Shown: positions 1 through 52,588 of the stretch, one piece after another
Numbering within the stretch: the first letter of the stretch is position 1
Layout of the letters: every line of letters begins with the position of its first letter
NCBI GenBank assembly: GCA_020345725.1
Contig: CP070767.1
Coordinates: forward strand, 179,215 to 231,802
DNA from: Methanobacteriota archaeon
Lineage (GTDB): Archaea; Thermoplasmatota; Thermoplasmata; RBG-16-68-12; SOIM01
Length of the DNA: 52,588 nucleotides
Direction: 5' to 3'
Notes under the pieces: generated by a model
Databases searched by the model: none
Told to the model about the DNA's origin: nothing
Seen by the model: the letters and a program-made list of their open reading frames with translations, nothing else
Program-made: the position numbers and the translations under genes

Positions 1-10
1 ATTAGAGAAA

Positions 11-1267
11 ATGGGGAACACAATAGCCGAGAAGATACTTCTGAAGGCTTCCGGGCAGAGTGATTTAGAACCTGGCGACATTGTAGAAGCCAATGTCGAC
101 ATTGCCATGTCACATGACAATGCCGCTCTCGTTTCCAAACATTTCAGAACCATAGGTGTCGAGAAGGTTTGGGATCCGAATAAGATAGTCATTCTCCTTG
201 ACCACAGGGTTCCGGCCAACTCGGTTCAGACTGCCACGGGTCACAAGGCAATAAGGGAGTTCGTCTCGGAACAGAACCTTCCCAACTTCTACGACATGAA
301 TGCGGGAATTTGTCATCAGATACTTCCTGAGAAGGGCCACGTAAGACCTGGTGAACTCGTCGTAGGGACAGATTCTCACACCACAACTCATGGAGCCTTT
401 GGAGCCTTCGCCACTGCCATTGGCGCAACCGAGATGTCCACGGTATGGGCAACTGGCCACCTTTGGTTGAAGGTTCCAGAGACAGTGCGGATGGAGGTCA
501 GCGGATCACTGCCAGATCAGGTCTATTCCAAGGATGTCATCTTGAACATAATAGGCACCCTGGGAAGCGATTATGCGGACTACAAGGCCGTCGAGTTCTA
601 TGGGAACACCATTTCTGCCCTATCTGTTGCGAGCCGTATGGTGGTTTCCAACCAAGCCATGGAGATGGGATCGAAAGCTGCCATAATTCCACCTGATGAG
701 AAGAATAATGAGTATGTCAGAGGGCGGACGGACACACCATTCACTCCTGTTTTGGCGGACGAGGATGCAGAATATCTGGATAGAAAGACCTTTGATGTGT
801 CTGCTTTAGAACCACAGATAGCATGTCAACACTCTCCCGCCAATGTCAAGAACGTATCGAAAGTTGCTGGAACACCTGTCGATCAGGCATTCTTGGGTTC
901 TTGTACTAACGGAAGACTGGAAGATCTGGAAGTTGCGGTAAACATCCTAAAGGGGAAGAAGATCGCGAGCTCTACAAGAATGATCATAATACCAGCTTCT
1001 TGGGAGATTTACTCGGAAGCAATGCATAAAGGCTTTCTGAAGGTGTTCATGGACTCAGGTGCAATCATTGTCAATCCAGGATGTGGTCCATGTCTCGGTG
1101 CACATGAGGGCATACTGGCCGATGGGGAGAAGGCAATATCCTCAAGCAACCGGAACTTCAAGGGGCGCATGGGAAGCACGGAATCCGAGGTCTATCTATC
1201 TTCACCAGCTGTAGTAGCTGCTTCTGCGTTGAAAGGCGAAATTACCGATCCGAGGACGATTGGATGA
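11..1267 (+). CDS. leuC: Aconitase-family dehydratase large subunit (3-isopropylmalate dehydratase LeuC / archaeal homoaconitase HacA type, 418 aa)
   Basis: ATG at 11. Archaeal-size (~420 aa) large subunit with Fe-S ligand blocks VGTDSHTT, GSCTNGR and NPGCGPC. Its stop overlaps the start of the small subunit (ATGA at 1264-1267). LeuC versus HacA cannot be settled from sequence alone. Confidence 0.85.
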   Translation: MGNTIAEKILLKASGQSDLEPGDIVEANVDIAMSHDNAALVSKHFRTIGVEKVWDPNKIVILLDHRVPANSVQTATGHKAIREFVSEQNLPNFYDMNAGICHQILPEKGHVRPGELVVGTDSHTTTHGAFGAFATAIGATEMSTVWATGHLWLKVPETVRMEVSGSLPDQVYSKDVILNIIGTLGSDYADYKAVEFYGNTISALSVASRMVVSNQAMEMGSKAAIIPPDEKNNEYVRGRTDTPFTPVLADEDAEYLDRKTFDVSALEPQIACQHSPANVKNVSKVAGTPVDQAFLGSCTNGRLEDLEVAVNILKGKKIASSTRMIIIPASWEIYSEAMHKGFLKVFMDSGAIIVNPGCGPCLGAHEGILADGEKAISSSNRNFKGRMGSTESEVYLSSPAVVAASALKGEITDPRTIG

Positions 1268-1752
1268 TTAAGGGCAAGGCTTGGAAGTATGGGGACGATA
1301 TCAACACCGACGTGATATTTCCAGGTAGATATCTGGCACTCACCGATCCTGAGGAAATGGCGAAGCACGCGATGGAAGACTTGGATTCAGATTTTGTGAA
1401 CAAGGTTCAGGAAGGAGATATCGTCGTAGCTGGTAGATTCTTCGGTTGCGGCTCGAGCAGGGAACAGGCGGTCACGTGCTTGAAGTATGCGGGAGTGTCA
1501 GCCATTGTTGCTGTGTCATTCGCTCGATTGTTCTTCAGGAATGCCGTCAACCTTGGCATGCCAGTAATTCAACTTCCCGATACGAAGAGAATGGAGAGTG
1601 GGCAGGAACTCGAGATAGATGTGGAGGGCGGGAACATGAAGATTGTCGATACAAACGAAGTCCTTGAGTTCAAACCTCTCCCAGAGTTCATATTAAAGAT
1701 AATCGATGACGGAGGTCTTGTCCCGAATCTGAAGAAGAAACTCGATCTATGA
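1264..1752 (+). CDS. leuD: Isopropylmalate/homoaconitate dehydratase small subunit (162 aa)
   Basis: Translationally coupled to the large subunit. Carries GDDINTDVIFPGRYL and GCGSSREQA motifs. The specificity loop reads YLAL (hydrophobic), which resembles the YLVM loop reported for methanogen isopropylmalate isomerase rather than the YLRT loop of homoaconitase (from memory of the published work). Confidence 0.8.
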   Translation: MIKGKAWKYGDDINTDVIFPGRYLALTDPEEMAKHAMEDLDSDFVNKVQEGDIVVAGRFFGCGSSREQAVTCLKYAGVSAIVAVSFARLFFRNAVNLGMPVIQLPDTKRMESGQELEIDVEGGNMKIVDTNEVLEFKPLPEFILKIIDDGGLVPNLKKKLDL

Positions 1753-1761
1753 GGTGTTAGA

Positions 1762-2880
1762 ATGGCAAAACACAAGATAGCATGGCTCCCAGGTGATGGA
1801 ACTGGTAATGATGTCATGGAAGCAGCGAAGATTGTGCTCGACACGCTCGGTTTGGATGCTGAGTTTATACATGGGGATGTCGGATGGGAATTCTGGAAGA
1901 AAGAAGGAGAGCCCCTGCCCGAGAGGACGATCCAACTCTTCAAGGAAACGGATTGTTGCCTTTTCGGGGCGATAACTTCGAAACCAAAGGAAGAGGCTGA
2001 GAAGGAGCTTGATCCCTCCCTACAAGGTCAAGGACTGGTGTATGCAAGCCCCATCGTGAGAGCAAGACAGATGTTTGACCTGTATTCGAACATGAGACCG
2101 TGCAAGGCTTACGTTGGAAACCCTTTGAACTACAGGAACGACATTGACCTGGTTGTCTTCAGAGAGAACACGGAAGGTCTCTACTCTGGCGTGGAGTTCT
2201 ATCCCGCCTCTGATGATCTAAGGAATGCTATTGCGGAAAGGCACGTTAAGATGAAGAGGTTCTTGGACTTGCCCGAGGAAGATGTTGCCATATCCATGCG
2301 CATCTTCACACGCAAGGCATGTCAGAGAATCGTGAGACAGGCATTCGAGTATGCAAAGGAATTCAACTGGAAGAGCGTTACAGTGATTGAGAAGCCCAAT
2401 GTCATAAGGGAAACCAGCGGTCTGATGGTGAGGGAGGCGAGGAAGGTAGCCGAGAATTATCCTGATATCCCCCTTTGGGAAACGAACATTGACGCCATGT
2501 GCATGTGGCTTTTGAAGAATCCTACAGACTATGACGTTCTGGTGACTTCCAACATGTTTGGAGACATCATTTCGGATCTCTGCGCACAGCTGGTGGGAGG
2601 TTTGGGCTTTGCCCCGAGTGGAAACATCGGGGACAACTATGCTCTCTTTGAGCCAACTCACGGTTCAGCGCCCAAATATGCGGGTATGTACAAGGTTAAC
2701 CCAACCGCCATGATACAATCCACAAGAATGATGCTTGACTGGCTTGGAGAGAAGGAGATGGCCCAGGACCTTGAGAACGCGATTGCCACAGTCATAAAAG
2801 AAGAGAAGGTCAGAACTTACGATATGGGAGGAAGCAACACTACTCTGGATATGGCAAATGAGTTCGCAAAGAAACTCTGA
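1762..2880 (+). CDS. leuB: Beta-decarboxylating dehydrogenase (isopropylmalate / homoisocitrate / isocitrate dehydrogenase family, 372 aa)
   Basis: SD GAGGTG lies 5 nt upstream of the ATG. Motifs IAWLPGDGTGNDV, NMFGDIISDL and EPTHGSAPKYAG are present. It sits directly downstream of leuCD. Substrate assignment is tentative. Confidence 0.75.
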   Translation: MAKHKIAWLPGDGTGNDVMEAAKIVLDTLGLDAEFIHGDVGWEFWKKEGEPLPERTIQLFKETDCCLFGAITSKPKEEAEKELDPSLQGQGLVYASPIVRARQMFDLYSNMRPCKAYVGNPLNYRNDIDLVVFRENTEGLYSGVEFYPASDDLRNAIAERHVKMKRFLDLPEEDVAISMRIFTRKACQRIVRQAFEYAKEFNWKSVTVIEKPNVIRETSGLMVREARKVAENYPDIPLWETNIDAMCMWLLKNPTDYDVLVTSNMFGDIISDLCAQLVGGLGFAPSGNIGDNYALFEPTHGSAPKYAGMYKVNPTAMIQSTRMMLDWLGEKEMAQDLENAIATVIKEEKVRTYDMGGSNTTLDMANEFAKKL

Positions 2881-2896
2881 AGGACTATCTCGGGTA

Positions 2897-3745
2897 TCAG
2901 AAATTCACGGGTATGGCGTGAGCTTCAACACCCATTCTTTCTTTCGGCAGTCCAAATGCAAGGACATACAACTGAGACAGGTGCAACACTGGGACTTTCT
3001 TCTCAACTTCTTCCTGTCCCTGATCGAACTGGAGATGGCAGAATGGACAAATATCAATGATGACATTAGCGTCTATTTCGTTGATGTTCACCATCTTCTG
3101 TGTGGTCATCTTCTGAGCAACATCCTTGGTCCTTGCCCTAACTCCGCCTCCAGCTCCGCAACATAGCTGCTTGTCCTTGTAGGGGATGCTCTTCGCTCCT
3201 GTGACTTCGACCAGTTCGTCCAATATCTTGGGTCTCTCGGGATCGTCAATCTCCTTCAGTGTTCTGGGTTTCAGGAAGTGGCATCCGTAGTGAACGGCGG
3301 CCTTCAAGTGGTCCTGCTTGTTCCTGACCTTTTTAGCGATGTTCTCCAAGCCCACATCTCTGTACAAGAACTCTGCGAAATGCCTCACCTTTGTGGTCCC
3401 GTTGTATTTCTTTCCAATTTGACTCAGGATGTTGTTGACTTTCTCCAACTTCTTTGGGTCCTCATGCAGTTGGTGACCGGATTCCGAGAGGGAACCATAG
3501 CAGCCGTTGCAGATGTTGAGTATCTCCACACCCTGTTCTTCTGCAAGAGCCAGATTCCGTGCTCCAAGTGCTCGCCAGGTCTCCTGATCGAATGATCGGA
3601 ATACGCCTGGAGCGGGACAGCAGGAGCTTCCCTCTAGGATCTTAGCTTCCACGCCCAAAGCCTCCAACACATCAAGGGTAGAGGACTCAATTCCAGGATA
3701 TCTGAGCGGTGTAATGCAACCAAGAAACAGACCAACCTTAGCCAT
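2897..3745 (-). CDS. hdrB: Heterodisulfide reductase subunit B (282 aa)
   Basis: Two CCG-type cysteine domains (GSSCCPAPG...NICNGCYG and KQLCCGAGGG...ICPFCHLQ). Starts 4 nt after the hdrC stop. Confidence 0.9.
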   Translation of the reverse strand: MAKVGLFLGCITPLRYPGIESSTLDVLEALGVEAKILEGSSCCPAPGVFRSFDQETWRALGARNLALAEEQGVEILNICNGCYGSLSESGHQLHEDPKKLEKVNNILSQIGKKYNGTTKVRHFAEFLYRDVGLENIAKKVRNKQDHLKAAVHYGCHFLKPRTLKEIDDPERPKILDELVEVTGAKSIPYKDKQLCCGAGGGVRARTKDVAQKMTTQKMVNINEIDANVIIDICPFCHLQFDQGQEEVEKKVPVLHLSQLYVLAFGLPKERMGVEAHAIPVNF

Positions 3746-3749
3746 TAAT

Positions 3750-4265
3750 TCACTCTCCTACCAGTTTGTCAAACCCAGTTGCTTTCATTATCTTGACGAT
3801 ATCTTCGTACAGTTTCGGGTCACACAGGATAGTGGGCGGGACTTCATCAAGATCAAGGGTCTTCCTGAGCTCTCTGAACTTATCACCCATTGGAATCGCG
3901 TGCCCTGTCTTGACTAACATACCAGCCGTCCTCTTGTGAGCTTCAGCCATGTGACCTTCCTCGACTGCCATGTTCCTAAGGGTCATTATGATGTCTGTTA
4001 TCTTGACCCCTCTGGGGCATCTCTCGTCACAGGTCATGCATGTTGTGCACAACCACAATTCATCCGATGGAAGCACGTCCTCTTTGAATCCAAGCTGGAC
4101 TCTTCTCATGAGCTTCCTGGTTCTGAAAGCCGTTATCCTTCCCGAAGGACAGCCACCTGTGCACGTAGCACATTGAAAACAAAGCGTTACCGTGTCCGCC
4201 CCCCGCTTGATAACATCCTTCGTAAATTCTGGATTTACGAGCTTTGGTTCTCTTTCTTCTGACAT
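3750..4265 (-). CDS. hdrC: Heterodisulfide reductase subunit C (2x[4Fe-4S], 171 aa from ATG 4265; the ORF track begins at TTG 4283)
   Basis: CFQCATCTGGCP and CTTCMTCDERCP ferredoxin motifs. SD GAGGT lies 6 nt upstream of ATG 4265. Confidence 0.88.
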   Translation of the reverse strand: MSEEREPKLVNPEFTKDVIKRGADTVTLCFQCATCTGGCPSGRITAFRTRKLMRRVQLGFKEDVLPSDELWLCTTCMTCDERCPRGVKITDIIMTLRNMAVEEGHMAEAHKRTAGMLVKTGHAIPMGDKFRELRKTLDLDEVPPTILCDPKLYEDIVKIMKATGFDKLVGE

Positions 4266-4403
4266 GTTCAAACCTCGTCTCAAATTTGTTGTTTTTCGAC
4301 GGGATTCTTGCGTTTTGAGATGTCTACTAGGTTTATTGCCACTTGGATATATTAACCTTTGTCAGCTCCTTGAACCCCTTCGCCAACGTGCAAGAAAACC
4401 ACC

Positions 4404-4607
4404 CTATGGTGGAGGGCCTTCAAGCACGATTTCTGTGACCACTCTCCTCGTATAGACAGCTACCTCGCCGCCCTCGGTAACGACTTGGACTTCGAATCCG
4501 TCCGCCTCGTACTTCTTCTTAGCTTCGTTCGCCTCAGCTTCCCCAGGGTAGGTCTCCCCGTCCCACATGTATTTCTTACCTTCAACTACGATGTGACTCG
4601 CGGGCAT
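4404..4607 (-). CDS. Small hypothetical protein (67 aa, no Cys, Lys/Glu-rich)
   Basis: ATG-initiated ORF, co-directional, between the hydrogenase protease and hdrC. No recognisable motif. Coding status is inferred only from position and ORF integrity. Confidence 0.45.
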   Translation of the reverse strand: MPASHIVVEGKKYMWDGETYPGEAEANEAKKKYEADGFEVQVVTEGGEVAVYTRRVVTEIVLEGPPP

Positions 4608-4644
4608 ATCATTCGCACCTCTCGGGGTCTAACTCCCAATTGTG

Positions 4645-5223
4645 CTACTTCCTCATGATGAATTTCTCATATATTATCTTAGAGGCTCTTGGGACCGCCT
4701 TTTCAACCGAATCAGATAGGCCCGGACTGACCTCCTCAGGTATGTTCTCAACTTGGCATGCAACCACTGCCACCCCCAAACCTCCCAGGTCCTTCAACTC
4801 CTTCAACATATTCGAGGTCGGGACTTGATGTAACGAGAAATCATCCGTCTTTCTCTCAGGAATGTCATCGATTGATATCTCGAATATCTCACCAGGGGCT
4901 TTCCCCTTGTCGACCGCGTCTACTATGACTAGATTGTGCGGCTTCTCATCGGAAAGAAGTATTGTGAACAACAAATCCCTCACTGATGTGCCTACATCCA
5001 AGACCAACGCTCCTTCTGGTATCTCGTAGTTCTCATTCATAAAATCAGCCACTGAAGGGCCGAATCCGTCATCTCCGAAAAGCAGGTTCCCGCATCCGAA
5101 CACAATGACATCCTTGGTCAAATACTCTGGCAGTTCTTCCATGATCTTCTTGTCCCCAGCCTGTCTGTGCCTCACTCTTGTTCTCCAAATTTCCGTCAGT
5201 TGGATTGATGGCAAGATCCCCAT
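4645..5223 (-). CDS. [NiFe]-hydrogenase maturation endopeptidase (HycI/FrcD/HyaD family)
   Basis: VIVFGCGNLLFGDDGFGPSVA and LVIVDAVD motifs. The first ATG is at 5223, but a start at ATG 5142 (MEELPEYLTKDVIVFGCGN) fits family N-termini better. Confidence 0.85.
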   Translation of the reverse strand: MGILPSIQLTEIWRTRVRHRQAGDKKIMEELPEYLTKDVIVFGCGNLLFGDDGFGPSVADFMNENYEIPEGALVLDVGTSVRDLLFTILLSDEKPHNLVIVDAVDKGKAPGEIFEISIDDIPERKTDDFSLHQVPTSNMLKELKDLGGLGVAVVACQVENIPEEVSPGLSDSVEKAVPRASKIIYEKFIMRK

Positions 5224-5377
5224 TTATTGTTTTCCCTGAACCATGACGATTTCCGACTACCAGTAAACACCCTTCGTAAGACGAGATATCTCAATGTCGA
5301 AATGAATCTATGTATCAACTCGAACCGTCACTTGGAAATCAAAATTCAATTGCACACTGGTGGTTTTCGCCATCATC

Positions 5378-5390
5378 ATATATTTATATT
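5378..5390 (+). promoter_or_regulatory. AT-rich TATA-like box (ATATATTTATATT) in the divergent protease/mvhG intergenic region
   Basis: It is the only strong TATA-like element in 5224-5440, about 55 nt upstream of the mvhG ATG. Orientation and usage are not determinable from sequence. Confidence 0.35.
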
Positions 5391-5440
5391 GGGTTCGTAT
5401 TCTCACAACTAACTTGTTATAATAGACAAGGGGGCAAAGG

Positions 5441-6364
5441 ATGGCGAGAATTGCAGAAGAATGGTTTGCAATATGTGGTGGATGTGAGGTCACAATTTTG
5501 GACATTGGTGAGCCACTTTTGGATCTTCTTCCACAGCTGGAATTCGTGCATATGCCCGTCATAATGGACCATAAGTACTATGGACAGACCGGAGAAAAGG
5601 ACAAGATAGAGATCCCTGAAGCTGACGTAGGTCTCATATCTGGGGGTGTCAGAAACGAGGAGCACAAGGAGATCGCCCAGGAGATGAGGAACAAGTGCAA
5701 GACGCTCGTCGCTTTGGGAACATGCGCAGCCTTTGGTGGCGTCCCAGCAATGGGAAACATGTACTTGACAGACGACATCTATGAAAAGGTCTACAGACAG
5801 TCGGTGACCACTGACTCGGGAGATACTCCCAACGTGGGGATACCACCCTTGACGGACAGAGTGTACGCGATAAGCGAGGTCGTCCCTGTGGACATAGTCC
5901 TCCCAGGGTGTCCAACGACACCTGAACTTGTCGTTGAAGGCTTGACGGCAATACTGGAGGGCAAGCCTCTGACGCTTTCTGAGAAAAGCGTCTGTGATGA
6001 ATGTCCCACTATTAGGGAGAAGAAGGCCGTGTCGACTTTGAAGAGGCCTCTTGCGTCCATTGAGTTCACACCTGGACAGCCACTTGACACTGTGAGATGC
6101 ATAATGGAGCAAGGATACCTCTGCCAGGGTCCTGCCACCAGAGGAGGATGCGGAGGCTCTGAAGGGACCCCAAGGTGCATCAAGGCCTTGATGCCCTGCA
6201 GAGGCTGTTTTGGCCCGATTCGAGAGAAGGCAAATCCGATGGTCGACATGATGGGCGCGCTATCGAGCATTGGTCTGGATCCCAAGCAGATTCCAGATAG
6301 ACCGGCCACTTTCAACCGGTTCTCGGGCGCACAAGGTCGTCTTAGACCATTGCCGAGGAGGTGA
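5441..6364 (+). CDS. mvhG: F420-non-reducing [NiFe] hydrogenase small subunit (group 3c, 307 aa)
   Basis: N-terminal WFAICGGCEVTILD. C-terminal Fe-S ligand clusters CDECP, CQGPATRGGCGG and CIKALMPCRGCFGP. Immediately followed by the large subunit. Confidence 0.9.
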   Translation: MARIAEEWFAICGGCEVTILDIGEPLLDLLPQLEFVHMPVIMDHKYYGQTGEKDKIEIPEADVGLISGGVRNEEHKEIAQEMRNKCKTLVALGTCAAFGGVPAMGNMYLTDDIYEKVYRQSVTTDSGDTPNVGIPPLTDRVYAISEVVPVDIVLPGCPTTPELVVEGLTAILEGKPLTLSEKSVCDECPTIREKKAVSTLKRPLASIEFTPGQPLDTVRCIMEQGYLCQGPATRGGCGGSEGTPRCIKALMPCRGCFGPIREKANPMVDMMGALSSIGLDPKQIPDRPATFNRFSGAQGRLRPLPRR

Positions 6365-6369
6365 GGAGA

Positions 6370-7812
6370 ATGGGAAAGACAATTGCGATTCAACCCGTAT
6401 CTAGGATTGAAGGACACGCCAAAGTTGAGATCGATTTGGACGATGCTGGCAATGTAGCCGACACCCGAGTTCACACTGTCGAGCTTAGAGGGTTCGAAAG
6501 ATTCTGTATTGGCCGACCCGTGGAGGAACTCCCGAGGATAATGACAAGGATCTGTGGGGTTTGTCCCTGGTCCCATCATCTCGCTTCTGCGAAAGCAACG
6601 GACGCAGTCTTCGGTGCCCAGATCCCTGAAGCGGGAAGGAAACTGCGAAGGCTATGCAACAGCATTGCCTACATGGAGGAGCACATTCTGCACTTCTATT
6701 TCCTGGCAGGACCGGACTTCGTAATGGGACCCGATGCGGACTACTCGGTGAGAAATGTCATCGGGATAGCGCAGAAGTTGCCAGATGTTGGAAGGAAAGT
6801 GGTAAGGGTAAGAGCTCTTGCAGCGCATATGTTGGAGATACTGTCTGGTAAGGCCATTCATCCAACCGCAGCGGTTCCTGGTGGTTTTAGCAAGCCACTG
6901 TCCGCGGCCGAGAAGGATAAGCTAGTCCCCATGGCAGAGGAGTGTCTGGACCTTGCGAAGTTCTCTATCAAGTACGCAAAAGAGGAGATCTTCCCCAAGT
7001 ACATCGATGCCGTGAAGACCCTCGGCGTGATCAACACTGGATTCCTTGGCACTGTCACGGATGATGGAACCCTGGACCTGTATGAGGGCAAGCTGAGGAT
7101 GATGACCCCGGACGGAAGCTACGAGGACTTCCCGGTCGAGAGCTACACGGACTACATTGGAGAGCACATCGAGCCCTGGACCTATCTCAAGTTCCCATAC
7201 AACAAGAAACAGGGGAACTTCTCAATGGATTTGGAAAGTCCAATGGGCATATACAGGACCAATACTCTGGCTCGAAACAACGTCGCTGACAAGTACGCGA
7301 CCCCGCTCGCACAGGCAGAGTTCCAGGAATTCAGAAGCGAGTTCGGTCGACCGGCACAAGCAACGTTGCTGTATCACTGGGCAAGACTCATCGAGCTTCT
7401 CTACAATGCAGAGCATGCGATGGAACTTCTCAACGACCCAGACATCTTGAGCACCGATACCAGAATACCAGTTCAGCCAAGGGCAGCCCGTGGCATAGGA
7501 CACGTCGAGGCACCCCGAGGAACTCTGATACACGACTACGAGACAGATGAGAACGGCATGGTCACGAATGTGAACCTAATCGTTGGAACAACTCACAACA
7601 ACGCACCAATCAACATGTCAGTGAAGCAAGCCGCTCAGAGCTTGATCAAGGGTGGTCAGTACGATGAGGGAATACTCAACATGGTCGAGATGGCGATCAG
7701 AGCCTACGACCCGTGTCTGAGCTGCGCAACACATAACCTGGACGGAACAATTGCAGTGAAACTCACAATCAGGGACTCGGACGGAAACATAGTGGACGTT
7801 CTGAAGAACTAG
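6370..7812 (+). CDS. mvhA: F420-non-reducing [NiFe] hydrogenase large subunit (480 aa from ATG 6370; the ORF track starts at GTG 6361)
   Basis: RIEGH, the N-terminal Ni-ligand pair RICGVCPWSHH and the C-terminal DPCLSCATH, followed by a 25-aa tail of the kind removed by the endopeptidase. SD GGAGGTGA at 6357-6364. Confidence 0.92.
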   Translation: MGKTIAIQPVSRIEGHAKVEIDLDDAGNVADTRVHTVELRGFERFCIGRPVEELPRIMTRICGVCPWSHHLASAKATDAVFGAQIPEAGRKLRRLCNSIAYMEEHILHFYFLAGPDFVMGPDADYSVRNVIGIAQKLPDVGRKVVRVRALAAHMLEILSGKAIHPTAAVPGGFSKPLSAAEKDKLVPMAEECLDLAKFSIKYAKEEIFPKYIDAVKTLGVINTGFLGTVTDDGTLDLYEGKLRMMTPDGSYEDFPVESYTDYIGEHIEPWTYLKFPYNKKQGNFSMDLESPMGIYRTNTLARNNVADKYATPLAQAEFQEFRSEFGRPAQATLLYHWARLIELLYNAEHAMELLNDPDILSTDTRIPVQPRAARGIGHVEAPRGTLIHDYETDENGMVTNVNLIVGTTHNNAPINMSVKQAAQSLIKGGQYDEGILNMVEMAIRAYDPCLSCATHNLDGTIAVKLTIRDSDGNIVDVLKN

Positions 7813-7822
7813 TCCACACAAC

Positions 7823-7840
7823 TCTTTTCCTTTTTCTTTC
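7823..7840 (+). terminator. T-rich tract (CTTTTCCTTTTTCTTTC), candidate archaeal oligo-T terminator after mvhA
   Basis: Lies in the 42-nt convergent spacer between the mvhA stop (7812) and the mvhD stop (7855). Confidence 0.4.
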
Positions 7841-7854
7841 CAATCCCTTCAAAA

Positions 7855-8271
7855 CTACATCTTGTAAGGACTGGGACCCAGTTGCTTCAGAGTATCTGTC
7901 ATCTCTTGGACAACTCTCGCGAATTTGTCCCCCTCTGATGCTGAAACCCACTCCAATTTGAACCTCTCAGGCTCAAGACCGAAGTCCTCAAGCATGAGGT
8001 CAATGGCCTCCGCCCTTGCCTCTGCCCTCAGGTTTCCCTCGAGATAGTGGCAGTCCCCCGGATGACATCCGCACATCAGAACACCATCAGCTCCCTTTGT
8101 CAGTGCATTGATCACCAGATTGGGATGCACCATTCCAGAACACATGACCCGGATTATCCTGATGTTCGGAGGTTATTGAATTCGAGACGTTCCAGCCAAA
8201 TCCGCACCAGCATAAGAACACCAGTTGCAGAGGAATCCTATGATCAGAGGTTCATAATCCTGTTCCTCCAA
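7855..8271 (-). pseudogene. mvhD: MvhD-domain gene interrupted by an in-frame TAA (8173-8175) at a conserved Tyr codon. The downstream ATG-ORF (7855-8145) lacks the CNWC motif.
   Basis: Manual translation gives (TTG)[50 protein letters not shown]...GCHPGDCHY. The three paralogues in this window have Y at the stop position. The only available start is a TTG abutting the hdrA TAG. Confidence 0.8.
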
Positions 8272-11200
8272 CTATGCCACCCCCAAACAAGCGTCAATCA
8301 TAGCATTTAGCTGGTCGAGCTTGAATTTCCATATGAATATACCTTCTTTGGGACATGTAGCTTGGCAACAACCGCAGCCCTTGCAGGCCGCTTCATTCAC
8401 GTCCACAGTCTTCTTAACCGAACCGCTGCTCATGTACTCTATCAGCGTTATCGCATCGTATGGGCAAGGTTCCACACAGTAGGCGCATCCATCGCAGTTC
8501 TTGTCCACCACGTGCGATATGGTGGGCTCGATTTCTATCTCGTCCTTGGATAGAATCGTTGCAGCCCGGGCAACTGCACCGTAAGCCTGAGCTATGCTCT
8601 CATCAACGAACTTGGGTCCGTGGGCAAGGCCGCACAGGAAGACTCCTTCAGTAGCGAAATCGACTGGTCTGAGTTTCATGTGTGCCTCAAGGAAGAAGTT
8701 GTCCTTTGTCAAAGGTATCTTCAGCATCTGTCCCACCTCTTCGCTGTCAGGCTGTGGAAGAACCGGGACGCTTAGAACCAGGAAGTCTGTTTCAATCTTC
8801 AAAGGCTCGTCCAACACCGGGTCCCTGAGTGTAATCGTTAGACCGTCACCTCCAGGAACCACGTTCGGCTCATTGTCATCGTCATATCGTACGAACACAA
8901 CTCCCTTTTCGGAAGCCTCTTGGAAATGGTCCTCGTTGAAGCCATATGTTCTGATGTCCTTGTAGAGAATATACACGTCCGCGTCTGGGTTCTTTTCCTT
9001 GATCTTCAGTGCGTTCTTGATAGCTTCAGAACAGCATATCCTGCTGCAGTTGGGTCTTTCCTCGTTTCTGGATCCGACACACTGTATCATTGCTATCTTG
9101 CTCTTACTAGCAAGGTCAATCTCTCCCTTCGTCATCTTCTCCTCGAACTCTAGCTGGGTCATTACGTTCGGGTTCTGTCCGTAGAGGTATTCGGATGGTT
9201 TGTGCTCTATTCCTCCCGTAGCAACAATCACCACACCGTGGTCTATTGTCTCTCCTCCTTCGAGAGTTGTGGTGAAGTTCCCAATGTAACCGTCTATCTT
9301 CTCGATTTTACTTCCGATGTGTACGTTCACTTTTGGATTCTCATTGACCCGTGTAGTAATCTCTTCCAATTTCTTCTGGGGGTCCGCCTTCGCAAGGAGG
9401 TGATGAATCCTCTTTAGATTTCCACCCAGTTCGTTTTCCCTTTCAACAAGATGTACATCGAATCCTTGGTCAGCAAGACCCAAGGCAGCGGTCATTCCGC
9501 TGAGGCCTCCTCCTATCACCAACGCGGTCTGGTTCACAGGTAGTTTCCCCTTCTGCAAGGGATCAAGGAGGGCAGTCTTTGCCACAACCATTCTGACAAG
9601 GTCCTTTGCCTTCTCAGTAGCCTTCTCCTTCTCGTGCATGTGAACCCACGAGCCCTGATCCCTTATGTTGGCCATCTCGAACAGATAGGGGTTCAATCCA
9701 GCCTCGTGAAGGGTCTCCTGAAACAACGGTTCATGGGTTCTTGGACTGCAGGAGGCAACTATCACTCTATTCAGATTCTCCTCCTTTATGACCTCCTTCA
9801 TCTTTGTCTGTGTGTCGTCCGAACAAGTGAAGAGGTTCTCGTCCGCGAAGACCACGTTGGGCAATGTCTTGGCGTATTCCACAACCCCAGGAACGTCCAC
9901 AACACTGCCTATGTTTATTCCGCAATGGCAGATGAAGACGCCAATCCTTGGCTCCTGACCAGTAACATCGATCTCTTCTGGATATTCTTTCTTCTGTGTC
10001 AGAGTATCTCTTGCCGATGACACCACATTTGCCGCTCTCGCAGCTGCCCCAGATGCCTCAGCAACTGTCCCAGGTATGTCCTTTGGACCTGCGAATGCTC
10101 CTCCGACGTATATGCCCGGCCTGGATGTGTCGAGCGGATCGAATAGCTTGGCCTCCACGAAGTTGTGTCCGTTAAGCTTGAATCCCAACCGGTGGCTCAA
10201 TATCTCTGCTTCCACGGGAGGGTTCATAGCTATTGACAGCACAACCATGTTGAAGACCTCTTGGACCACTTCACCCTTCTCTACATAGGAAACTATCAGA
10301 TCTTCTGTGTCTGGATCCTCCTCAACTCCCGAGACCCTTGACCTGACGAATCTCACTCCAGCCTCATCCTCAGCCCTGATGTAGTACTTCTCGAACTCCT
10401 TTCCGTACGCTCGCATGTCCATGAAGAATATGGTCGGCTCGATATCCTCGAAGTGCTCCTTTGCGATTATTGCTTCTTTGAGTGCATACATGCAGCAAAC
10501 AGCAGAACAGTATGTGTTACCCTTCGCCTTATCCCTGGAACCCACACACTGGATCCACGCCACCTTCTTAGGTATGTCTCCGTCTGAAGGTCTGACAACA
10601 GTACCCAGGTGAGGGCCAGTCGCACTCAACATCCTCTCAAACTCGAGGCTTGTGAGGACGTTCTTGAACCTTCCATATCCATATTCGCTTCTGATAGTCG
10701 GGTCGAACTTCGATGAACCTGGAGAGAGCACAATAGATCCAACTTGGAGCTCCAAGATTTTCTCCTTCTGATCGTATTCGACAGCCTCTGCCTTACACTC
10801 TCCCTCGCAGATTCCACAGCCAATGCACTTCTCCCTGTCTATCATGTAGACCAAGGGGACTGACTGAGGATACCTCACATAGACAGCCTTCCTGTGCCTC
10901 AATCCCTCGTTGAACTCGTCAATCGCTTCGGTGGGGCATTTCTCGGCACAAACACCGCAACCTGTACACTTCTCTTCATCGATGCGCCTTGGGTATTTCT
11001 TCAAAGTCACCAGGAAGTTGCCAGCTTCACCGTCAATCATCTCTACTTCCGCATTTGTAATGAGCTCAATGTTCTCATGGCGTCCTGTCGCAACGAGCTT
11101 GGGAGCCATTATGCACATAGCGCAGTCGTTGGTGGGGAACGTCTTGTCCAGCTGGGACATGACTCCGCCGATGCTTGGCCCTCTTTCCACCAGGTAGACC

Positions 11201-11289
11201 TTGAATCCTGCATCTGCCAGGTCGAGTGAGGACTGCATTCCGGAAATGCCGCCTCCGATGACCATCACTGCTCCTACGGGCTCTGCCAT
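8272..11289 (-). CDS. hdrA: Double-length HdrA-like flavo-iron-sulfur protein (1005 aa from ATG 11289; the ORF track starts at 11319)
   Basis: N-terminal half: GGGISGMQ, FPTNDCAMC, an inserted ferredoxin (CTGCGVCAEKCP, CIGCGICEGEC), CVGSRD and CCMYALKEA. C-terminal half is a complete canonical HdrA: VFICHCGINIG, ASCSPRTHEP, second GGGLSGMT, CVGSRNEERPNCSRICC, FFLEAHMKLRP and a C-terminal CDGCAYCVEPCP / CKGCGCCQATCP. SD GGGAGGTGA precedes ATG 11289. Confidence 0.9.
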   Translation of the reverse strand: MAEPVGAVMVIGGGISGMQSSLDLADAGFKVYLVERGPSIGGVMSQLDKTFPTNDCAMCIMAPKLVATGRHENIELITNAEVEMIDGEAGNFLVTLKKYPRRIDEEKCTGCGVCAEKCPTEAIDEFNEGLRHRKAVYVRYPQSVPLVYMIDREKCIGCGICEGECKAEAVEYDQKEKILELQVGSIVLSPGSSKFDPTIRSEYGYGRFKNVLTSLEFERMLSATGPHLGTVVRPSDGDIPKKVAWIQCVGSRDKAKGNTYCSAVCCMYALKEAIIAKEHFEDIEPTIFFMDMRAYGKEFEKYYIRAEDEAGVRFVRSRVSGVEEDPDTEDLIVSYVEKGEVVQEVFNMVVLSIAMNPPVEAEILSHRLGFKLNGHNFVEAKLFDPLDTSRPGIYVGGAFAGPKDIPGTVAEASGAAARAANVVSSARDTLTQKKEYPEEIDVTGQEPRIGVFICHCGINIGSVVDVPGVVEYAKTLPNVVFADENLFTCSDDTQTKMKEVIKEENLNRVIVASCSPRTHEPLFQETLHEAGLNPYLFEMANIRDQGSWVHMHEKEKATEKAKDLVRMVVAKTALLDPLQKGKLPVNQTALVIGGGLSGMTAALGLADQGFDVHLVERENELGGNLKRIHHLLAKADPQKKLEEITTRVNENPKVNVHIGSKIEKIDGYIGNFTTTLEGGETIDHGVVIVATGGIEHKPSEYLYGQNPNVMTQLEFEEKMTKGEIDLASKSKIAMIQCVGSRNEERPNCSRICCSEAIKNALKIKEKNPDADVYILYKDIRTYGFNEDHFQEASEKGVVFVRYDDDNEPNVVPGGDGLTITLRDPVLDEPLKIETDFLVLSVPVLPQPDSEEVGQMLKIPLTKDNFFLEAHMKLRPVDFATEGVFLCGLAHGPKFVDESIAQAYGAVARAATILSKDEIEIEPTISHVVDKNCDGCAYCVEPCPYDAITLIEYMSSGSVKKTVDVNEAACKGCGCCQATCPKEGIFIWKFKLDQLNAMIDACLGVA

Positions 11290-11290
11290 T

Positions 11291-12064
11291 CTAGTCACCT
11301 CCCACCCTAAGAGCAACATAATAGGGAGTCATTCCTTCTATATGGTCAACTGCAAGGAGGTTCTTCTGTCTCAGAGTTGCGATGTGCTCCACAATTCTGT
11401 CTGTTGGGAGTTTAGTGACCTGGGACAGCTCCTTTGCTGAAGCAGGTTTGCTTGATGTTATTTCAAGAATCAGGCTTCTTCGGAATTCATCCTCGATTGC
11501 AGCGTCTATGATCTCTCGCATCTCATCTTCTGTTTTCTTCTCTCCATAGACGTTTCCATCCTCTATCATTCCGACTTCGTGCCCAAGAAGGGCTCTGATA
11601 CGGAAATCAAGGGAAGTGTCAACTGCCGCTCCGACCCTGCTTGCCAGGTCCGAGTCTTCCATCACCTTTGAAGGACCCAATTCCTTTATCTTCTCGGTGA
11701 ATTCAGCGACCGTCGAGGCAAACCTCTCTCCCTCTGAAGCGCTTATCCACTCAAGACGGAATCTGTCCACTTCCAAGCCCGCTTTCTCCATGAGCCTCCT
11801 TATGACAAAGGCCCTCTTCTCTGTGTGATAGTTGCCCGAAATATAGTGACAATCGCCGATGTGACATCCACCTATCATGATTCCGTCCGCACCCTCTTTG
11901 AAAAGTGTCAGGACTATCATCGGGTCTACCCGGGCACTGCACATGACTCTGATGATTCTAATCTCTGGAGGATATTGGTATCGGCTCACTCCGGCCAAAT
12001 CGGCACCCGCATACGAGCACCAGTTGCAGAGAAAACCCACTATCTTAGGTTCGAACTCAGTCAT
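11291..12064 (-). CDS. mvhD: MvhD-domain protein with a C-terminal winged-helix-like domain (257 aa)
   Basis: [21 protein letters not shown] and GGCHIGDCHY (MvhD/FlpD domain). After a ~70-aa linker comes SAKELSQVTKLPTDRIVEHIATLRQKNLLAV (HTH-like). The ATG overlaps the stop of the upstream hdrA part (TGATG). Confidence 0.85.
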   Translation of the reverse strand: MTEFEPKIVGFLCNWCSYAGADLAGVSRYQYPPEIRIIRVMCSARVDPMIVLTLFKEGADGIMIGGCHIGDCHYISGNYHTEKRAFVIRRLMEKAGLEVDRFRLEWISASEGERFASTVAEFTEKIKELGPSKVMEDSDLASRVGAAVDTSLDFRIRALLGHEVGMIEDGNVYGEKKTEDEMREIIDAAIEDEFRRSLILEITSSKPASAKELSQVTKLPTDRIVEHIATLRQKNLLAVDHIEGMTPYYVALRVGGD

Positions 12065-14025
12065 CACATCGCCCCCTGGAGAATGCTCCTACCTTGAGCA
12101 AGTAGCTGATCATCTGTGTAATTCATCATCTGGATAGCTTTCTCGGGGCATGTCGCTCCGCAGCAACCGCACCCCTTGCAGGCCGCAGCAAGAACCTCTG
12201 CGACTCCGTCATCACTCAACCTGATGGCACCATAGGGGCAATTGGCTTCACACGTTCCACAACCGGTGCAGATTTCTGGGTCGACCTGGGCTAGTATCGC
12301 TTCCGCTTGAATGAACCCTCTGGCCATTGGAATCGCAGCACGAGAAGCAGTCCCCAGTCCTTGTGCAACGCTCTCCGTGATATCCGCAGGTCCCCTCGCT
12401 GTTCCGCACACAAAGATACCATCTGTCGCGAAGTCAATAGGTCTTAGCTTCATGTGGGCCTCAAGGAAGAACCCGTCCCGTCCGATAGGGATCTTGAGCT
12501 TCTTCGACAGGTCCGCGGCATCAGGAGGAGCGATCAAGGGAGTTGCCAGCACAACCATGTCGGCCTGCAGCTTCCTTTCTGTCTTGAGTGTCTCATGGTA
12601 ATAGTTCACGACCAACTTGTCCCCTTCCTGAGTTACCTTGGGAAGGTTGTCAGTCGTGTATCTTACGAACCTGATTCTCTTCTCCCTCGCCTTGTTGTAG
12701 TAGACCTCGTGGTCTGCTCCGTATGTTGTCACATCCCTGTTGAATATGGTTATCTCCGGTCCTCCAGTTGGAGCGGGGCCAGGAGCCGCCTCGCCCTCCG
12801 CTGAAACCATCCGCCTTCTTCTCCTTCTCCTCGATGATATCTCAGGGACGGAAACATCCACCTCTACTCTCTCGGCACCTTCTTCGCCCATTATCTCTGC
12901 AAAATTCTCTGTGATATACAGCGCGTTCTTTATCGAGATGACGCAGCAAATCCTCGAGCAGTAAGACTTATCCTGTCCCCTTGACCCAACACACTGGATG
13001 AAGGCTACATTCTTGATCTTGGGGAGCTTGCCGCTCTTACAAAGGATCTCAAACTCTGTCAGCGTCACTACATTGTCGTACATCCCGTATCCATAGAGTC
13101 CTTCAGGTATGTACTCCAACGCTCCTGTTGCTACAATGATCGTGCCCACCTTGACTTCCTTGCTGGAACCGTTGGTGACGATGGTTGTGTCGAAGTTTCC
13201 GATGAACCCACTCACGGACTCCACCTGCGAGTTCAAATGAACTGTGATATTCTCATGTGCCTGGACGTGTTCAATTAGCGGTTTGATCGTGTCCTCGGCA
13301 CTCTTGTCCCCCAGGGACAAACTGTTCAAGTTCCTTGTGAAACCTCCCAAAACACCCTCCTTCTCAACCAGATGGACATCAAAACCCTGGCGTGCAACGG
13401 AGAGGGCCGCGCTCAATCCTGCCACCCCACCTCCTATGACTAGAGACCGGGGAACAACGTCCACCTTCATCTCTTCTTGCGGAACCAACAGGGCAGCTTT
13501 GGAAACTGAGGATTTGATCAGGTCCTTCGCTTTCCGGGTCGCATCTTCCTTTTCCTTCATGTGGACCCAGGAACACTGCTCTCTGATGTTCGCAAACTCA
13601 AACAGATACTTGTTGAGACCTGCTTCCTCGCAAACTCCCTGGAACAGAGGTGCGTGCGTTCTGGGTGTGCAGGACGCCACTATGACTCTGTTCAGCTTGT
13701 GCTCTTTGATAGCATCTCGTATTGCAGTCAATCCGTCCTCCGCACAGGTGTAGAGGTTATCTCTGGCGAAAGCGACGTTTGGCAGTGTTTTCACATATTC
13801 CACAACAGCTGGAACATCCACGAATCCACCTATGTTCGTGCCGCAGTGGCACACAAATACTCCAATCCGCAGTTCTTCTGAGTCTGGTGTTGGCGGCGTT
13901 TCAGGAGCCTCCTCATCCGGTTCAACTGGGGGTTCGGCAATTGGTTCTTGCTGAACCACTGGAGTCTGTGGGGCCTGCTCTTCTTGCTCGATTGGAGTTT
14001 CCGGAGTCTGCTCCTCTGGCTCCAT
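12064..14025 (-). CDS. hdrA: HdrA, canonical-type C-terminal portion of a split long HdrA (653 aa) with a Pro/Glu-rich N-terminal tail and a poly-Arg insertion
   Basis: VFVCHCGTNIGG, ASCTPRTHAP, GGGVAGLS, CVGSRGQDKSYCSRICC, FFLEAHMKLRP, CTGCGTCEANCP and CKGCGCCGATCP. Residues 1-50 are low complexity (PETPIEQEEQAPQTP...). Seven consecutive Arg at 12811-12831. Confidence 0.9.
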   Translation of the reverse strand: MEPEEQTPETPIEQEEQAPQTPVVQQEPIAEPPVEPDEEAPETPPTPDSEELRIGVFVCHCGTNIGGFVDVPAVVEYVKTLPNVAFARDNLYTCAEDGLTAIRDAIKEHKLNRVIVASCTPRTHAPLFQGVCEEAGLNKYLFEFANIREQCSWVHMKEKEDATRKAKDLIKSSVSKAALLVPQEEMKVDVVPRSLVIGGGVAGLSAALSVARQGFDVHLVEKEGVLGGFTRNLNSLSLGDKSAEDTIKPLIEHVQAHENITVHLNSQVESVSGFIGNFDTTIVTNGSSKEVKVGTIIVATGALEYIPEGLYGYGMYDNVVTLTEFEILCKSGKLPKIKNVAFIQCVGSRGQDKSYCSRICCVISIKNALYITENFAEIMGEEGAERVEVDVSVPEISSRRRRRRRMVSAEGEAAPGPAPTGGPEITIFNRDVTTYGADHEVYYNKAREKRIRFVRYTTDNLPKVTQEGDKLVVNYYHETLKTERKLQADMVVLATPLIAPPDAADLSKKLKIPIGRDGFFLEAHMKLRPIDFATDGIFVCGTARGPADITESVAQGLGTASRAAIPMARGFIQAEAILAQVDPEICTGCGTCEANCPYGAIRLSDDGVAEVLAAACKGCGCCGATCPEKAIQMMNYTDDQLLAQGRSILQGAM

Positions 14026-15332
14026 TAACCAGTCACCCCCTTTGCAAGAACGGTTTCAACGGCTCTAGCTGCTGCGGCTGAAGCTTCGGCGACAGCCTCA
14101 GGTATGTCCATTGGTTCTCTGCAGTATCCTGCCAGATACACTCCTTCTCGAACAGTATCCATTGGCGCAAGTATCCTATCCTTGGATTCAAAGAACTTAA
14201 ACTCAGTAAGCGGAATGCCCAACATTTCCGCGATCTTGATTGCATCCGGCCTGGGAACCAAGGTTGTCGCGAGGACCACCATATCGAATTCCTCCTTCTC
14301 CGGTCGGCCTGCAACGTCGTACACTACGATTGGATTGTTATTCTCAGGATTCTCCTGGACGGTGGCATCCGAGTTGATGTATCTCACACCGTAGTCATTC
14401 TTGGCCCGCTCAACATATTCAAAGAAACCCTTCCCGAAGGCCCTGAGGTCCTTGTAGAATATCGTTGAATCGATATCGTCATGATGCTCTCTTGCGAGCA
14501 TGGCTTCCTTGGTAGAGAACATACAGCACACAGAGCAGCAGTATGCATGCCCCAATTGTGGGTTCCTTGAACCAACACACTGAATGAATGCGAGCTTGTG
14601 TGGTCTCTCTCCATCTGACCTTCTCTTCATCTCTCCCCCTGTAGGGCCAGATGCGTTGATCATCCTCTCATATTCCATGCCAGTGAAGACATTGGGATAT
14701 TTCCCATAGCCGTACTCTGATGCCGGAGTTGGGTCCCAGATGTCATACCCTATAGCCACGATTATTGAACCAACATCAAGTACGACCTCTTCGTCCTTCT
14801 GATCAAAATCAACTGCCTCTCTTTCACAGAGGATCTTGCAGGCTCCACATTTCTCCTTAATGAACCAAGTGCAGTTCTCTTTGTCTATTGTGACCACCCT
14901 GGGCACTGCCTGTGCGAATGGCATGTAGATTACCTTTCTCTCACCAAGACCTTGATCAAACTCGTTCGGAACCTTCTGCGGGCATTTCGCAACGCACTCT
15001 TCGCACCCAGTACATTTCGTCTCATCGACATATCGAGCTTTTCTCAGCACCTTCACCTTGAACTTCCCGGCTTCACCATCGACCCCCACGACCTCTGAAT
15101 AGGTCAGAACATCGATGTTTGGATGGCCGTAACAGTCTGCCATCTTGGGTGCAAGGATGCAGATGGAACAGTCATTCGTTGGGAACGTCTTATCCAGCTG
15201 AGCCATTCTACCCCCAATGCTCGGGGTCTTCTCAACGAGGTAGACCTTCCCGCCCTTGTCTGCTATGTCTAGCGATGCTTGAATACCGGCGATTCCGCCT
15301 CCAATCACCAATACGTCTGTGGACACATTCAT
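14025..15332 (-). CDS. hdrA: HdrA-like / QmoA-like flavoprotein, N-terminal portion of a split long HdrA (435 aa)
   Basis: GGGIAGIQ, FPTNDCSIC, CTGCEECVAKCP, CGACKILCE, CVGSRN and CCSVCCMFSTKEA. Collinear with the N-terminal halves of the three fused copies. The TAA stop overlaps the next ATG (TAATG). SD GGGAGGT. Confidence 0.88.
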   Translation of the reverse strand: MNVSTDVLVIGGGIAGIQASLDIADKGGKVYLVEKTPSIGGRMAQLDKTFPTNDCSICILAPKMADCYGHPNIDVLTYSEVVGVDGEAGKFKVKVLRKARYVDETKCTGCEECVAKCPQKVPNEFDQGLGERKVIYMPFAQAVPRVVTIDKENCTWFIKEKCGACKILCEREAVDFDQKDEEVVLDVGSIIVAIGYDIWDPTPASEYGYGKYPNVFTGMEYERMINASGPTGGEMKRRSDGERPHKLAFIQCVGSRNPQLGHAYCCSVCCMFSTKEAMLAREHHDDIDSTIFYKDLRAFGKGFFEYVERAKNDYGVRYINSDATVQENPENNNPIVVYDVAGRPEKEEFDMVVLATTLVPRPDAIKIAEMLGIPLTEFKFFESKDRILAPMDTVREGVYLAGYCREPMDIPEAVAEASAAAARAVETVLAKGVTG

Positions 15333-15430
15333 ACCTCCCTAGAATTCGGGTAACAATACTGATTATTCTGATTGTTGGGACATGTGATAGGCCTCATCCG
15401 ACCTCCCCTTTCCTTGAAATAGTCAAATCG

Positions 15431-15440
15431 AATATAAAGA
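15431..15440 (-). promoter_or_regulatory. TATA-like box (TCTTTATATT on the minus strand) in the only sizeable spacer of the hdrA array
   Basis: The 122-nt gap 15333-15454 contains TTTATAT about 100 nt upstream of the hdrA-N ATG. This may be an internal promoter. Confidence 0.3.
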
Positions 15441-15454
15441 CTACTCTAATTGGC

Positions 15455-15898
15455 TTATGCAACAACTTCCTCTCCTTCCCCCAGACTCTCCTTCTTTGTC
15501 TTCTTCCAATCTTCCCTTGACATCTCGAACAGTGGAGTTGTGAACCGCTCTTTCTTCTTGAACTCCCGTACGTATCTTTGACAATCAGGATAAGTGCACG
15601 GATCGCAGTGTTTCTCCTTGCAGGCAAGCTCCACGACAACATATCTTCGGTCCGCTTCGATTCGCCCCTTCTTCTCTACGGTGCGGAGCTCGAACATACT
15701 TGTAGTGAATGGCTTCTTCTTGCCCATCTCCCGCGTGAATCTCTGACAATCAGGATAGGTGCACGGATCGCAATGCCTCTCCTTGCAGGCGAGTTCCAGC
15801 AACATGTATCTTCGGTCAATCTCCTTGTCAGTTCCCTTCTGAGTTTTCCCAGGGTTCTTTGACTTGGGTTTCTTCTTTCTTTCTTTGCTCTTCGGCAT
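15455..15898 (-). CDS. Very basic, internally duplicated Cys-rich protein (147 aa); two copies of DRRYxxxELACKE(R/K)HCDPCTYPDCQR(F/Y)
   Basis: The ATG is 3 nt after the stop of the mvhD-hdrCB fusion. It has a 55-aa tandem repeat, each carrying C-x4-C-x2-C-x4-C plus a His, and Lys-rich termini. No family recognised. Confidence 0.75.
   Translation of the reverse strand: MPKSKERKKKPKSKNPGKTQKGTDKEIDRRYMLLELACKERHCDPCTYPDCQRFTREMGKKKPFTTSMFELRTVEKKGRIEADRRYVVVELACKEKHCDPCTYPDCQRYVREFKKKERFTTPLFEMSREDWKKTKKESLGEGEEVVA
15563..15817 (-). repeat. Intragenic direct repeat: two ~90-nt copies (15563-15652 and 15728-15817), period 165 nt
   Basis: Hand alignment shows a block nearly identical in both copies (GACAATCAGGATA(A/G)GTGCACGGATCGCA...CTCCTTGCAGGC...ATCTTCGGTC). 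It encodes the duplicated Cys motif. Confidence 0.85.
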
Positions 15899-15901
15899 CC
15901 C

Positions 15902-17551
15902 TCAATCCTCCAAAGCCTCTGCTACAGCAATCGTGAAATCCTTCAGGGGGATCTCCACCATTTCTCTTTCAACTGGGATCTCATCCCTGACTGAACAATC
16001 CAAATGAACGTAACACTTGGGACAAGCGGTAAGAACTGCGGCCGAATTGGTCTTCTTGGCTTCCACCATTCTTTCTATCTGCATCTTCTTAGCAGTTCCA
16101 TCACAGTTCATCCATGCACTCACTCCGCAGCATGCACCCTTGTCTCGAATTCTCTCCATCTCCACCAGGTTCATTCCATTGATCTTCGAAATTGCGTCCC
16201 TTGGGGCGTCATATATTCCACAATGCCTGGAAAGTCTGCAAGGTTCGTGATAAGTGACGTTCAAATCAAGCCCATCCTTGAATTTCAGCTTCCCAGCGTC
16301 CATCAGTTCACCTATGTACTGGGACATGTGGATCATCCGGAATTCCAAGTCCCCGGCCATTGCCTGATAGTCAATATTAAACGTCCTGAAACACTCCGCA
16401 CAGGTGTAGACAACAGTCTTGGCGCCGCTCTTCCGAATCAGGTCCAGATTGTGGTTCATCAGGTTCTCAACATTTGCCTCGTCGCCGGTCCAATTCAAGT
16501 CATGACCGCAACACTTCTCCCCATTGCTTACCACGGGTACGACCCCCGCCTTGTTCATGATCTTGACGGCGCTTCGGTTTATCTCACTAAGGTTCAATTC
16601 TCTGTCTTGGAAAATGATGTCCAGATGGGGCGTGCAGCCCGTGAAATAGAAGACTTCACCAGTGTCCGCGATTTGTAGGCTCTCATCCACCCAACCCAAC
16701 CTCTTCTGTTCGAAGTCTGTGTTTGCCATTATCCTCATGGTGGAATGCAGAAGCCCACCCTGTGAACAGACTGGAACAACCCCCAACATGGAAGCTTCGA
16801 CCCTCATACCTCTAATGAATTCAGCGTAGTCCACCTTGTATGGACACATAGCACTGCATTCAGCGCAGGTTGTGCAGGACCAGATGTCCTTCTCTCGTGC
16901 CAAATCGGTTGCAACTCCCTCTAGAGCTTTCACCACAATCAATCTGGGAGCGAACTTCTCATCGTTATTGGCTACTGAGCATACACTGGTGCATTTCCCG
17001 CATTCAACACAGTCAAAAGCTCCAGTGTCTTGTATGAGCTCTTTGATCATCACTGCACTACCGGCCTGCTCATCTGGAGGTTCTTTCTCTGTGAACTTCA
17101 GCGGATTCGGACCAAGTTCAGCAATCTGCTGATTGAATTCGTTCATGACTTCCGCGAACTTGGATCCCTCAGAGGCGGAAATCCATTCCAGTCGAAATCT
17201 ATCTGAGCCAACTCCCAGAATATCGAGGAGCTCTGAAACCATCTTTGCCCTCTTCTCCGCCTTCTCGTTTCCTGAGACATAGTGGCAGTCACCTATGTGG
17301 CAACCAGCCACAAGAACACCATCGACACCGCTCTCAAGAGCGTCAATAATGAACGAGGGCTCCACTCTGCCTGAACACATGACTCGAATGATCTTGATAT
17401 TTGGTGGATACTGCATTCTGGAAACGCCAGCCAGGTCCGCACCAGCATATGAACACCAATTGCAGCAGAAGGCAATTATGTTAGGCTCGAAGGGTGCGTC
17501 GGTGGCTGCTACCTGTTCCGTTTCTGCTTCCTGCATTTCTTCACCTCTCAT
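15902..17551 (-). CDS. MvhD-HdrC-HdrB triple fusion protein (549 aa)
   Basis: N-terminus: [31 protein letters not shown] (MvhD). Middle: CVECGKCTSVCS and CTTCAECSAMCP (HdrC-like 2x[4Fe-4S]). C-terminus: two CCG domains (FYFTGCTPH...KCCGHD and YHEPCRL...ACCGVSAW...CPKC). Confidence 0.88.
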   Translation of the reverse strand: MRGEEMQEAETEQVAATDAPFEPNIIAFCCNWCSYAGADLAGVSRMQYPPNIKIIRVMCSGRVEPSFIIDALESGVDGVLVAGCHIGDCHYVSGNEKAEKRAKMVSELLDILGVGSDRFRLEWISASEGSKFAEVMNEFNQQIAELGPNPLKFTEKEPPDEQAGSAVMIKELIQDTGAFDCVECGKCTSVCSVANNDEKFAPRLIVVKALEGVATDLAREKDIWSCTTCAECSAMCPYKVDYAEFIRGMRVEASMLGVVPVCSQGGLLHSTMRIMANTDFEQKRLGWVDESLQIADTGEVFYFTGCTPHLDIIFQDRELNLSEINRSAVKIMNKAGVVPVVSNGEKCCGHDLNWTGDEANVENLMNHNLDLIRKSGAKTVVYTCAECFRTFNIDYQAMAGDLEFRMIHMSQYIGELMDAGKLKFKDGLDLNVTYHEPCRLSRHCGIYDAPRDAISKINGMNLVEMERIRDKGACCGVSAWMNCDGTAKKMQIERMVEAKKTNSAAVLTACPKCYVHLDCSVRDEIPVEREMVEIPLKDFTIAVAEALED

Positions 17552-17566
17552 ACACGGCCTGGCTGT

Positions 17567-20500
17567 TCAAGTCTCCTCCTGCATAGTTGCGGGTGCCGAT
17601 GCCTTTCTCATCATCGCGATAATCTGGTCACTCGTGAATCCTCTCATTTGAATGGATTTGTTGCAGCAAGCAACAGAACAGGCACCACAGCCCTTGCATA
17701 GCGCTTCCACGATATGGGAGACCTTGGTACCATCTTCCCTCTCAACCAGTTCTGGAGCATTGAACTCACACGTTTCTACACACCTGCCGCAGCCCCTGCA
17801 TTTGTCCTCATCAACCACGGCTATGGTCGCCTCTGCCTCCAGAGCATCTTTGGCGAGAATGGTCATCGCCCTTGAAGCAGCTCCGCTGGCTTGCGCAATG
17901 TTCTCTTCGAAGAACTTCGGAAGATGGGCCAAACCACAGAGGAATATCCCATCAGCTGCGAAATCTATTGGCCGAAGCTTCATATGCGCCTCGAAGAAGA
18001 ATCCGTCCTTGTTCAATGGCACCTTCAGCATCTGGGAAAGAGGAACGTTGTCTGGATTTGAGACCGTGGCCGCGCTCAGTACCAGGATGTCTGGCTTGAT
18101 CAATATCTCCTCATTGAGGATCTGATCCAACACCGCCACTTCAAGCGAACCGTCCTGTCCGACTTCCACGACCGGTTTATCCTCCTCTGAGTACCTTGTG
18201 AAGATCACACCCTCATCAGCAGCCTTGTTGTAGAAATCCTCTCGGAAGCCATAGGTCCGCATGTCTCTGAACATCACATAGATGTTGGATTCCGGGTTAA
18301 CCTCTTTCGCCTTCAAAGCATTCTTCACCGCCTCAGTGCAACATATCCTGCTGCAGTAGGGTCGTTCCGGTACCCTGGAACCCACACATTGAATCATCGC
18401 AATTGTCTTGGCCTCCATTCCATCCGACTCATTGAGCATATTCTCGAATTCAAGTTGCGTCATGACCCTCTGGTCTTGTCCGTAGAGATATTCAGTCGGT
18501 TTGTACTCCAGACCTCCCGTTGCTACGATGATGGTGCCTACGCGGAATTCCTTTGTTCCGCCATTCGATTCTGTGACGCAGTCGAAGCTACCAACACAGC
18601 CTGAGACATCCTTGAGCTGGGTTTCTGTATAGGTCTCAATGAGAGGGTTTCCAGTGACCGAATCCTTGAGTTTGGAGAGGAACGTTTGCACATCCTCACC
18701 CTCCAGACCGTAGTGGATTCTTTTCATTAACCCTCCCAAATCCTTTTCTTTCTCCACGAGATGAACCTTGATTCCTTGATTGGCAAGTTCTTGGGCAACC
18801 GTCATCCCAGATAGGCCACCGCCCACAACGAGGGCTGACTTCTCAACTTCTATCATTATCTCTGGGAGAGGAACCAAAAGACGGGATTTCTCAACAGCCA
18901 TGGAGACTAGCAGCTTTGCTTTCTCAGTTGCCTCCTTCGGAAGGCTGGAATGCACCCAGGAGCATTGATCACGGATGTTTGCCATCTCGAAGACGTGGGC
19001 ATTCAAACCCGCCTCCATTATTGTGCTTTGGAATAGGGGAGCATGAGTTCGTGGTGTACATGATGCGACGATGACCCTGTTGAGGTTATGCTCCTTGATC
19101 TTCTCCTTGATGTTCTTCTGTGTGTCCTGGGAGCATGTGTACAAATTGGCCTCGGCATGTACGACATTGGGGAGCTCTTTTACATGTTCAACGACGCCGG
19201 GAACATCCACGACCCCACCGATGTTTATGCCGCAGTGACAGACAAAGACGCCTATCCTGGGTTCCTGTCCCGTCAAATCGATTTCGGGAGGATATTCCTT
19301 CTTTTCGATAAGCTTCCCTCGTTCGCTGGCCACGATACTCATTGCTTTTGCTGCAGCCCCAGATGCCTGAGAAACACTATCTGGAATGTCTTTTGGCGAA
19401 CTGAAGGCCCCACAGACAAATATGCCAGGGACCTTTGTATCCAGCGGACTGAAGATGTCTGTCTCGCAGAAATCATGCTTGTTCAGTTCAATTCCAAAAG
19501 TCTCCGCGACTTCCTGCGCGCTTTTGGGCGAATCTGTTCCAACCGAGAGCACAACTAGATTGAACACCTTTCTTCTCATCTCCCCTTTTTCTGAGTACCA
19601 AATCGTAAGATCGTGCGTCTCTGGATTCTCTTCAATACTGGCTACCCTTTGATTCCTGGTGAATTGCAGACCGTACTCCTTTTCAGCCCGAACATAGTAT
19701 TCGTCGAATTCCTTTCCAAACGCTCTCATGTCCATGAAGAAGATGTGGGATTTGAGACCCGGAGTGTGCTCTTCAGCTATCGTAGCCTCCTTTATCGCAA
19801 ACATGCAGCAGACGGACGAGCAGTAGGTGTTGCCCACCTGAACATCCCTGCTTCCCACACACTGGATGAAAGCCACATTCTCTGGAACCTCACCATTCGA
19901 GGGTCGAAGGACAACGCCTCCATAGGGTCCAGTCGGGCTGAGCATCCTCTCCAATTCTAGTGAGGATATGACATTCGGATATCGCCCATATCCATATTCC
20001 CTTTTGAGCTTAAGGTCAAACTCGGTGAAACCTGGAGCCAGGATTATGGCACCAACGTCAATCTCAATAGGTCTCTCCTCTTCTGTGAAGTCTATGGCAC
20101 CAGCCTCACACTGGGTCTCGCATATACCGCACCCAATGCACGCTTCCTGATCTATTGTATGGGCCGGTGGTACCGCTTGAGGATACTTCATGTAGATTGC
20201 CTTTCTCACCTTCAGTCCTTTGTTGTATTCATCTGGGACTTCTACAGGACATCTCTGTGTGCATAGACCACAGCCAGTGCATTTCTCCTCATCAACGCAC
20301 CGGACCTTTCTTTTCACTGTGACTCTGAAGTGGCCAATCTCCCCGTCGATCTTCTCAACTTTGGAATTGGTAAGAAGCTCAACGTTATGATGCCTTCCAG
20401 TTGCCACCAGTTTGGGTGCCATTATGCACATCGCGCAATCGTGAGTGGGGAATGTCTTGTCCAACTGGGACATCGCCCCTCCTATTCTCGGGGAACTGTC

Positions 20501-20635
20501 CACTAGGTAGACCTTCAAATCGGTATCTGCAAGATCAAGAGCGCACTGGGTGCCAGAGATTCCTCCGCCAACAACAAGAACAGCCCCGACCTTATCTGAG
20601 ATCCTCTCTATCACCTTCTCTGAGGTCCTCTCCAC
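17567..20635 (-). CDS. hdrA: Double-length HdrA-like flavo-iron-sulfur protein (1022 aa, GTG start)
   Basis: Same two-half architecture as 8272-11289: GGGISGTQ, FPTHDCAMC, CTGCGLCTQRCP, CIGCGICETQC, then VFVCHCGINIGG, ASCTPRTHAP, GGGLSGMT, CVGSRVPERPYCSRICC, FFFEAHMKLRP, CRGCGRCVETC and CKGCGACSVAC. Confidence 0.9.
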   Translation of the reverse strand: MERTSEKVIERISDKVGAVLVVGGGISGTQCALDLADTDLKVYLVDSSPRIGGAMSQLDKTFPTHDCAMCIMAPKLVATGRHHNVELLTNSKVEKIDGEIGHFRVTVKRKVRCVDEEKCTGCGLCTQRCPVEVPDEYNKGLKVRKAIYMKYPQAVPPAHTIDQEACIGCGICETQCEAGAIDFTEEERPIEIDVGAIILAPGFTEFDLKLKREYGYGRYPNVISSLELERMLSPTGPYGGVVLRPSNGEVPENVAFIQCVGSRDVQVGNTYCSSVCCMFAIKEATIAEEHTPGLKSHIFFMDMRAFGKEFDEYYVRAEKEYGLQFTRNQRVASIEENPETHDLTIWYSEKGEMRRKVFNLVVLSVGTDSPKSAQEVAETFGIELNKHDFCETDIFSPLDTKVPGIFVCGAFSSPKDIPDSVSQASGAAAKAMSIVASERGKLIEKKEYPPEIDLTGQEPRIGVFVCHCGINIGGVVDVPGVVEHVKELPNVVHAEANLYTCSQDTQKNIKEKIKEHNLNRVIVASCTPRTHAPLFQSTIMEAGLNAHVFEMANIRDQCSWVHSSLPKEATEKAKLLVSMAVEKSRLLVPLPEIMIEVEKSALVVGGGLSGMTVAQELANQGIKVHLVEKEKDLGGLMKRIHYGLEGEDVQTFLSKLKDSVTGNPLIETYTETQLKDVSGCVGSFDCVTESNGGTKEFRVGTIIVATGGLEYKPTEYLYGQDQRVMTQLEFENMLNESDGMEAKTIAMIQCVGSRVPERPYCSRICCTEAVKNALKAKEVNPESNIYVMFRDMRTYGFREDFYNKAADEGVIFTRYSEEDKPVVEVGQDGSLEVAVLDQILNEEILIKPDILVLSAATVSNPDNVPLSQMLKVPLNKDGFFFEAHMKLRPIDFAADGIFLCGLAHLPKFFEENIAQASGAASRAMTILAKDALEAEATIAVVDEDKCRGCGRCVETCEFNAPELVEREDGTKVSHIVEALCKGCGACSVACCNKSIQMRGFTSDQIIAMMRKASAPATMQEET

Positions 20636-20646
20636 GGATTCTGATG

Positions 20647-21651
20647 CTATTCAACCACCCCCGAAAGCAGTCCTCTTACACAGACCGAGAAGTGGCACAC
20701 GTTGCTTCTTCTCCTCTCGCAGTTGTAACATCTCAATGTAAGCAGCAGTTCCCTCACTATCCATTTCTTTGTCGCTTCATCTACGTCTGGAAGACTGGCA
20801 ATACTCATCTGGATGCTCTCCTTCTGAACCTTCGCCCATAGAGGTAAGGTGGAGATCTCCTGCCCCTCTTCTATCTGGGAAATATACAAAGGCGACGTGC
20901 CTTGGATTTCCGTCATCGTAACAAGTCCTCTATCGCGCAGTAGTACAATGTGCCTCAGAACATCCCTCTCCGGCAGATTAACCCTCTCGGATATCTCTTT
21001 CACAGATTGAGGCTGTCCTTTGGTTGCGAGAAGGACCCTGCATCTCCCATATTCCTCCAATATCGCCTTTTCCACGACTTCGTGGACCTTTCCGTTCGGA
21101 TTCATACGATTGAATGCATTGGGTTTGGTCTCAAGCAGGTGTTCCTTGTTCATCAACAGACTCAGTCTGAAATCGTCGACTGCACTGCGGGCCACATACA
21201 AACCTTCCATTATGTCGATGTCAGGAGCATCACCCGCAACAGGATTAGGTCCCAATTCGGTCACCGTGTTTACGAACTCCGTCACAATCTCTGCAAAAAG
21301 CTTGCCTTCTGAAGCGGACACCCATTCCATTCTCAATCTCTCTGGCTCAAGACCAGTGAGTTCTAGTAGTCTCCTTAGTGTGTCTATTCGCCTCGCTGCG
21401 TGATTGTTCCCCTCTTGATAATGACAATCTCCTGGATGACAACCGCAGATTAGCACTCCATCGGCACCTCTGAGGAAGCCTTCGATAACCACGGCTGGGT
21501 CGACACTACCACTGCACATTACTCTTATGATCCTCAAGTTAGGTGGATAGGTGAATCTGGAGACTCCGGCCAAATCGGCTCCTGCATAAGAGCACCAGTT
21601 GCAGAGGAATCCGACAATCTTGGGAGTGAAACCGTTGTCCTGCTTCTCCAT
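20647..21651 (-). CDS. mvhD: MvhD-domain protein with a winged-helix-like domain and an extra ~70-aa Cys-containing C-terminal extension (334 aa)
   Basis: [21 protein letters not shown] and CGCHPGDCHY. HTH-like SVKEISERVNLPERDVLRHIVLLRDRGLV. The extension, absent from the 257-aa paralogue, ends in CYNCERRRSNVCHFSVC. Confidence 0.8.
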   Translation of the reverse strand: MEKQDNGFTPKIVGFLCNWCSYAGADLAGVSRFTYPPNLRIIRVMCSGSVDPAVVIEGFLRGADGVLICGCHPGDCHYQEGNNHAARRIDTLRRLLELTGLEPERLRMEWVSASEGKLFAEIVTEFVNTVTELGPNPVAGDAPDIDIMEGLYVARSAVDDFRLSLLMNKEHLLETKPNAFNRMNPNGKVHEVVEKAILEEYGRCRVLLATKGQPQSVKEISERVNLPERDVLRHIVLLRDRGLVTMTEIQGTSPLYISQIEEGQEISTLPLWAKVQKESIQMSIASLPDVDEATKKWIVRELLLTLRCYNCERRRSNVCHFSVCVRGLLSGVVE

Positions 21652-21652
21652 C

Positions 21653-24600
21653 TCAGCCCCCCTCTATAGCGGCTGTCAGCTGGGCAATGATTTGGTCGCG
21701 GGAGAAATGCTTCAAGGTGATCGCTCTCTCTGGACATCCTGCTGCACATGTACCACATCCTTTGCACAGCGGTTCTGAGACTTTGGACTTGTTTGTTTCC
21801 GGATCTACTTCTATAGCTCCGAATGGACAGATGAACTCACATGTCTTGCACCCAACACAGAGGTCCTCATTCACGCAAGACACTACGCCCTCCGATTCAA
21901 TCTCGTCCTTGCTTAATATCGTCAAGGCTCTCGCAGCTGCAGCCATCGCCTGGGATATGTTCTCATCCACGAACTTGGGCGACTGGGCCAAACCGCAGAC
22001 AAAGATGCCATCTGTTGCGAAATCTACTGGTCTCAGTTTTGCATGAGCTTCAAGGAAGAACCCATCCTTGCTGAGTGGCACCTTCAGTATCTCGGATAGG
22101 CCATCATTGTCGGGATTCGGCCGAGTTGCGGCGTTCAGAACCAGGAGATCTGGCTTTATGAGGAGGTCAACCATGAGGAATTTGTCCTTTACCCTTACCT
22201 CAAGTGGCTCTCCTTGTGTGACAATCGGTGGGCTATCCTCTTCGAACCGAATGAATATGACACCCTCTTTGCTGGCTTCTTTGTAGTACTTCTCTCGGAA
22301 ACCGTACGTGCGTACGTCCCTGAAGACCACATAGACAGAGCTGTCTGGGAACCTCTTTTTCAATTCGAGTGCATTTCCAATAGCTGTAGTGCAACAGATT
22401 CTGCTACAATTAGGATATTCCTCATTCCTCGAACCCACACACTGTATTATGACCACTTCCTTTGGTGCCTTGAAATCACCTTTGTACATCCTTTCTTCGA
22501 GCTCGAGTTGAGTGATGACTCTGGAATCTTCACCATACAGATACTCCTCGGGCTTGTATTCCACCGCTCCGGTAGCGACAACGATCACACCATGGTCTAT
22601 TTCGCTGCCATCTGATAACCTGCTTTTGAAATTGCCAACATATCCGCTCGTTCTCTCCAGTTCTGTCTTGAGATGAACATGTATCTTTGGGTTGTTCTGG
22701 CAGGCATCGCTCTTCTCCTTCAGAATCGCCTGTGGATCTTCTCCCGTGAGTGAATGGGTGACTCTCCTCATGTTGCCGCCCAGTACATCCTCCTTCTCAA
22801 CTAGATGGACATCAAAACCCTTCTTGGCAATCTCCAAGGAAGCTGTCATGCCACTGAGTCCTCCACCTATCACAAGAGCTGACTTGGTGACGGAATGAGG
22901 GATTTTCTCCAGAGGCCCCAAGAGCCCAGCCTTGGCAACTGCCATACGAACAAGTCTCTTGGCCTTCTTGGTTGCTTCCACGTGATTGTCCGAATGGACC
23001 CAAGAACACTGTTCCCTGATATTGGCCATTTCAAAGAGATAGGGATTTAGTCCACCTTCCCTGATTGTTTCCTGAAAGAGTCCCTCATATGATCTTGGAC
23101 TGCAGGATGCCACTATGACCCTGTTCAGATTGTGTTCCTCTATCCTCTCCCGGATGCTCTGTTGGGTGTCAAGGGAGCAAGTGTAGAGATTGGCTTCGGC
23201 ATGCACAACGTTAGGAAGTGTCTTGGCATACTCCGCCACATCAGGAACATCCACAACTCCACCGATGTTTATGCCGCAGTGACAGATAAAGACGCCCACT
23301 CTGGGCTCGACACCCTCGATATCTTTTTCAGCTGGATATTCCTTCTCTTGAAGGTCATTCTCACTCTTCTCTGGAAGTGAACCGGCCATCGATGCCGCTC
23401 CGCTGGCTTGGGCAACCGTATCGGGTATGTCTCTTGGTCCAGAGAGCATTCCGGATACATAGACTCCGGGAACAGAGGTCTCAAGGGGAGTGAACATGCC
23501 GGTTTCACAGAAGTCAAATTCGTTAAGTGAGATGCCCAACATCTTGGAGATGTCCTCAATATTCTCCGGCGGCTCTAGGCCAACAGAAAGGACAACAAGG
23601 TCGAAGACCTCTTCTCGAATCTCCCCCAACTCTGAGTAGGTGATGACAAGTCTATCATCATCGAGGGTCTCCCCCACGGATGCAATTCGGTTATTCCGTA
23701 TTATCCCGACTCCATACTCTTCTTCGGCCCTGACTCGGTAATCCTCGAACTCCTTTCCAAATGCTCTCATGTCCATACAGAATATGCGCGATCGGATGTC
23801 TGGATGGTGGTCATGTGCATCGATTGCCTCCTTTAAGGCGTACATGCAACATACCGATGAACAGTAGATGCCTCCATAGACTTCGCTCCGAGAACCTACG
23901 CACTGTATGAAGGCGATATTCCTGGGAGGCTTTCCATCTGAAGGTCTCTGAATCTCCCCCATTGTGGGTCCTGTGGCGCTCAACATCCTCTCCAATTCGA
24001 GGCTGGTGATTACATTCGGGAGAACACCGTATCCATATTCAGAAATCGCTCTGGGATTGTATGGCTTGGCACCGAACCCAATGATGATCGACTCGACATT
24101 GAGAGTGACTTCTTCAGGCTTCTGTTCAAAGTCGATTGCCTCGGCTTCGCAGAATCTCTGACAAGCCCGGCACTTTCCAGTCCGGAAATAGGTGCAGTTT
24201 TTCTCATCAATCACAAAGGTAGTGGGTATAGCTTGCGGATACATTCTGTAGGCGGCTTTTCTCTCAGACTGGTCCATGTCGAACTCATTTGGCACCTTTA
24301 CTGGGCACTTCTCCGCGCAAACACCACAGCCTACGCACTTCTTGTCGTCCACGTACCGGGGGTGATTAAGAACGGTGACTCGAAAATCACCTTTCTGTCC
24401 CTCGACATGTGTAATTTCGGAGCTCATCATCAGTTGTATGTTGGGATGTCTTCCCACCTCCACGAGCTTGGGAGAAAGGATGCACATAGCACAGTCGTTC
24501 GTTGGGAAGGCCTTGTCCAGTTGAGCCATTCTTCCCCCCAGGGCCGGGGCTTTTTCGACAATGGTGACGCGAACGCCTGCATTTGCCAGGTCCAATGCTG

Positions 24601-24664
24601 CCTGAATGCCGGCTATGCCACCTCCAACTATCAGGACTCCCTGTTCCATTGAACATGACTCCAT
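21653..24664 (-). CDS. hdrA: Double-length HdrA-like flavo-iron-sulfur protein (1003 aa); first gene of the array
   Basis: GGGIAGIQ, FPTNDCAMC, CVGCGVCAEKCP, CRACQRFCE, then VFICHCGINIGG, ASCSPRSYEG, GGGLSGMT, CVGSRNEEYPNCSRICC, FFLEAHAKLRP, CVGCKTCEFICP and CKGCGTCAAGCP. Confidence 0.9.
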   Translation of the reverse strand: MESCSMEQGVLIVGGGIAGIQAALDLANAGVRVTIVEKAPALGGRMAQLDKAFPTNDCAMCILSPKLVEVGRHPNIQLMMSSEITHVEGQKGDFRVTVLNHPRYVDDKKCVGCGVCAEKCPVKVPNEFDMDQSERKAAYRMYPQAIPTTFVIDEKNCTYFRTGKCRACQRFCEAEAIDFEQKPEEVTLNVESIIIGFGAKPYNPRAISEYGYGVLPNVITSLELERMLSATGPTMGEIQRPSDGKPPRNIAFIQCVGSRSEVYGGIYCSSVCCMYALKEAIDAHDHHPDIRSRIFCMDMRAFGKEFEDYRVRAEEEYGVGIIRNNRIASVGETLDDDRLVITYSELGEIREEVFDLVVLSVGLEPPENIEDISKMLGISLNEFDFCETGMFTPLETSVPGVYVSGMLSGPRDIPDTVAQASGAASMAGSLPEKSENDLQEKEYPAEKDIEGVEPRVGVFICHCGINIGGVVDVPDVAEYAKTLPNVVHAEANLYTCSLDTQQSIRERIEEHNLNRVIVASCSPRSYEGLFQETIREGGLNPYLFEMANIREQCSWVHSDNHVEATKKAKRLVRMAVAKAGLLGPLEKIPHSVTKSALVIGGGLSGMTASLEIAKKGFDVHLVEKEDVLGGNMRRVTHSLTGEDPQAILKEKSDACQNNPKIHVHLKTELERTSGYVGNFKSRLSDGSEIDHGVIVVATGAVEYKPEEYLYGEDSRVITQLELEERMYKGDFKAPKEVVIIQCVGSRNEEYPNCSRICCTTAIGNALELKKRFPDSSVYVVFRDVRTYGFREKYYKEASKEGVIFIRFEEDSPPIVTQGEPLEVRVKDKFLMVDLLIKPDLLVLNAATRPNPDNDGLSEILKVPLSKDGFFLEAHAKLRPVDFATDGIFVCGLAQSPKFVDENISQAMAAAARALTILSKDEIESEGVVSCVNEDLCVGCKTCEFICPFGAIEVDPETNKSKVSEPLCKGCGTCAAGCPERAITLKHFSRDQIIAQLTAAIEGG

Positions 24665-24864
24665 ATTGCCAGACCTATAGGTACCTCAATCTCGTATCAG
24701 GACCTTTTCTTGTCTATATCACACAATCAGTATTTAGGTATTTGTGGATTTTGTTTTCCGAGAGAATTGTGGAAGAAAACGTCAGATTTTCGACGGATGA
24801 GACTCATAGCTCGACATTATGTGACGCAAATGTGCCATTATCGTTAATGATAGTGACTATTTCA

Positions 24865-24880
24865 GCGAAAAGCTTAAATC
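24865..24880 (+). promoter_or_regulatory. BRE/TATA-like element (GCGAAAAG CTTAAATC) upstream of the 30-aa mini-gene
   Basis: A purine-rich BRE-like stretch directly 5' of a TATA-like box. The centre is ~38 nt upstream of ATG 24915, which places the expected TSS just before the SD GGAGA (24905-24909). Confidence 0.45.
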
Positions 24881-24914
24881 GAAACGACCGAACTAGTAGT
24901 AATTGGAGATAAAA

Positions 24915-25007
24915 ATGACAGAATACGGCCCCAAAGACGAGTCCTCCTATGGGAGTTGCTTGGGTTGTGACGTTTGCAGCGGATCGAGTTGTCCATTAGA
25001 GAATTAG
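24915..25007 (+). CDS. Cys-rich mini-protein, 30 aa: MTEYGPKDESSYGSCLGCDVCSGSSCPLEN
   Basis: Not in the ORF track (<60 aa). It has an ATG preceded by GGAGA at a 5-nt spacing, its own BRE/TATA-like box and T-tract terminators downstream. Motif is C-x2-C-x2-C-x4-C-P. Confidence 0.5.
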   Translation: MTEYGPKDESSYGSCLGCDVCSGSSCPLEN

Positions 25008-25018
25008 TGTTCTCTCTC

Positions 25019-25037
25019 CGTTTTTCTCAGGTTTTCT
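25019..25037 (+). terminator. Two oligo-T tracts (CGTTTTTCTCAGGTTTTCT) after the mini-gene
   Basis: T5 and T4 runs lie 12-30 nt after the TAG, in the convergent spacer before the nadA-like stop at 25058. Confidence 0.4.
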
Positions 25038-25057
25038 GTGGCTATTTGGATTGCCGT

Positions 25058-26134
25058 CTAGAGCAGCGTGGTTAGCGCCGTTTTGGCTCTTTTGGAAATG
25101 TCTTCGGAAACAGAAAGTTTGACTGCAGGGATTCTGGTCCTTCCCTCACTGGTTGTCTGAAAATGCTCCTTCTGGTGTACGTCAATCTCGTAGTATGGCT
25201 CGTCCTTGTACGCGTATTTGATATCCGCAATTGGTCCGCCGGTCTCCAGTATCATCTTTGCCTTCTGAACCCTTGGTACGGTGGTATAGGACATGTTGGG
25301 GCATCTCATATTGATTGAGTAGATGGAAAGGTCCGTTTCTCTCTTTAGCCTGTCCACAACGCCCTCCACAGTGCCGACCAACCATGTTGTCTTGTCGGAT
25401 TCCTTGGGGGTCCGTACGAGTCCACCAGTTCCCCCGAAGTAAGCATTCTTCTCAAAACCGAACTTGCGCAGAGGAGTATCGACCTCCGCGTGCATCTCCA
25501 ATCCTAGATTCTCACCGTGAAGCTTCACCAGCTCATCGTACGTCTCCATGAAGAAATCTGCCGGAACGTTGACGTGACTTGGGCAGAAGACGTCATTCGT
25601 TGGTATAGATATGACTTCGAAATCCGGATATTTGGGCTGGAGAACGTCCCTCATCCAGTTGTTCACATTGACATCGCCGATAAACGCAACTCTGCCCTTT
25701 CCGTTTCTTTCTTTGGCTATTCTCTCAGCAACATTCAGGCCGACCGTGCCGTTGTACACTCCATCGCACTCAGCCTTGATTGAGGAAGGTGTATTGATGT
25801 AGGCCAGTGTCAAATCAGGGTTGAGCTTCCTCGCCTCTTCTACATGGTTCACTGCAACGATATCAGTGTCTCTCTGCTTCTTGATCATGGGGCAGCGAGG
25901 TTTGTCTATGACACCGTCCTTAACCGTGATCTCGGGTATGAAGACCTCCACTTCTCCATCAGCCATGTTGTACAGATCCTCGGCCATATAGAGGACCCCG
26001 CAGAATAGGACTTTCTTTCTCTTGAACCTGGGAGCGTTCCTGACAATCGCGGTTGTCCCATACACAAAATCTGAGATTTCCTGGGTTGGACCATCCTGAT
26101 AATTGTGAGAAATTACCACCAGAGGTTCCGCCAT
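25058..26134 (-). CDS. nadA: Quinolinate synthase (NadA)-like [4Fe-4S] protein, divergent (358 aa from ATG 26134; the ORF-track N-terminal 44 aa overlap the upstream gene)
   Basis: Collinear with archaeal NadA as I remember it: VVISHNYQ, ISDFVYG, VLFCGVLYMAEDL, three Cys in RCPM / VFCPSH / MRCPNM, GGTGGL, and a C-terminal ISKRAKTALTTLL. Contains insertions relative to ~300-aa NadA. Confidence 0.65.
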   Translation of the reverse strand: MAEPLVVISHNYQDGPTQEISDFVYGTTAIVRNAPRFKRKKVLFCGVLYMAEDLYNMADGEVEVFIPEITVKDGVIDKPRCPMIKKQRDTDIVAVNHVEEARKLNPDLTLAYINTPSSIKAECDGVYNGTVGLNVAERIAKERNGKGRVAFIGDVNVNNWMRDVLQPKYPDFEVISIPTNDVFCPSHVNVPADFFMETYDELVKLHGENLGLEMHAEVDTPLRKFGFEKNAYFGGTGGLVRTPKESDKTTWLVGTVEGVVDRLKRETDLSIYSINMRCPNMSYTTVPRVQKAKMILETGGPIADIKYAYKDEPYYEIDVHQKEHFQTTSEGRTRIPAVKLSVSEDISKRAKTALTTLL

Positions 26135-26145
26135 TACCTTGTCTC

Positions 26146-27000
26146 CTACTTCTTCTCCCCCAAGAGGTACTTCATCGCTCCTACCACATCGCCCACCTTT
26201 GCTCCCCAGGGAACCATCGCCATCTTTCCTTCCTTGTCGAATCCACCGGTCTGGAGCTCGCAGCATTTTATCAAAGTCGGGACTCCTGATTTCTTTGCGA
26301 TATTCTTTGGGCAGATGTCTATGAGTGGCAGCTCCTTCCCGCAGAGATCCTTTGCCACTCTTCTTGAGAGATCACAGCCAACGATTGTTGCATCTGCTAT
26401 CTTGGGATTCTTGTCGATGTAGAGACACTTCTTCTTCGGGACCTTGGCTCCTCCCGCTTCACAGCCGAAGAGGATTTCTTTTGTCTTTGCTTTCTTTGCG
26501 AGCATCCTCATGTCGACAATTTCCTCTTTGATTCTGACAGGAGTCTTGACTTCTTCAGTCTTCAAGGCCATTTCAACGAGAGATGTAAGTTTAGCAGGAA
26601 ATGGTGGAACAACATCAACGACCCTGATATCCTTGAATCGGAGTTTGTGAATGAACGAGACGTGCTCGAATAGTCCCTTTACAACCACGGTGTCCTTGCG
26701 AGATCTGGATGCCCTTCTTGCAAGCAATGGTATGCTCAGAACGTCTACTCCCGGGTCCTCAATGAATGCAGTATTCTTTGGCAGGGAGATTATCTTGATT
26801 GACAAGATCTTGCTGAACAGTGCCTTCGTTTCTTTCTTTCTCAGCTCAACCACTGCGAACTGCCTCTTGTTTTTCAACACGACGTACTTGGTTCTTCTAT
26901 ATGCTCTCTTGCCTTTCAGTTTCTTATTGATTTCCTTCGCATCCAGTTTGAAATCGACATCCCAAACTGACACATCTCGGCAATGTTCTGGAATTATCAT
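26146..27000 (-). CDS. Hypothetical basic protein (284 aa from ATG 27000) with a Cys-rich C-terminal third
   Basis: The ATG overlaps the stop of the radical SAM gene (ATGA at 26997-27000). The C-terminal region has FGCEAGG, KKCLY, VGCD, DLCGK, DICPK and KCCELQTGG. No family recognised. Confidence 0.6.
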   Translation of the reverse strand: MIIPEHCRDVSVWDVDFKLDAKEINKKLKGKRAYRRTKYVVLKNKRQFAVVELRKKETKALFSKILSIKIISLPKNTAFIEDPGVDVLSIPLLARRASRSRKDTVVVKGLFEHVSFIHKLRFKDIRVVDVVPPFPAKLTSLVEMALKTEEVKTPVRIKEEIVDMRMLAKKAKTKEILFGCEAGGAKVPKKKCLYIDKNPKIADATIVGCDLSRRVAKDLCGKELPLIDICPKNIAKKSGVPTLIKCCELQTGGFDKEGKMAMVPWGAKVGDVVGAMKYLLGEKK

Positions 27001-28013
27001 TGACTCACCAACGGACACAGTGGATCGGTCGCGCAAAGATCTCCAGTATTCTCGTAAGCGGACGCTCTACAGCCTCCTCCACAGTAGACTAGATATTTAC
27101 AATTCATGCAAGTGTCTGAAAGACGGTCTATTGACCTCATCTTATCCAAGAATGCGTTGTCATTCCAAATATCCGCGAATTTCTGCTCACGGAGATTCCC
27201 TAGCTTCACAGAGAAGTATCCACACGGCTTCACCCACCCATCTGGGGTTATTGCACAGAGTTGCTTTCCGCAGACACATCTGGATCCAACGAAGGATTTG
27301 TCAGCCTTGTTTTCTGGTAGGTCTTTTCCAAGGAAATGGAAACTGGGAGTTATCAGCTGAAATGGAATGGTCAGGTTTCTTCTCTTCTCTTCTATGTATG
27401 AGAAAGCTTCTCTCATTGCTTCCGGATCGGGAATGTACTTCTCGTTCTCGCTGCCCCTGCCTACACTGACAAACGGTCTTACGCGAAAAGCATCCACTCC
27501 GAGACCAGTCACGAAGTCGATTATATCTGGAACTTCCTTGTGATTCTGCTGTGTTATTGTGAGTCTGACTGCCGTCTTGATGCCTTCTCCCTCCGCGGCC
27601 TTGATAGCCCTTATCGCCCGTTCGAATGCTCCCTTCATCCCCCTGAAGGCGTCATGAGTCTCTCCAAGTCCGTCTATGCTGACCTGTATCTCTGATACAC
27701 CTCTTTCCTTGAGTTTGGATGCTAACTCCTCGTCAAGCAGGATCCCATTTGTGAACACCCTGTATCTTATTGAATTCTCATTCAAGAATGATCCCAGCTC
27801 CAGAACTAAGTCCTTCCTGCAGAGCGGTTCTCCACCAGTCATTGTGAGAAGCTTCATTCCGTTCTCCTTCAAATCCAGAACCATGCTCTTCGCTTCTTCC
27901 ACGCTGAGCTCATCAGGTAGCGGTTGTCGTGCCTTCGCAAAACAATGGGGGCAGCTGAGGTTGCATGCCAGTGTTACCTGGTAGCGAACGTCTCGGATGG
28001 ACCACATATCCAT
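26997..28013 (-). CDS. Radical SAM enzyme with a C-terminal SPASM-type auxiliary-cluster domain (338 aa)
   Basis: Canonical CNLSCPHC (CX3CX2C) at residues 17-24, GGEPL, and a C-terminal Cys cluster CVCGKQLC...KPCGY...CMNCKYLVYCGGGCRASAY typical of SPASM/twitch maturases (anSME/PqqE/AhbD-like). Confidence 0.85.
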   Translation of the reverse strand: MDMWSIRDVRYQVTLACNLSCPHCFAKARQPLPDELSVEEAKSMVLDLKENGMKLLTMTGGEPLCRKDLVLELGSFLNENSIRYRVFTNGILLDEELASKLKERGVSEIQVSIDGLGETHDAFRGMKGAFERAIRAIKAAEGEGIKTAVRLTITQQNHKEVPDIIDFVTGLGVDAFRVRPFVSVGRGSENEKYIPDPEAMREAFSYIEEKRRNLTIPFQLITPSFHFLGKDLPENKADKSFVGSRCVCGKQLCAITPDGWVKPCGYFSVKLGNLREQKFADIWNDNAFLDKMRSIDRLSDTCMNCKYLVYCGGGCRASAYENTGDLCATDPLCPLVSQ

Positions 28014-28031
28014 TTAAAGAACAAGTGTTTG

Positions 28032-28040
28032 ATTATAAAA
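28032..28040 (-). promoter_or_regulatory. TATA box (TTTTATAAT on the minus strand) ~23 nt upstream of the radical SAM ATG
   Basis: The spacing implies a leaderless or near-leaderless transcript for the rSAM / unknown / nadA-like operon. Confidence 0.4.
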
Positions 28041-28106
28041 TGATTGGGATGTGCAGTCTCGAGAAGGCATGTTCCAATACATTATCAGTCGAATGACCCA
28101 TATGCG

Positions 28107-28610
28107 CTATTTTGCCCAGGGGCAGTTCTGTTTGTTGGGGCAGTCCTTACATTCATAGTACTTGTGGAAGAGAGGGAGTATCACAAAACCCACAATAACA
28201 AAGGACAGCGTCAAGGCCAGGAAGAACCATGAAAAATCGGTGAACAGCAAGAAGAGGCTGCCCAACAGGGGATAGATCCACACTAAGGATAGGAACGGAA
28301 TATATGTCTTGAACATCCTCTGGAACTGGGAGATATCTCTCCTTTTGAAGAGTTTGGAGGCAATCGTTCCATATCCAGAAGGACAGCGTCCGCCTCCATA
28401 CGAAGGACAGTAGGTACAGACATACCTGAGAAACAGGACAAGAGCCAGGACTATGAACGACAGGTAGAGAATACCGAAGAGAATCCCCACATATGATAGT
28501 ATTATGAATCCAAGAACGTAGGTGGTCAGACTCGGGATGTTGGCAATGACTGTTTCTTTTACTGTGGACCTTACCGCATGGTGTCCTATTGAAAATGCAT
28601 ACTTCCCCAT
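28107..28610 (-). CDS. Integral membrane protein (167 aa, ~4 TM) with two Cys-rich loops
   Basis: Hydrophobic segments (LTTYVLGFIILSYVGILFGILYLSFIVLALVLFL, FLSLVWIYPLLGSLFLLF, FFLALTLSFVIVGFVILPLF). Cys loops: CTYCPSYGGGRCPSGYG and a C-terminal YECKDCPNKQNCPW. Preferred over the overlapping alternative-frame ORF 28153-28620. Confidence 0.6.
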   Translation of the reverse strand: MGKYAFSIGHHAVRSTVKETVIANIPSLTTYVLGFIILSYVGILFGILYLSFIVLALVLFLRYVCTYCPSYGGGRCPSGYGTIASKLFKRRDISQFQRMFKTYIPFLSLVWIYPLLGSLFLLFTDFSWFFLALTLSFVIVGFVILPLFHKYYECKDCPNKQNCPWAK

Positions 28611-28672
28611 CTAACATCAAAAGACTTCCGATTTTGCATTTATCCTTTTGGAGTTGGAAGGATTTGAAGATG

Positions 28673-31600
28673 CTACTCCGGTTCTTGTTCCTTCTTCTTC
28701 CTCATCAATAGCAGGAGTGCTATCACTACAATTATGATGATGATTGCTGCTGCCAGAATGGGGATAATGGGTAGACCCGAAGGCTGTTCTGCCCTCTCAG
28801 TGATGTCTATCTCCCAGTCAGTATCTGGACGTCTGCCAATGTTATCCAGCGTATCGTTCGCCTCTATGTAGTACCAAACCCCATCAGTTGTAGCATCAGA
28901 GCCTGGAATTGTCGCTGTGAATGTATCTGAAGCGGACGGGGTCATTGCAATCCGAATATACGAACCAGCTTGTGATCTCTTGTAGAATAAGGAAGCTGTG
29001 CTTACCCCATTGCTGTCTGTTATGGTGGCTTCCACAGGTATGTCTTCACCAGCGGTTCCAGACGAGATAGCCTGATGATTTATCGTCGGAGGCGTGCTGT
29101 CGATTTCAAATGACCATACTGTTACATTGACATTCGAGGGCGAGGAAATGTCCTCAACTGTAAGTCGGACGTTGTGCGAGCCATCTGGCAGGGATGCTGA
29201 CAGAGTAAATGTCACTTGGTCCGCTGTGATCACCGCGGAACCTGTGACGTCAATTCCATCCACTTCGATGACGATGCTAGACAAGTCAACACCAGAAGCG
29301 TCTTCATAACCCGCACGTATGGTAGGTGTGTTGTCACTTGTTAATGAGTTGTTGGTGGGTTGGAGGGATGTGATGTTGGGAGCCAGTGTATCCACTATGA
29401 ACCACCAAGTTGCCGATGACATTATGCTCATAGGTGAATTGTCCCTGACCTCCAGGTATGCATTGTGTACCCCTTCTGTCAGTGGTGTTGCTGGCGTATA
29501 CGATATCTGTGAAGATGTGACAGTTGCAGATGATGTGAAGTCGATCCCATCAATCATAAGGATTACTCCTGCTGTGTCTATTCCAGACTCGTCGCTGTAG
29601 TTGGCGCCTATGACAGGCAGATTGTCACTTATGATGGACTGATTCAACGGTTGCATATCCATAATCTCAGGTGCCACTGGATTGACCAAGAACCACCATG
29701 TTACCGTTGCCCTGTTTTGCGGTGCAGACTGATCGCCAACCTCCAATCGGACATCATGCCGCCCTTCGGAAAGCGTAGATGCTGGCATATATGAAACGTA
29801 GTTCGGTGTCACCGTTGCCAGAGGTGTGACATCTATGAGATCAACGAATATTGTGACATCGGTTACGTTAATCCCAGAATCATCACTGTAGCTAGTTCTA
29901 ATAACTGGGGTGGAGTCCAATATTGTCGATTCATTTGCAGGCTGCTGTATCGTGATCAAGGGGGGAGTGGTGTCCACCAGGAACCACCAAGTCTTCGAAG
30001 CCACATTGTGATTCGCGGAATCGTCCTGAACTTCTAGATATGCATCGTGGAGACCTTCCGTCAAGGGTACGAGTGGTGTGTAAATAATGTCCAGCGGTGT
30101 TATTGTTGCCAGAGACGTTACGTCTATAGAATCTACTTCCAGAACCACAGTGGTAATATCTATCCCGGATGAATCCGCGTAGTCGGCTCTTATCACGGGG
30201 CTGGCGTCGCCTATGATAGATTCGTTGATTGGCTGCATGTTTGTGATTGATGGCGGTATCGTATCTACAATCGTTGTGTCAACATTGAACCACCATGTCT
30301 TTACTGCCGTGTTCATGGGTGTGGAGCTGTCATTGACTTGCAGAGAAACATTGTGCCTGCCGTTTGGCAATGGGACGACAGGCGTATACATCACTCCGGT
30401 AGGTGTGATTGTGGAACTGGCAGTCACATCTACTGTGTCCAACTTCAACATCACTGAGCCTGTATCTATCCCTGAAGGATCACTGTAGCTGGCGCTTATG
30501 GTTGGCGTGTCATCTCCGACTGTAGATCCATTGTTTGGCAGTAAGTTGGTAATGTCTGGTGGTTGTGTATCTACAGTGAACTGCCACGTGACCACCGCCT
30601 TGTTCTGGTTGATGGAATCGTCCCTGACCTCCAGATAAACGTCATGGATGCCATCAGAAAGAGGAAGAGCTGGTATGTAGGTCACATTGGAATCAGTAAC
30701 AATGGCCGAAGGTGTCCCATCAATACCATCAACCATTAGAAGAACGCTGGTGGTGTTGATGCCGGAAACATCGCTGTAGTTGGCGCCTATGATTGGCATG
30801 GCGTTTCCGATTACCGATTGGTTTATGGGCAGTAACCCAGAAATGACTGGTGGCGTTGTCTCCACAGGGGGGATTGTGAATGAGTTGTTGCTCTTATCCC
30901 AGTTGGTGCGAAGTGCAGAATCTGTTACGTTAACCCTGACATAGCAGTCAGAAGAGGGAGTGTTTGGAACCGTCCAAAGAAAGGTTCCGTCATTCGATTC
31001 CCCATCAGCGATTTGTGAATACTGTCCAGTTATTCCATCTATCGAATATTCGATTCGAATGGTTAGAGGAGCAGTTCCACCTGAGGCAGTCCAATTGATT
31101 GCGTGTTGAGTGCCGACCTTCCAGATCTCACCAGCATTGGGATCTTCCACCTCAACCTTCAATGGAGGAGATGTCTCATCGTTTATCCATACCTGAACAC
31201 CAAAACCCTCTCCAGCAGCGCCAATGTCCATGTATCCATCATCGTTAATATCACCTGCAGCCACACCTATGACCTTACCCACAGGCAGTGTTGCAGATGC
31301 ATCAGTCCAGGTGGACCCTCCGTCACCTTTCCATATCCTGATGCCATTTCCCCCGTAGCCAGCCGCCAATATGTCAGGGTATTTGTCCCCAACTAGGTCA
31401 GCCAGAATCACTCCATAGTACAGATCGTTAGTAGGTAGACCATTAGAGGCAAGAGTCCAATTGCTCGTGCCATCTCCCAGCCATGCCTTGATCCCGTGAC
31501 CGCCCATGTCCATCGAGGAGACAATGTCCAGGTTGCCGTCGAGATCGATGTCTCCCATGGTCACTCCGTTCCATTGATCGGTCCAGGGCAGTCCATTAGA

Positions 31601-32335
31601 CGCCTCTGTCCATATGCCTGTCCCGTCTCCAAGCCAAACATGAAGACCAGCACCTGCGGCAGCAAGATCGGTATTATTGTCATTGTTAACATCATCCATC
31701 CACACACTGAAGTAACTTCCACTTGTTGGAAGGTTTGTCGAGGCTTGCGTCCAGACACCTGCTCCGTTCCCAGTGAAAACCTTCACACCACCAAACACAT
31801 CATTCCCAACTGCAAGATCCAAGTTGTCATCATTGTTTATGTCAGCAAGGAATAGGCCTGTATTCCAAACCTCTCCAGGCAAGCCTGTGGAGGCAGGAGT
31901 CCAGGAACCTGCGCCATTGCCGGTCCAAACACCGACAGTGCCAGGACCATAGTCATAATTGGAGGCTGCAAGGTCCAGATCTCCATCGTTGTTGATATCA
32001 CCCAGACTCACGCCAGCATCGAAGGTCGTGCTTGGAAGGCCAGTGGAGGCAGGGGACCAGTTACCCGCTCCATCCCCAGTCCATACACGTACTCCTGAGT
32101 AGCCTGCTGTAGCAATGTCCAAGTTGCTGTCATTATTGATGTCACCGAACCAAATGCTATGCTGACTTGAGGCTCCTGGCAAACCAGCTGAAGCGGATAC
32201 AAAGCCAGTCCCTATCGGGTCCTCTTCTGAATGAGCTTGAACATCCATGGAAGTGAGCAAGTTCCCAAACGATGCCCCAATTAGAACCGCGGTCAAGGCG
32301 AGTGGGAACCAGCGAGTTGTTGACTTGAATTTCAA
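28673..32335 (-). CDS. Large surface protein (1220 aa, TTG start): signal peptide, FG-GAP/VCBS-type (integrin-alpha-like) beta-propeller repeats, six Ig-like repeats, C-terminal TM anchor
   Basis: N-terminal hydrophobic signal. About 7 repeats of GDINNDxxLDL...VWxGxGxGxW (aa ~60-385). Six ~97-aa repeats (aa 494-1081). C-terminus LPIIPILAAAIIIIIVVIALLLLMRKKKEQEPE. Confidence 0.8.
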   Translation of the reverse strand: MKFKSTTRWFPLALTAVLIGASFGNLLTSMDVQAHSEEDPIGTGFVSASAGLPGASSQHSIWFGDINNDSNLDIATAGYSGVRVWTGDGAGNWSPASTGLPSTTFDAGVSLGDINNDGDLDLAASNYDYGPGTVGVWTGNGAGSWTPASTGLPGEVWNTGLFLADINNDDNLDLAVGNDVFGGVKVFTGNGAGVWTQASTNLPTSGSYFSVWMDDVNNDNNTDLAAAGAGLHVWLGDGTGIWTEASNGLPWTDQWNGVTMGDIDLDGNLDIVSSMDMGGHGIKAWLGDGTSNWTLASNGLPTNDLYYGVILADLVGDKYPDILAAGYGGNGIRIWKGDGGSTWTDASATLPVGKVIGVAAGDINDDGYMDIGAAGEGFGVQVWINDETSPPLKVEVEDPNAGEIWKVGTQHAINWTASGGTAPLTIRIEYSIDGITGQYSQIADGESNDGTFLWTVPNTPSSDCYVRVNVTDSALRTNWDKSNNSFTIPPVETTPPVISGLLPINQSVIGNAMPIIGANYSDVSGINTTSVLLMVDGIDGTPSAIVTDSNVTYIPALPLSDGIHDVYLEVRDDSINQNKAVVTWQFTVDTQPPDITNLLPNNGSTVGDDTPTISASYSDPSGIDTGSVMLKLDTVDVTASSTITPTGVMYTPVVPLPNGRHNVSLQVNDSSTPMNTAVKTWWFNVDTTIVDTIPPSITNMQPINESIIGDASPVIRADYADSSGIDITTVVLEVDSIDVTSLATITPLDIIYTPLVPLTEGLHDAYLEVQDDSANHNVASKTWWFLVDTTPPLITIQQPANESTILDSTPVIRTSYSDDSGINVTDVTIFVDLIDVTPLATVTPNYVSYMPASTLSEGRHDVRLEVGDQSAPQNRATVTWWFLVNPVAPEIMDMQPLNQSIISDNLPVIGANYSDESGIDTAGVILMIDGIDFTSSATVTSSQISYTPATPLTEGVHNAYLEVRDNSPMSIMSSATWWFIVDTLAPNITSLQPTNNSLTSDNTPTIRAGYEDASGVDLSSIVIEVDGIDVTGSAVITADQVTFTLSASLPDGSHNVRLTVEDISSPSNVNVTVWSFEIDSTPPTINHQAISSGTAGEDIPVEATITDSNGVSTASLFYKRSQAGSYIRIAMTPSASDTFTATIPGSDATTDGVWYYIEANDTLDNIGRRPDTDWEIDITERAEQPSGLPIIPILAAAIIIIIVVIALLLLMRKKKEQEPE
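29093..30856 (-). repeat. Six tandem coding repeats (~291-306 nt each) of an Ig-like domain
   Basis: Consensus PPxITNxxPxNxSxIxDxxPxIxAxYSDxSGIDxxxVxLxVDxIDVTxxATxTxxxxxYTPxxPLxEGxHxxYLEVxDxSxxxNxAxxTWWFxVDT. Copies are diverged at the DNA level. Confidence 0.85.
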
Positions 32336-32348
32336 ACGAACACCGTGA

Positions 32349-35300
32349 TTATTTTCGAGCAGCTATTGCGATCGGACTATCACACTCTGGACATATTGTG
32401 TCATTCATTCCGAGTTCATGTCCACAATTCTCGCAAGTATCAGGGGCCTCTGCACCGGCAGGTGTTTCCTCTCTCTTTCTTCTCTTGAGTGCAAGGAAGA
32501 GTAGAAGTATCAAGAATACGGCCGCCACAAGGATTGCCAGTATCCACCAGGGGAAAGCACCCACTTCCTGCGCGCTCGCCGTAACCCTGACCGTCATTGT
32601 GTCTGTGCCGGTATTTCCAGCCATGTCCTTGATCGTGAGAGTGACTTCGTACTCGCCAACTTCTCCGAACCTGAACTGGCCAGAACAGTCAGGGATTTCG
32701 AACTCCTCATTGAGATATGGGAAAGTCCAACTGCAATTATTGGGGTCTATTCCGCTTCCATCGATTCCGTCGTCCGAACCGCTGGAGTCAAATACCACAA
32801 TGTGCCCGACACTAATCTCAACGTCATCACCAGCATCGGCATTGGGGGACTGTGTGTCCAGAAAGACAGTGATATATCCGATAGTTCCCACATTACCAAC
32901 CCTGTCGATGCTCCCGAAGTATATCCTATGCTCTCCTTCAGTCATCGTTCCCGCGACGAGTGGACCCGAATAGGTTGATGTGCAGGCAGTGTCGTCTATT
33001 CCGTAACAAATGGAAGATACTCCAGATCCTTCACCATCGTCTGCAGTTATTGAGATCGTTGCCAGAGCGGTGTTGATGTAGTTTGTTTCTGTGCTATCAT
33101 ATCCTGGTATTACGCTCGTGGGTGCAGTGTTGTCCAGGTACAATATCTCGGTAACCTCGATCTCCTCCGTGCCCAACTCATCAGTGCTCTTGAAAAGGAC
33201 TTCTCTCTCCCCGTCATCTCCAGACAATTGGAGAGGTACACTGAACGCGGTCCAGTCTTCTATTACCACTCCGTCCTTCTTGATCTGATACCAAGTGGTT
33301 CCAGCTCCACTACCAGCTCCATCTTCAACTGTGAAGCTGATTGGCGTCATCGAGCTAACGTATGTAATGCTTGGAGCAGTGTGGTTTGGCTCACCAGTCA
33401 CCATTTGTGTGGTAGGGGCGGTGTTATCCAAATATACCTGGAATGTTCTCTCGCTTTCCTCGTTGTTGACATTGTCCTTGCTCTTGACGATAACATCCCA
33501 CAAACCGTCCTCACCCGTGAGGTAGATAGCTCCACCGGTGTAATGAGTCCAGTCAACTTCTATGATTCCGTCCTTCTTGATTTGGTATTGGGTGGAACTC
33601 TCTCCGCTTCCCAATCCATCATCAGCTGCGAAATAAATCGGGGTCTGGGAAGTGAGATAGGTAGTTCCAGAAGCATTGTGGTGTGGCGCACCTACACTCA
33701 TGTCGGATACAGGTGGGCTATTGTCCAAGTAGATATGTTCTGTCTTTGCAAGTTCCTCGTTGCCAAGTGTATCCCTGGCTTTGAATTTGACATATATCAA
33801 TCCGTCACTCTTGGAGCTCGAGATCGCAAAATTGCCTGTGTACGGGCTATATAGCGGCTCAGACTCTCCAAAGGCGTAGTAGAGATACTCGATGGATTCC
33901 ACTCCAACACCCGAATCGTCACTCGATGTCAGGTTGAGCGGTGTAAGCGAAGTTACATATGTGTTGGTACTGATTGGATCCGTGTACTGTGGGAACAAGA
34001 TGTTGAGTGAAGTGGTTGGAGCAGTTGTATCGATAGCGAAGGACCATGTGGCAGTAGATACGAGCGAATTGGTGTCAGCAACGGAGATGTAGACTTCATG
34101 GTCGCCATCATTCAAGGGTATTGCTGGTGTGAATTGAATGTCTCCTGAGGTCTTTATCGACATCGAGGTGACGTTCATTGAATCCACCTCCAGCACAACG
34201 CTTCCAAGATCAATCCCAGAAGTGTCAGCATAATCTGCCCCAATTGTTGGCTGGTTGCTGTTTATGATTGAGAGATGATCTGGCTGCAGGTTTGATATTA
34301 TCGGAGGTTGTGTGTCAACTATGAACCACCACGTCTCCACTGCTGTGTTTTTGGGGTTGGAATTGTCGCTTACCTGAAGATACACATCATGTACTCCATC
34401 AAGAAGTGGAACAAGGGGAACATAGGATACATCACCTGAAGTCACAGTAGCACTTGAAGTCACATCGATTGAATCCACCTTCAGGATCACACTTCCAGTG
34501 TCGATCCCTGACACATCGAAATAGAATGCGCTGATGGCGGGAGTCGTTTCAGTTGTAGAAGATTCATTTGCAGGCTGCGGGTTCATGATTGCAGGGGGTA
34601 ACGTGTCCACCACGAACCACCACGTTGCAGAGGCCTTGTTCTGATTGGAGGAATCGTCCATTACTTCCAGATACACGTCATGCGTGCCTTCCGTCAGTGG
34701 AATCAAAGGTGTATACGAGATGCCTGTGGCTGTTATTGTGGCATCGGCAGTGACGTCTACGCTGTCCACTTCCATCCGAACACTGCTGGTGTCGACTCCA
34801 GATTCATCCCAATATTCGGCACTGATAACCGGCACGTTTTCGCCTATGGTCGATTGGTTGGTGGGCAACGTGTTGTTGATCAGCGGTGGGGTGTAGTCAA
34901 TAGTCACTCCCGTTATGTCAACCATATCAATCCAATGAGTTATTGGCCCTGTAATGTGGTTGTAGAATCCCATCGCTACGTAGATCTCTCCCGTAGGTCC
35001 CGACGTGAACGTGTTCAGGTAACTGTACTCATACCATCCCACAGTCTGCCCGCTCATTCCGATCACAGTGAAGTCCGGATAGTCCTCAGGATCTGTCGTT
35101 CCCGCATACGCCAGTACTTCAAGAGGCGACCCAGTTGATTCGCTGTACAACTGGAAATTCACGCCAATGTCCAATGAGGTGCTTGCAGGAGCCTGGACAA
35201 TTCTCTCAATCCATACTGAAAGCTGCGGATAAGGTGGCGTGGGAAGCCCATGACAGAACAATTCAACTGAATAGGATCCGTCAAAAGCATATAAACTGGA

Positions 35301-35489
35301 TATCGCGACGTTGAAATATGCCGGGTCATAGTTGAAATCACCAACCCAATCGCCAAAACCGCCTTCAAAACTCTCGGATATCTGTGCCGAGCTGATCATC
35401 GAACCGTGCTGAAGCACTGTCAGTAGAACCAAGACACCAAGAACTGCAGAGGCTCTCCTCCGTGTTTGTACGCCCTTTCTTGTCATCAT
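32349..35489 (-). CDS. Large surface protein (1046 aa): signal peptide, N-terminal domain, three copies of the same Ig-like repeat, four copies of a second Ig-like repeat, PKD-like domain, TM helix, cytoplasmic zinc-ribbon tail
   Basis: Signal MMTRKGVQTRRRASAVLGVLVLLTVL. TM FPWWILAILVAAVFLILLLFLAL followed by KRRKREE. Tail CENCGHELGMNDTICPEC (CX2C-X10-CX2C). Located 13 nt upstream of the 1220-aa gene. Confidence 0.8.
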   Translation of the reverse strand: MMTRKGVQTRRRASAVLGVLVLLTVLQHGSMISSAQISESFEGGFGDWVGDFNYDPAYFNVAISSLYAFDGSYSVELFCHGLPTPPYPQLSVWIERIVQAPASTSLDIGVNFQLYSESTGSPLEVLAYAGTTDPEDYPDFTVIGMSGQTVGWYEYSYLNTFTSGPTGEIYVAMGFYNHITGPITHWIDMVDITGVTIDYTPPLINNTLPTNQSTIGENVPVISAEYWDESGVDTSSVRMEVDSVDVTADATITATGISYTPLIPLTEGTHDVYLEVMDDSSNQNKASATWWFVVDTLPPAIMNPQPANESSTTETTPAISAFYFDVSGIDTGSVILKVDSIDVTSSATVTSGDVSYVPLVPLLDGVHDVYLQVSDNSNPKNTAVETWWFIVDTQPPIISNLQPDHLSIINSNQPTIGADYADTSGIDLGSVVLEVDSMNVTSMSIKTSGDIQFTPAIPLNDGDHEVYISVADTNSLVSTATWSFAIDTTAPTTSLNILFPQYTDPISTNTYVTSLTPLNLTSSDDSGVGVESIEYLYYAFGESEPLYSPYTGNFAISSSKSDGLIYVKFKARDTLGNEELAKTEHIYLDNSPPVSDMSVGAPHHNASGTTYLTSQTPIYFAADDGLGSGESSTQYQIKKDGIIEVDWTHYTGGAIYLTGEDGLWDVIVKSKDNVNNEESERTFQVYLDNTAPTTQMVTGEPNHTAPSITYVSSMTPISFTVEDGAGSGAGTTWYQIKKDGVVIEDWTAFSVPLQLSGDDGEREVLFKSTDELGTEEIEVTEILYLDNTAPTSVIPGYDSTETNYINTALATISITADDGEGSGVSSICYGIDDTACTSTYSGPLVAGTMTEGEHRIYFGSIDRVGNVGTIGYITVFLDTQSPNADAGDDVEISVGHIVVFDSSGSDDGIDGSGIDPNNCSWTFPYLNEEFEIPDCSGQFRFGEVGEYEVTLTIKDMAGNTGTDTMTVRVTASAQEVGAFPWWILAILVAAVFLILLLFLALKRRKREETPAGAEAPDTCENCGHELGMNDTICPECDSPIAIAARK
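32850..34022 (-). repeat. Four tandem coding repeats (~97 aa) of a second Ig-like domain type
   Basis: aa 490-880. Recurrent pattern TYxTSxTPIxFxAxDGxGSGxxxxxYQIKKDG...W..Y.......EDG...V..KS.DxxxNEE......YLDNTAP. Confidence 0.7.
34023..34892 (-). repeat. Three tandem coding repeats of the same ~97-aa Ig-like domain found in the 1220-aa protein
   Basis: aa 200-489: ...YTPLIPLTEGTHDVYLEVMDDSSNQNKASATWWFVVDT..., matching the consensus of 29093-30856. Confidence 0.8.
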
Positions 35490-35697
35490 ATCATCCTGCC
35501 CTGCTCCTCAATCCAAGCTAAAATGACATGTTGGATACGTGAATTGGATTAACGTGCTATATATAAGAAATTTACTTAATTGACAATGAGAACTCCTCAA
35601 CGAGGCCACTGACCCGCATTGAGAAAAGGTTATTACTGTTCAACACACTTCACAAACGTCAGCGAGGATTCTGGCGAAAGGGGAGGAAGGATCTGGA

Positions 35698-36768
35698 ATG
35701 AGTGCCAGGTTGAAGAACCGCATACTCTGTCGGGGTGTCAGGGTCCCTGATGAGCTCAAGACTGGTAGGAAGAGCGGAGCAGGTCCTGCCGGCGGAAGAT
35801 ACCTGGAAGTTAACAATAGCGTTGTGAATGCCCCCATTTATGGCTTTTCGGAAAACTCACCAATATCACTTGAATTCTTTGACGGACGCTACTCTCTCGG
35901 GGACAATGGTGACACATGTCCCACCAATCTCATCGAAGAACCGTCATTCTACACCGGAAACACCTCGGACGGAATCCCGATGAAGAAGATAGCGCTTCAG
36001 CATGGAGTGAACTGTCTCGCCACAACCGTTTGTCAGAGATGTCTGTACTGGAGAACCGGAGAAGAGTGTTATTTCTGCGGCATAGAGCTCTCTCTGAAGC
36101 ACGACACCACAATTCCATCAAAGAGTCCAAGGCAACTGGCGGAAGTCGGTGCTTTGGCGGAAAAGGAAGGTTTCAATCACTGCACTCTCACAACCGGCAC
36201 ATCAAATCTGAGGGACAGAGGAGCAGAGCTCCTGGCGAAATCGGCGGAAGCGCTCAGAGATAACACTGGTATGAAAATCCATGTCCAGCTGGAGCCTGTT
36301 GATGGGGAATGGATATCGCTTCTGAAGGAAAGCGGAGCGGATACGATCGGAGTACACATCGAATCCCTGGATGCTCGAGTTTTTGGGACCAAATGTCCTG
36401 GAAAAGCCCATCAATGGGAGAAGTATTGGGAGACTTGGCACGACGCATTAGAAGTATTCGGAGATAATCAGGTCAGCTCGTACGTTATTCTCGGGCTGGG
36501 AGAAGAGGAAGAACCTTCAAAGAAGGGCATAGAGAGAATGTGCCAGTCTGGAATAATCCCTTATCTCGTGCCACTCAGACCTATCAATGGAACGAAACTG
36601 GAGAACGCTCTCCCACCAACTCCTGAGATAATGATGGAATACTACCTGTACGCCATTGATTGCATGAAGACCTATGGTGTCAACCCAACAAAGAATCTAG
36701 CTGGTTGCGTGAGATGCGGAGCCTGCTCTGCTTTGGTAGATTTCTATGAGGAATCTCATGCTTTCTGA
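35698..36768 (+). CDS. Radical-SAM-like TIM-barrel protein with a non-canonical Cys cluster (356 aa); possibly MSMEG_0568-family
   Basis: SD GGGGAGGA precedes the ATG. Cys cluster CLATTVCQRCLYWRTGEECYFC (C-x5-C-x2-C-x8-C-x2-C, nt 36013-36078). BioB/HydE-like downstream blocks (GADTIGVHIESLD, VILGLGEEEE). The subfamily call rests on gene context only. Confidence 0.6.
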   Translation: MSARLKNRILCRGVRVPDELKTGRKSGAGPAGGRYLEVNNSVVNAPIYGFSENSPISLEFFDGRYSLGDNGDTCPTNLIEEPSFYTGNTSDGIPMKKIALQHGVNCLATTVCQRCLYWRTGEECYFCGIELSLKHDTTIPSKSPRQLAEVGALAEKEGFNHCTLTTGTSNLRDRGAELLAKSAEALRDNTGMKIHVQLEPVDGEWISLLKESGADTIGVHIESLDARVFGTKCPGKAHQWEKYWETWHDALEVFGDNQVSSYVILGLGEEEEPSKKGIERMCQSGIIPYLVPLRPINGTKLENALPPTPEIMMEYYLYAIDCMKTYGVNPTKNLAGCVRCGACSALVDFYEESHAF

Positions 36769-37717
36769 TATTGTTGCAGGAGTTAGAAACTATCCAGGTT
36801 TGATAAGAAAGCACGCCATATCCAGGCTTGTTGATGTCCTCCGTCCAATTCAGGATTTCGGTGACACCGTTCTCGGCTTCGGAGAGGATGCAGCCGCCTT
36901 GAGATTGGGGAATGAGTTCCTTCTCTTCGCATCAGATGGCATCTGGTCGAAACTGCACGCGGACCCGAGATGGGCAGGTTACTGTTCTGTCTTGGTGAAC
37001 GTGAACGACATTTACGCGATGGGGGGCAAACCTTTCGCCTTGACAAACAACATATCGTTCACAAGCGAGGAGGAAGGAGAATTGGTGGCTGAAGGGATCA
37101 GGGATGCCTGCCAGAAGTTCGAAGTGCCAATGGTCGGAGGTCACACTCATCCAGATTCAGATTCTCTTACTGTTTCAGTTTCGGTAGTAGGTAGGGCAAG
37201 CAAGCTGATAACAAGCAGAGACTGCCAAGTGGGCGATGACTTGATTGTGGCGATTGATTTGGATGGGAGAAAGCGAGGGGAGTTCCTGAACTGGGATTCA
37301 ACTTCTCACAAGTCCTCAGAGGTTGCGCGCAATCAACTGGACAGTCTGATTGAAATCGCCCAAAAGGATTTGGCAACTGCGGGAAAGGACCTGTCGAACC
37401 CTGGTATTCTTGGGACAATTGGCATGTTGCTAGAGACTTCAGAAAAAGGAGCAGTCATAGATTTGGGTGTATTGCCCATCCCTGATGGAATAGATATGAC
37501 AGAATGGGTATTGATGTATCCTGGTTACGGATTCGTGCTATCTTGCCAAAAGGATAGAAGTAGCGAGATTTCTGAGGTTTTCCTAGAGAGGAACATCGAG
37601 GCATCAGTGATTGGTGAGGTCACTGAAGGAAGCAAGGTCACTCTGAAGCAATCAGGGGAAGAAGAGACTCTATTCGATTTCCAAATCGACTCGATAACCG
37701 GCATCAAGATGAGGTAG
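36746..37717 (+). CDS. AIR synthase-related (PurM/ThiL/HypE-fold) protein (323 aa; alternative ATG at 36758)
   Basis: FGEDAAAL, ASDGIW, VNDIYAMGGKP, VGGHTHPDS and DLSNPGILGT blocks typical of the PurM superfamily. Overlaps the stop of the upstream gene. Confidence 0.75.
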   Translation: MRNLMLSDIVAGVRNYPGLIRKHAISRLVDVLRPIQDFGDTVLGFGEDAAALRLGNEFLLFASDGIWSKLHADPRWAGYCSVLVNVNDIYAMGGKPFALTNNISFTSEEEGELVAEGIRDACQKFEVPMVGGHTHPDSDSLTVSVSVVGRASKLITSRDCQVGDDLIVAIDLDGRKRGEFLNWDSTSHKSSEVARNQLDSLIEIAQKDLATAGKDLSNPGILGTIGMLLETSEKGAVIDLGVLPIPDGIDMTEWVLMYPGYGFVLSCQKDRSSEISEVFLERNIEASVIGEVTEGSKVTLKQSGEEETLFDFQIDSITGIKMR

Positions 37718-37720
37718 TTC

Positions 37721-38200
37721 ATGATTGAGAAAGGACCGATTGTGGAGGAGTTTGGCGAAGAGGATTGTGAAGAGTTGGAGAATCTCTACCGAACTGTCTG
37801 GCCAACCGCTGCTGAGTACCCTGAGCACTGGAGACAGAACAGGATGTTGAGGTCGGATCAGGTTCGGGAGGAAATGAGGAAAGGAATCCGGTTCTTTGGA
37901 ATCAGGGATCAAGGAAAGATAGTCGGTGTTTACAAGGCCAGAATAACTGAAGACGAATGTTTTGGAGAACATCAATCCATTCTTGCCTCCCACAGAGGAA
38001 CTGGAATAGCCTCCCGGATGTACGACCAATTCAAGAAACTGGCAAAGGACAACGGTTGCAGGATAAATAGCGTCAACGTCCTCATGGGTCAGGAACCAAC
38101 GCTCAGATTAGTAGAAAAACATGGTTTCCACAAGGTCGGAGAACCCTTCGAGCAGTCGCCTGGGATGCTTGTCCAGAGGTTTGAAAGGAACGTTGATTAG
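37721..38200 (+). CDS. GNAT-family N-acetyltransferase (159 aa)
   Basis: Acetyl-CoA-binding block HRGTGIASRMYDQFKKLAKDNG (R/Q-x-x-G-x-G/A). Lies 3 nt after the AIR-synthase-related gene. Confidence 0.75.
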   Translation: MIEKGPIVEEFGEEDCEELENLYRTVWPTAAEYPEHWRQNRMLRSDQVREEMRKGIRFFGIRDQGKIVGVYKARITEDECFGEHQSILASHRGTGIASRMYDQFKKLAKDNGCRINSVNVLMGQEPTLRLVEKHGFHKVGEPFEQSPGMLVQRFERNVD

Positions 38201-38397
38201 ATCTCCAAATACATCTTGACGATACTTCCAATGACCAGTTTATCCTTGAGATCTTCCTGGACACGGAGCTCTACCTTCTCACCCCTCAAATCTTGAAGAG
38301 TAACTCTGAACATCTCCGGTTCTGGTTCTATCTCTTTGACCTCAAATGCGTTCACAAATTCCGTCATCTTATCCCTATTGGACAATGGGTGTAGCAT
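38197..38397 (-). CDS. Small hypothetical protein (66 aa)
   Basis: ATG ORF co-directional with the osmC-like gene upstream. Its 3' end overlaps the GNAT stop by 4 nt (convergent). No motif recognised. Confidence 0.35.
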   Translation of the reverse strand: MLHPLSNRDKMTEFVNAFEVKEIEPEPEMFRVTLQDLRGEKVELRVQEDLKDKLVIGSIVKMYLEI

Positions 38398-38419
38398 AAA
38401 ATAGATTTCTCAGAAGAAG

Positions 38420-38845
38420 CTATTCGGCTATGACTATCTCTGGCTTGACTTCAACTTCGGATTTTATGGAGTTGGCAATGAAGCATCTTGAATGTAGGAG
38501 CTCCAGAGCCCTCTCCGTCTTCCTCACGTCTTCCTCACTCTTCACCACAATCTTGGGTGTCAAGACTATTCTCGTGAAAGACAGAACTTTCTCTCCTTCT
38601 TCCAGATACCCAACCGCGTCACAGTCGTAGGACAAATACTCAATCCTCATCTTCTCAGCATATGCAATGAAAGTCATCAGAAAGCAAGTGTTCTCTGCAG
38701 CCACGAACAGCTCTTCCGGTGTTATGTAGCCTTCAACTCCCTTGAATTCAGGGGGAGAAGAGAAGTCCATGGCATTACCGCTCTCGGTCTCCAGACTGCA
38801 GATTCTGTTTTTCTTCCATGCCACCTTCGTGTTGTATTCGTACAT
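38420..38845 (-). CDS. OsmC/Ohr-family peroxiredoxin-like protein (141 aa)
   Basis: TPEELFVAAENTCFLMTF and HSRCFIANSI, the two conserved Cys contexts of the OsmC family. Confidence 0.75.
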   Translation of the reverse strand: MYEYNTKVAWKKNRICSLETESGNAMDFSSPPEFKGVEGYITPEELFVAAENTCFLMTFIAYAEKMRIEYLSYDCDAVGYLEEGEKVLSFTRIVLTPKIVVKSEEDVRKTERALELLHSRCFIANSIKSEVEVKPEIVIAE

Positions 38846-38859
38846 ACTTCACCATCCAT

Positions 38860-39990
38860 TCAGGAGGCCTTCCTCAAAGCCTTCCTGTAGACTTCCAAGG
38901 TTCCCTTTGCCGTCTTCTTCCAGGAGAACCCTTCCACCTTCTTTCTCGCGGCCTTTCCGAGCCTGGCTGCCAGCTTCTTGTCTGTAAGTATCTTAACCAT
39001 AGATTCTGCCAACCCTCTGACATCTCCACATTCCAACAGTACCCCACTCTTGCCATCATCGACGAGTTCCGGGATTCCTCCCACCCGGTAGGCAATCACG
39101 GGTTTCTCGAATGCCATTGCTTCCATGAGTGTCAGACCCCAGCCTTCCATTCGGGACGGGAGCACGAAGACATCGCATTCTCTGTAGTAGCGGGGCAACC
39201 TACCATCAGAGACGAAATCTTTGAACACCACATTCCTATGTATGCCAATCCTCTCGGCCAAATCCGCAAACATGTCCTTTTCATTGAAAAACTGTCCCCC
39301 GGTCAAGCCGCTCTTACCCACAATCGTTAGCTTTACATTGGGAATTCTATCAATCACCTGCTCGGCTGCCAGTAGAAGGAATTCAACACCCTTCCGAGCC
39401 TCAAGTCCGCCCACATACAGTATGGAAGGCCTCGAAGATGCCTTGTTGTCCCTGTTCCCTGTTCCAAACTTTGACAGATCGATGCCATTGTAGATTAGGT
39501 GAGTGTTCACTCCGAATTCCTTCTTCAAAGCCTCCTTCCAGTAATTCGAAACGACAATCTTCTCATCCAGTAGATGTACCGATTTCTCCTGTAGATTCGT
39601 AAGAGTACGTCCCCTGAACTCATCTATGTGGTGAATCGTCCTGACCGTAGGGGCATCCAAATTCCCAGAATCTTTGAGCTCGAACAAGGCATTGGCACCA
39701 ACACAATCCTGTGAATGATATATATCAAAATCTAGAGGCAGATTCTTTCTATAGGCTGCTATCATCCTCTTTACATCGCTCACGATCTTGCCAGTCGAGG
39801 AGTAATTGTATACTGAGTGTGGGACAGCGGTCTTTCTGTAGAATCCATCCTTGAAACCTCTTTCACCCTTCTTCTTCAAAGAGAATAGATGTACATCATG
39901 ACCCATGTCCGCCAAAGCCTCCGAAAGATTGAGGGCATGAACGACTCCTCCTCTTGGTTTGGTGCTGTATGTCAGCATAGCGATTTTCAC
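38860..39990 (-). CDS. GT-B (GT4-like) glycosyltransferase (376 aa from GTG 39990; the ORF track starts at TTG 39996)
   Basis: N-terminus (M)KIAMLTYSTKPRGGVVHALNLSEAL. C-terminal EGWGLTLMEAMAFEKPVIAYRVGGIPELV (E-x7-E). SD GGTGAT lies 6 nt before the GTG. It may belong to the MSMEG_0565 subfamily (unverified). Confidence 0.8.
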   Translation of the reverse strand: MKIAMLTYSTKPRGGVVHALNLSEALADMGHDVHLFSLKKKGERGFKDGFYRKTAVPHSVYNYSSTGKIVSDVKRMIAAYRKNLPLDFDIYHSQDCVGANALFELKDSGNLDAPTVRTIHHIDEFRGRTLTNLQEKSVHLLDEKIVVSNYWKEALKKEFGVNTHLIYNGIDLSKFGTGNRDNKASSRPSILYVGGLEARKGVEFLLLAAEQVIDRIPNVKLTIVGKSGLTGGQFFNEKDMFADLAERIGIHRNVVFKDFVSDGRLPRYYRECDVFVLPSRMEGWGLTLMEAMAFEKPVIAYRVGGIPELVDDGKSGVLLECGDVRGLAESMVKILTDKKLAARLGKAARKKVEGFSWKKTAKGTLEVYRKALRKAS

Positions 39991-40046
39991 TCGCAAATCA
40001 CCACTGCCATATCGATTTCCTGAGTATCTCTAGTTCGTATAAAACA

Positions 40047-41255
40047 CTATTGGGAAGGTTCAGGTTCGGGTTCAGTTCCAACAAGTTGTTCGACCAGTTG
40101 CACAAGGTCCATCGTCTTGATGTCGAGTCCTGCCTTCTTCGCACCTGCGTTGAGATTGACAACACAGAAAGGACAAGGTGTCACTATTAACTCAGCACCC
40201 GTCTCCACGGCCTCCCGTACCCTTCCTACAGCTATGTTCTCAGCCTGCTCATTGAAGGCTATCTTGAAACCTCCCCCGGCACCGCAGCAACGGGATTTCT
40301 CCCTTCTTCTCGGCATCTCTAGTAGCTCAAGGCCAGGTATCTTCTCGAGGACCTTCCTGGGTTCGTCAAAGACTCCTGCATGCCTTCCAAGATGGCATGG
40401 GTCGTGGTACACTACCTTCTTGTTGAACTCTTTCGTGAACTTGAGCTTCTTCTCCTTAATCAACTTCCAGATGTACTCGCTGATGTGGTAAACGTCAAAG
40501 GGTCTGTAGCCGACCAAGGCCGGGTAGTTCTCTTTGATGGTCTTATAGCAGCCAGCACATGCCGTGACAAGTTCCTTTACCCCTCTCCTCTCCACCTGAT
40601 GGATGTTATGCTGGATGTATTCCTCCTTCACCTTGTCCCCCAGACCCGTTCTGAGCAAAGGAGAGCCGCAACACCACTCGTCCGGTCCCAAGACGGTAAA
40701 CTCGACACCTGCAGCTTGAAGGATCTTCACCGTCGCTTGAGCAAGGAACTGCATTCGATAGGAGGCAGTGCAACCCACAAAATACGCCACGTCCGGATTG
40801 TCCGAGAGCTTCGTTCCCTCGGGTACCCAATTCCCACGCTTATCCAATAGGTCCTTCTCCGGGTCGTTGGCATCGAAGAATGGATTCCTCTTGTTTGGAT
40901 CGTAGATCCTCTTCCTCAGTTCCTTGTGACCTGGCAAGGGATCCATTCCATTGTGCGCAAGCCATTCCTTGACATCCTCCCACACCTCTGAGAGCTTGAT
41001 CTCGACATGGCAGACCTCATCGCATATGCCACAAGATGTGCAGTGGAACAGAGTCTCGTAAAATGATTGGTCCTGGTCCTTTTTCTTTCTGTTCTCAAAG
41101 AAACCTCTCTCCCCCATCCTCTTGAGGTAGAATATCTTGCCTCTGGGACAATCGGCCTCCCATCCGAACTGATCATAGGCAGGGCAAGTTGCCTTACAGT
41201 AGCCACACTGCAGACAGGAATACAGGTCCAGGTCAATGTCAGCAACTTTGTCCAA
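40047..41255 (-). CDS. HdrD/GlcF-like iron-sulfur protein: 2x[4Fe-4S] plus two CCG domains (402 aa, TTG start)
   Basis: CLQCGYCKATCP and CTSCGICDEVCH. FVGCTASY...WCCGSP and YHDPCHLGR...RCCGAGGG...CPFC. SD GGAGGATGA precedes the TTG. Lies 4 nt after the flavoenzyme gene. Confidence 0.85.
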   Translation of the reverse strand: MDKVADIDLDLYSCLQCGYCKATCPAYDQFGWEADCPRGKIFYLKRMGERGFFENRKKKDQDQSFYETLFHCTSCGICDEVCHVEIKLSEVWEDVKEWLAHNGMDPLPGHKELRKRIYDPNKRNPFFDANDPEKDLLDKRGNWVPEGTKLSDNPDVAYFVGCTASYRMQFLAQATVKILQAAGVEFTVLGPDEWCCGSPLLRTGLGDKVKEEYIQHNIHQVERRGVKELVTACAGCYKTIKENYPALVGYRPFDVYHISEYIWKLIKEKKLKFTKEFNKKVVYHDPCHLGRHAGVFDEPRKVLEKIPGLELLEMPRRREKSRCCGAGGGFKIAFNEQAENIAVGRVREAVETGAELIVTPCPFCVVNLNAGAKKAGLDIKTMDLVQLVEQLVGTEPEPEPSQ

Positions 41256-41259
41256 TCAT

Positions 41260-44004
41260 TCATCCTCCGGTTTGAGATCCGGCAATCTTGGTTCTTGGCA
41301 GAGCCTTCTTCATCATTCCCAATAGGTTCAGGCCGATATTCATCAGAAAACCTGGGATGGGAATTCCCCATTTGATTCTCATTTCAGTCATCTTCCCAGG
41401 GTTCATGATATTATCAATGTCGATTATCTCTTTAATATTGCGAATTATGCGAGCTCCTTCCTTTCCATGAAGGTTGTTTAGGTTCCAAGCGAACCAGACA
41501 CCCAGGCCAGAGGGTCGTCCATCCAATTTGACGGCCTCATCGATAATCCTCTTCACGAAACCCATTGAAGCGAGGCTCTCTATGGCAAACCTCTCATTTG
41601 ACAGGTAGAATGGCATGAATGCGACCGAGTTCCTGTCGACTACAACGCCTCTCAGGGTGGACATTATCTTCATCTCCCTGCTTATCTTCGCAGCTCTGCT
41701 GAGCATCTCCGCAAGGCGCGTGGTTGGGATGACCCCCTCTCCAATCGTCCCACCTGGACCCAGTCTCCTTATTCTCATCTCGTAAGATCTCTCTTTCCAC
41801 TCATGAGTTGCCAGTTCTTCGGACTCCTTCTTCCCCCCGCTCTCAACCATTAGCTTATCGAGGGACTTCTCATTGACTTCATTGACTGCAGCAGAATCTC
41901 TGAGTGCAATGCTCAATAGCGAACCCACCTCGGGCGCCTCCTTTCCCAGCATTCTGAGAAACTCGAAGTTCTTCTCGTCATAGAACCCAATATTGTATGG
42001 GGTGATGTTCGATTGTGATATCTTCATCAAGGGTTGTTGCAGTGCCATTGCGTTCTTGAAGGAATATGCCAGGGGCCTGGTTTCTTCTGCCAGCGGATAC
42101 AGCTTCACCGCCACTTCGGTTACGATGCCCAGACTTCCCTCCGAACCCGAAAAAAGAGCATTGAGATCGTACCCAGGGCCTCTGTTGGAGCATCCTCCTG
42201 ACTCTGTGTCTATCATTCCTCCGTTGCTCATGACAGCTTTCAAGAATCCGACCTGTGAGTATGCCGTCCCGTACTTGTATGACCCAACTCCCGCACCGCC
42301 AGTGTTTGTCCAGCCACCAATCGTCGCAACAGGAGCGCTTGAGGGGCAAGCACCTATCATGAGACCTTTCCTTTCTACCTGTGTGTACAACTCCTCCCAT
42401 GTGACAGAAGGCTCGCAGTAGGCCAACATCCTATCCTCATCGATGTCCAAGACTTCTCTCATTGAAGACAGATCCAGCAATATTCCACCCTGGGTGGCTA
42501 TTGCGCCTCCGAATCCCCAACTCCCGCCTCCTCGGCCAATCAATGGGATCTTATTCTCCCTGGACAATTGAACGATTGCAGCTATCTGCTCTGCGTTCTG
42601 GGGCCTTGCCACTGCATCCGGAATCATATCAAATGCGATTTCCACAAGCTTCGGAAGGGGTGCCAGATCGTGAGTGTAGTAGTATTTCGTAAACTCGTCA
42701 AACGCCACATTCTGTTCTCCAACAATGGATTCCAATCTCTTTCTGAGCCGAGCGTTCAAGACACCCTTCTTGGGTGGCCAGGATTTCTTGAGGCGAGATC
42801 TTGAGATCTTCTTCCTCCACGTGCCTACGTCCTTTTGGAGAGCATACTTGGAGATGATTCTGTCCATTGCAGGTGAAGCGATCCTTCCCTTGCTGTCAGC
42901 CCCTGTCTTTATCGATGCCATCGTCCTTCCAACTGGACCTCCATCCTCCTTCTGGGTTTGACTCTCTATCCATGAACTCAGATCTTTGCGGTAGCCTCCC
43001 ACAGAGGGGAGCAGTTTCCCAATCTTTGCCCTCAGATCGTTCAAATCCACCTTGGTCGAGACATCCTTGGGAAGGGATATCCCTACTGCAACGTATTGTC
43101 TATCAAGCAACAAGCACGAGAAGGCCAGAAGTGTGTTGATGCTGCTCGCACCAGAAAGGAAGCTGTTGAAAGAAGCGAGAGGAACAATGATCTTGTCCAC
43201 GAATGCATGACCCATATCGACCATCTTGTCCGAGAAGAATCTCCTCCTCCATCTTCCGTTTGAAACCTCGGTAGTCTCTCTCTTTCCATTGAGTCCCTCA
43301 AGTTCTGTGCTGATTCTCTCTTCCTCCACATTCAGGACGTCCTTGGGGCCAGCATAGGTTATGCCCAAGATGTTGGTGGGCTCCTTTCCCGAGTAAGAAG
43401 GCACAATCAAGAAGGAGATGTTGTATGGCGAAGTGCTCCCTCCAATCACTTTGTCAAGAGCTTCAAGAATCGTTTCAGGATTTGGGAAGGAGAATGTGAT
43501 CGGCAAAATGGCCTCCCATGAAGGTATGAGCTTCAGAGTGACCTGCGTCAATTTCCCCAATGTGTCGTATGAACCGACAAATAGTCTGTTGAGATCGTAC
43601 CCAGTACTGAAGTTCGATATCGGATGATAACCAGTATCGATTGTCTTCCCGCTACCAAGAACAATCCTGAGAGACCTCACCTGTTCTTCTGGTCCGCCTT
43701 GGGAGAAGCTTCCCATGCTTGGAAGGCGTTTTGATATCCATTCACCAATCGTCATTCCCTTGGACCCAGCCGGATAGGAGGCCAGCGTTCGGTTATGTTT
43801 TCTCAATGAGGAAAGCAACCCTGCGCAGGACGTGTCCGGAGTGCAAGTCACAAAAAAATTGTCGCTACTTATCCTGACGCTTTCTCCTGCCAAGGATTCT
43901 GACCCCCTTCCTCTTCTTGAGTGCACAGACAGATTCATCAGTTTTTCTAGCGTCTGGACACTACCCATTTGGGTGCTTTTGGGTTCGAATCGGAGTAATG
44001 CCAT
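41260..44004 (-). CDS. FAD-linked oxidase, tandem GlcE-like (degenerate) plus GlcD-like modules (914 aa); D-lactate/glycolate dehydrogenase family
   Basis: The C-terminal module has an intact PCMH FAD-binding domain (PDAVARPQNAEQIAAIV...IPLIGRGGGSWGFGG...GGWTNTGGAGVGSYKYG...GYDLNALFSGSEGSLGIVTEVAVKLYP). The N-terminal ~400 aa repeat the fold (MTIGEWIS...GYDLNRLFVGSYDTLGKLTQVTLKLIP) but lack the GxGG loop. Confidence 0.75.
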   Translation of the reverse strand: MALLRFEPKSTQMGSVQTLEKLMNLSVHSRRGRGSESLAGESVRISSDNFFVTCTPDTSCAGLLSSLRKHNRTLASYPAGSKGMTIGEWISKRLPSMGSFSQGGPEEQVRSLRIVLGSGKTIDTGYHPISNFSTGYDLNRLFVGSYDTLGKLTQVTLKLIPSWEAILPITFSFPNPETILEALDKVIGGSTSPYNISFLIVPSYSGKEPTNILGITYAGPKDVLNVEEERISTELEGLNGKRETTEVSNGRWRRRFFSDKMVDMGHAFVDKIIVPLASFNSFLSGASSINTLLAFSCLLLDRQYVAVGISLPKDVSTKVDLNDLRAKIGKLLPSVGGYRKDLSSWIESQTQKEDGGPVGRTMASIKTGADSKGRIASPAMDRIISKYALQKDVGTWRKKISRSRLKKSWPPKKGVLNARLRKRLESIVGEQNVAFDEFTKYYYTHDLAPLPKLVEIAFDMIPDAVARPQNAEQIAAIVQLSRENKIPLIGRGGGSWGFGGAIATQGGILLDLSSMREVLDIDEDRMLAYCEPSVTWEELYTQVERKGLMIGACPSSAPVATIGGWTNTGGAGVGSYKYGTAYSQVGFLKAVMSNGGMIDTESGGCSNRGPGYDLNALFSGSEGSLGIVTEVAVKLYPLAEETRPLAYSFKNAMALQQPLMKISQSNITPYNIGFYDEKNFEFLRMLGKEAPEVGSLLSIALRDSAAVNEVNEKSLDKLMVESGGKKESEELATHEWKERSYEMRIRRLGPGGTIGEGVIPTTRLAEMLSRAAKISREMKIMSTLRGVVVDRNSVAFMPFYLSNERFAIESLASMGFVKRIIDEAVKLDGRPSGLGVWFAWNLNNLHGKEGARIIRNIKEIIDIDNIMNPGKMTEMRIKWGIPIPGFLMNIGLNLLGMMKKALPRTKIAGSQTGG

Positions 44005-44081
44005 TGTTCTATTTAAGTTTAGAGTAATTCGTAAATTTGGCGTCTAATCTCGTCGATTTCAGTAGGGTATCTCTCGACTAA

Positions 44082-44999
44082 CTAGAAGGGATATTGCTTT
44101 CCCAAAACCTCGGTAGATGCCAATGCAGCCTGTGCTCCTTGAGCACAAGAAGTCACAATCTGTCTAGCTCCCCCGGTGATGTCCCCCGCGGCATACACAC
44201 CCTTCACATTCGTTCGCTGAAAATCATCCACTTTGATATAGCCGTTATCGTCAACTTCTACACCGAGATCTCTTACAAGCCCTGTATTGGGGATCAGTCC
44301 AATGGACACGAATGCACCATCGAAATTCTCAGTCCTTCTCTCTTCGGTATTCACGTCCTTCAGTTCAATGCTTTCGAGCTTCTCGTCTCCGTTGAAACAA
44401 CAGACCACGGTATCGTAAACAATATTGACCCCTTTCTTCTCAAGCTCTTCCTGGTATCTCATTTCCGCTCTCAATTGATCTCTTCTGTGTATCATATGAA
44501 CATCCATTCCTAAATTCTTCAGATACAGGGCCTCAACTGCTGCCGTATTCCCTCCTCCGACCACGGCCACCTTCTTGTCCCTGAAAAAGAAACCGTCACA
44601 TGTCGCACAATAGGAGATACCTTTGCCAGAGAACTTCCTCTCCCCTGGTACACCCAAGGTTCGGTAGATTGCACCTGTTGCGAAGACCACTGCTTTGACC
44701 TCGTACTTGCCCTTGGAGGTTACAATGCCAAAACCTTCTTCCGTTTTGGTCAAGCTCTTGACAGGTTCCAGTTCATGGGGCTCTATGTACTTCTTCAGAT
44801 GATTCTTGAATATCTCTGCTAGGTCCATGCCTGAGATGTTCTCGTAGCCTGGGTAGTTCTCGATCCATGGAGATACGACTATTTGGCCACCAACCAACTT
44901 TTCTTCCAGAACAATGGTTGAGATGCCTGCTCGGACCGCATAGATGCCTGCAGCCACTCCAGCTGGACCAGCTCCGATAACAGCCAGCTCGTAATCCAT
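44082..44999 (-). CDS. trxB: Thioredoxin reductase (305 aa from ATG 44999)
   Basis: VIGAGPAG, redox-active CATCDG, GGGNTAAVEALYL and HRRDQLR (an NADPH-type motif). Confidence 0.88.
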   Translation of the reverse strand: MDYELAVIGAGPAGVAAGIYAVRAGISTIVLEEKLVGGQIVVSPWIENYPGYENISGMDLAEIFKNHLKKYIEPHELEPVKSLTKTEEGFGIVTSKGKYEVKAVVFATGAIYRTLGVPGERKFSGKGISYCATCDGFFFRDKKVAVVGGGNTAAVEALYLKNLGMDVHMIHRRDQLRAEMRYQEELEKKGVNIVYDTVVCCFNGDEKLESIELKDVNTEERRTENFDGAFVSIGLIPNTGLVRDLGVEVDDNGYIKVDDFQRTNVKGVYAAGDITGGARQIVTSCAQGAQAALASTEVLGKQYPF

Positions 45000-45030
45000 G
45001 GTCAAACCCTCACAAGTAATGGTTTCCCGC

Positions 45031-45037
45031 TATTTAA
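45031..45037 (-). promoter_or_regulatory. TATA-like box (TTAAATA on the minus strand) ~35 nt upstream of the trxB ATG
   Basis: Located in the 55-nt spacer. It is immediately preceded, on the minus strand, by CTTTTT, which could terminate the upstream Mo-enzyme gene. Confidence 0.3.
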
Positions 45038-45054
45038 GGAAAAAGTCTTTCCAA

Positions 45055-45618
45055 CTAGGAATACCTCTCCTCCTTCCAAGGGTCGGCAGAGTCGCTGTAT
45101 CCCCTCTTCTCCCAGAATCCCAGTTCTTTCTCTTCTGTGAACACGACCTTCCTCACCCATTTCGCGCTCTTGTATGCGTATTTCTTGGGAATGACCAATC
45201 TCAAAGGGCCACCATGCTCAGGCTGCAAAGCTTCGCCTTCAAATCCGAATGCCAGAAGAACCTCATCATCCATCATATCCTCAAGTGGCAAGCTTGTTGT
45301 GTACCCCTCTTCCGCAATCACGGTCACGAAATGTGCATCCGCCTTGGGGTTGGCAAGCTTCACTATCTCGCTGAATCTCACTCCCTCCCACTCGTTGTCC
45401 AATCTGCTCCATCCAGTTACGCAGTGGAAGTCACTCGTAACTTTCACACTTGGAAGGTCATTGAACTCTTTCCAGTTCATTGTCACAGAATTCTCAACAA
45501 GACCTTCGACCCGGAAGTCCCACTCCTTATCATTGAATTCTGGGACGCTCCCTTCGTGAAGGACAGGAAACTTCTTCGTGGTCCTCTGGCCGGGTGGTAT
45601 TCTCTCCTTTTCATTCAT
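45055..45618 (-). CDS. Small sulfite-oxidase-fold molybdopterin oxidoreductase domain protein (187 aa)
   Basis: DFHCVTGWS (Mo-ligand Cys context) and HGGPLRLVIPKKYAYKSAKWV. Its start abuts the mobB stop (TGAATG). Confidence 0.75.
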   Translation of the reverse strand: MNEKERIPPGQRTTKKFPVLHEGSVPEFNDKEWDFRVEGLVENSVTMNWKEFNDLPSVKVTSDFHCVTGWSRLDNEWEGVRFSEIVKLANPKADAHFVTVIAEEGYTTSLPLEDMMDDEVLLAFGFEGEALQPEHGGPLRLVIPKKYAYKSAKWVRKVVFTEEKELGFWEKRGYSDSADPWKEERYS

Positions 45619-46329
45619 TCATACCCCCCCCTTTGCAGGGCTTTGAACCTCAATAGTAGCAGAATCGAAATCCCCTACTCCCCTCAGCGAATTGAGCATG
45701 GCTAGGACGGCATTTCCAAAAATCTCTGCAGGGAATTTCTTCAAGGGAATCTTCTTACCATCCACTGTCACACATATGCTCTTCCTACCATAGTGCTTGC
45801 AGTCCTCCGTCTTTGCATCTTTGGACATGACCCTTTCTGCAAAGGTAGCACAGTCAAAACCGCAGTCCTCGCAGTCAAGTAGCGGAAGATGATTATAGAC
45901 CCTCTCAAACTCTATCTTGGATTTGATGTATTCCACTATGTCGTCTTCGTTCTCTTTGAGCCTAAAGACAGTGTTCTCCCCTTCTTCGATATCTCCAACC
46001 GCTACCTTCGGATAGGTTGAAGACTTGTAACCTTCCACCAGGATTACATCGGTATCAATGTTCTTCTGGATAGCGTCTATGATTTTCTCAAGCGGCACTG
46101 TCCTCTTCAACATGAAGCTGGTTTCCTGGTCACCACCTGCCACCAACAGCTGGGCTCCTGCCTCAGCATGTCTCCATGTGTCCTTTCCTTCCGTGTCAAT
46201 TGTGAAACCCTCTTTCTTGATGTGCTTCACCGTTACGACAGAGTGACCTTCCTCGGTTAAACGACGGACTATCTTCTCAATCAGAGTGGTCTTTCCAGAT
46301 TTCGATCTTCCGTAGATGTTCAGAATCAT
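45619..46329 (-). CDS. mobB: Molybdopterin-guanine dinucleotide biosynthesis protein MobB fused to a Cys-rich Fe-S-like domain (236 aa)
   Basis: P-loop YGRSKSGKTT near the N-terminus. The C-terminal LPLLDCEDCGFDCATFAERV...DCKHY resembles the putative Fe-S domain seen at the N-termini of RnfB and CdhE/AcsC. Confidence 0.75.
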   Translation of the reverse strand: MILNIYGRSKSGKTTLIEKIVRRLTEEGHSVVTVKHIKKEGFTIDTEGKDTWRHAEAGAQLLVAGGDQETSFMLKRTVPLEKIIDAIQKNIDTDVILVEGYKSSTYPKVAVGDIEEGENTVFRLKENEDDIVEYIKSKIEFERVYNHLPLLDCEDCGFDCATFAERVMSKDAKTEDCKHYGRKSICVTVDGKKIPLKKFPAEIFGNAVLAMLNSLRGVGDFDSATIEVQSPAKGGV

Positions 46330-46392
46330 GACACAACCCCATGTTGAACATACAAACCTCGGCTAAAATCATTTCGAAGTTGAGTCCCAAAA

Positions 46393-46422
46393 GCCCAGAT
46401 GAAGAGACGTCTCCTCATCTGG
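46393..46422. repeat. 30-nt near-perfect palindrome CCCAGATGAAGAGACGTCTCCTCATCTGGG (13 of 14 arm positions pair)
   Basis: Read directly in the 303-nt non-coding spacer between pssA (end 46633) and mobB (start 46329). Function is unknown (hairpin or binding site). Confidence 0.5.
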
Positions 46423-46632
46423 GTTACCACAACGACTGCCGTTACAGCTCCGTCAAGTATTTCCAGGAAGTAGAATGATTTTAATCTTTCGGTATTATTT
46501 CAGGCTCTCATGTGAATGTGGCTATGAAAGATTCGAATATTTGACAAAATGACAAGATTTTTCCACAGGCAAGGCAGTTTCGACCATTAGAATGAAGTCT
46601 CCTTCTCTGGCGAACACTTCCGTGGATTGGGA

Positions 46633-47409
46633 CTAGGATCTCTCACTGCCTATGGCTTCTGCCGAGACCCCTTCAACATCTCCTCCTCTCGTAGCAAGGA
46701 AAGGTCCAGCAACCACGTACAGAATACCTAATGAAAGGGCCGCAGTAGCAAGAACTACGCCAATCACTGGCTCTAATCTTGTCAGCTTAATGATGGAAAC
46801 TAGTATCAACAATCCAAGAGCCACTCCAGCCCAGATCTTCAGCGTTCCTTCGATCTTCACATATCCTATCTCACTGACCACGAGTATCGAAGTCAGAGTC
46901 GCAATCAGAAGTAGTGGATACTGGAAGCTGTCCCAGATAAGACCGCTTTTGCCAATAAGCAGGCACAGTGCAACAATCAAGAAGGTGTTTGCCGCAGTGG
47001 GGAGGCCCACGAAATGAGAAGTGGGAGATTTCCTGGAAGCATATCTTGCCAGGTGAATCACGCCCGCCACAACAACAATCCCAGGGACGATTACAGCAAG
47101 AGCATTGTCGATTGAGACCAAGGCTGATCCTTTGGAGAGATCGTAGAACGTGGAATACAGAAGGATGGCGGGTGCGAAACAGAATGAAATCGTGTCTGAA
47201 GAAATGTCTAAGTGGCGGCCCAGACTGTGCTTTGTTCCGAATCTCCGAGCAACAACTCCGTCCAATCCGTCAAGAACGATTGCCAGGACCAGGAAGACGT
47301 AAGCAAACAAGAACTTGCCATCGATGATGTAGGTTATGGCAATGAACCCTGAGACTCCGTTTCCTATCGTCAGGAGATCTGCATAAGAAACCTTCCTAAG
47401 CCAAGTCAT
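46633..47409 (-). CDS. pssA: CDP-alcohol phosphatidyltransferase, likely archaetidylserine synthase (258 aa from ATG 47409; the ORF track starts at TTG 47418)
   Basis: DGLDGVVARRFGTKHSLGRHLDISSD matches D-G-x2-A-R-x8-G-x3-D-x3-D. Multi-TM protein. Overlaps and follows the psd-like gene. Confidence 0.75.
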   Translation of the reverse strand: MTWLRKVSYADLLTIGNGVSGFIAITYIIDGKFLFAYVFLVLAIVLDGLDGVVARRFGTKHSLGRHLDISSDTISFCFAPAILLYSTFYDLSKGSALVSIDNALAVIVPGIVVVAGVIHLARYASRKSPTSHFVGLPTAANTFLIVALCLLIGKSGLIWDSFQYPLLLIATLTSILVVSEIGYVKIEGTLKIWAGVALGLLILVSIIKLTRLEPVIGVVLATAALSLGILYVVAGPFLATRGGDVEGVSAEAIGSERS

Positions 47410-48013
47410 AGACCACAACCCCTATCGAAGTCTCTCCGGCCTTGACCTTCTGCCCCTTCTTCACGATCATCCTGACACTCTCTGGCATTTCGACAGTAAC
47501 CCCTGATCCGAATGCGATCATGCCAATCCTCTGACCTTTTTGCAAGTACATTCCAGGCCTAACATACGGAATAATCCTCCTTGCCACAAGCCCGGCTGTC
47601 TGTATCACCTTCACAGGTCCAATCTTGGACATGATGGTTGTCTCCACTCTCTCGTTCTTTTCAGCCTTCTCCGAATAGGCAGGTGAATGGCGTCCAGAGA
47701 ATCTCTCCACCTTCAGGACTCTGCCCCCAATGGGGGCTCGGTTCACATGGACGTTATGGATGTTCATGAAGATGGATAGTGATCCCCGCTTCTGGTCTAC
47801 TCTGAGGACCTTTCCGTCCGCAGGAGACACTACTCCCTTTCCTATTGCTCTTGGTGGGTCTCTGTAGAACAGCATCATCAGGATGGCAATCAGAAAGAAG
47901 GCGTTGGCAACGAAATAGAGAGGAAAGGACTTGTACTGGATGGATGCGACAGTTGCAAAGATCCCGATTAGGAGAGGAATGGCTATCCAATAGATGGTAC
48001 CCTTGGCAATCAC
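47396..48013 (-). CDS. psd: Phosphatidyl/archaetidylserine decarboxylase-like proenzyme (205 aa, GTG start)
   Basis: Two N-terminal TM helices, a short-form PSD-like core, and a Gly-Ser site (IAFGSGV) near the C-terminus. Genomic pairing with pssA. Confidence 0.6.
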   Translation of the reverse strand: MIAKGTIYWIAIPLLIGIFATVASIQYKSFPLYFVANAFFLIAILMMLFYRDPPRAIGKGVVSPADGKVLRVDQKRGSLSIFMNIHNVHVNRAPIGGRVLKVERFSGRHSPAYSEKAEKNERVETTIMSKIGPVKVIQTAGLVARRIIPYVRPGMYLQKGQRIGMIAFGSGVTVEMPESVRMIVKKGQKVKAGETSIGVVVYDLA

Positions 48014-48059
48014 AACTTGGCAACAAAGGAATGGAATTAAAGTCTTTTCCCTTTCGTTT

Positions 48060-48716
48060 TCAATTGCTCAGAACGATTTTGGCGTCCACAACGATCAAAC
48101 CATCTTCTCTCGCCAAGACTGGGTTCAAGTCAAGTTGTTCCACTCGGTCTTTCATATCATCAGCCATTTTGGAGACATTGAGCAGTAAGTTCTTGATTGC
48201 CGTTCTATCAATGCGTATTCCTCGGAACCCTTCAAGAAGCTTGGCACCCTTGATTTCCGACATCATCTCTTCAGCGTCGTAGTCACTGATTGGCATTGTT
48301 CTGAATGTGACATCCTTGTACAGCTCAGCGAGAACTCCGCCCAAGCCGAACATGATGGTGGGACCGAACACTGAATCATTGACCACGCCAATGATGAGCT
48401 CCACTTCACCTTCTTCCATATGCTCGACGAGTAGAGCCTTGTTAGGGAATCTCCTTCTCAGTTCATCAATCGCATTGTTGAGTTCATCTCGATCCTTTAT
48501 GTCGAGCACAACTCCTTCCACATCCGTCTTGTGCAGAATCTCTTTGGAGCAGACTTTGGCAACAAGCGGAAATGGAAAGGGAACGGATTCGAGCTGTTCG
48601 CCATCCTCCACAACGATGAAGTTTGTAGTTGGGATTTTATGTTCTTTCAGCAAGGACTTCGTTTCATCCTCTCGCAGCACCGATCGGCTGTTCTGTTGTT
48701 CCAGCATTTCATCCAT
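48060..48716 (-). CDS. ATP-grasp domain protein resembling the beta subunit of ADP-forming acetyl-CoA synthetase (218 aa from ATG 48716)
   Basis: LREDETKSLLKEHKIPT, VAKVCSKEILHKTDVEGVVL, FGPTIMFGLGGVLAELYKDVTFR and DLNPV. No alpha subunit is present in the window. Confidence 0.7.
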   Translation of the reverse strand: MDEMLEQQNSRSVLREDETKSLLKEHKIPTTNFIVVEDGEQLESVPFPFPLVAKVCSKEILHKTDVEGVVLDIKDRDELNNAIDELRRRFPNKALLVEHMEEGEVELIIGVVNDSVFGPTIMFGLGGVLAELYKDVTFRTMPISDYDAEEMMSEIKGAKLLEGFRGIRIDRTAIKNLLLNVSKMADDMKDRVEQLDLNPVLAREDGLIVVDAKIVLSN

Positions 48717-49066
48717 GGTCCTGTCAGAGCATATTCTATGGATACAAATAACATTCTCTTGAAGGAGAATCAATCGACGTACAGATGCTCATACACTTCC
48801 TCGAAAAGACCCTTCCAGAAACAGTCCAGAGCCGTAGCTATGCTCGAAAACAAGGGCAACAAGTTAGGCATCACGCTTACTTAGCCACACCTGTCCTTCT
48901 CTTCTTACCCTTCTTCTTCTTCTTCGTATCCTTCTTCGGTTTCTCTTCGACCACATAATCGAAGGGGTTCTCTCTCATCATCATGCTAGCGACTCTAGCT
49001 TTCAAAAGCCGAGTAATATCCTAAAAAGAAATTGAGACGGTTATCATGCATGATAACACGAGAGGA

Positions 49067-49945
49067 TTACAAATTCTCGATTCTTATGACGCACTTGTCG
49101 TCCCCTTTTCCTATAGTCCTCTCCAAATTCACCATCGCGCAACTCCTGCATCTGACGGCAATCCTTGAGATGATGGCTCTGGTCAACATGCAGAAGACTG
49201 GATTCCTCTTCGCTTCCTCCCCCCACGGACATACGGATGCTTCCATGACGACCCTACTCGATGAAGCTTTCACCGTTTTGAAATCCGCTCCGAGTTGATT
49301 GAACACAAGTTGCACCACCTCGGCGACCCTCTCCGAATCTACCTCCTCGGTCTTCGAAATGTACTTGTCGCAGTACAAGTTCTCGATGTTGTCGCACATC
49401 TCCTTCACAAATCTGGTTCTCATTCCTTGAGGAGCTGGGAAGAGGATGGTGGGCAGTATGTTGGTCAACAGCGAGCGCAGTTCGTTTTGTGATTCTTGTG
49501 CGGATCTCTCCTTCATCTTCTCGCTCAGTTTCTCTGCGTGCTCCTCCCTCTCCACGCGATAGTCAACTGCCTTTCGGACAGTATTGACCAAGTCATATCC
49601 ATCAAAGGGACTCTTAAGGTAGTCATAGGCTCCCTTTTTGATGGCTTGAGCGACCACATCCATTGTCCCGTCCTCAGCAAGAACGATGAAGGGCAGGTCT
49701 TCATGATGGGTAGTTACAAAATCCAAGAGATCGAGACTGTTCAGCTTGTCCGTCTTTGCGTCCGCGACTATCACTGCGACCTCGTTCGAAAGCAACAACA
49801 TCGCGGCCTCCTCACCATCGCTGACCCTGAGGATTCTGTAACCATCCCTTCCAAGATGTTGAGAAACATATTCGTACAGTTCATCGTCCTTGTGGACGAG
49901 GAGTATCTTCTTCTTTTCGGACTCCATGGACGACCCTTGCTGCAT
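49067..49945 (-). CDS. Response regulator: REC domain plus a C-terminal Cys-containing output domain (292 aa)
   Basis: REC hallmarks: HKDD acidic pocket, phospho-acceptor context VIVAD, and YLKSP. The C-terminus (CPWGEEAKRNPVFCMLTRAI...GDDKCVIRI) is reminiscent of V4R-type ligand-binding domains (tentative). Confidence 0.7.
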   Translation of the reverse strand: MQQGSSMESEKKKILLVHKDDELYEYVSQHLGRDGYRILRVSDGEEAAMLLLSNEVAVIVADAKTDKLNSLDLLDFVTTHHEDLPFIVLAEDGTMDVVAQAIKKGAYDYLKSPFDGYDLVNTVRKAVDYRVEREEHAEKLSEKMKERSAQESQNELRSLLTNILPTILFPAPQGMRTRFVKEMCDNIENLYCDKYISKTEEVDSERVAEVVQLVFNQLGADFKTVKASSSRVVMEASVCPWGEEAKRNPVFCMLTRAIISRIAVRCRSCAMVNLERTIGKGDDKCVIRIENL

Positions 49946-49956
49946 TGAAGAAGTCC

Positions 49957-50667
49957 CTATTCATCGAAGGAGGTCTTCAGTATCTTTATTCCCCCACCAG
50001 AAATCTCGAATGGGAGATAGTCGAGAGGTACATCCGTGCTCCTCATCTTCCTTATGTCGATCAACCTCTCTCTTCTATTGGTGTAGGGATTCTCCCTTCT
50101 GAAAAGCCAGATCGCTCCGTACGTTGAATACATCGCCACGTTGTTGTACTGTTCTCCAACTGCGTCATCGCATATGACGAGGGATGTACACCCCTTTTTG
50201 GAGAGCATGAAGACTAGCAGGTCCAGCTGTTCTCGGAATCTCTCGATGGGCATGCCCAACGCATATACTCCTACGTTATCAACAACGACATGTGTAACAT
50301 TCTCCGGGATCCAATTGGCGATGTCCTTGAGATGGATTTCCATGCCCTTCTCCGATGGGTCGGAAAATCTTGCTTCGATCATTCTCCTCTCAAGCACCTC
50401 GTGGATTTTAAGAAGTCCCTCATCCTCATATTTCTGCAAGTCCCAGCCAAAGCCAAGAGCTTGAGATCTCAGATCCTCAGGGCGTTCCTCGGTTGCAACG
50501 TAAGCGCATCTATCTCCCTTTTCGCAGTGTTCAACAATGTAGTGAAGTCCCAGAACGGTCTTCCCGACGCCTGCGTCCCCGGTCACGAGAATGGTCTTTC
50601 CTTCGGGATAGCCCTCTATGATAGTGTCGAGCTCTTTCAACCCAGTGCTTACTCTACCTATCGCCAT
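49957..50667 (-). CDS. Single-domain KaiC/RecA-superfamily ATPase (236 aa)
   Basis: STGLKELDTIIEGYPEGKTILVTGDAGVGKT (Walker A), VVVDNV (Walker B-like) and a C-terminal FEISGGGIKI, typical of archaeal KaiC-like proteins. Confidence 0.8.
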   Translation of the reverse strand: MAIGRVSTGLKELDTIIEGYPEGKTILVTGDAGVGKTVLGLHYIVEHCEKGDRCAYVATEERPEDLRSQALGFGWDLQKYEDEGLLKIHEVLERRMIEARFSDPSEKGMEIHLKDIANWIPENVTHVVVDNVGVYALGMPIERFREQLDLLVFMLSKKGCTSLVICDDAVGEQYNNVAMYSTYGAIWLFRRENPYTNRRERLIDIRKMRSTDVPLDYLPFEISGGGIKILKTSFDE

Positions 50668-50762
50668 TTTCTCACTGTGAATGCAAAAATGGTAGGACTT
50701 AAAGAGTTTGTGCGGTCTTTATCGCATTTGATAATAGGCCAGACGATATGTTCGATCGCTTT

Positions 50763-51530
50763 CTAGTCAGTGGCCAGGTCTTCCCCAGCTTCGAATGCCG
50801 TTTGAATCTCGTTGTAGAGGTCCTCGAATCCCTGAAGGTTGAGGGACGAAATGGGAAGCAGAGGACGGAATGCTCCAACACTCTCAAGGGCCTTGAAGAA
50901 CTCGGAACTTGCAAGGATTGCTGGGCTACCAGTTTCCTCCTCCAGTGAAGTGTTCAATGCGTCCGGACTCTTTGACCATTCCAGGATTCTTTCAAGCTTC
51001 TCTTCGGAGAGAAGATCTGCCTTGGAGAGGATGGTGGCCAAAGGAATGGAAAACCTAAATTGGGTCGTAGCGGAAAGCATGATTGATGACACGTAACCAG
51101 AAGGTGTGCCTGCAAGTATGGGATCAACAAGAAAGACGATCATCGCATCATCTCTTCCGAACTCCTCCACAATCACTCTGCTGGATTCCCTGAAAGTGAA
51201 GAGCTCCATCTGTCCTGGAGTGTCAACGAGAATGTAATTCGTGTCAAAGCCCTTGATTGTCTCGGAAACCTCTGTTGCATTCAGGGCGAGCATGTCAGCG
51301 CAGTAGATCTGTGCGGCATTGGGTCCAAGGTCGGTGTCTTTCATTGCCTCTTTGAGCGTGATCCAATCCTGAATGTCCACGTTTGGGTTGTAGACAAGAT
51401 TCTCCGCTCCCGGATCGAGGTTTACTGTGATTGCATCATAGCCCTGTGTATTCATCCAGACCTGGAAGGCGTGCACAGCGATGCTCTTTCCGCTGCCGGC
51501 TGTGCCGATGAAGTAGATTATCTTAGACAT
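50763..51530 (-). CDS. GPN-loop GTPase (255 aa)
   Basis: GTAGSGKS P-loop, VNLDPGAE, the GPN motif (DLGPNAA) and DTPGQMELF. The family is restricted to archaea and eukaryotes. Confidence 0.85.
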   Translation of the reverse strand: MSKIIYFIGTAGSGKSIAVHAFQVWMNTQGYDAITVNLDPGAENLVYNPNVDIQDWITLKEAMKDTDLGPNAAQIYCADMLALNATEVSETIKGFDTNYILVDTPGQMELFTFRESSRVIVEEFGRDDAMIVFLVDPILAGTPSGYVSSIMLSATTQFRFSIPLATILSKADLLSEEKLERILEWSKSPDALNTSLEEETGSPAILASSEFFKALESVGAFRPLLPISSLNLQGFEDLYNEIQTAFEAGEDLATD

Positions 51531-51616
51531 AGGATCACTCGGAACATATACTAGAGACTTCTAGACAGAATAAGGATTACTCACTTTAAATTGTGTATGT
51601 CCCTGAGAATGCGGGC

Positions 51617-52588
51617 CTACTTGGTGTAGTCGTGGCTATACCAGAAAGCGACTCCGTTTTGAATATCCATTTTGTGCCAGTCGTTGAAAGACCCATGCAG
51701 TCCATCGGAGTAACTCTGGTAGTTGTATATAGCGGATGCATTGTATGACATGCAGCTCCAGTATCCATAAGGTGCATTTTCATGCGTGGCAGGCGTCCAC
51801 CCAAGGTTGAGGTTGTGTCCTAGTTCGTGGCAGAATGCATAGGCAAGTGCATTGCTTGTTCTTCTTCCATTCAATCCGAATTCGAGAATCCTTCCGTGTG
51901 AGATGAAGAAATCATCAGCAGTGAAGAACTGCTCAGCTCTGCCAATCGAAGTAGCGTTCTCGGAGTAATTGTGTCCGATTATGGCATAGCGGAACGAACC
52001 CTTCCTGTTTGTAGAGAAATGCCTGGGTTCCCTCACTCCGTCGCCATCATAGTCAGCCCGGACTTCTCCGTTCTTGAAATTGTAGAAGTCAAAGGTCGTG
52101 TCGTTTGCGTAGGTGAACCGAAGCAATGACTTATGCTTTAGCCACTCTCCTCCACCTCTGGCATCACTGCCGGCTATGCCTGCTGGCCAGCCCAGGTCAA
52201 CATGCAACCTTATTCCCCGCGTGAGGAAAATGCCTTTTAGGAGTCTCAATTGTCCCGGATTGATTCTGTGATTCTGGTCGTTTTGGGTTTTATTCCCCTT
52301 TGACTTCTTGACCTTCTCCTTCTTCATGAAGTCAACTTCAACGTAGATGTCCTTGCAGAAACAATTCTGTCTCTCCGCCGGATTGCTGAAGAGCGTGTCT
52401 ACCGCACCACTGTTGGTGTTGCCCACCGGGCCCAAGGGTTGACCAATCTCACCATATGGCTCATTGGTATCGATGTTGGAATCATTGTCGTAGTTGCCCC
52501 AACCATCCCAAATACCGTCACGATCTGTATCATAATACTGCGGGTTTGTGCCAATCATCTTCTCGTAGTCGTCATGAAGCCCGTCCTT
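51617..52588 (-). CDS. Zinc metalloprotease (HEXXH, metzincin-like) with an N-terminal Asp-rich calcium-binding-type repeat region; 5' end runs off the window
   Basis: HELGHNLNLGW...H...CMSY. DTDRDGIWDGWGNYDNDSNIDTNE resembles thrombospondin-type-3 / Asp-box repeats. The frame stays open to position 52588. Confidence 0.65.
   Translation of the reverse strand, partial: KDGLHDDYEKMIGTNPQYYDTDRDGIWDGWGNYDNDSNIDTNEPYGEIGQPLGPVGNTNSGAVDTLFSNPAERQNCFCKDIYVEVDFMKKEKVKKSKGNKTQNDQNHRINPGQLRLLKGIFLTRGIRLHVDLGWPAGIAGSDARGGGEWLKHKSLLRFTYANDTTFDFYNFKNGEVRADYDGDGVREPRHFSTNRKGSFRYAIIGHNYSENATSIGRAEQFFTADDFFISHGRILEFGLNGRRTSNALAYAFCHELGHNLNLGWTPATHENAPYGYWSCMSYNASAIYNYQSYSDGLHGSFNDWHKMDIQNGVAFWYSHDYTK

Follow-up and report, generated by a model that had tools for sequence, protein, structure and literature searches.

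In M. smegmatis, the MSMEG_0565-0572 genes are needed for peroxide resistance and raise NADPH/NADP (PMC6039565). The Nit1C cluster is switched on when cells are starved of nitrogen or exposed to cyanide, and cyanide assimilation by Pseudomonas requires it (PMC7815647, PMC11049912). In coenzyme M (CoM) biosynthesis, XcbA is the terminal CoM-forming reductase (PMC9457059), the founding member of its family reducing sulfoethanethioaldehyde to CoM, which PMC12713407 describes as a protective low-molecular-weight thiol in methanogens. The MCR-activation complex, which has complex Fe-S clusters, includes Mmp7, Mmp3 and Mmp17 (PMC12176620).

We analyzed a stretch of 52,588 nucleotides (hereafter the window) and found in it the archaeal equivalent of the core that is conserved in the bacterial Nit1C/gpr cluster. 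This core is carried here, without the nitrilase of the bacterial stress cluster, by a non-methanogenic archaeon.

Gene organization and conservation

The core is a tight plus-strand operon encoding a radical SAM (rSAM) enzyme of the MSMEG_0568/NitD family (35698..36768, 356 aa), an AIR-synthase-related protein of the PurM superfamily that is predicted to be an ATP-dependent enzyme (AIRS-like; 36746..37717, plus strand, 323 aa), and a GNAT N-acyltransferase (37721..38200, plus strand, 159 aa). A GGAGG sits 8 nt ahead of the rSAM ATG, the AIRS-like gene overlaps the rSAM gene by 23 nt, and the GNAT gene begins 3 nt past the AIRS stop. This matches the operon described in an earlier note on this DNA, and every reading frame named there is present where it was placed. 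The note had also put a GT-B glycosyltransferase on the opposite strand about 0.7 kb beyond the GNAT; the distance from the GNAT stop to the 3' end of that gene is 660 nt. It had put an OsmC-like gene and a 66-aa ORF in this interval. Both are there, and the glycosyltransferase is not a lone gene with fillers next to it: the three genes are co-directional, with gaps of 14 nt and 22 nt, and form a second operon convergent with the first, comprising the GT4 (GT-B) glycosyltransferase (GT; 38860..39996, minus strand), an OsmC-family thiol peroxidase (38420..38845, minus strand; Pfam OsmC, 64.6 bits) and, as the last gene, a conserved small protein (38197..38397, minus strand). The remaining Pfam domains of the two operons are Radical_SAM, AIRS with AIRS_C, Acetyltransf_1 (GNAT), and Glyco_transf_4 with Glycos_transf_1.

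The minus-strand run starts further upstream, with a double-module FAD-linked oxidase (GlcD/GlcE-like; 41260..44004, minus strand; Pfam FAD_binding_4 and FAD-oxidase_C) as its first gene, followed by an HdrD/TfrB-like CCG iron-sulfur protein (40047..41255, minus strand; two Pfam CCG domains and Fer4) encoded 50 nt upstream of the GT.

The eight-gene layout recurs in the sister family (f2) at 42-68% protein identity. Among 151 genomes of the class, all seven that bear the rSAM have it together with the AIRS-like protein and the GT. Unbiased clustering of 84 loci returned AIRS as the top partner of the rSAM, the two genes being adjacent in 29 of them, across several phyla. Together with the siting here of the genome's one MSMEG_0565-type GT, the f2 layout and this adjacency make the arrangement more than chance.

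Relation to the bacterial Nit1C cluster

The rSAM, AIRS-like protein and GT are full-length homologues of the annotated cluster proteins of Synechocystis, Klebsiella and Acidisoma, with identities of 35-38%, 31-37% and 32%, respectively. The GT scores 275 bits against TIGR04047 (MSMEG_0565; cut-off 259.85) and alone among the genome's 14 GT4-like genes passes it, the next best reaching 109. The rSAM scores 292.4 bits against TIGR04043, just under the cut-off of 303.7, and exceeds that of NF045502 (167.6, cut-off 125); the AIRS-like protein reaches 303.6 against TIGR04049, just under 321.3. The kinship of the quartet to Nit1C proposed in the earlier note is thus partly upheld, by full-length homology for three proteins and by the curated cut-off for the GT, but the rSAM and AIRS-like proteins narrowly miss theirs and the GNAT is of another subfamily. 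Its placement in the MSMEG_0567 family fails: the locus GNAT gave neither a TIGR04045 match nor BLAST similarity, and no MSMEG_0567-type protein was found elsewhere in the genome. Instead, it clusters with rSAM-flanking GNATs of Bathyarchaeia, Theionarchaea, Odin/Promethearchaeota and a Methanobacteriota MAG, and by this clustering is assigned to a putative archaeal rSAM-associated subfamily, distinct from MSMEG_0567. In Desulfobacterota, rSAM and GNAT are fused.

Searches of the genome, a 1.99-Mb single contig, found no sll0784-type nitrilase, MSMEG_0569 flavoprotein, MSMEG_0570 or MSMEG_0572, so the reported lack of the first two extends beyond the locus. Likewise, no nitrilase lies within 10 kb at any of 80 related loci, a set that includes about 30 from bacteria, and in the rSAM tree classical Nit1C branches from within nitrilase-less bacterial forms, in which an Amidohydro_2 hydrolase stands in the nitrilase's place. 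The nitrilase association looks derived in this tree, and the suggestion that the core is independent of nitrile chemistry is borne out. Nor is an archaeal setting unusual: nitrilase-less forms are common in both Archaea and Bacteria, and many MAG proteins, from Thermoplasmata, Bathyarchaeia and Asgard among others, already bear the NCBI name 'MSMEG_0568 family radical SAM'. At the Bathyarchaeia, Theionarchaea and Asgard loci, neither GT, OsmC nor XcbA is near the rSAM.

The radical SAM and AIR-synthase-related proteins

The rSAM carries a variant SAM-cluster motif, C-x8-C-x2-C (C115, C124, C127), and, at the C-terminal end, a cysteine triad spaced C-x2-C-x2-C (C337, C340, C343). Its N-terminal beta domain, some 100 aa long, is specific to the family and contains an R-x2-GAGP motif that is invariant across 36 diverse members. 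The folds nearest to its AF2 model (pLDDT 95.6) are HydE, BioB, LipA, ThiH and PylB, at a TM of only about 0.5, which is no proof of sulfur insertion. LipS2 is its best characterized NCBIfam neighbor. The model places the enzyme in the BioB/LipA/HydE class and not among SPASM/twitch peptide maturases.

The AIRS-like gene, the sole one of its kind in the genome, is better fitted by the model for methanogenesis marker 2 (Mmp2; TIGR03267, 364.4 against a cut-off of 365) than by the sll0787-type model, and in our tree the protein nests within the clade that holds methanogen Mmp2. We therefore assign it, from sequence comparison, as an Mmp2 orthologue and homologue of sll0787/NitF, in a genome from which McrA is absent. 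The AIRS tree broadly agrees with that of the rSAM, and ThiL is the nearest solved relative of the AIRS-like protein. In Methanobacterium, Mmp2 is encoded within the mmp operon beside DUF2117, DUF8179 and DUF2113 genes and a small rSAM; the present locus provides a first gene-context clue to this marker.

The glycosyltransferase and its neighbors

The GT ORF reads MRVKIAMLTYSTKPRGGVVH from a TTG codon, and its true start may lie a few codons downstream. Its nearest solved relatives are MshA, BshA and PimA, of which MshA and BshA are GTs of thiol pathways. OsmC keeps Cys54 and Cys121, 67 residues apart, and holds the same position in families f1 and f2. The core of the small protein, some 56 aa, probably begins at Met11 (38367); the protein gave no Pfam or NCBIfam match and shares 41-76% identity with ORFs found in the same place in a same-genus genome, in f2 and in another Thermoplasmata MAG.

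Among NCBIfam models, the CCG protein best matches that of the CoM/CoB fumarate reductase subunit TfrB (255 bits, under the cut-off of 385). The CCG gene is syntenic in f2 (68% identity) and is found in the conserved layout of f1 and f2 only; a role as a (di)sulfide reductase partner is possible. Synteny in f2 (43% identity) suggests that the FAD-linked oxidase is likewise linked to the cluster. The linkage of these two genes is known from one order.

Association with coenzyme M genes

Lying 8.7 kb upstream of the rSAM, a minus-strand operon encodes, in order, a radical SAM/SPASM enzyme (AhbD/NirJ-like; 26997..28013; Pfam Radical_SAM and SPASM; TIGR04545, 235 bits, under cut-off), a 296-aa [Fe-S] protein of the XcbA family (26146..27036; NF052538, 228.6 bits, cut-off 150; Pfam DUF7714) and a NadA-fold paralogue (25058..26266; Pfam NadA, 90.6 bits; well under the cut-offs of NadA equivalog models). 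In the close relatives G121, G014 and G026, some 2 kb separates XcbA from the rSAM; here, the insertion of two surface-protein genes has split the core unit from the XcbA operon. XcbA homologues also occur within 10 kb of a Nit1C-type core at six bacterial loci (three Chloroflexota, three Actinomycetota), one of them beginning 10 nt past the end of the GT0565 gene. At locus L090, XcbA is followed by XcbD, XcbE and XcbC-like genes, and at L084 by an XcbD that scores above its cut-off.

Mmp2-like proteins and XcbA are both present in 41 of the 151 genomes, both missing from 105 and discordant in 5, a pattern amounting to some 2-3 independent contrasts, with two of the 'absent' genomes 86-87% complete. 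In other Thermoplasmata families, the two genes are 30 kb to >2 Mb apart, and the shared pattern may therefore stem from methanogenic ancestors. Since classical Nit1C clusters lack XcbA, CoM genes are not a general requirement of the core.

Proposed function and alternatives

A CoM-type thiol gene and a peroxidase gene beside the core point to sulfur/redox chemistry, as do the fold neighbors of the rSAM, the kinship of the GT to MshA and BshA, and the peroxide phenotype of the M. smegmatis cluster. We propose, at roughly even odds (probability about 0.5), that the enzymes build or modify a small sulfur-containing metabolite, with a CoM-related thiol or conjugate as the most likely candidate, for redox and peroxide defense. 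In such a pathway, the GNAT would N-acylate an amine with acyl-CoA as the donor, the PurM/ThiL-like enzyme would use ATP to phosphorylate or activate an oxygen (an amide carbonyl, or a hydroxyl or phosphate), and the rSAM, with its putative auxiliary-cluster Cys triad, would functionalize an unactivated C-H, plausibly via sulfur insertion. The MshA/BshA-like GT might add a sugar or build upon one, OsmC would reduce peroxides using the pathway product, and the HdrD-like/FAD pair could re-reduce the product disulfide.

The same rSAM and AIRS-like protein might instead serve metallocofactor or Fe-S maturation, a HydE/BioB-like rSAM and a HypE/Mmp2-like ATPase building or inserting a special metal cluster or ligand for a neighboring redox enzyme, Hdr-type or CCG. 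HydE structures are the top structural neighbors of the rSAM model, HypE is detectably related to the AIRS-like protein, Hdr-like Fe-S flavoproteins abound in the window, and methanogen Mmp2 resides in the operon for the MCR-activation complex with its unusual clusters. We consider this doubtful: the AIRS-like protein ends in ...SITGIKMR and thus lacks the HypE-type C-terminal Cys, Mmp2 is not mentioned as part of the activation complex in PMC12176620, no metalloenzyme stands out as a client in the bacterial Nit1C settings, and a GNAT that can be fused to the rSAM, with an MshA-like GT, better suits small-molecule chemistry. Retention of the bacterial role, in which nitriles or compounds derived from cyanide are scavenged for their nitrogen during nitrogen starvation, with the nitrilase replaced by a hydrolase elsewhere in the genome, would accord with the induction of Nit1C and its part in cyanide assimilation, and with the Amidohydro_2 substitution in bacteria. 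It is nonetheless unlikely, given that the locus has neither a nitrilase-family match nor an Amidohydro_2 partner, that the nitrilase association appears secondary, and that the archaeal neighbors are redox/thiol genes and not nitrogen-assimilation genes.

Several methanogenesis markers are McrA-modifying enzymes, and the rSAM, AIRS-like enzyme, GNAT and GT might similarly modify the adjacent small protein or another protein in a RiPP-like or post-translational manner. A conserved ORF of about 56-66 aa closes the GT operon, and some flanking archaeal GNATs weakly resemble RimI; among the markers, Mmp10 is cited in PMC9081873. Even so, the small ORF occurs in this order only and evolves about as fast as the neighboring enzymes, the core occurs in many lineages without it, protease, transporter and leader-like features are absent, and the predicted rSAM class is not that of peptide maturases, making this idea somewhat more unlikely still. 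Tailoring of a surface glycan or glycoprotein, with the GT4 and GNAT serving two giant surface proteins whose genes directly precede the rSAM operon, as they also do in two related MAGs, would draw on the frequency of GT4 enzymes in archaeal glycosylation; we hold it to be very improbable, since the same-genus G121 and f2 keep the cluster intact without surface genes at that position, and the GT belongs specifically to the MSMEG_0565 family, the companion of rSAM/AIRS cores in bacteria. That a generic rSAM, a ThiL/HypE-like protein and a GNAT share no function and adjoin by chance, as two scores just under curated cut-offs and a generic GNAT might suggest, is contradicted by the conservation data and hardly credible in view of translational coupling, adjacency kept across phyla and domains, the rSAM-GNAT fusion and the genome's single family-specific GT at the locus.

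Some distributions speak against the proposed thiol pathway: the rSAM stands without GT, OsmC or XcbA in several archaeal lineages, family f9 has GT0565-like genes without the rSAM and far from Mmp2, and OsmC is found near the core in few independent lineages only. In favor of the pathway, a GT0565-OsmC-like pair is also present at one Dadabacteria locus.

Gene organization of the locus

The three genes that form the core of the locus encode an MSMEG_0568/NitD-type radical SAM enzyme (rSAM; 35698-36768), an AIR-synthase-like protein of the PurM superfamily (AIRS; 36746-37717) and a GNAT acyltransferase (37721-38200), and are arranged on the plus strand with a 23-nt overlap between rSAM and AIRS and a 3-nt gap before the GNAT gene. 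A GGAGG motif lies 8 nt 5′ of the rSAM start, and a TATA-like A/T-rich element is present in the 208-nt intergenic region before the gene; a scan for sigma-70 promoters and terminators gave no enrichment, as expected for an archaeal host. The minus strand carries a 66-aa ORF (38197-38397), an OsmC gene (38420-38845) whose product retains Cys54 and Cys121, and a GT4 glycosyltransferase gene (GT; 38860-39996). The description of these six ORFs in the earlier note holds, with Pfam agreeing on the folds of the rSAM, AIRS, GNAT, OsmC and GT proteins. The GT does lie on the opposite strand, as the note had it, but is not a lone gene with fillers in between: GT, OsmC and the small ORF run in the same direction with gaps of 14 and 22 nt, and thus constitute a second operon converging on the first. 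A gap of 50 nt separates the GT from two further minus-strand genes on its 5′ side, which encode a CCG protein resembling HdrD/TfrB and a double FAD-linked oxidase.

The small ORF is probably a real, unannotated gene, with a core of about 56 aa that begins at Met11 and has positional counterparts in the organism's own family, its sister family and another Thermoplasmata MAG; it matched no known family. We also considered the small ORF and OsmC as diverged versions of MSMEG_0570 or MSMEG_0572, and rejected this since neither showed similarity to these proteins when compared with annotated Nit1C members. In two related MAGs, a VOC/4HPPD-like gene (381 aa; L009:5682-6827) that is not in the window precedes rSAM on the same strand.

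Relationship to the bacterial Nit1C cluster

Nit1C, a bacterial cluster that includes a nitrilase, is represented by nitBCDEFGH in Pseudomonas, sll0783-sll0787 in Synechocystis and the gpr cluster (MSMEG_0565-0572) in Mycobacterium smegmatis, and its rSAM and AIRS genes were reported to have archaeal genes as their closest relatives (Podar et al. 2005, PMC1199592). Induction by nitrogen starvation or cyanide is a further trait of Nit1C, and the M. smegmatis gpr cluster is required for peroxide resistance and raises NADPH/NADP (PMC6039565). The earlier note had read the present locus as an archaeal relative of this cluster, and the family models support that reading in part. The GT passes the MSMEG_0565 model (TIGR04047, 275 bits against a cut-off of 259.85) and is the only one of the 14 GT4-like genes in the genome to do so, the next best reaching 109 bits. 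Both rSAM (TIGR04043, MSMEG_0568; 292.4 against 303.7 bits, 11 below) and AIRS (TIGR04049, sll0787; 303.6 against 321.3 bits) remain under their cut-offs. For rSAM, orthologues within the same order score 296-326 bits and those of Bathyarchaeia/Freyarchaeum 338-344 bits with the same model; the window's protein also passes the 'variant rSAM' domain model NF045502 (167.6 against 125), has all six family-invariant cysteines and is placed inside the family tree. Full-length identity to the bacterial proteins, for which three annotated clusters taken from plasmids served as reference, was 35-38% for rSAM, 31-37% for AIRS and 32% for the GT.

The proposed membership of the GNAT in the MSMEG_0567 family was not borne out: the MSMEG_0567/Sll0786 model TIGR04045 had no match in this protein or anywhere in the genome, and neither the GNAT nor OsmC nor the small ORF showed BLAST similarity to any protein of the three annotated clusters. 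The absence of the nitrilase and the flavoprotein, by contrast, extends genome-wide. Profile searches of the whole 1.99-Mb single-contig genome, whose marker-based completeness of 76% may be an underestimate for so unusual a lineage, returned nothing for the sll0784 (Nit6803) nitrilase (TIGR04048), a best match of only 21.5 bits against a cut-off of 498 for the MSMEG_0569 flavoprotein (TIGR04046), and nothing for MSMEG_0572/Sll0783 (DsrE-like) or MSMEG_0570 (TIGR04044/TIGR04042). Strict Nit1C membership therefore fails, as the nitrilase, flavoprotein and small Nit1C proteins are missing and the GNAT belongs to a different subfamily, and we prefer to call the locus an archaeal variant of the Nit1C/gpr core.

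What it shares with Nit1C are homologous rSAM and AIRS proteins, the former with the same family-variant cysteine motifs, a GNAT inside the operon, and an MSMEG_0565-type GT, an optional Nit1C member that the Burkholderia, Acidisoma and mycobacterial versions also have; moreover, the redox-defence context provided by the archaeal OsmC fits the gpr peroxide-resistance phenotype. It differs in its archaeal host, in gene order (rSAM-AIRS-GNAT rather than rSAM-GNAT-AIRS), in the placement of the GT in a separate, convergent operon with OsmC, and in its AIRS protein, which falls in an archaeal clade with methanogenesis marker 2 (Mmp2), outside the NitF clade of Nit1C.

The core in other Archaea and Bacteria

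We compared 80 loci from a one-genome-per-species scan using a BLAST-based map together with unbiased clustering of all flanking ORFs. Neither nitrilase nor flavoprotein was found within 10 kb at any of the 80 loci, about 30 of them bacterial, in a sample where classical Nit1C is under-represented because loci were picked by similarity to the archaeal query. The closest relatives of rSAM and AIRS are from Thermoplasmata/'Methanomassiliicoccales' MAGs and remoter ones from Methanofastidiosia, Theionarchaea, Bathyarchaeia and many Asgard lineages; many of the archaeal relatives already carry the NCBI names 'MSMEG_0568 family radical SAM' or 'methanogenesis marker 2'. AIRS was the commonest rSAM partner (29 loci), and the archaeal rSAM-flanking GNATs, including the window's, formed one cluster separate from the Nit1C GNAT. 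In Asgard and some TACK loci the rSAM partner is instead an acyl-CoA-synthetase-alpha-like gene, and in ANME-1, Syntrophoarchaeum and Alkanophaga rSAM stands alone. At L025 and about 20 other Asgard loci, rSAM lies in a conserved setting with genes for ribosomal protein L10e, methylmalonyl-CoA mutase and the acyl-CoA-synthetase-alpha-like protein, with AIRS not nearby. Among the 151 Thermoplasmata genomes of our class survey, rSAM was confined to the organism's own family (3/5) and one sister family (4/4); AIRS adjoins it in all seven, and the GT lies about 2 kb away on the same contig in six.

Among Bacteria, Desulfobacterota encode an rSAM-GNAT fusion of about 509-555 aa followed by AIRS (L081:9926-11455; also L039, L041, L049, L064, L067, L086 and L094), and Chloroflexota, Actinomycetota and Bacillota share the order Amidohydro_2 - MSMEG_0572 - rSAM - GNAT - AIRS, with clear GT members of the MSMEG_0565 family (345-422 bits) at a distance of a few kb. 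The fusion suggests that rSAM, AIRS and GNAT may form a complex. The fused Desulfobacterota GNAT weakly matches the N-acyl amino acid synthase FeeM, and the L081 fusion is preceded by an NMT1/TauT-type ABC transporter and a Tmc/Hmc-like cytochrome/CCG complex. A link between the window's CCG protein and the CCG proteins near Desulfobacterota rSAM genes was discarded: they fall in the same cluster, but the latter are parts of Tmc/Hmc-like cytochrome complexes, and we regard the similarity as generic. A recurrent 288-aa protein 5′ of the bacterial nitrilase-less clusters, considered as a cryptic CN-hydrolase, proved to be Amidohydro_2. In one Acidimicrobiia locus (L090:2009-4518), genes for an FdrA-like acyl-CoA synthetase and a carbamate kinase lie just 5′ of the nitrilase-less core.

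Quick searches with no outgroup yielded an rSAM tree and a midpoint-rooted AIRS tree. The latter separates classical Nit1C, Chloroflexota, Actinomycetota and Bacillota from a second clade comprising Desulfobacterota and all Archaea, the window's protein included. In the rSAM tree, the window's protein groups with its own order and Theionarchaea, and classical Nit1C is found deep within the bacterial nitrilase-less forms, adjoining Chloroflexota (SH-aLRT 97), so that the nitrilase association looks derived. This nesting and the lack of a nitrilase at the 80 loci bear out the suggestion that the core is a module independent of nitrile chemistry. Phylogenies had also been proposed as a check on horizontal transfer, and neither tree gives any sign of recent transfer from Bacteria. 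Unrooted, the two trees agree in broad terms, which is what co-inheritance of the two genes would predict.

The AIRS protein and methanogenesis marker 2

With the Mmp2 model TIGR03267, the AIRS protein scores 364.4 bits, 0.6 below the cut-off of 365, and its orthologue from the same genus passes with 366.4. Identity to the Mmp2 proteins of Methanobacterium and Methanothrix relatives is 45-50%, and the AIRS protein shares one clade (SH-aLRT 95 in the midpoint-rooted quick tree) with Methanobacterium, Methanothrix-type and Methanofastidiosa proteins; true Mmp2 from Methanobacterium and Methanothrix relatives is nested among rSAM-linked archaeal AIRS proteins. The original TIGRFAM definition confines Mmp2 to methanogens. 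The class survey argues for a wider distribution: seven families carry Mmp2-like genes, and McrA is missing from five of these, and the window's own genome has no McrA. A preprint on basal non-methanogenic Thermoplasmata noted a stray Mmp2 homologue, which it left unexplained.

The genomic setting of Mmp2 also differs among these groups, being coupled to rSAM and GNAT here, part of the mmp operon in Methanobacterium, and downstream of an M50 peptidase gene in Methanomassiliicoccales-type families. In two other Thermoplasmata families (f9 and f11), Mmp2 comes after the M50 peptidase gene and a gene whose conserved product is about 190 aa long (L107:7280-7855; L110:7754-8320). The window's genome retains this 190-aa gene (G000:C1:680119-680697) with no Mmp2 beside it, which places the Mmp2-like gene of the organism's own and sister families at a different location, beside rSAM. 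The Methanobacterium mmp operon ends in a 283-aa radical SAM gene, which we evaluated as a relative of the window's rSAM and found to be unrelated (E = 0.06), so the same pair is not simply hidden in methanogens. Control methanogens have Mmp2 and no MSMEG_0568-family rSAM above cut-offs. Across the 151 class genomes, 24 had a gene like the MSMEG_0565-type GT only, 17 had McrA only, and none had both. The neighbourhoods of the Mmp2-like and MSMEG_0565-like GT genes in f9, f11 and a further family, f8, were uninformative.

Association with the coenzyme M enzyme XcbA

A 296-aa protein encoded at 26146-27036 on the minus strand is, by its profile matches, a member of the XcbA family (NF052538, 228.6 against a cut-off of 150 bits; Pfam DUF7714, 219.6). 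The [2Fe-2S] enzyme XcbA forms coenzyme M by reduction of sulfoethanethioaldehyde (PMC9457059). Six bacterial loci, three from Chloroflexota and three from Actinomycetota, have an XcbA homologue no more than 10 kb from the rSAM/GNAT/AIRS core; the five homologues that were scored reach 305-374 bits. At L047, XcbA begins 10 nt past the end of the MSMEG_0565-type GT; downstream of XcbA lie XcbD-, XcbE- and XcbC-like genes at L090 and an XcbD above cut-off at L084. About 0.8 kb separates the end of the XcbA operon from the divergently oriented rSAM start in G121, a genome of the same genus, and in the sister family XcbA lies 2.4 kb from rSAM. The XcbA and rSAM operons form a contiguous supercluster in G121 and the sister family, and are split here by two giant surface-protein genes (28673-35489), which look like a lineage-specific insertion. 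The L009/L010 MAGs and G047 share this apparent insertion. The minus-strand gene at 28107-28610 encodes a membrane protein of 167 aa that contains the Cys-rich motifs CTYCPSYGGGRCP and CKDCPNKQNCPW; it is 83% conserved in G121, where its gene is the sole one between the XcbA and rSAM operons.

The bacterial nitrilase-less cores of Actinomycetota and Chloroflexota (L047, L071, L079, L084 and L090) resemble the archaeal locus in combining rSAM, GNAT and AIRS with a nearby MSMEG_0565-type GT and an XcbA within a few kb. They differ in retaining MSMEG_0572 and the Nit1C-type GNAT and in adding Amidohydro_2, XcbD, XcbE and XcbC-like genes, whereas the archaeon has XcbA only, in an operon with SPASM rSAM and NadA-like genes, together with OsmC and the HdrD-like/FAD pair. 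We found no paper on these bacterial cores with Amidohydro_2 and Xcb genes, nor any on the archaeal cluster, on Mmp2 orthology in such a context or on the link to XcbA.

Across the 151 genomes, 41 had both Mmp2-like and XcbA genes, 105 had neither and 5 had one without the other, counts that are not corrected for phylogeny and contain few independent contrasts. Within one genus, one genome has rSAM, Mmp2-like, GT and XcbA genes and two have none, a pattern that a single missing contig could explain in both. The full known coenzyme M pathway is not present in the window's genome, since it has no ComA (PF02679) and no XcbD above cut-off, the sole XcbD-like match reaching 358.7 against 600 bits.

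A possible role in thiol chemistry

The rSAM protein passes Pfam Radical_SAM (49.7 against 29.5) and has no canonical CX3CX2C motif; the archaeal members share an invariant C-x8-C-x2-C, the three annotated bacterial Nit1C rSAMs (3/3) have C-x9-C-x2-C, and further invariants are a C-terminal C-x2-C-x2-C triad and an N-terminal R-x2-GAGP. Its AF2 model (pLDDT 95.6) comprises a partial TIM barrel closest to HydE, BioB, lipoyl synthase (LipA), ThiH and PylB (barrel TM about 0.5), and an N-terminal beta domain peculiar to the family. AIRS is nearest to ThiL, followed by PurL, SelD, PurM and HypE, and the GT to MshA, then BshA and PimA. Based on these relatives, the OsmC cysteines and the gpr phenotype, we favour as the product of the locus a small molecule that contains sulfur and serves redox protection. 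There is a functional analogy to the mycothiol and bacillithiol pathways (MshA/BshA GT4, MshD GNAT, ATP-dependent MshC), in that the locus groups a retaining GT4 nearest to MshA/BshA, a GNAT and an ATP-dependent enzyme beside a thiol peroxidase. We do not claim membership in these pathways: the locus has no deacetylase or Cys ligase homologue, and its rSAM and PurM-fold ATPase have no counterpart there.

A more specific proposal, which we consider a long shot at roughly one chance in eight, is that the product of the rSAM/GNAT/Mmp2-like triad is a coenzyme-B-like thiol, namely an N-(omega-mercaptoacyl) amino acid phosphate, and that the triad together with XcbA gives rise to a couple of the CoM/CoB type. 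The GNAT would N-acylate an amino acid, the rSAM, as a LipA/LipS2-class enzyme, would put sulfur on the end of the acyl chain, and the ThiL-like Mmp2 enzyme would carry out an ATP-dependent phosphorylation or coupling, while the adjacent XcbA operon would supply coenzyme M or an analogue to complete a heterodisulfide couple. If this were true, non-methanogenic Thermoplasmata would gain such a couple to serve both their many Hdr-type enzymes and an OsmC-based peroxide defence, Mmp2 would be an enzyme of the last steps of coenzyme B synthesis, which to our knowledge are still unassigned, and the 20-year-old Nit1C/gpr puzzle would be explained as thiol-cofactor synthesis.

The chemistry of Nit1C/gpr has been unsolved since 2005, and Mmp2 has been without a function or an informative context; this locus ties the two together, because an Mmp2 orthologue is translationally coupled to a Nit1C-type rSAM and a GNAT in a genome that lacks McrA. 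The nitrilase behind the name Nit1C looks like a derived accessory, and in both Archaea and Bacteria the core is repeatedly found next to coenzyme-M-type (XcbA) genes, while a thiol peroxidase adjoins it in this window and at one Dadabacteria locus. The working hypothesis accordingly moves away from nitrile metabolism and towards the redox chemistry of sulfur and thiols. It also bears on the disulfide substrate of the many Hdr complexes of non-methanogenic Thermoplasmata.

In-frame stop codons in XcbA-family genes

The class survey showed in-frame stop codons in XcbA-family genes (examples are G040:C1:399696-400550 and G117:C2:534259-535080). Seven genomes of one McrA-negative genus (f9, g12) have a single TAG in the gene, and in a methanogen genus (f11, g56) four genomes have a single TGA. 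G086, which is among the seven TAG genomes, has a TGA as well. These codons may encode pyrrolysine and selenocysteine.
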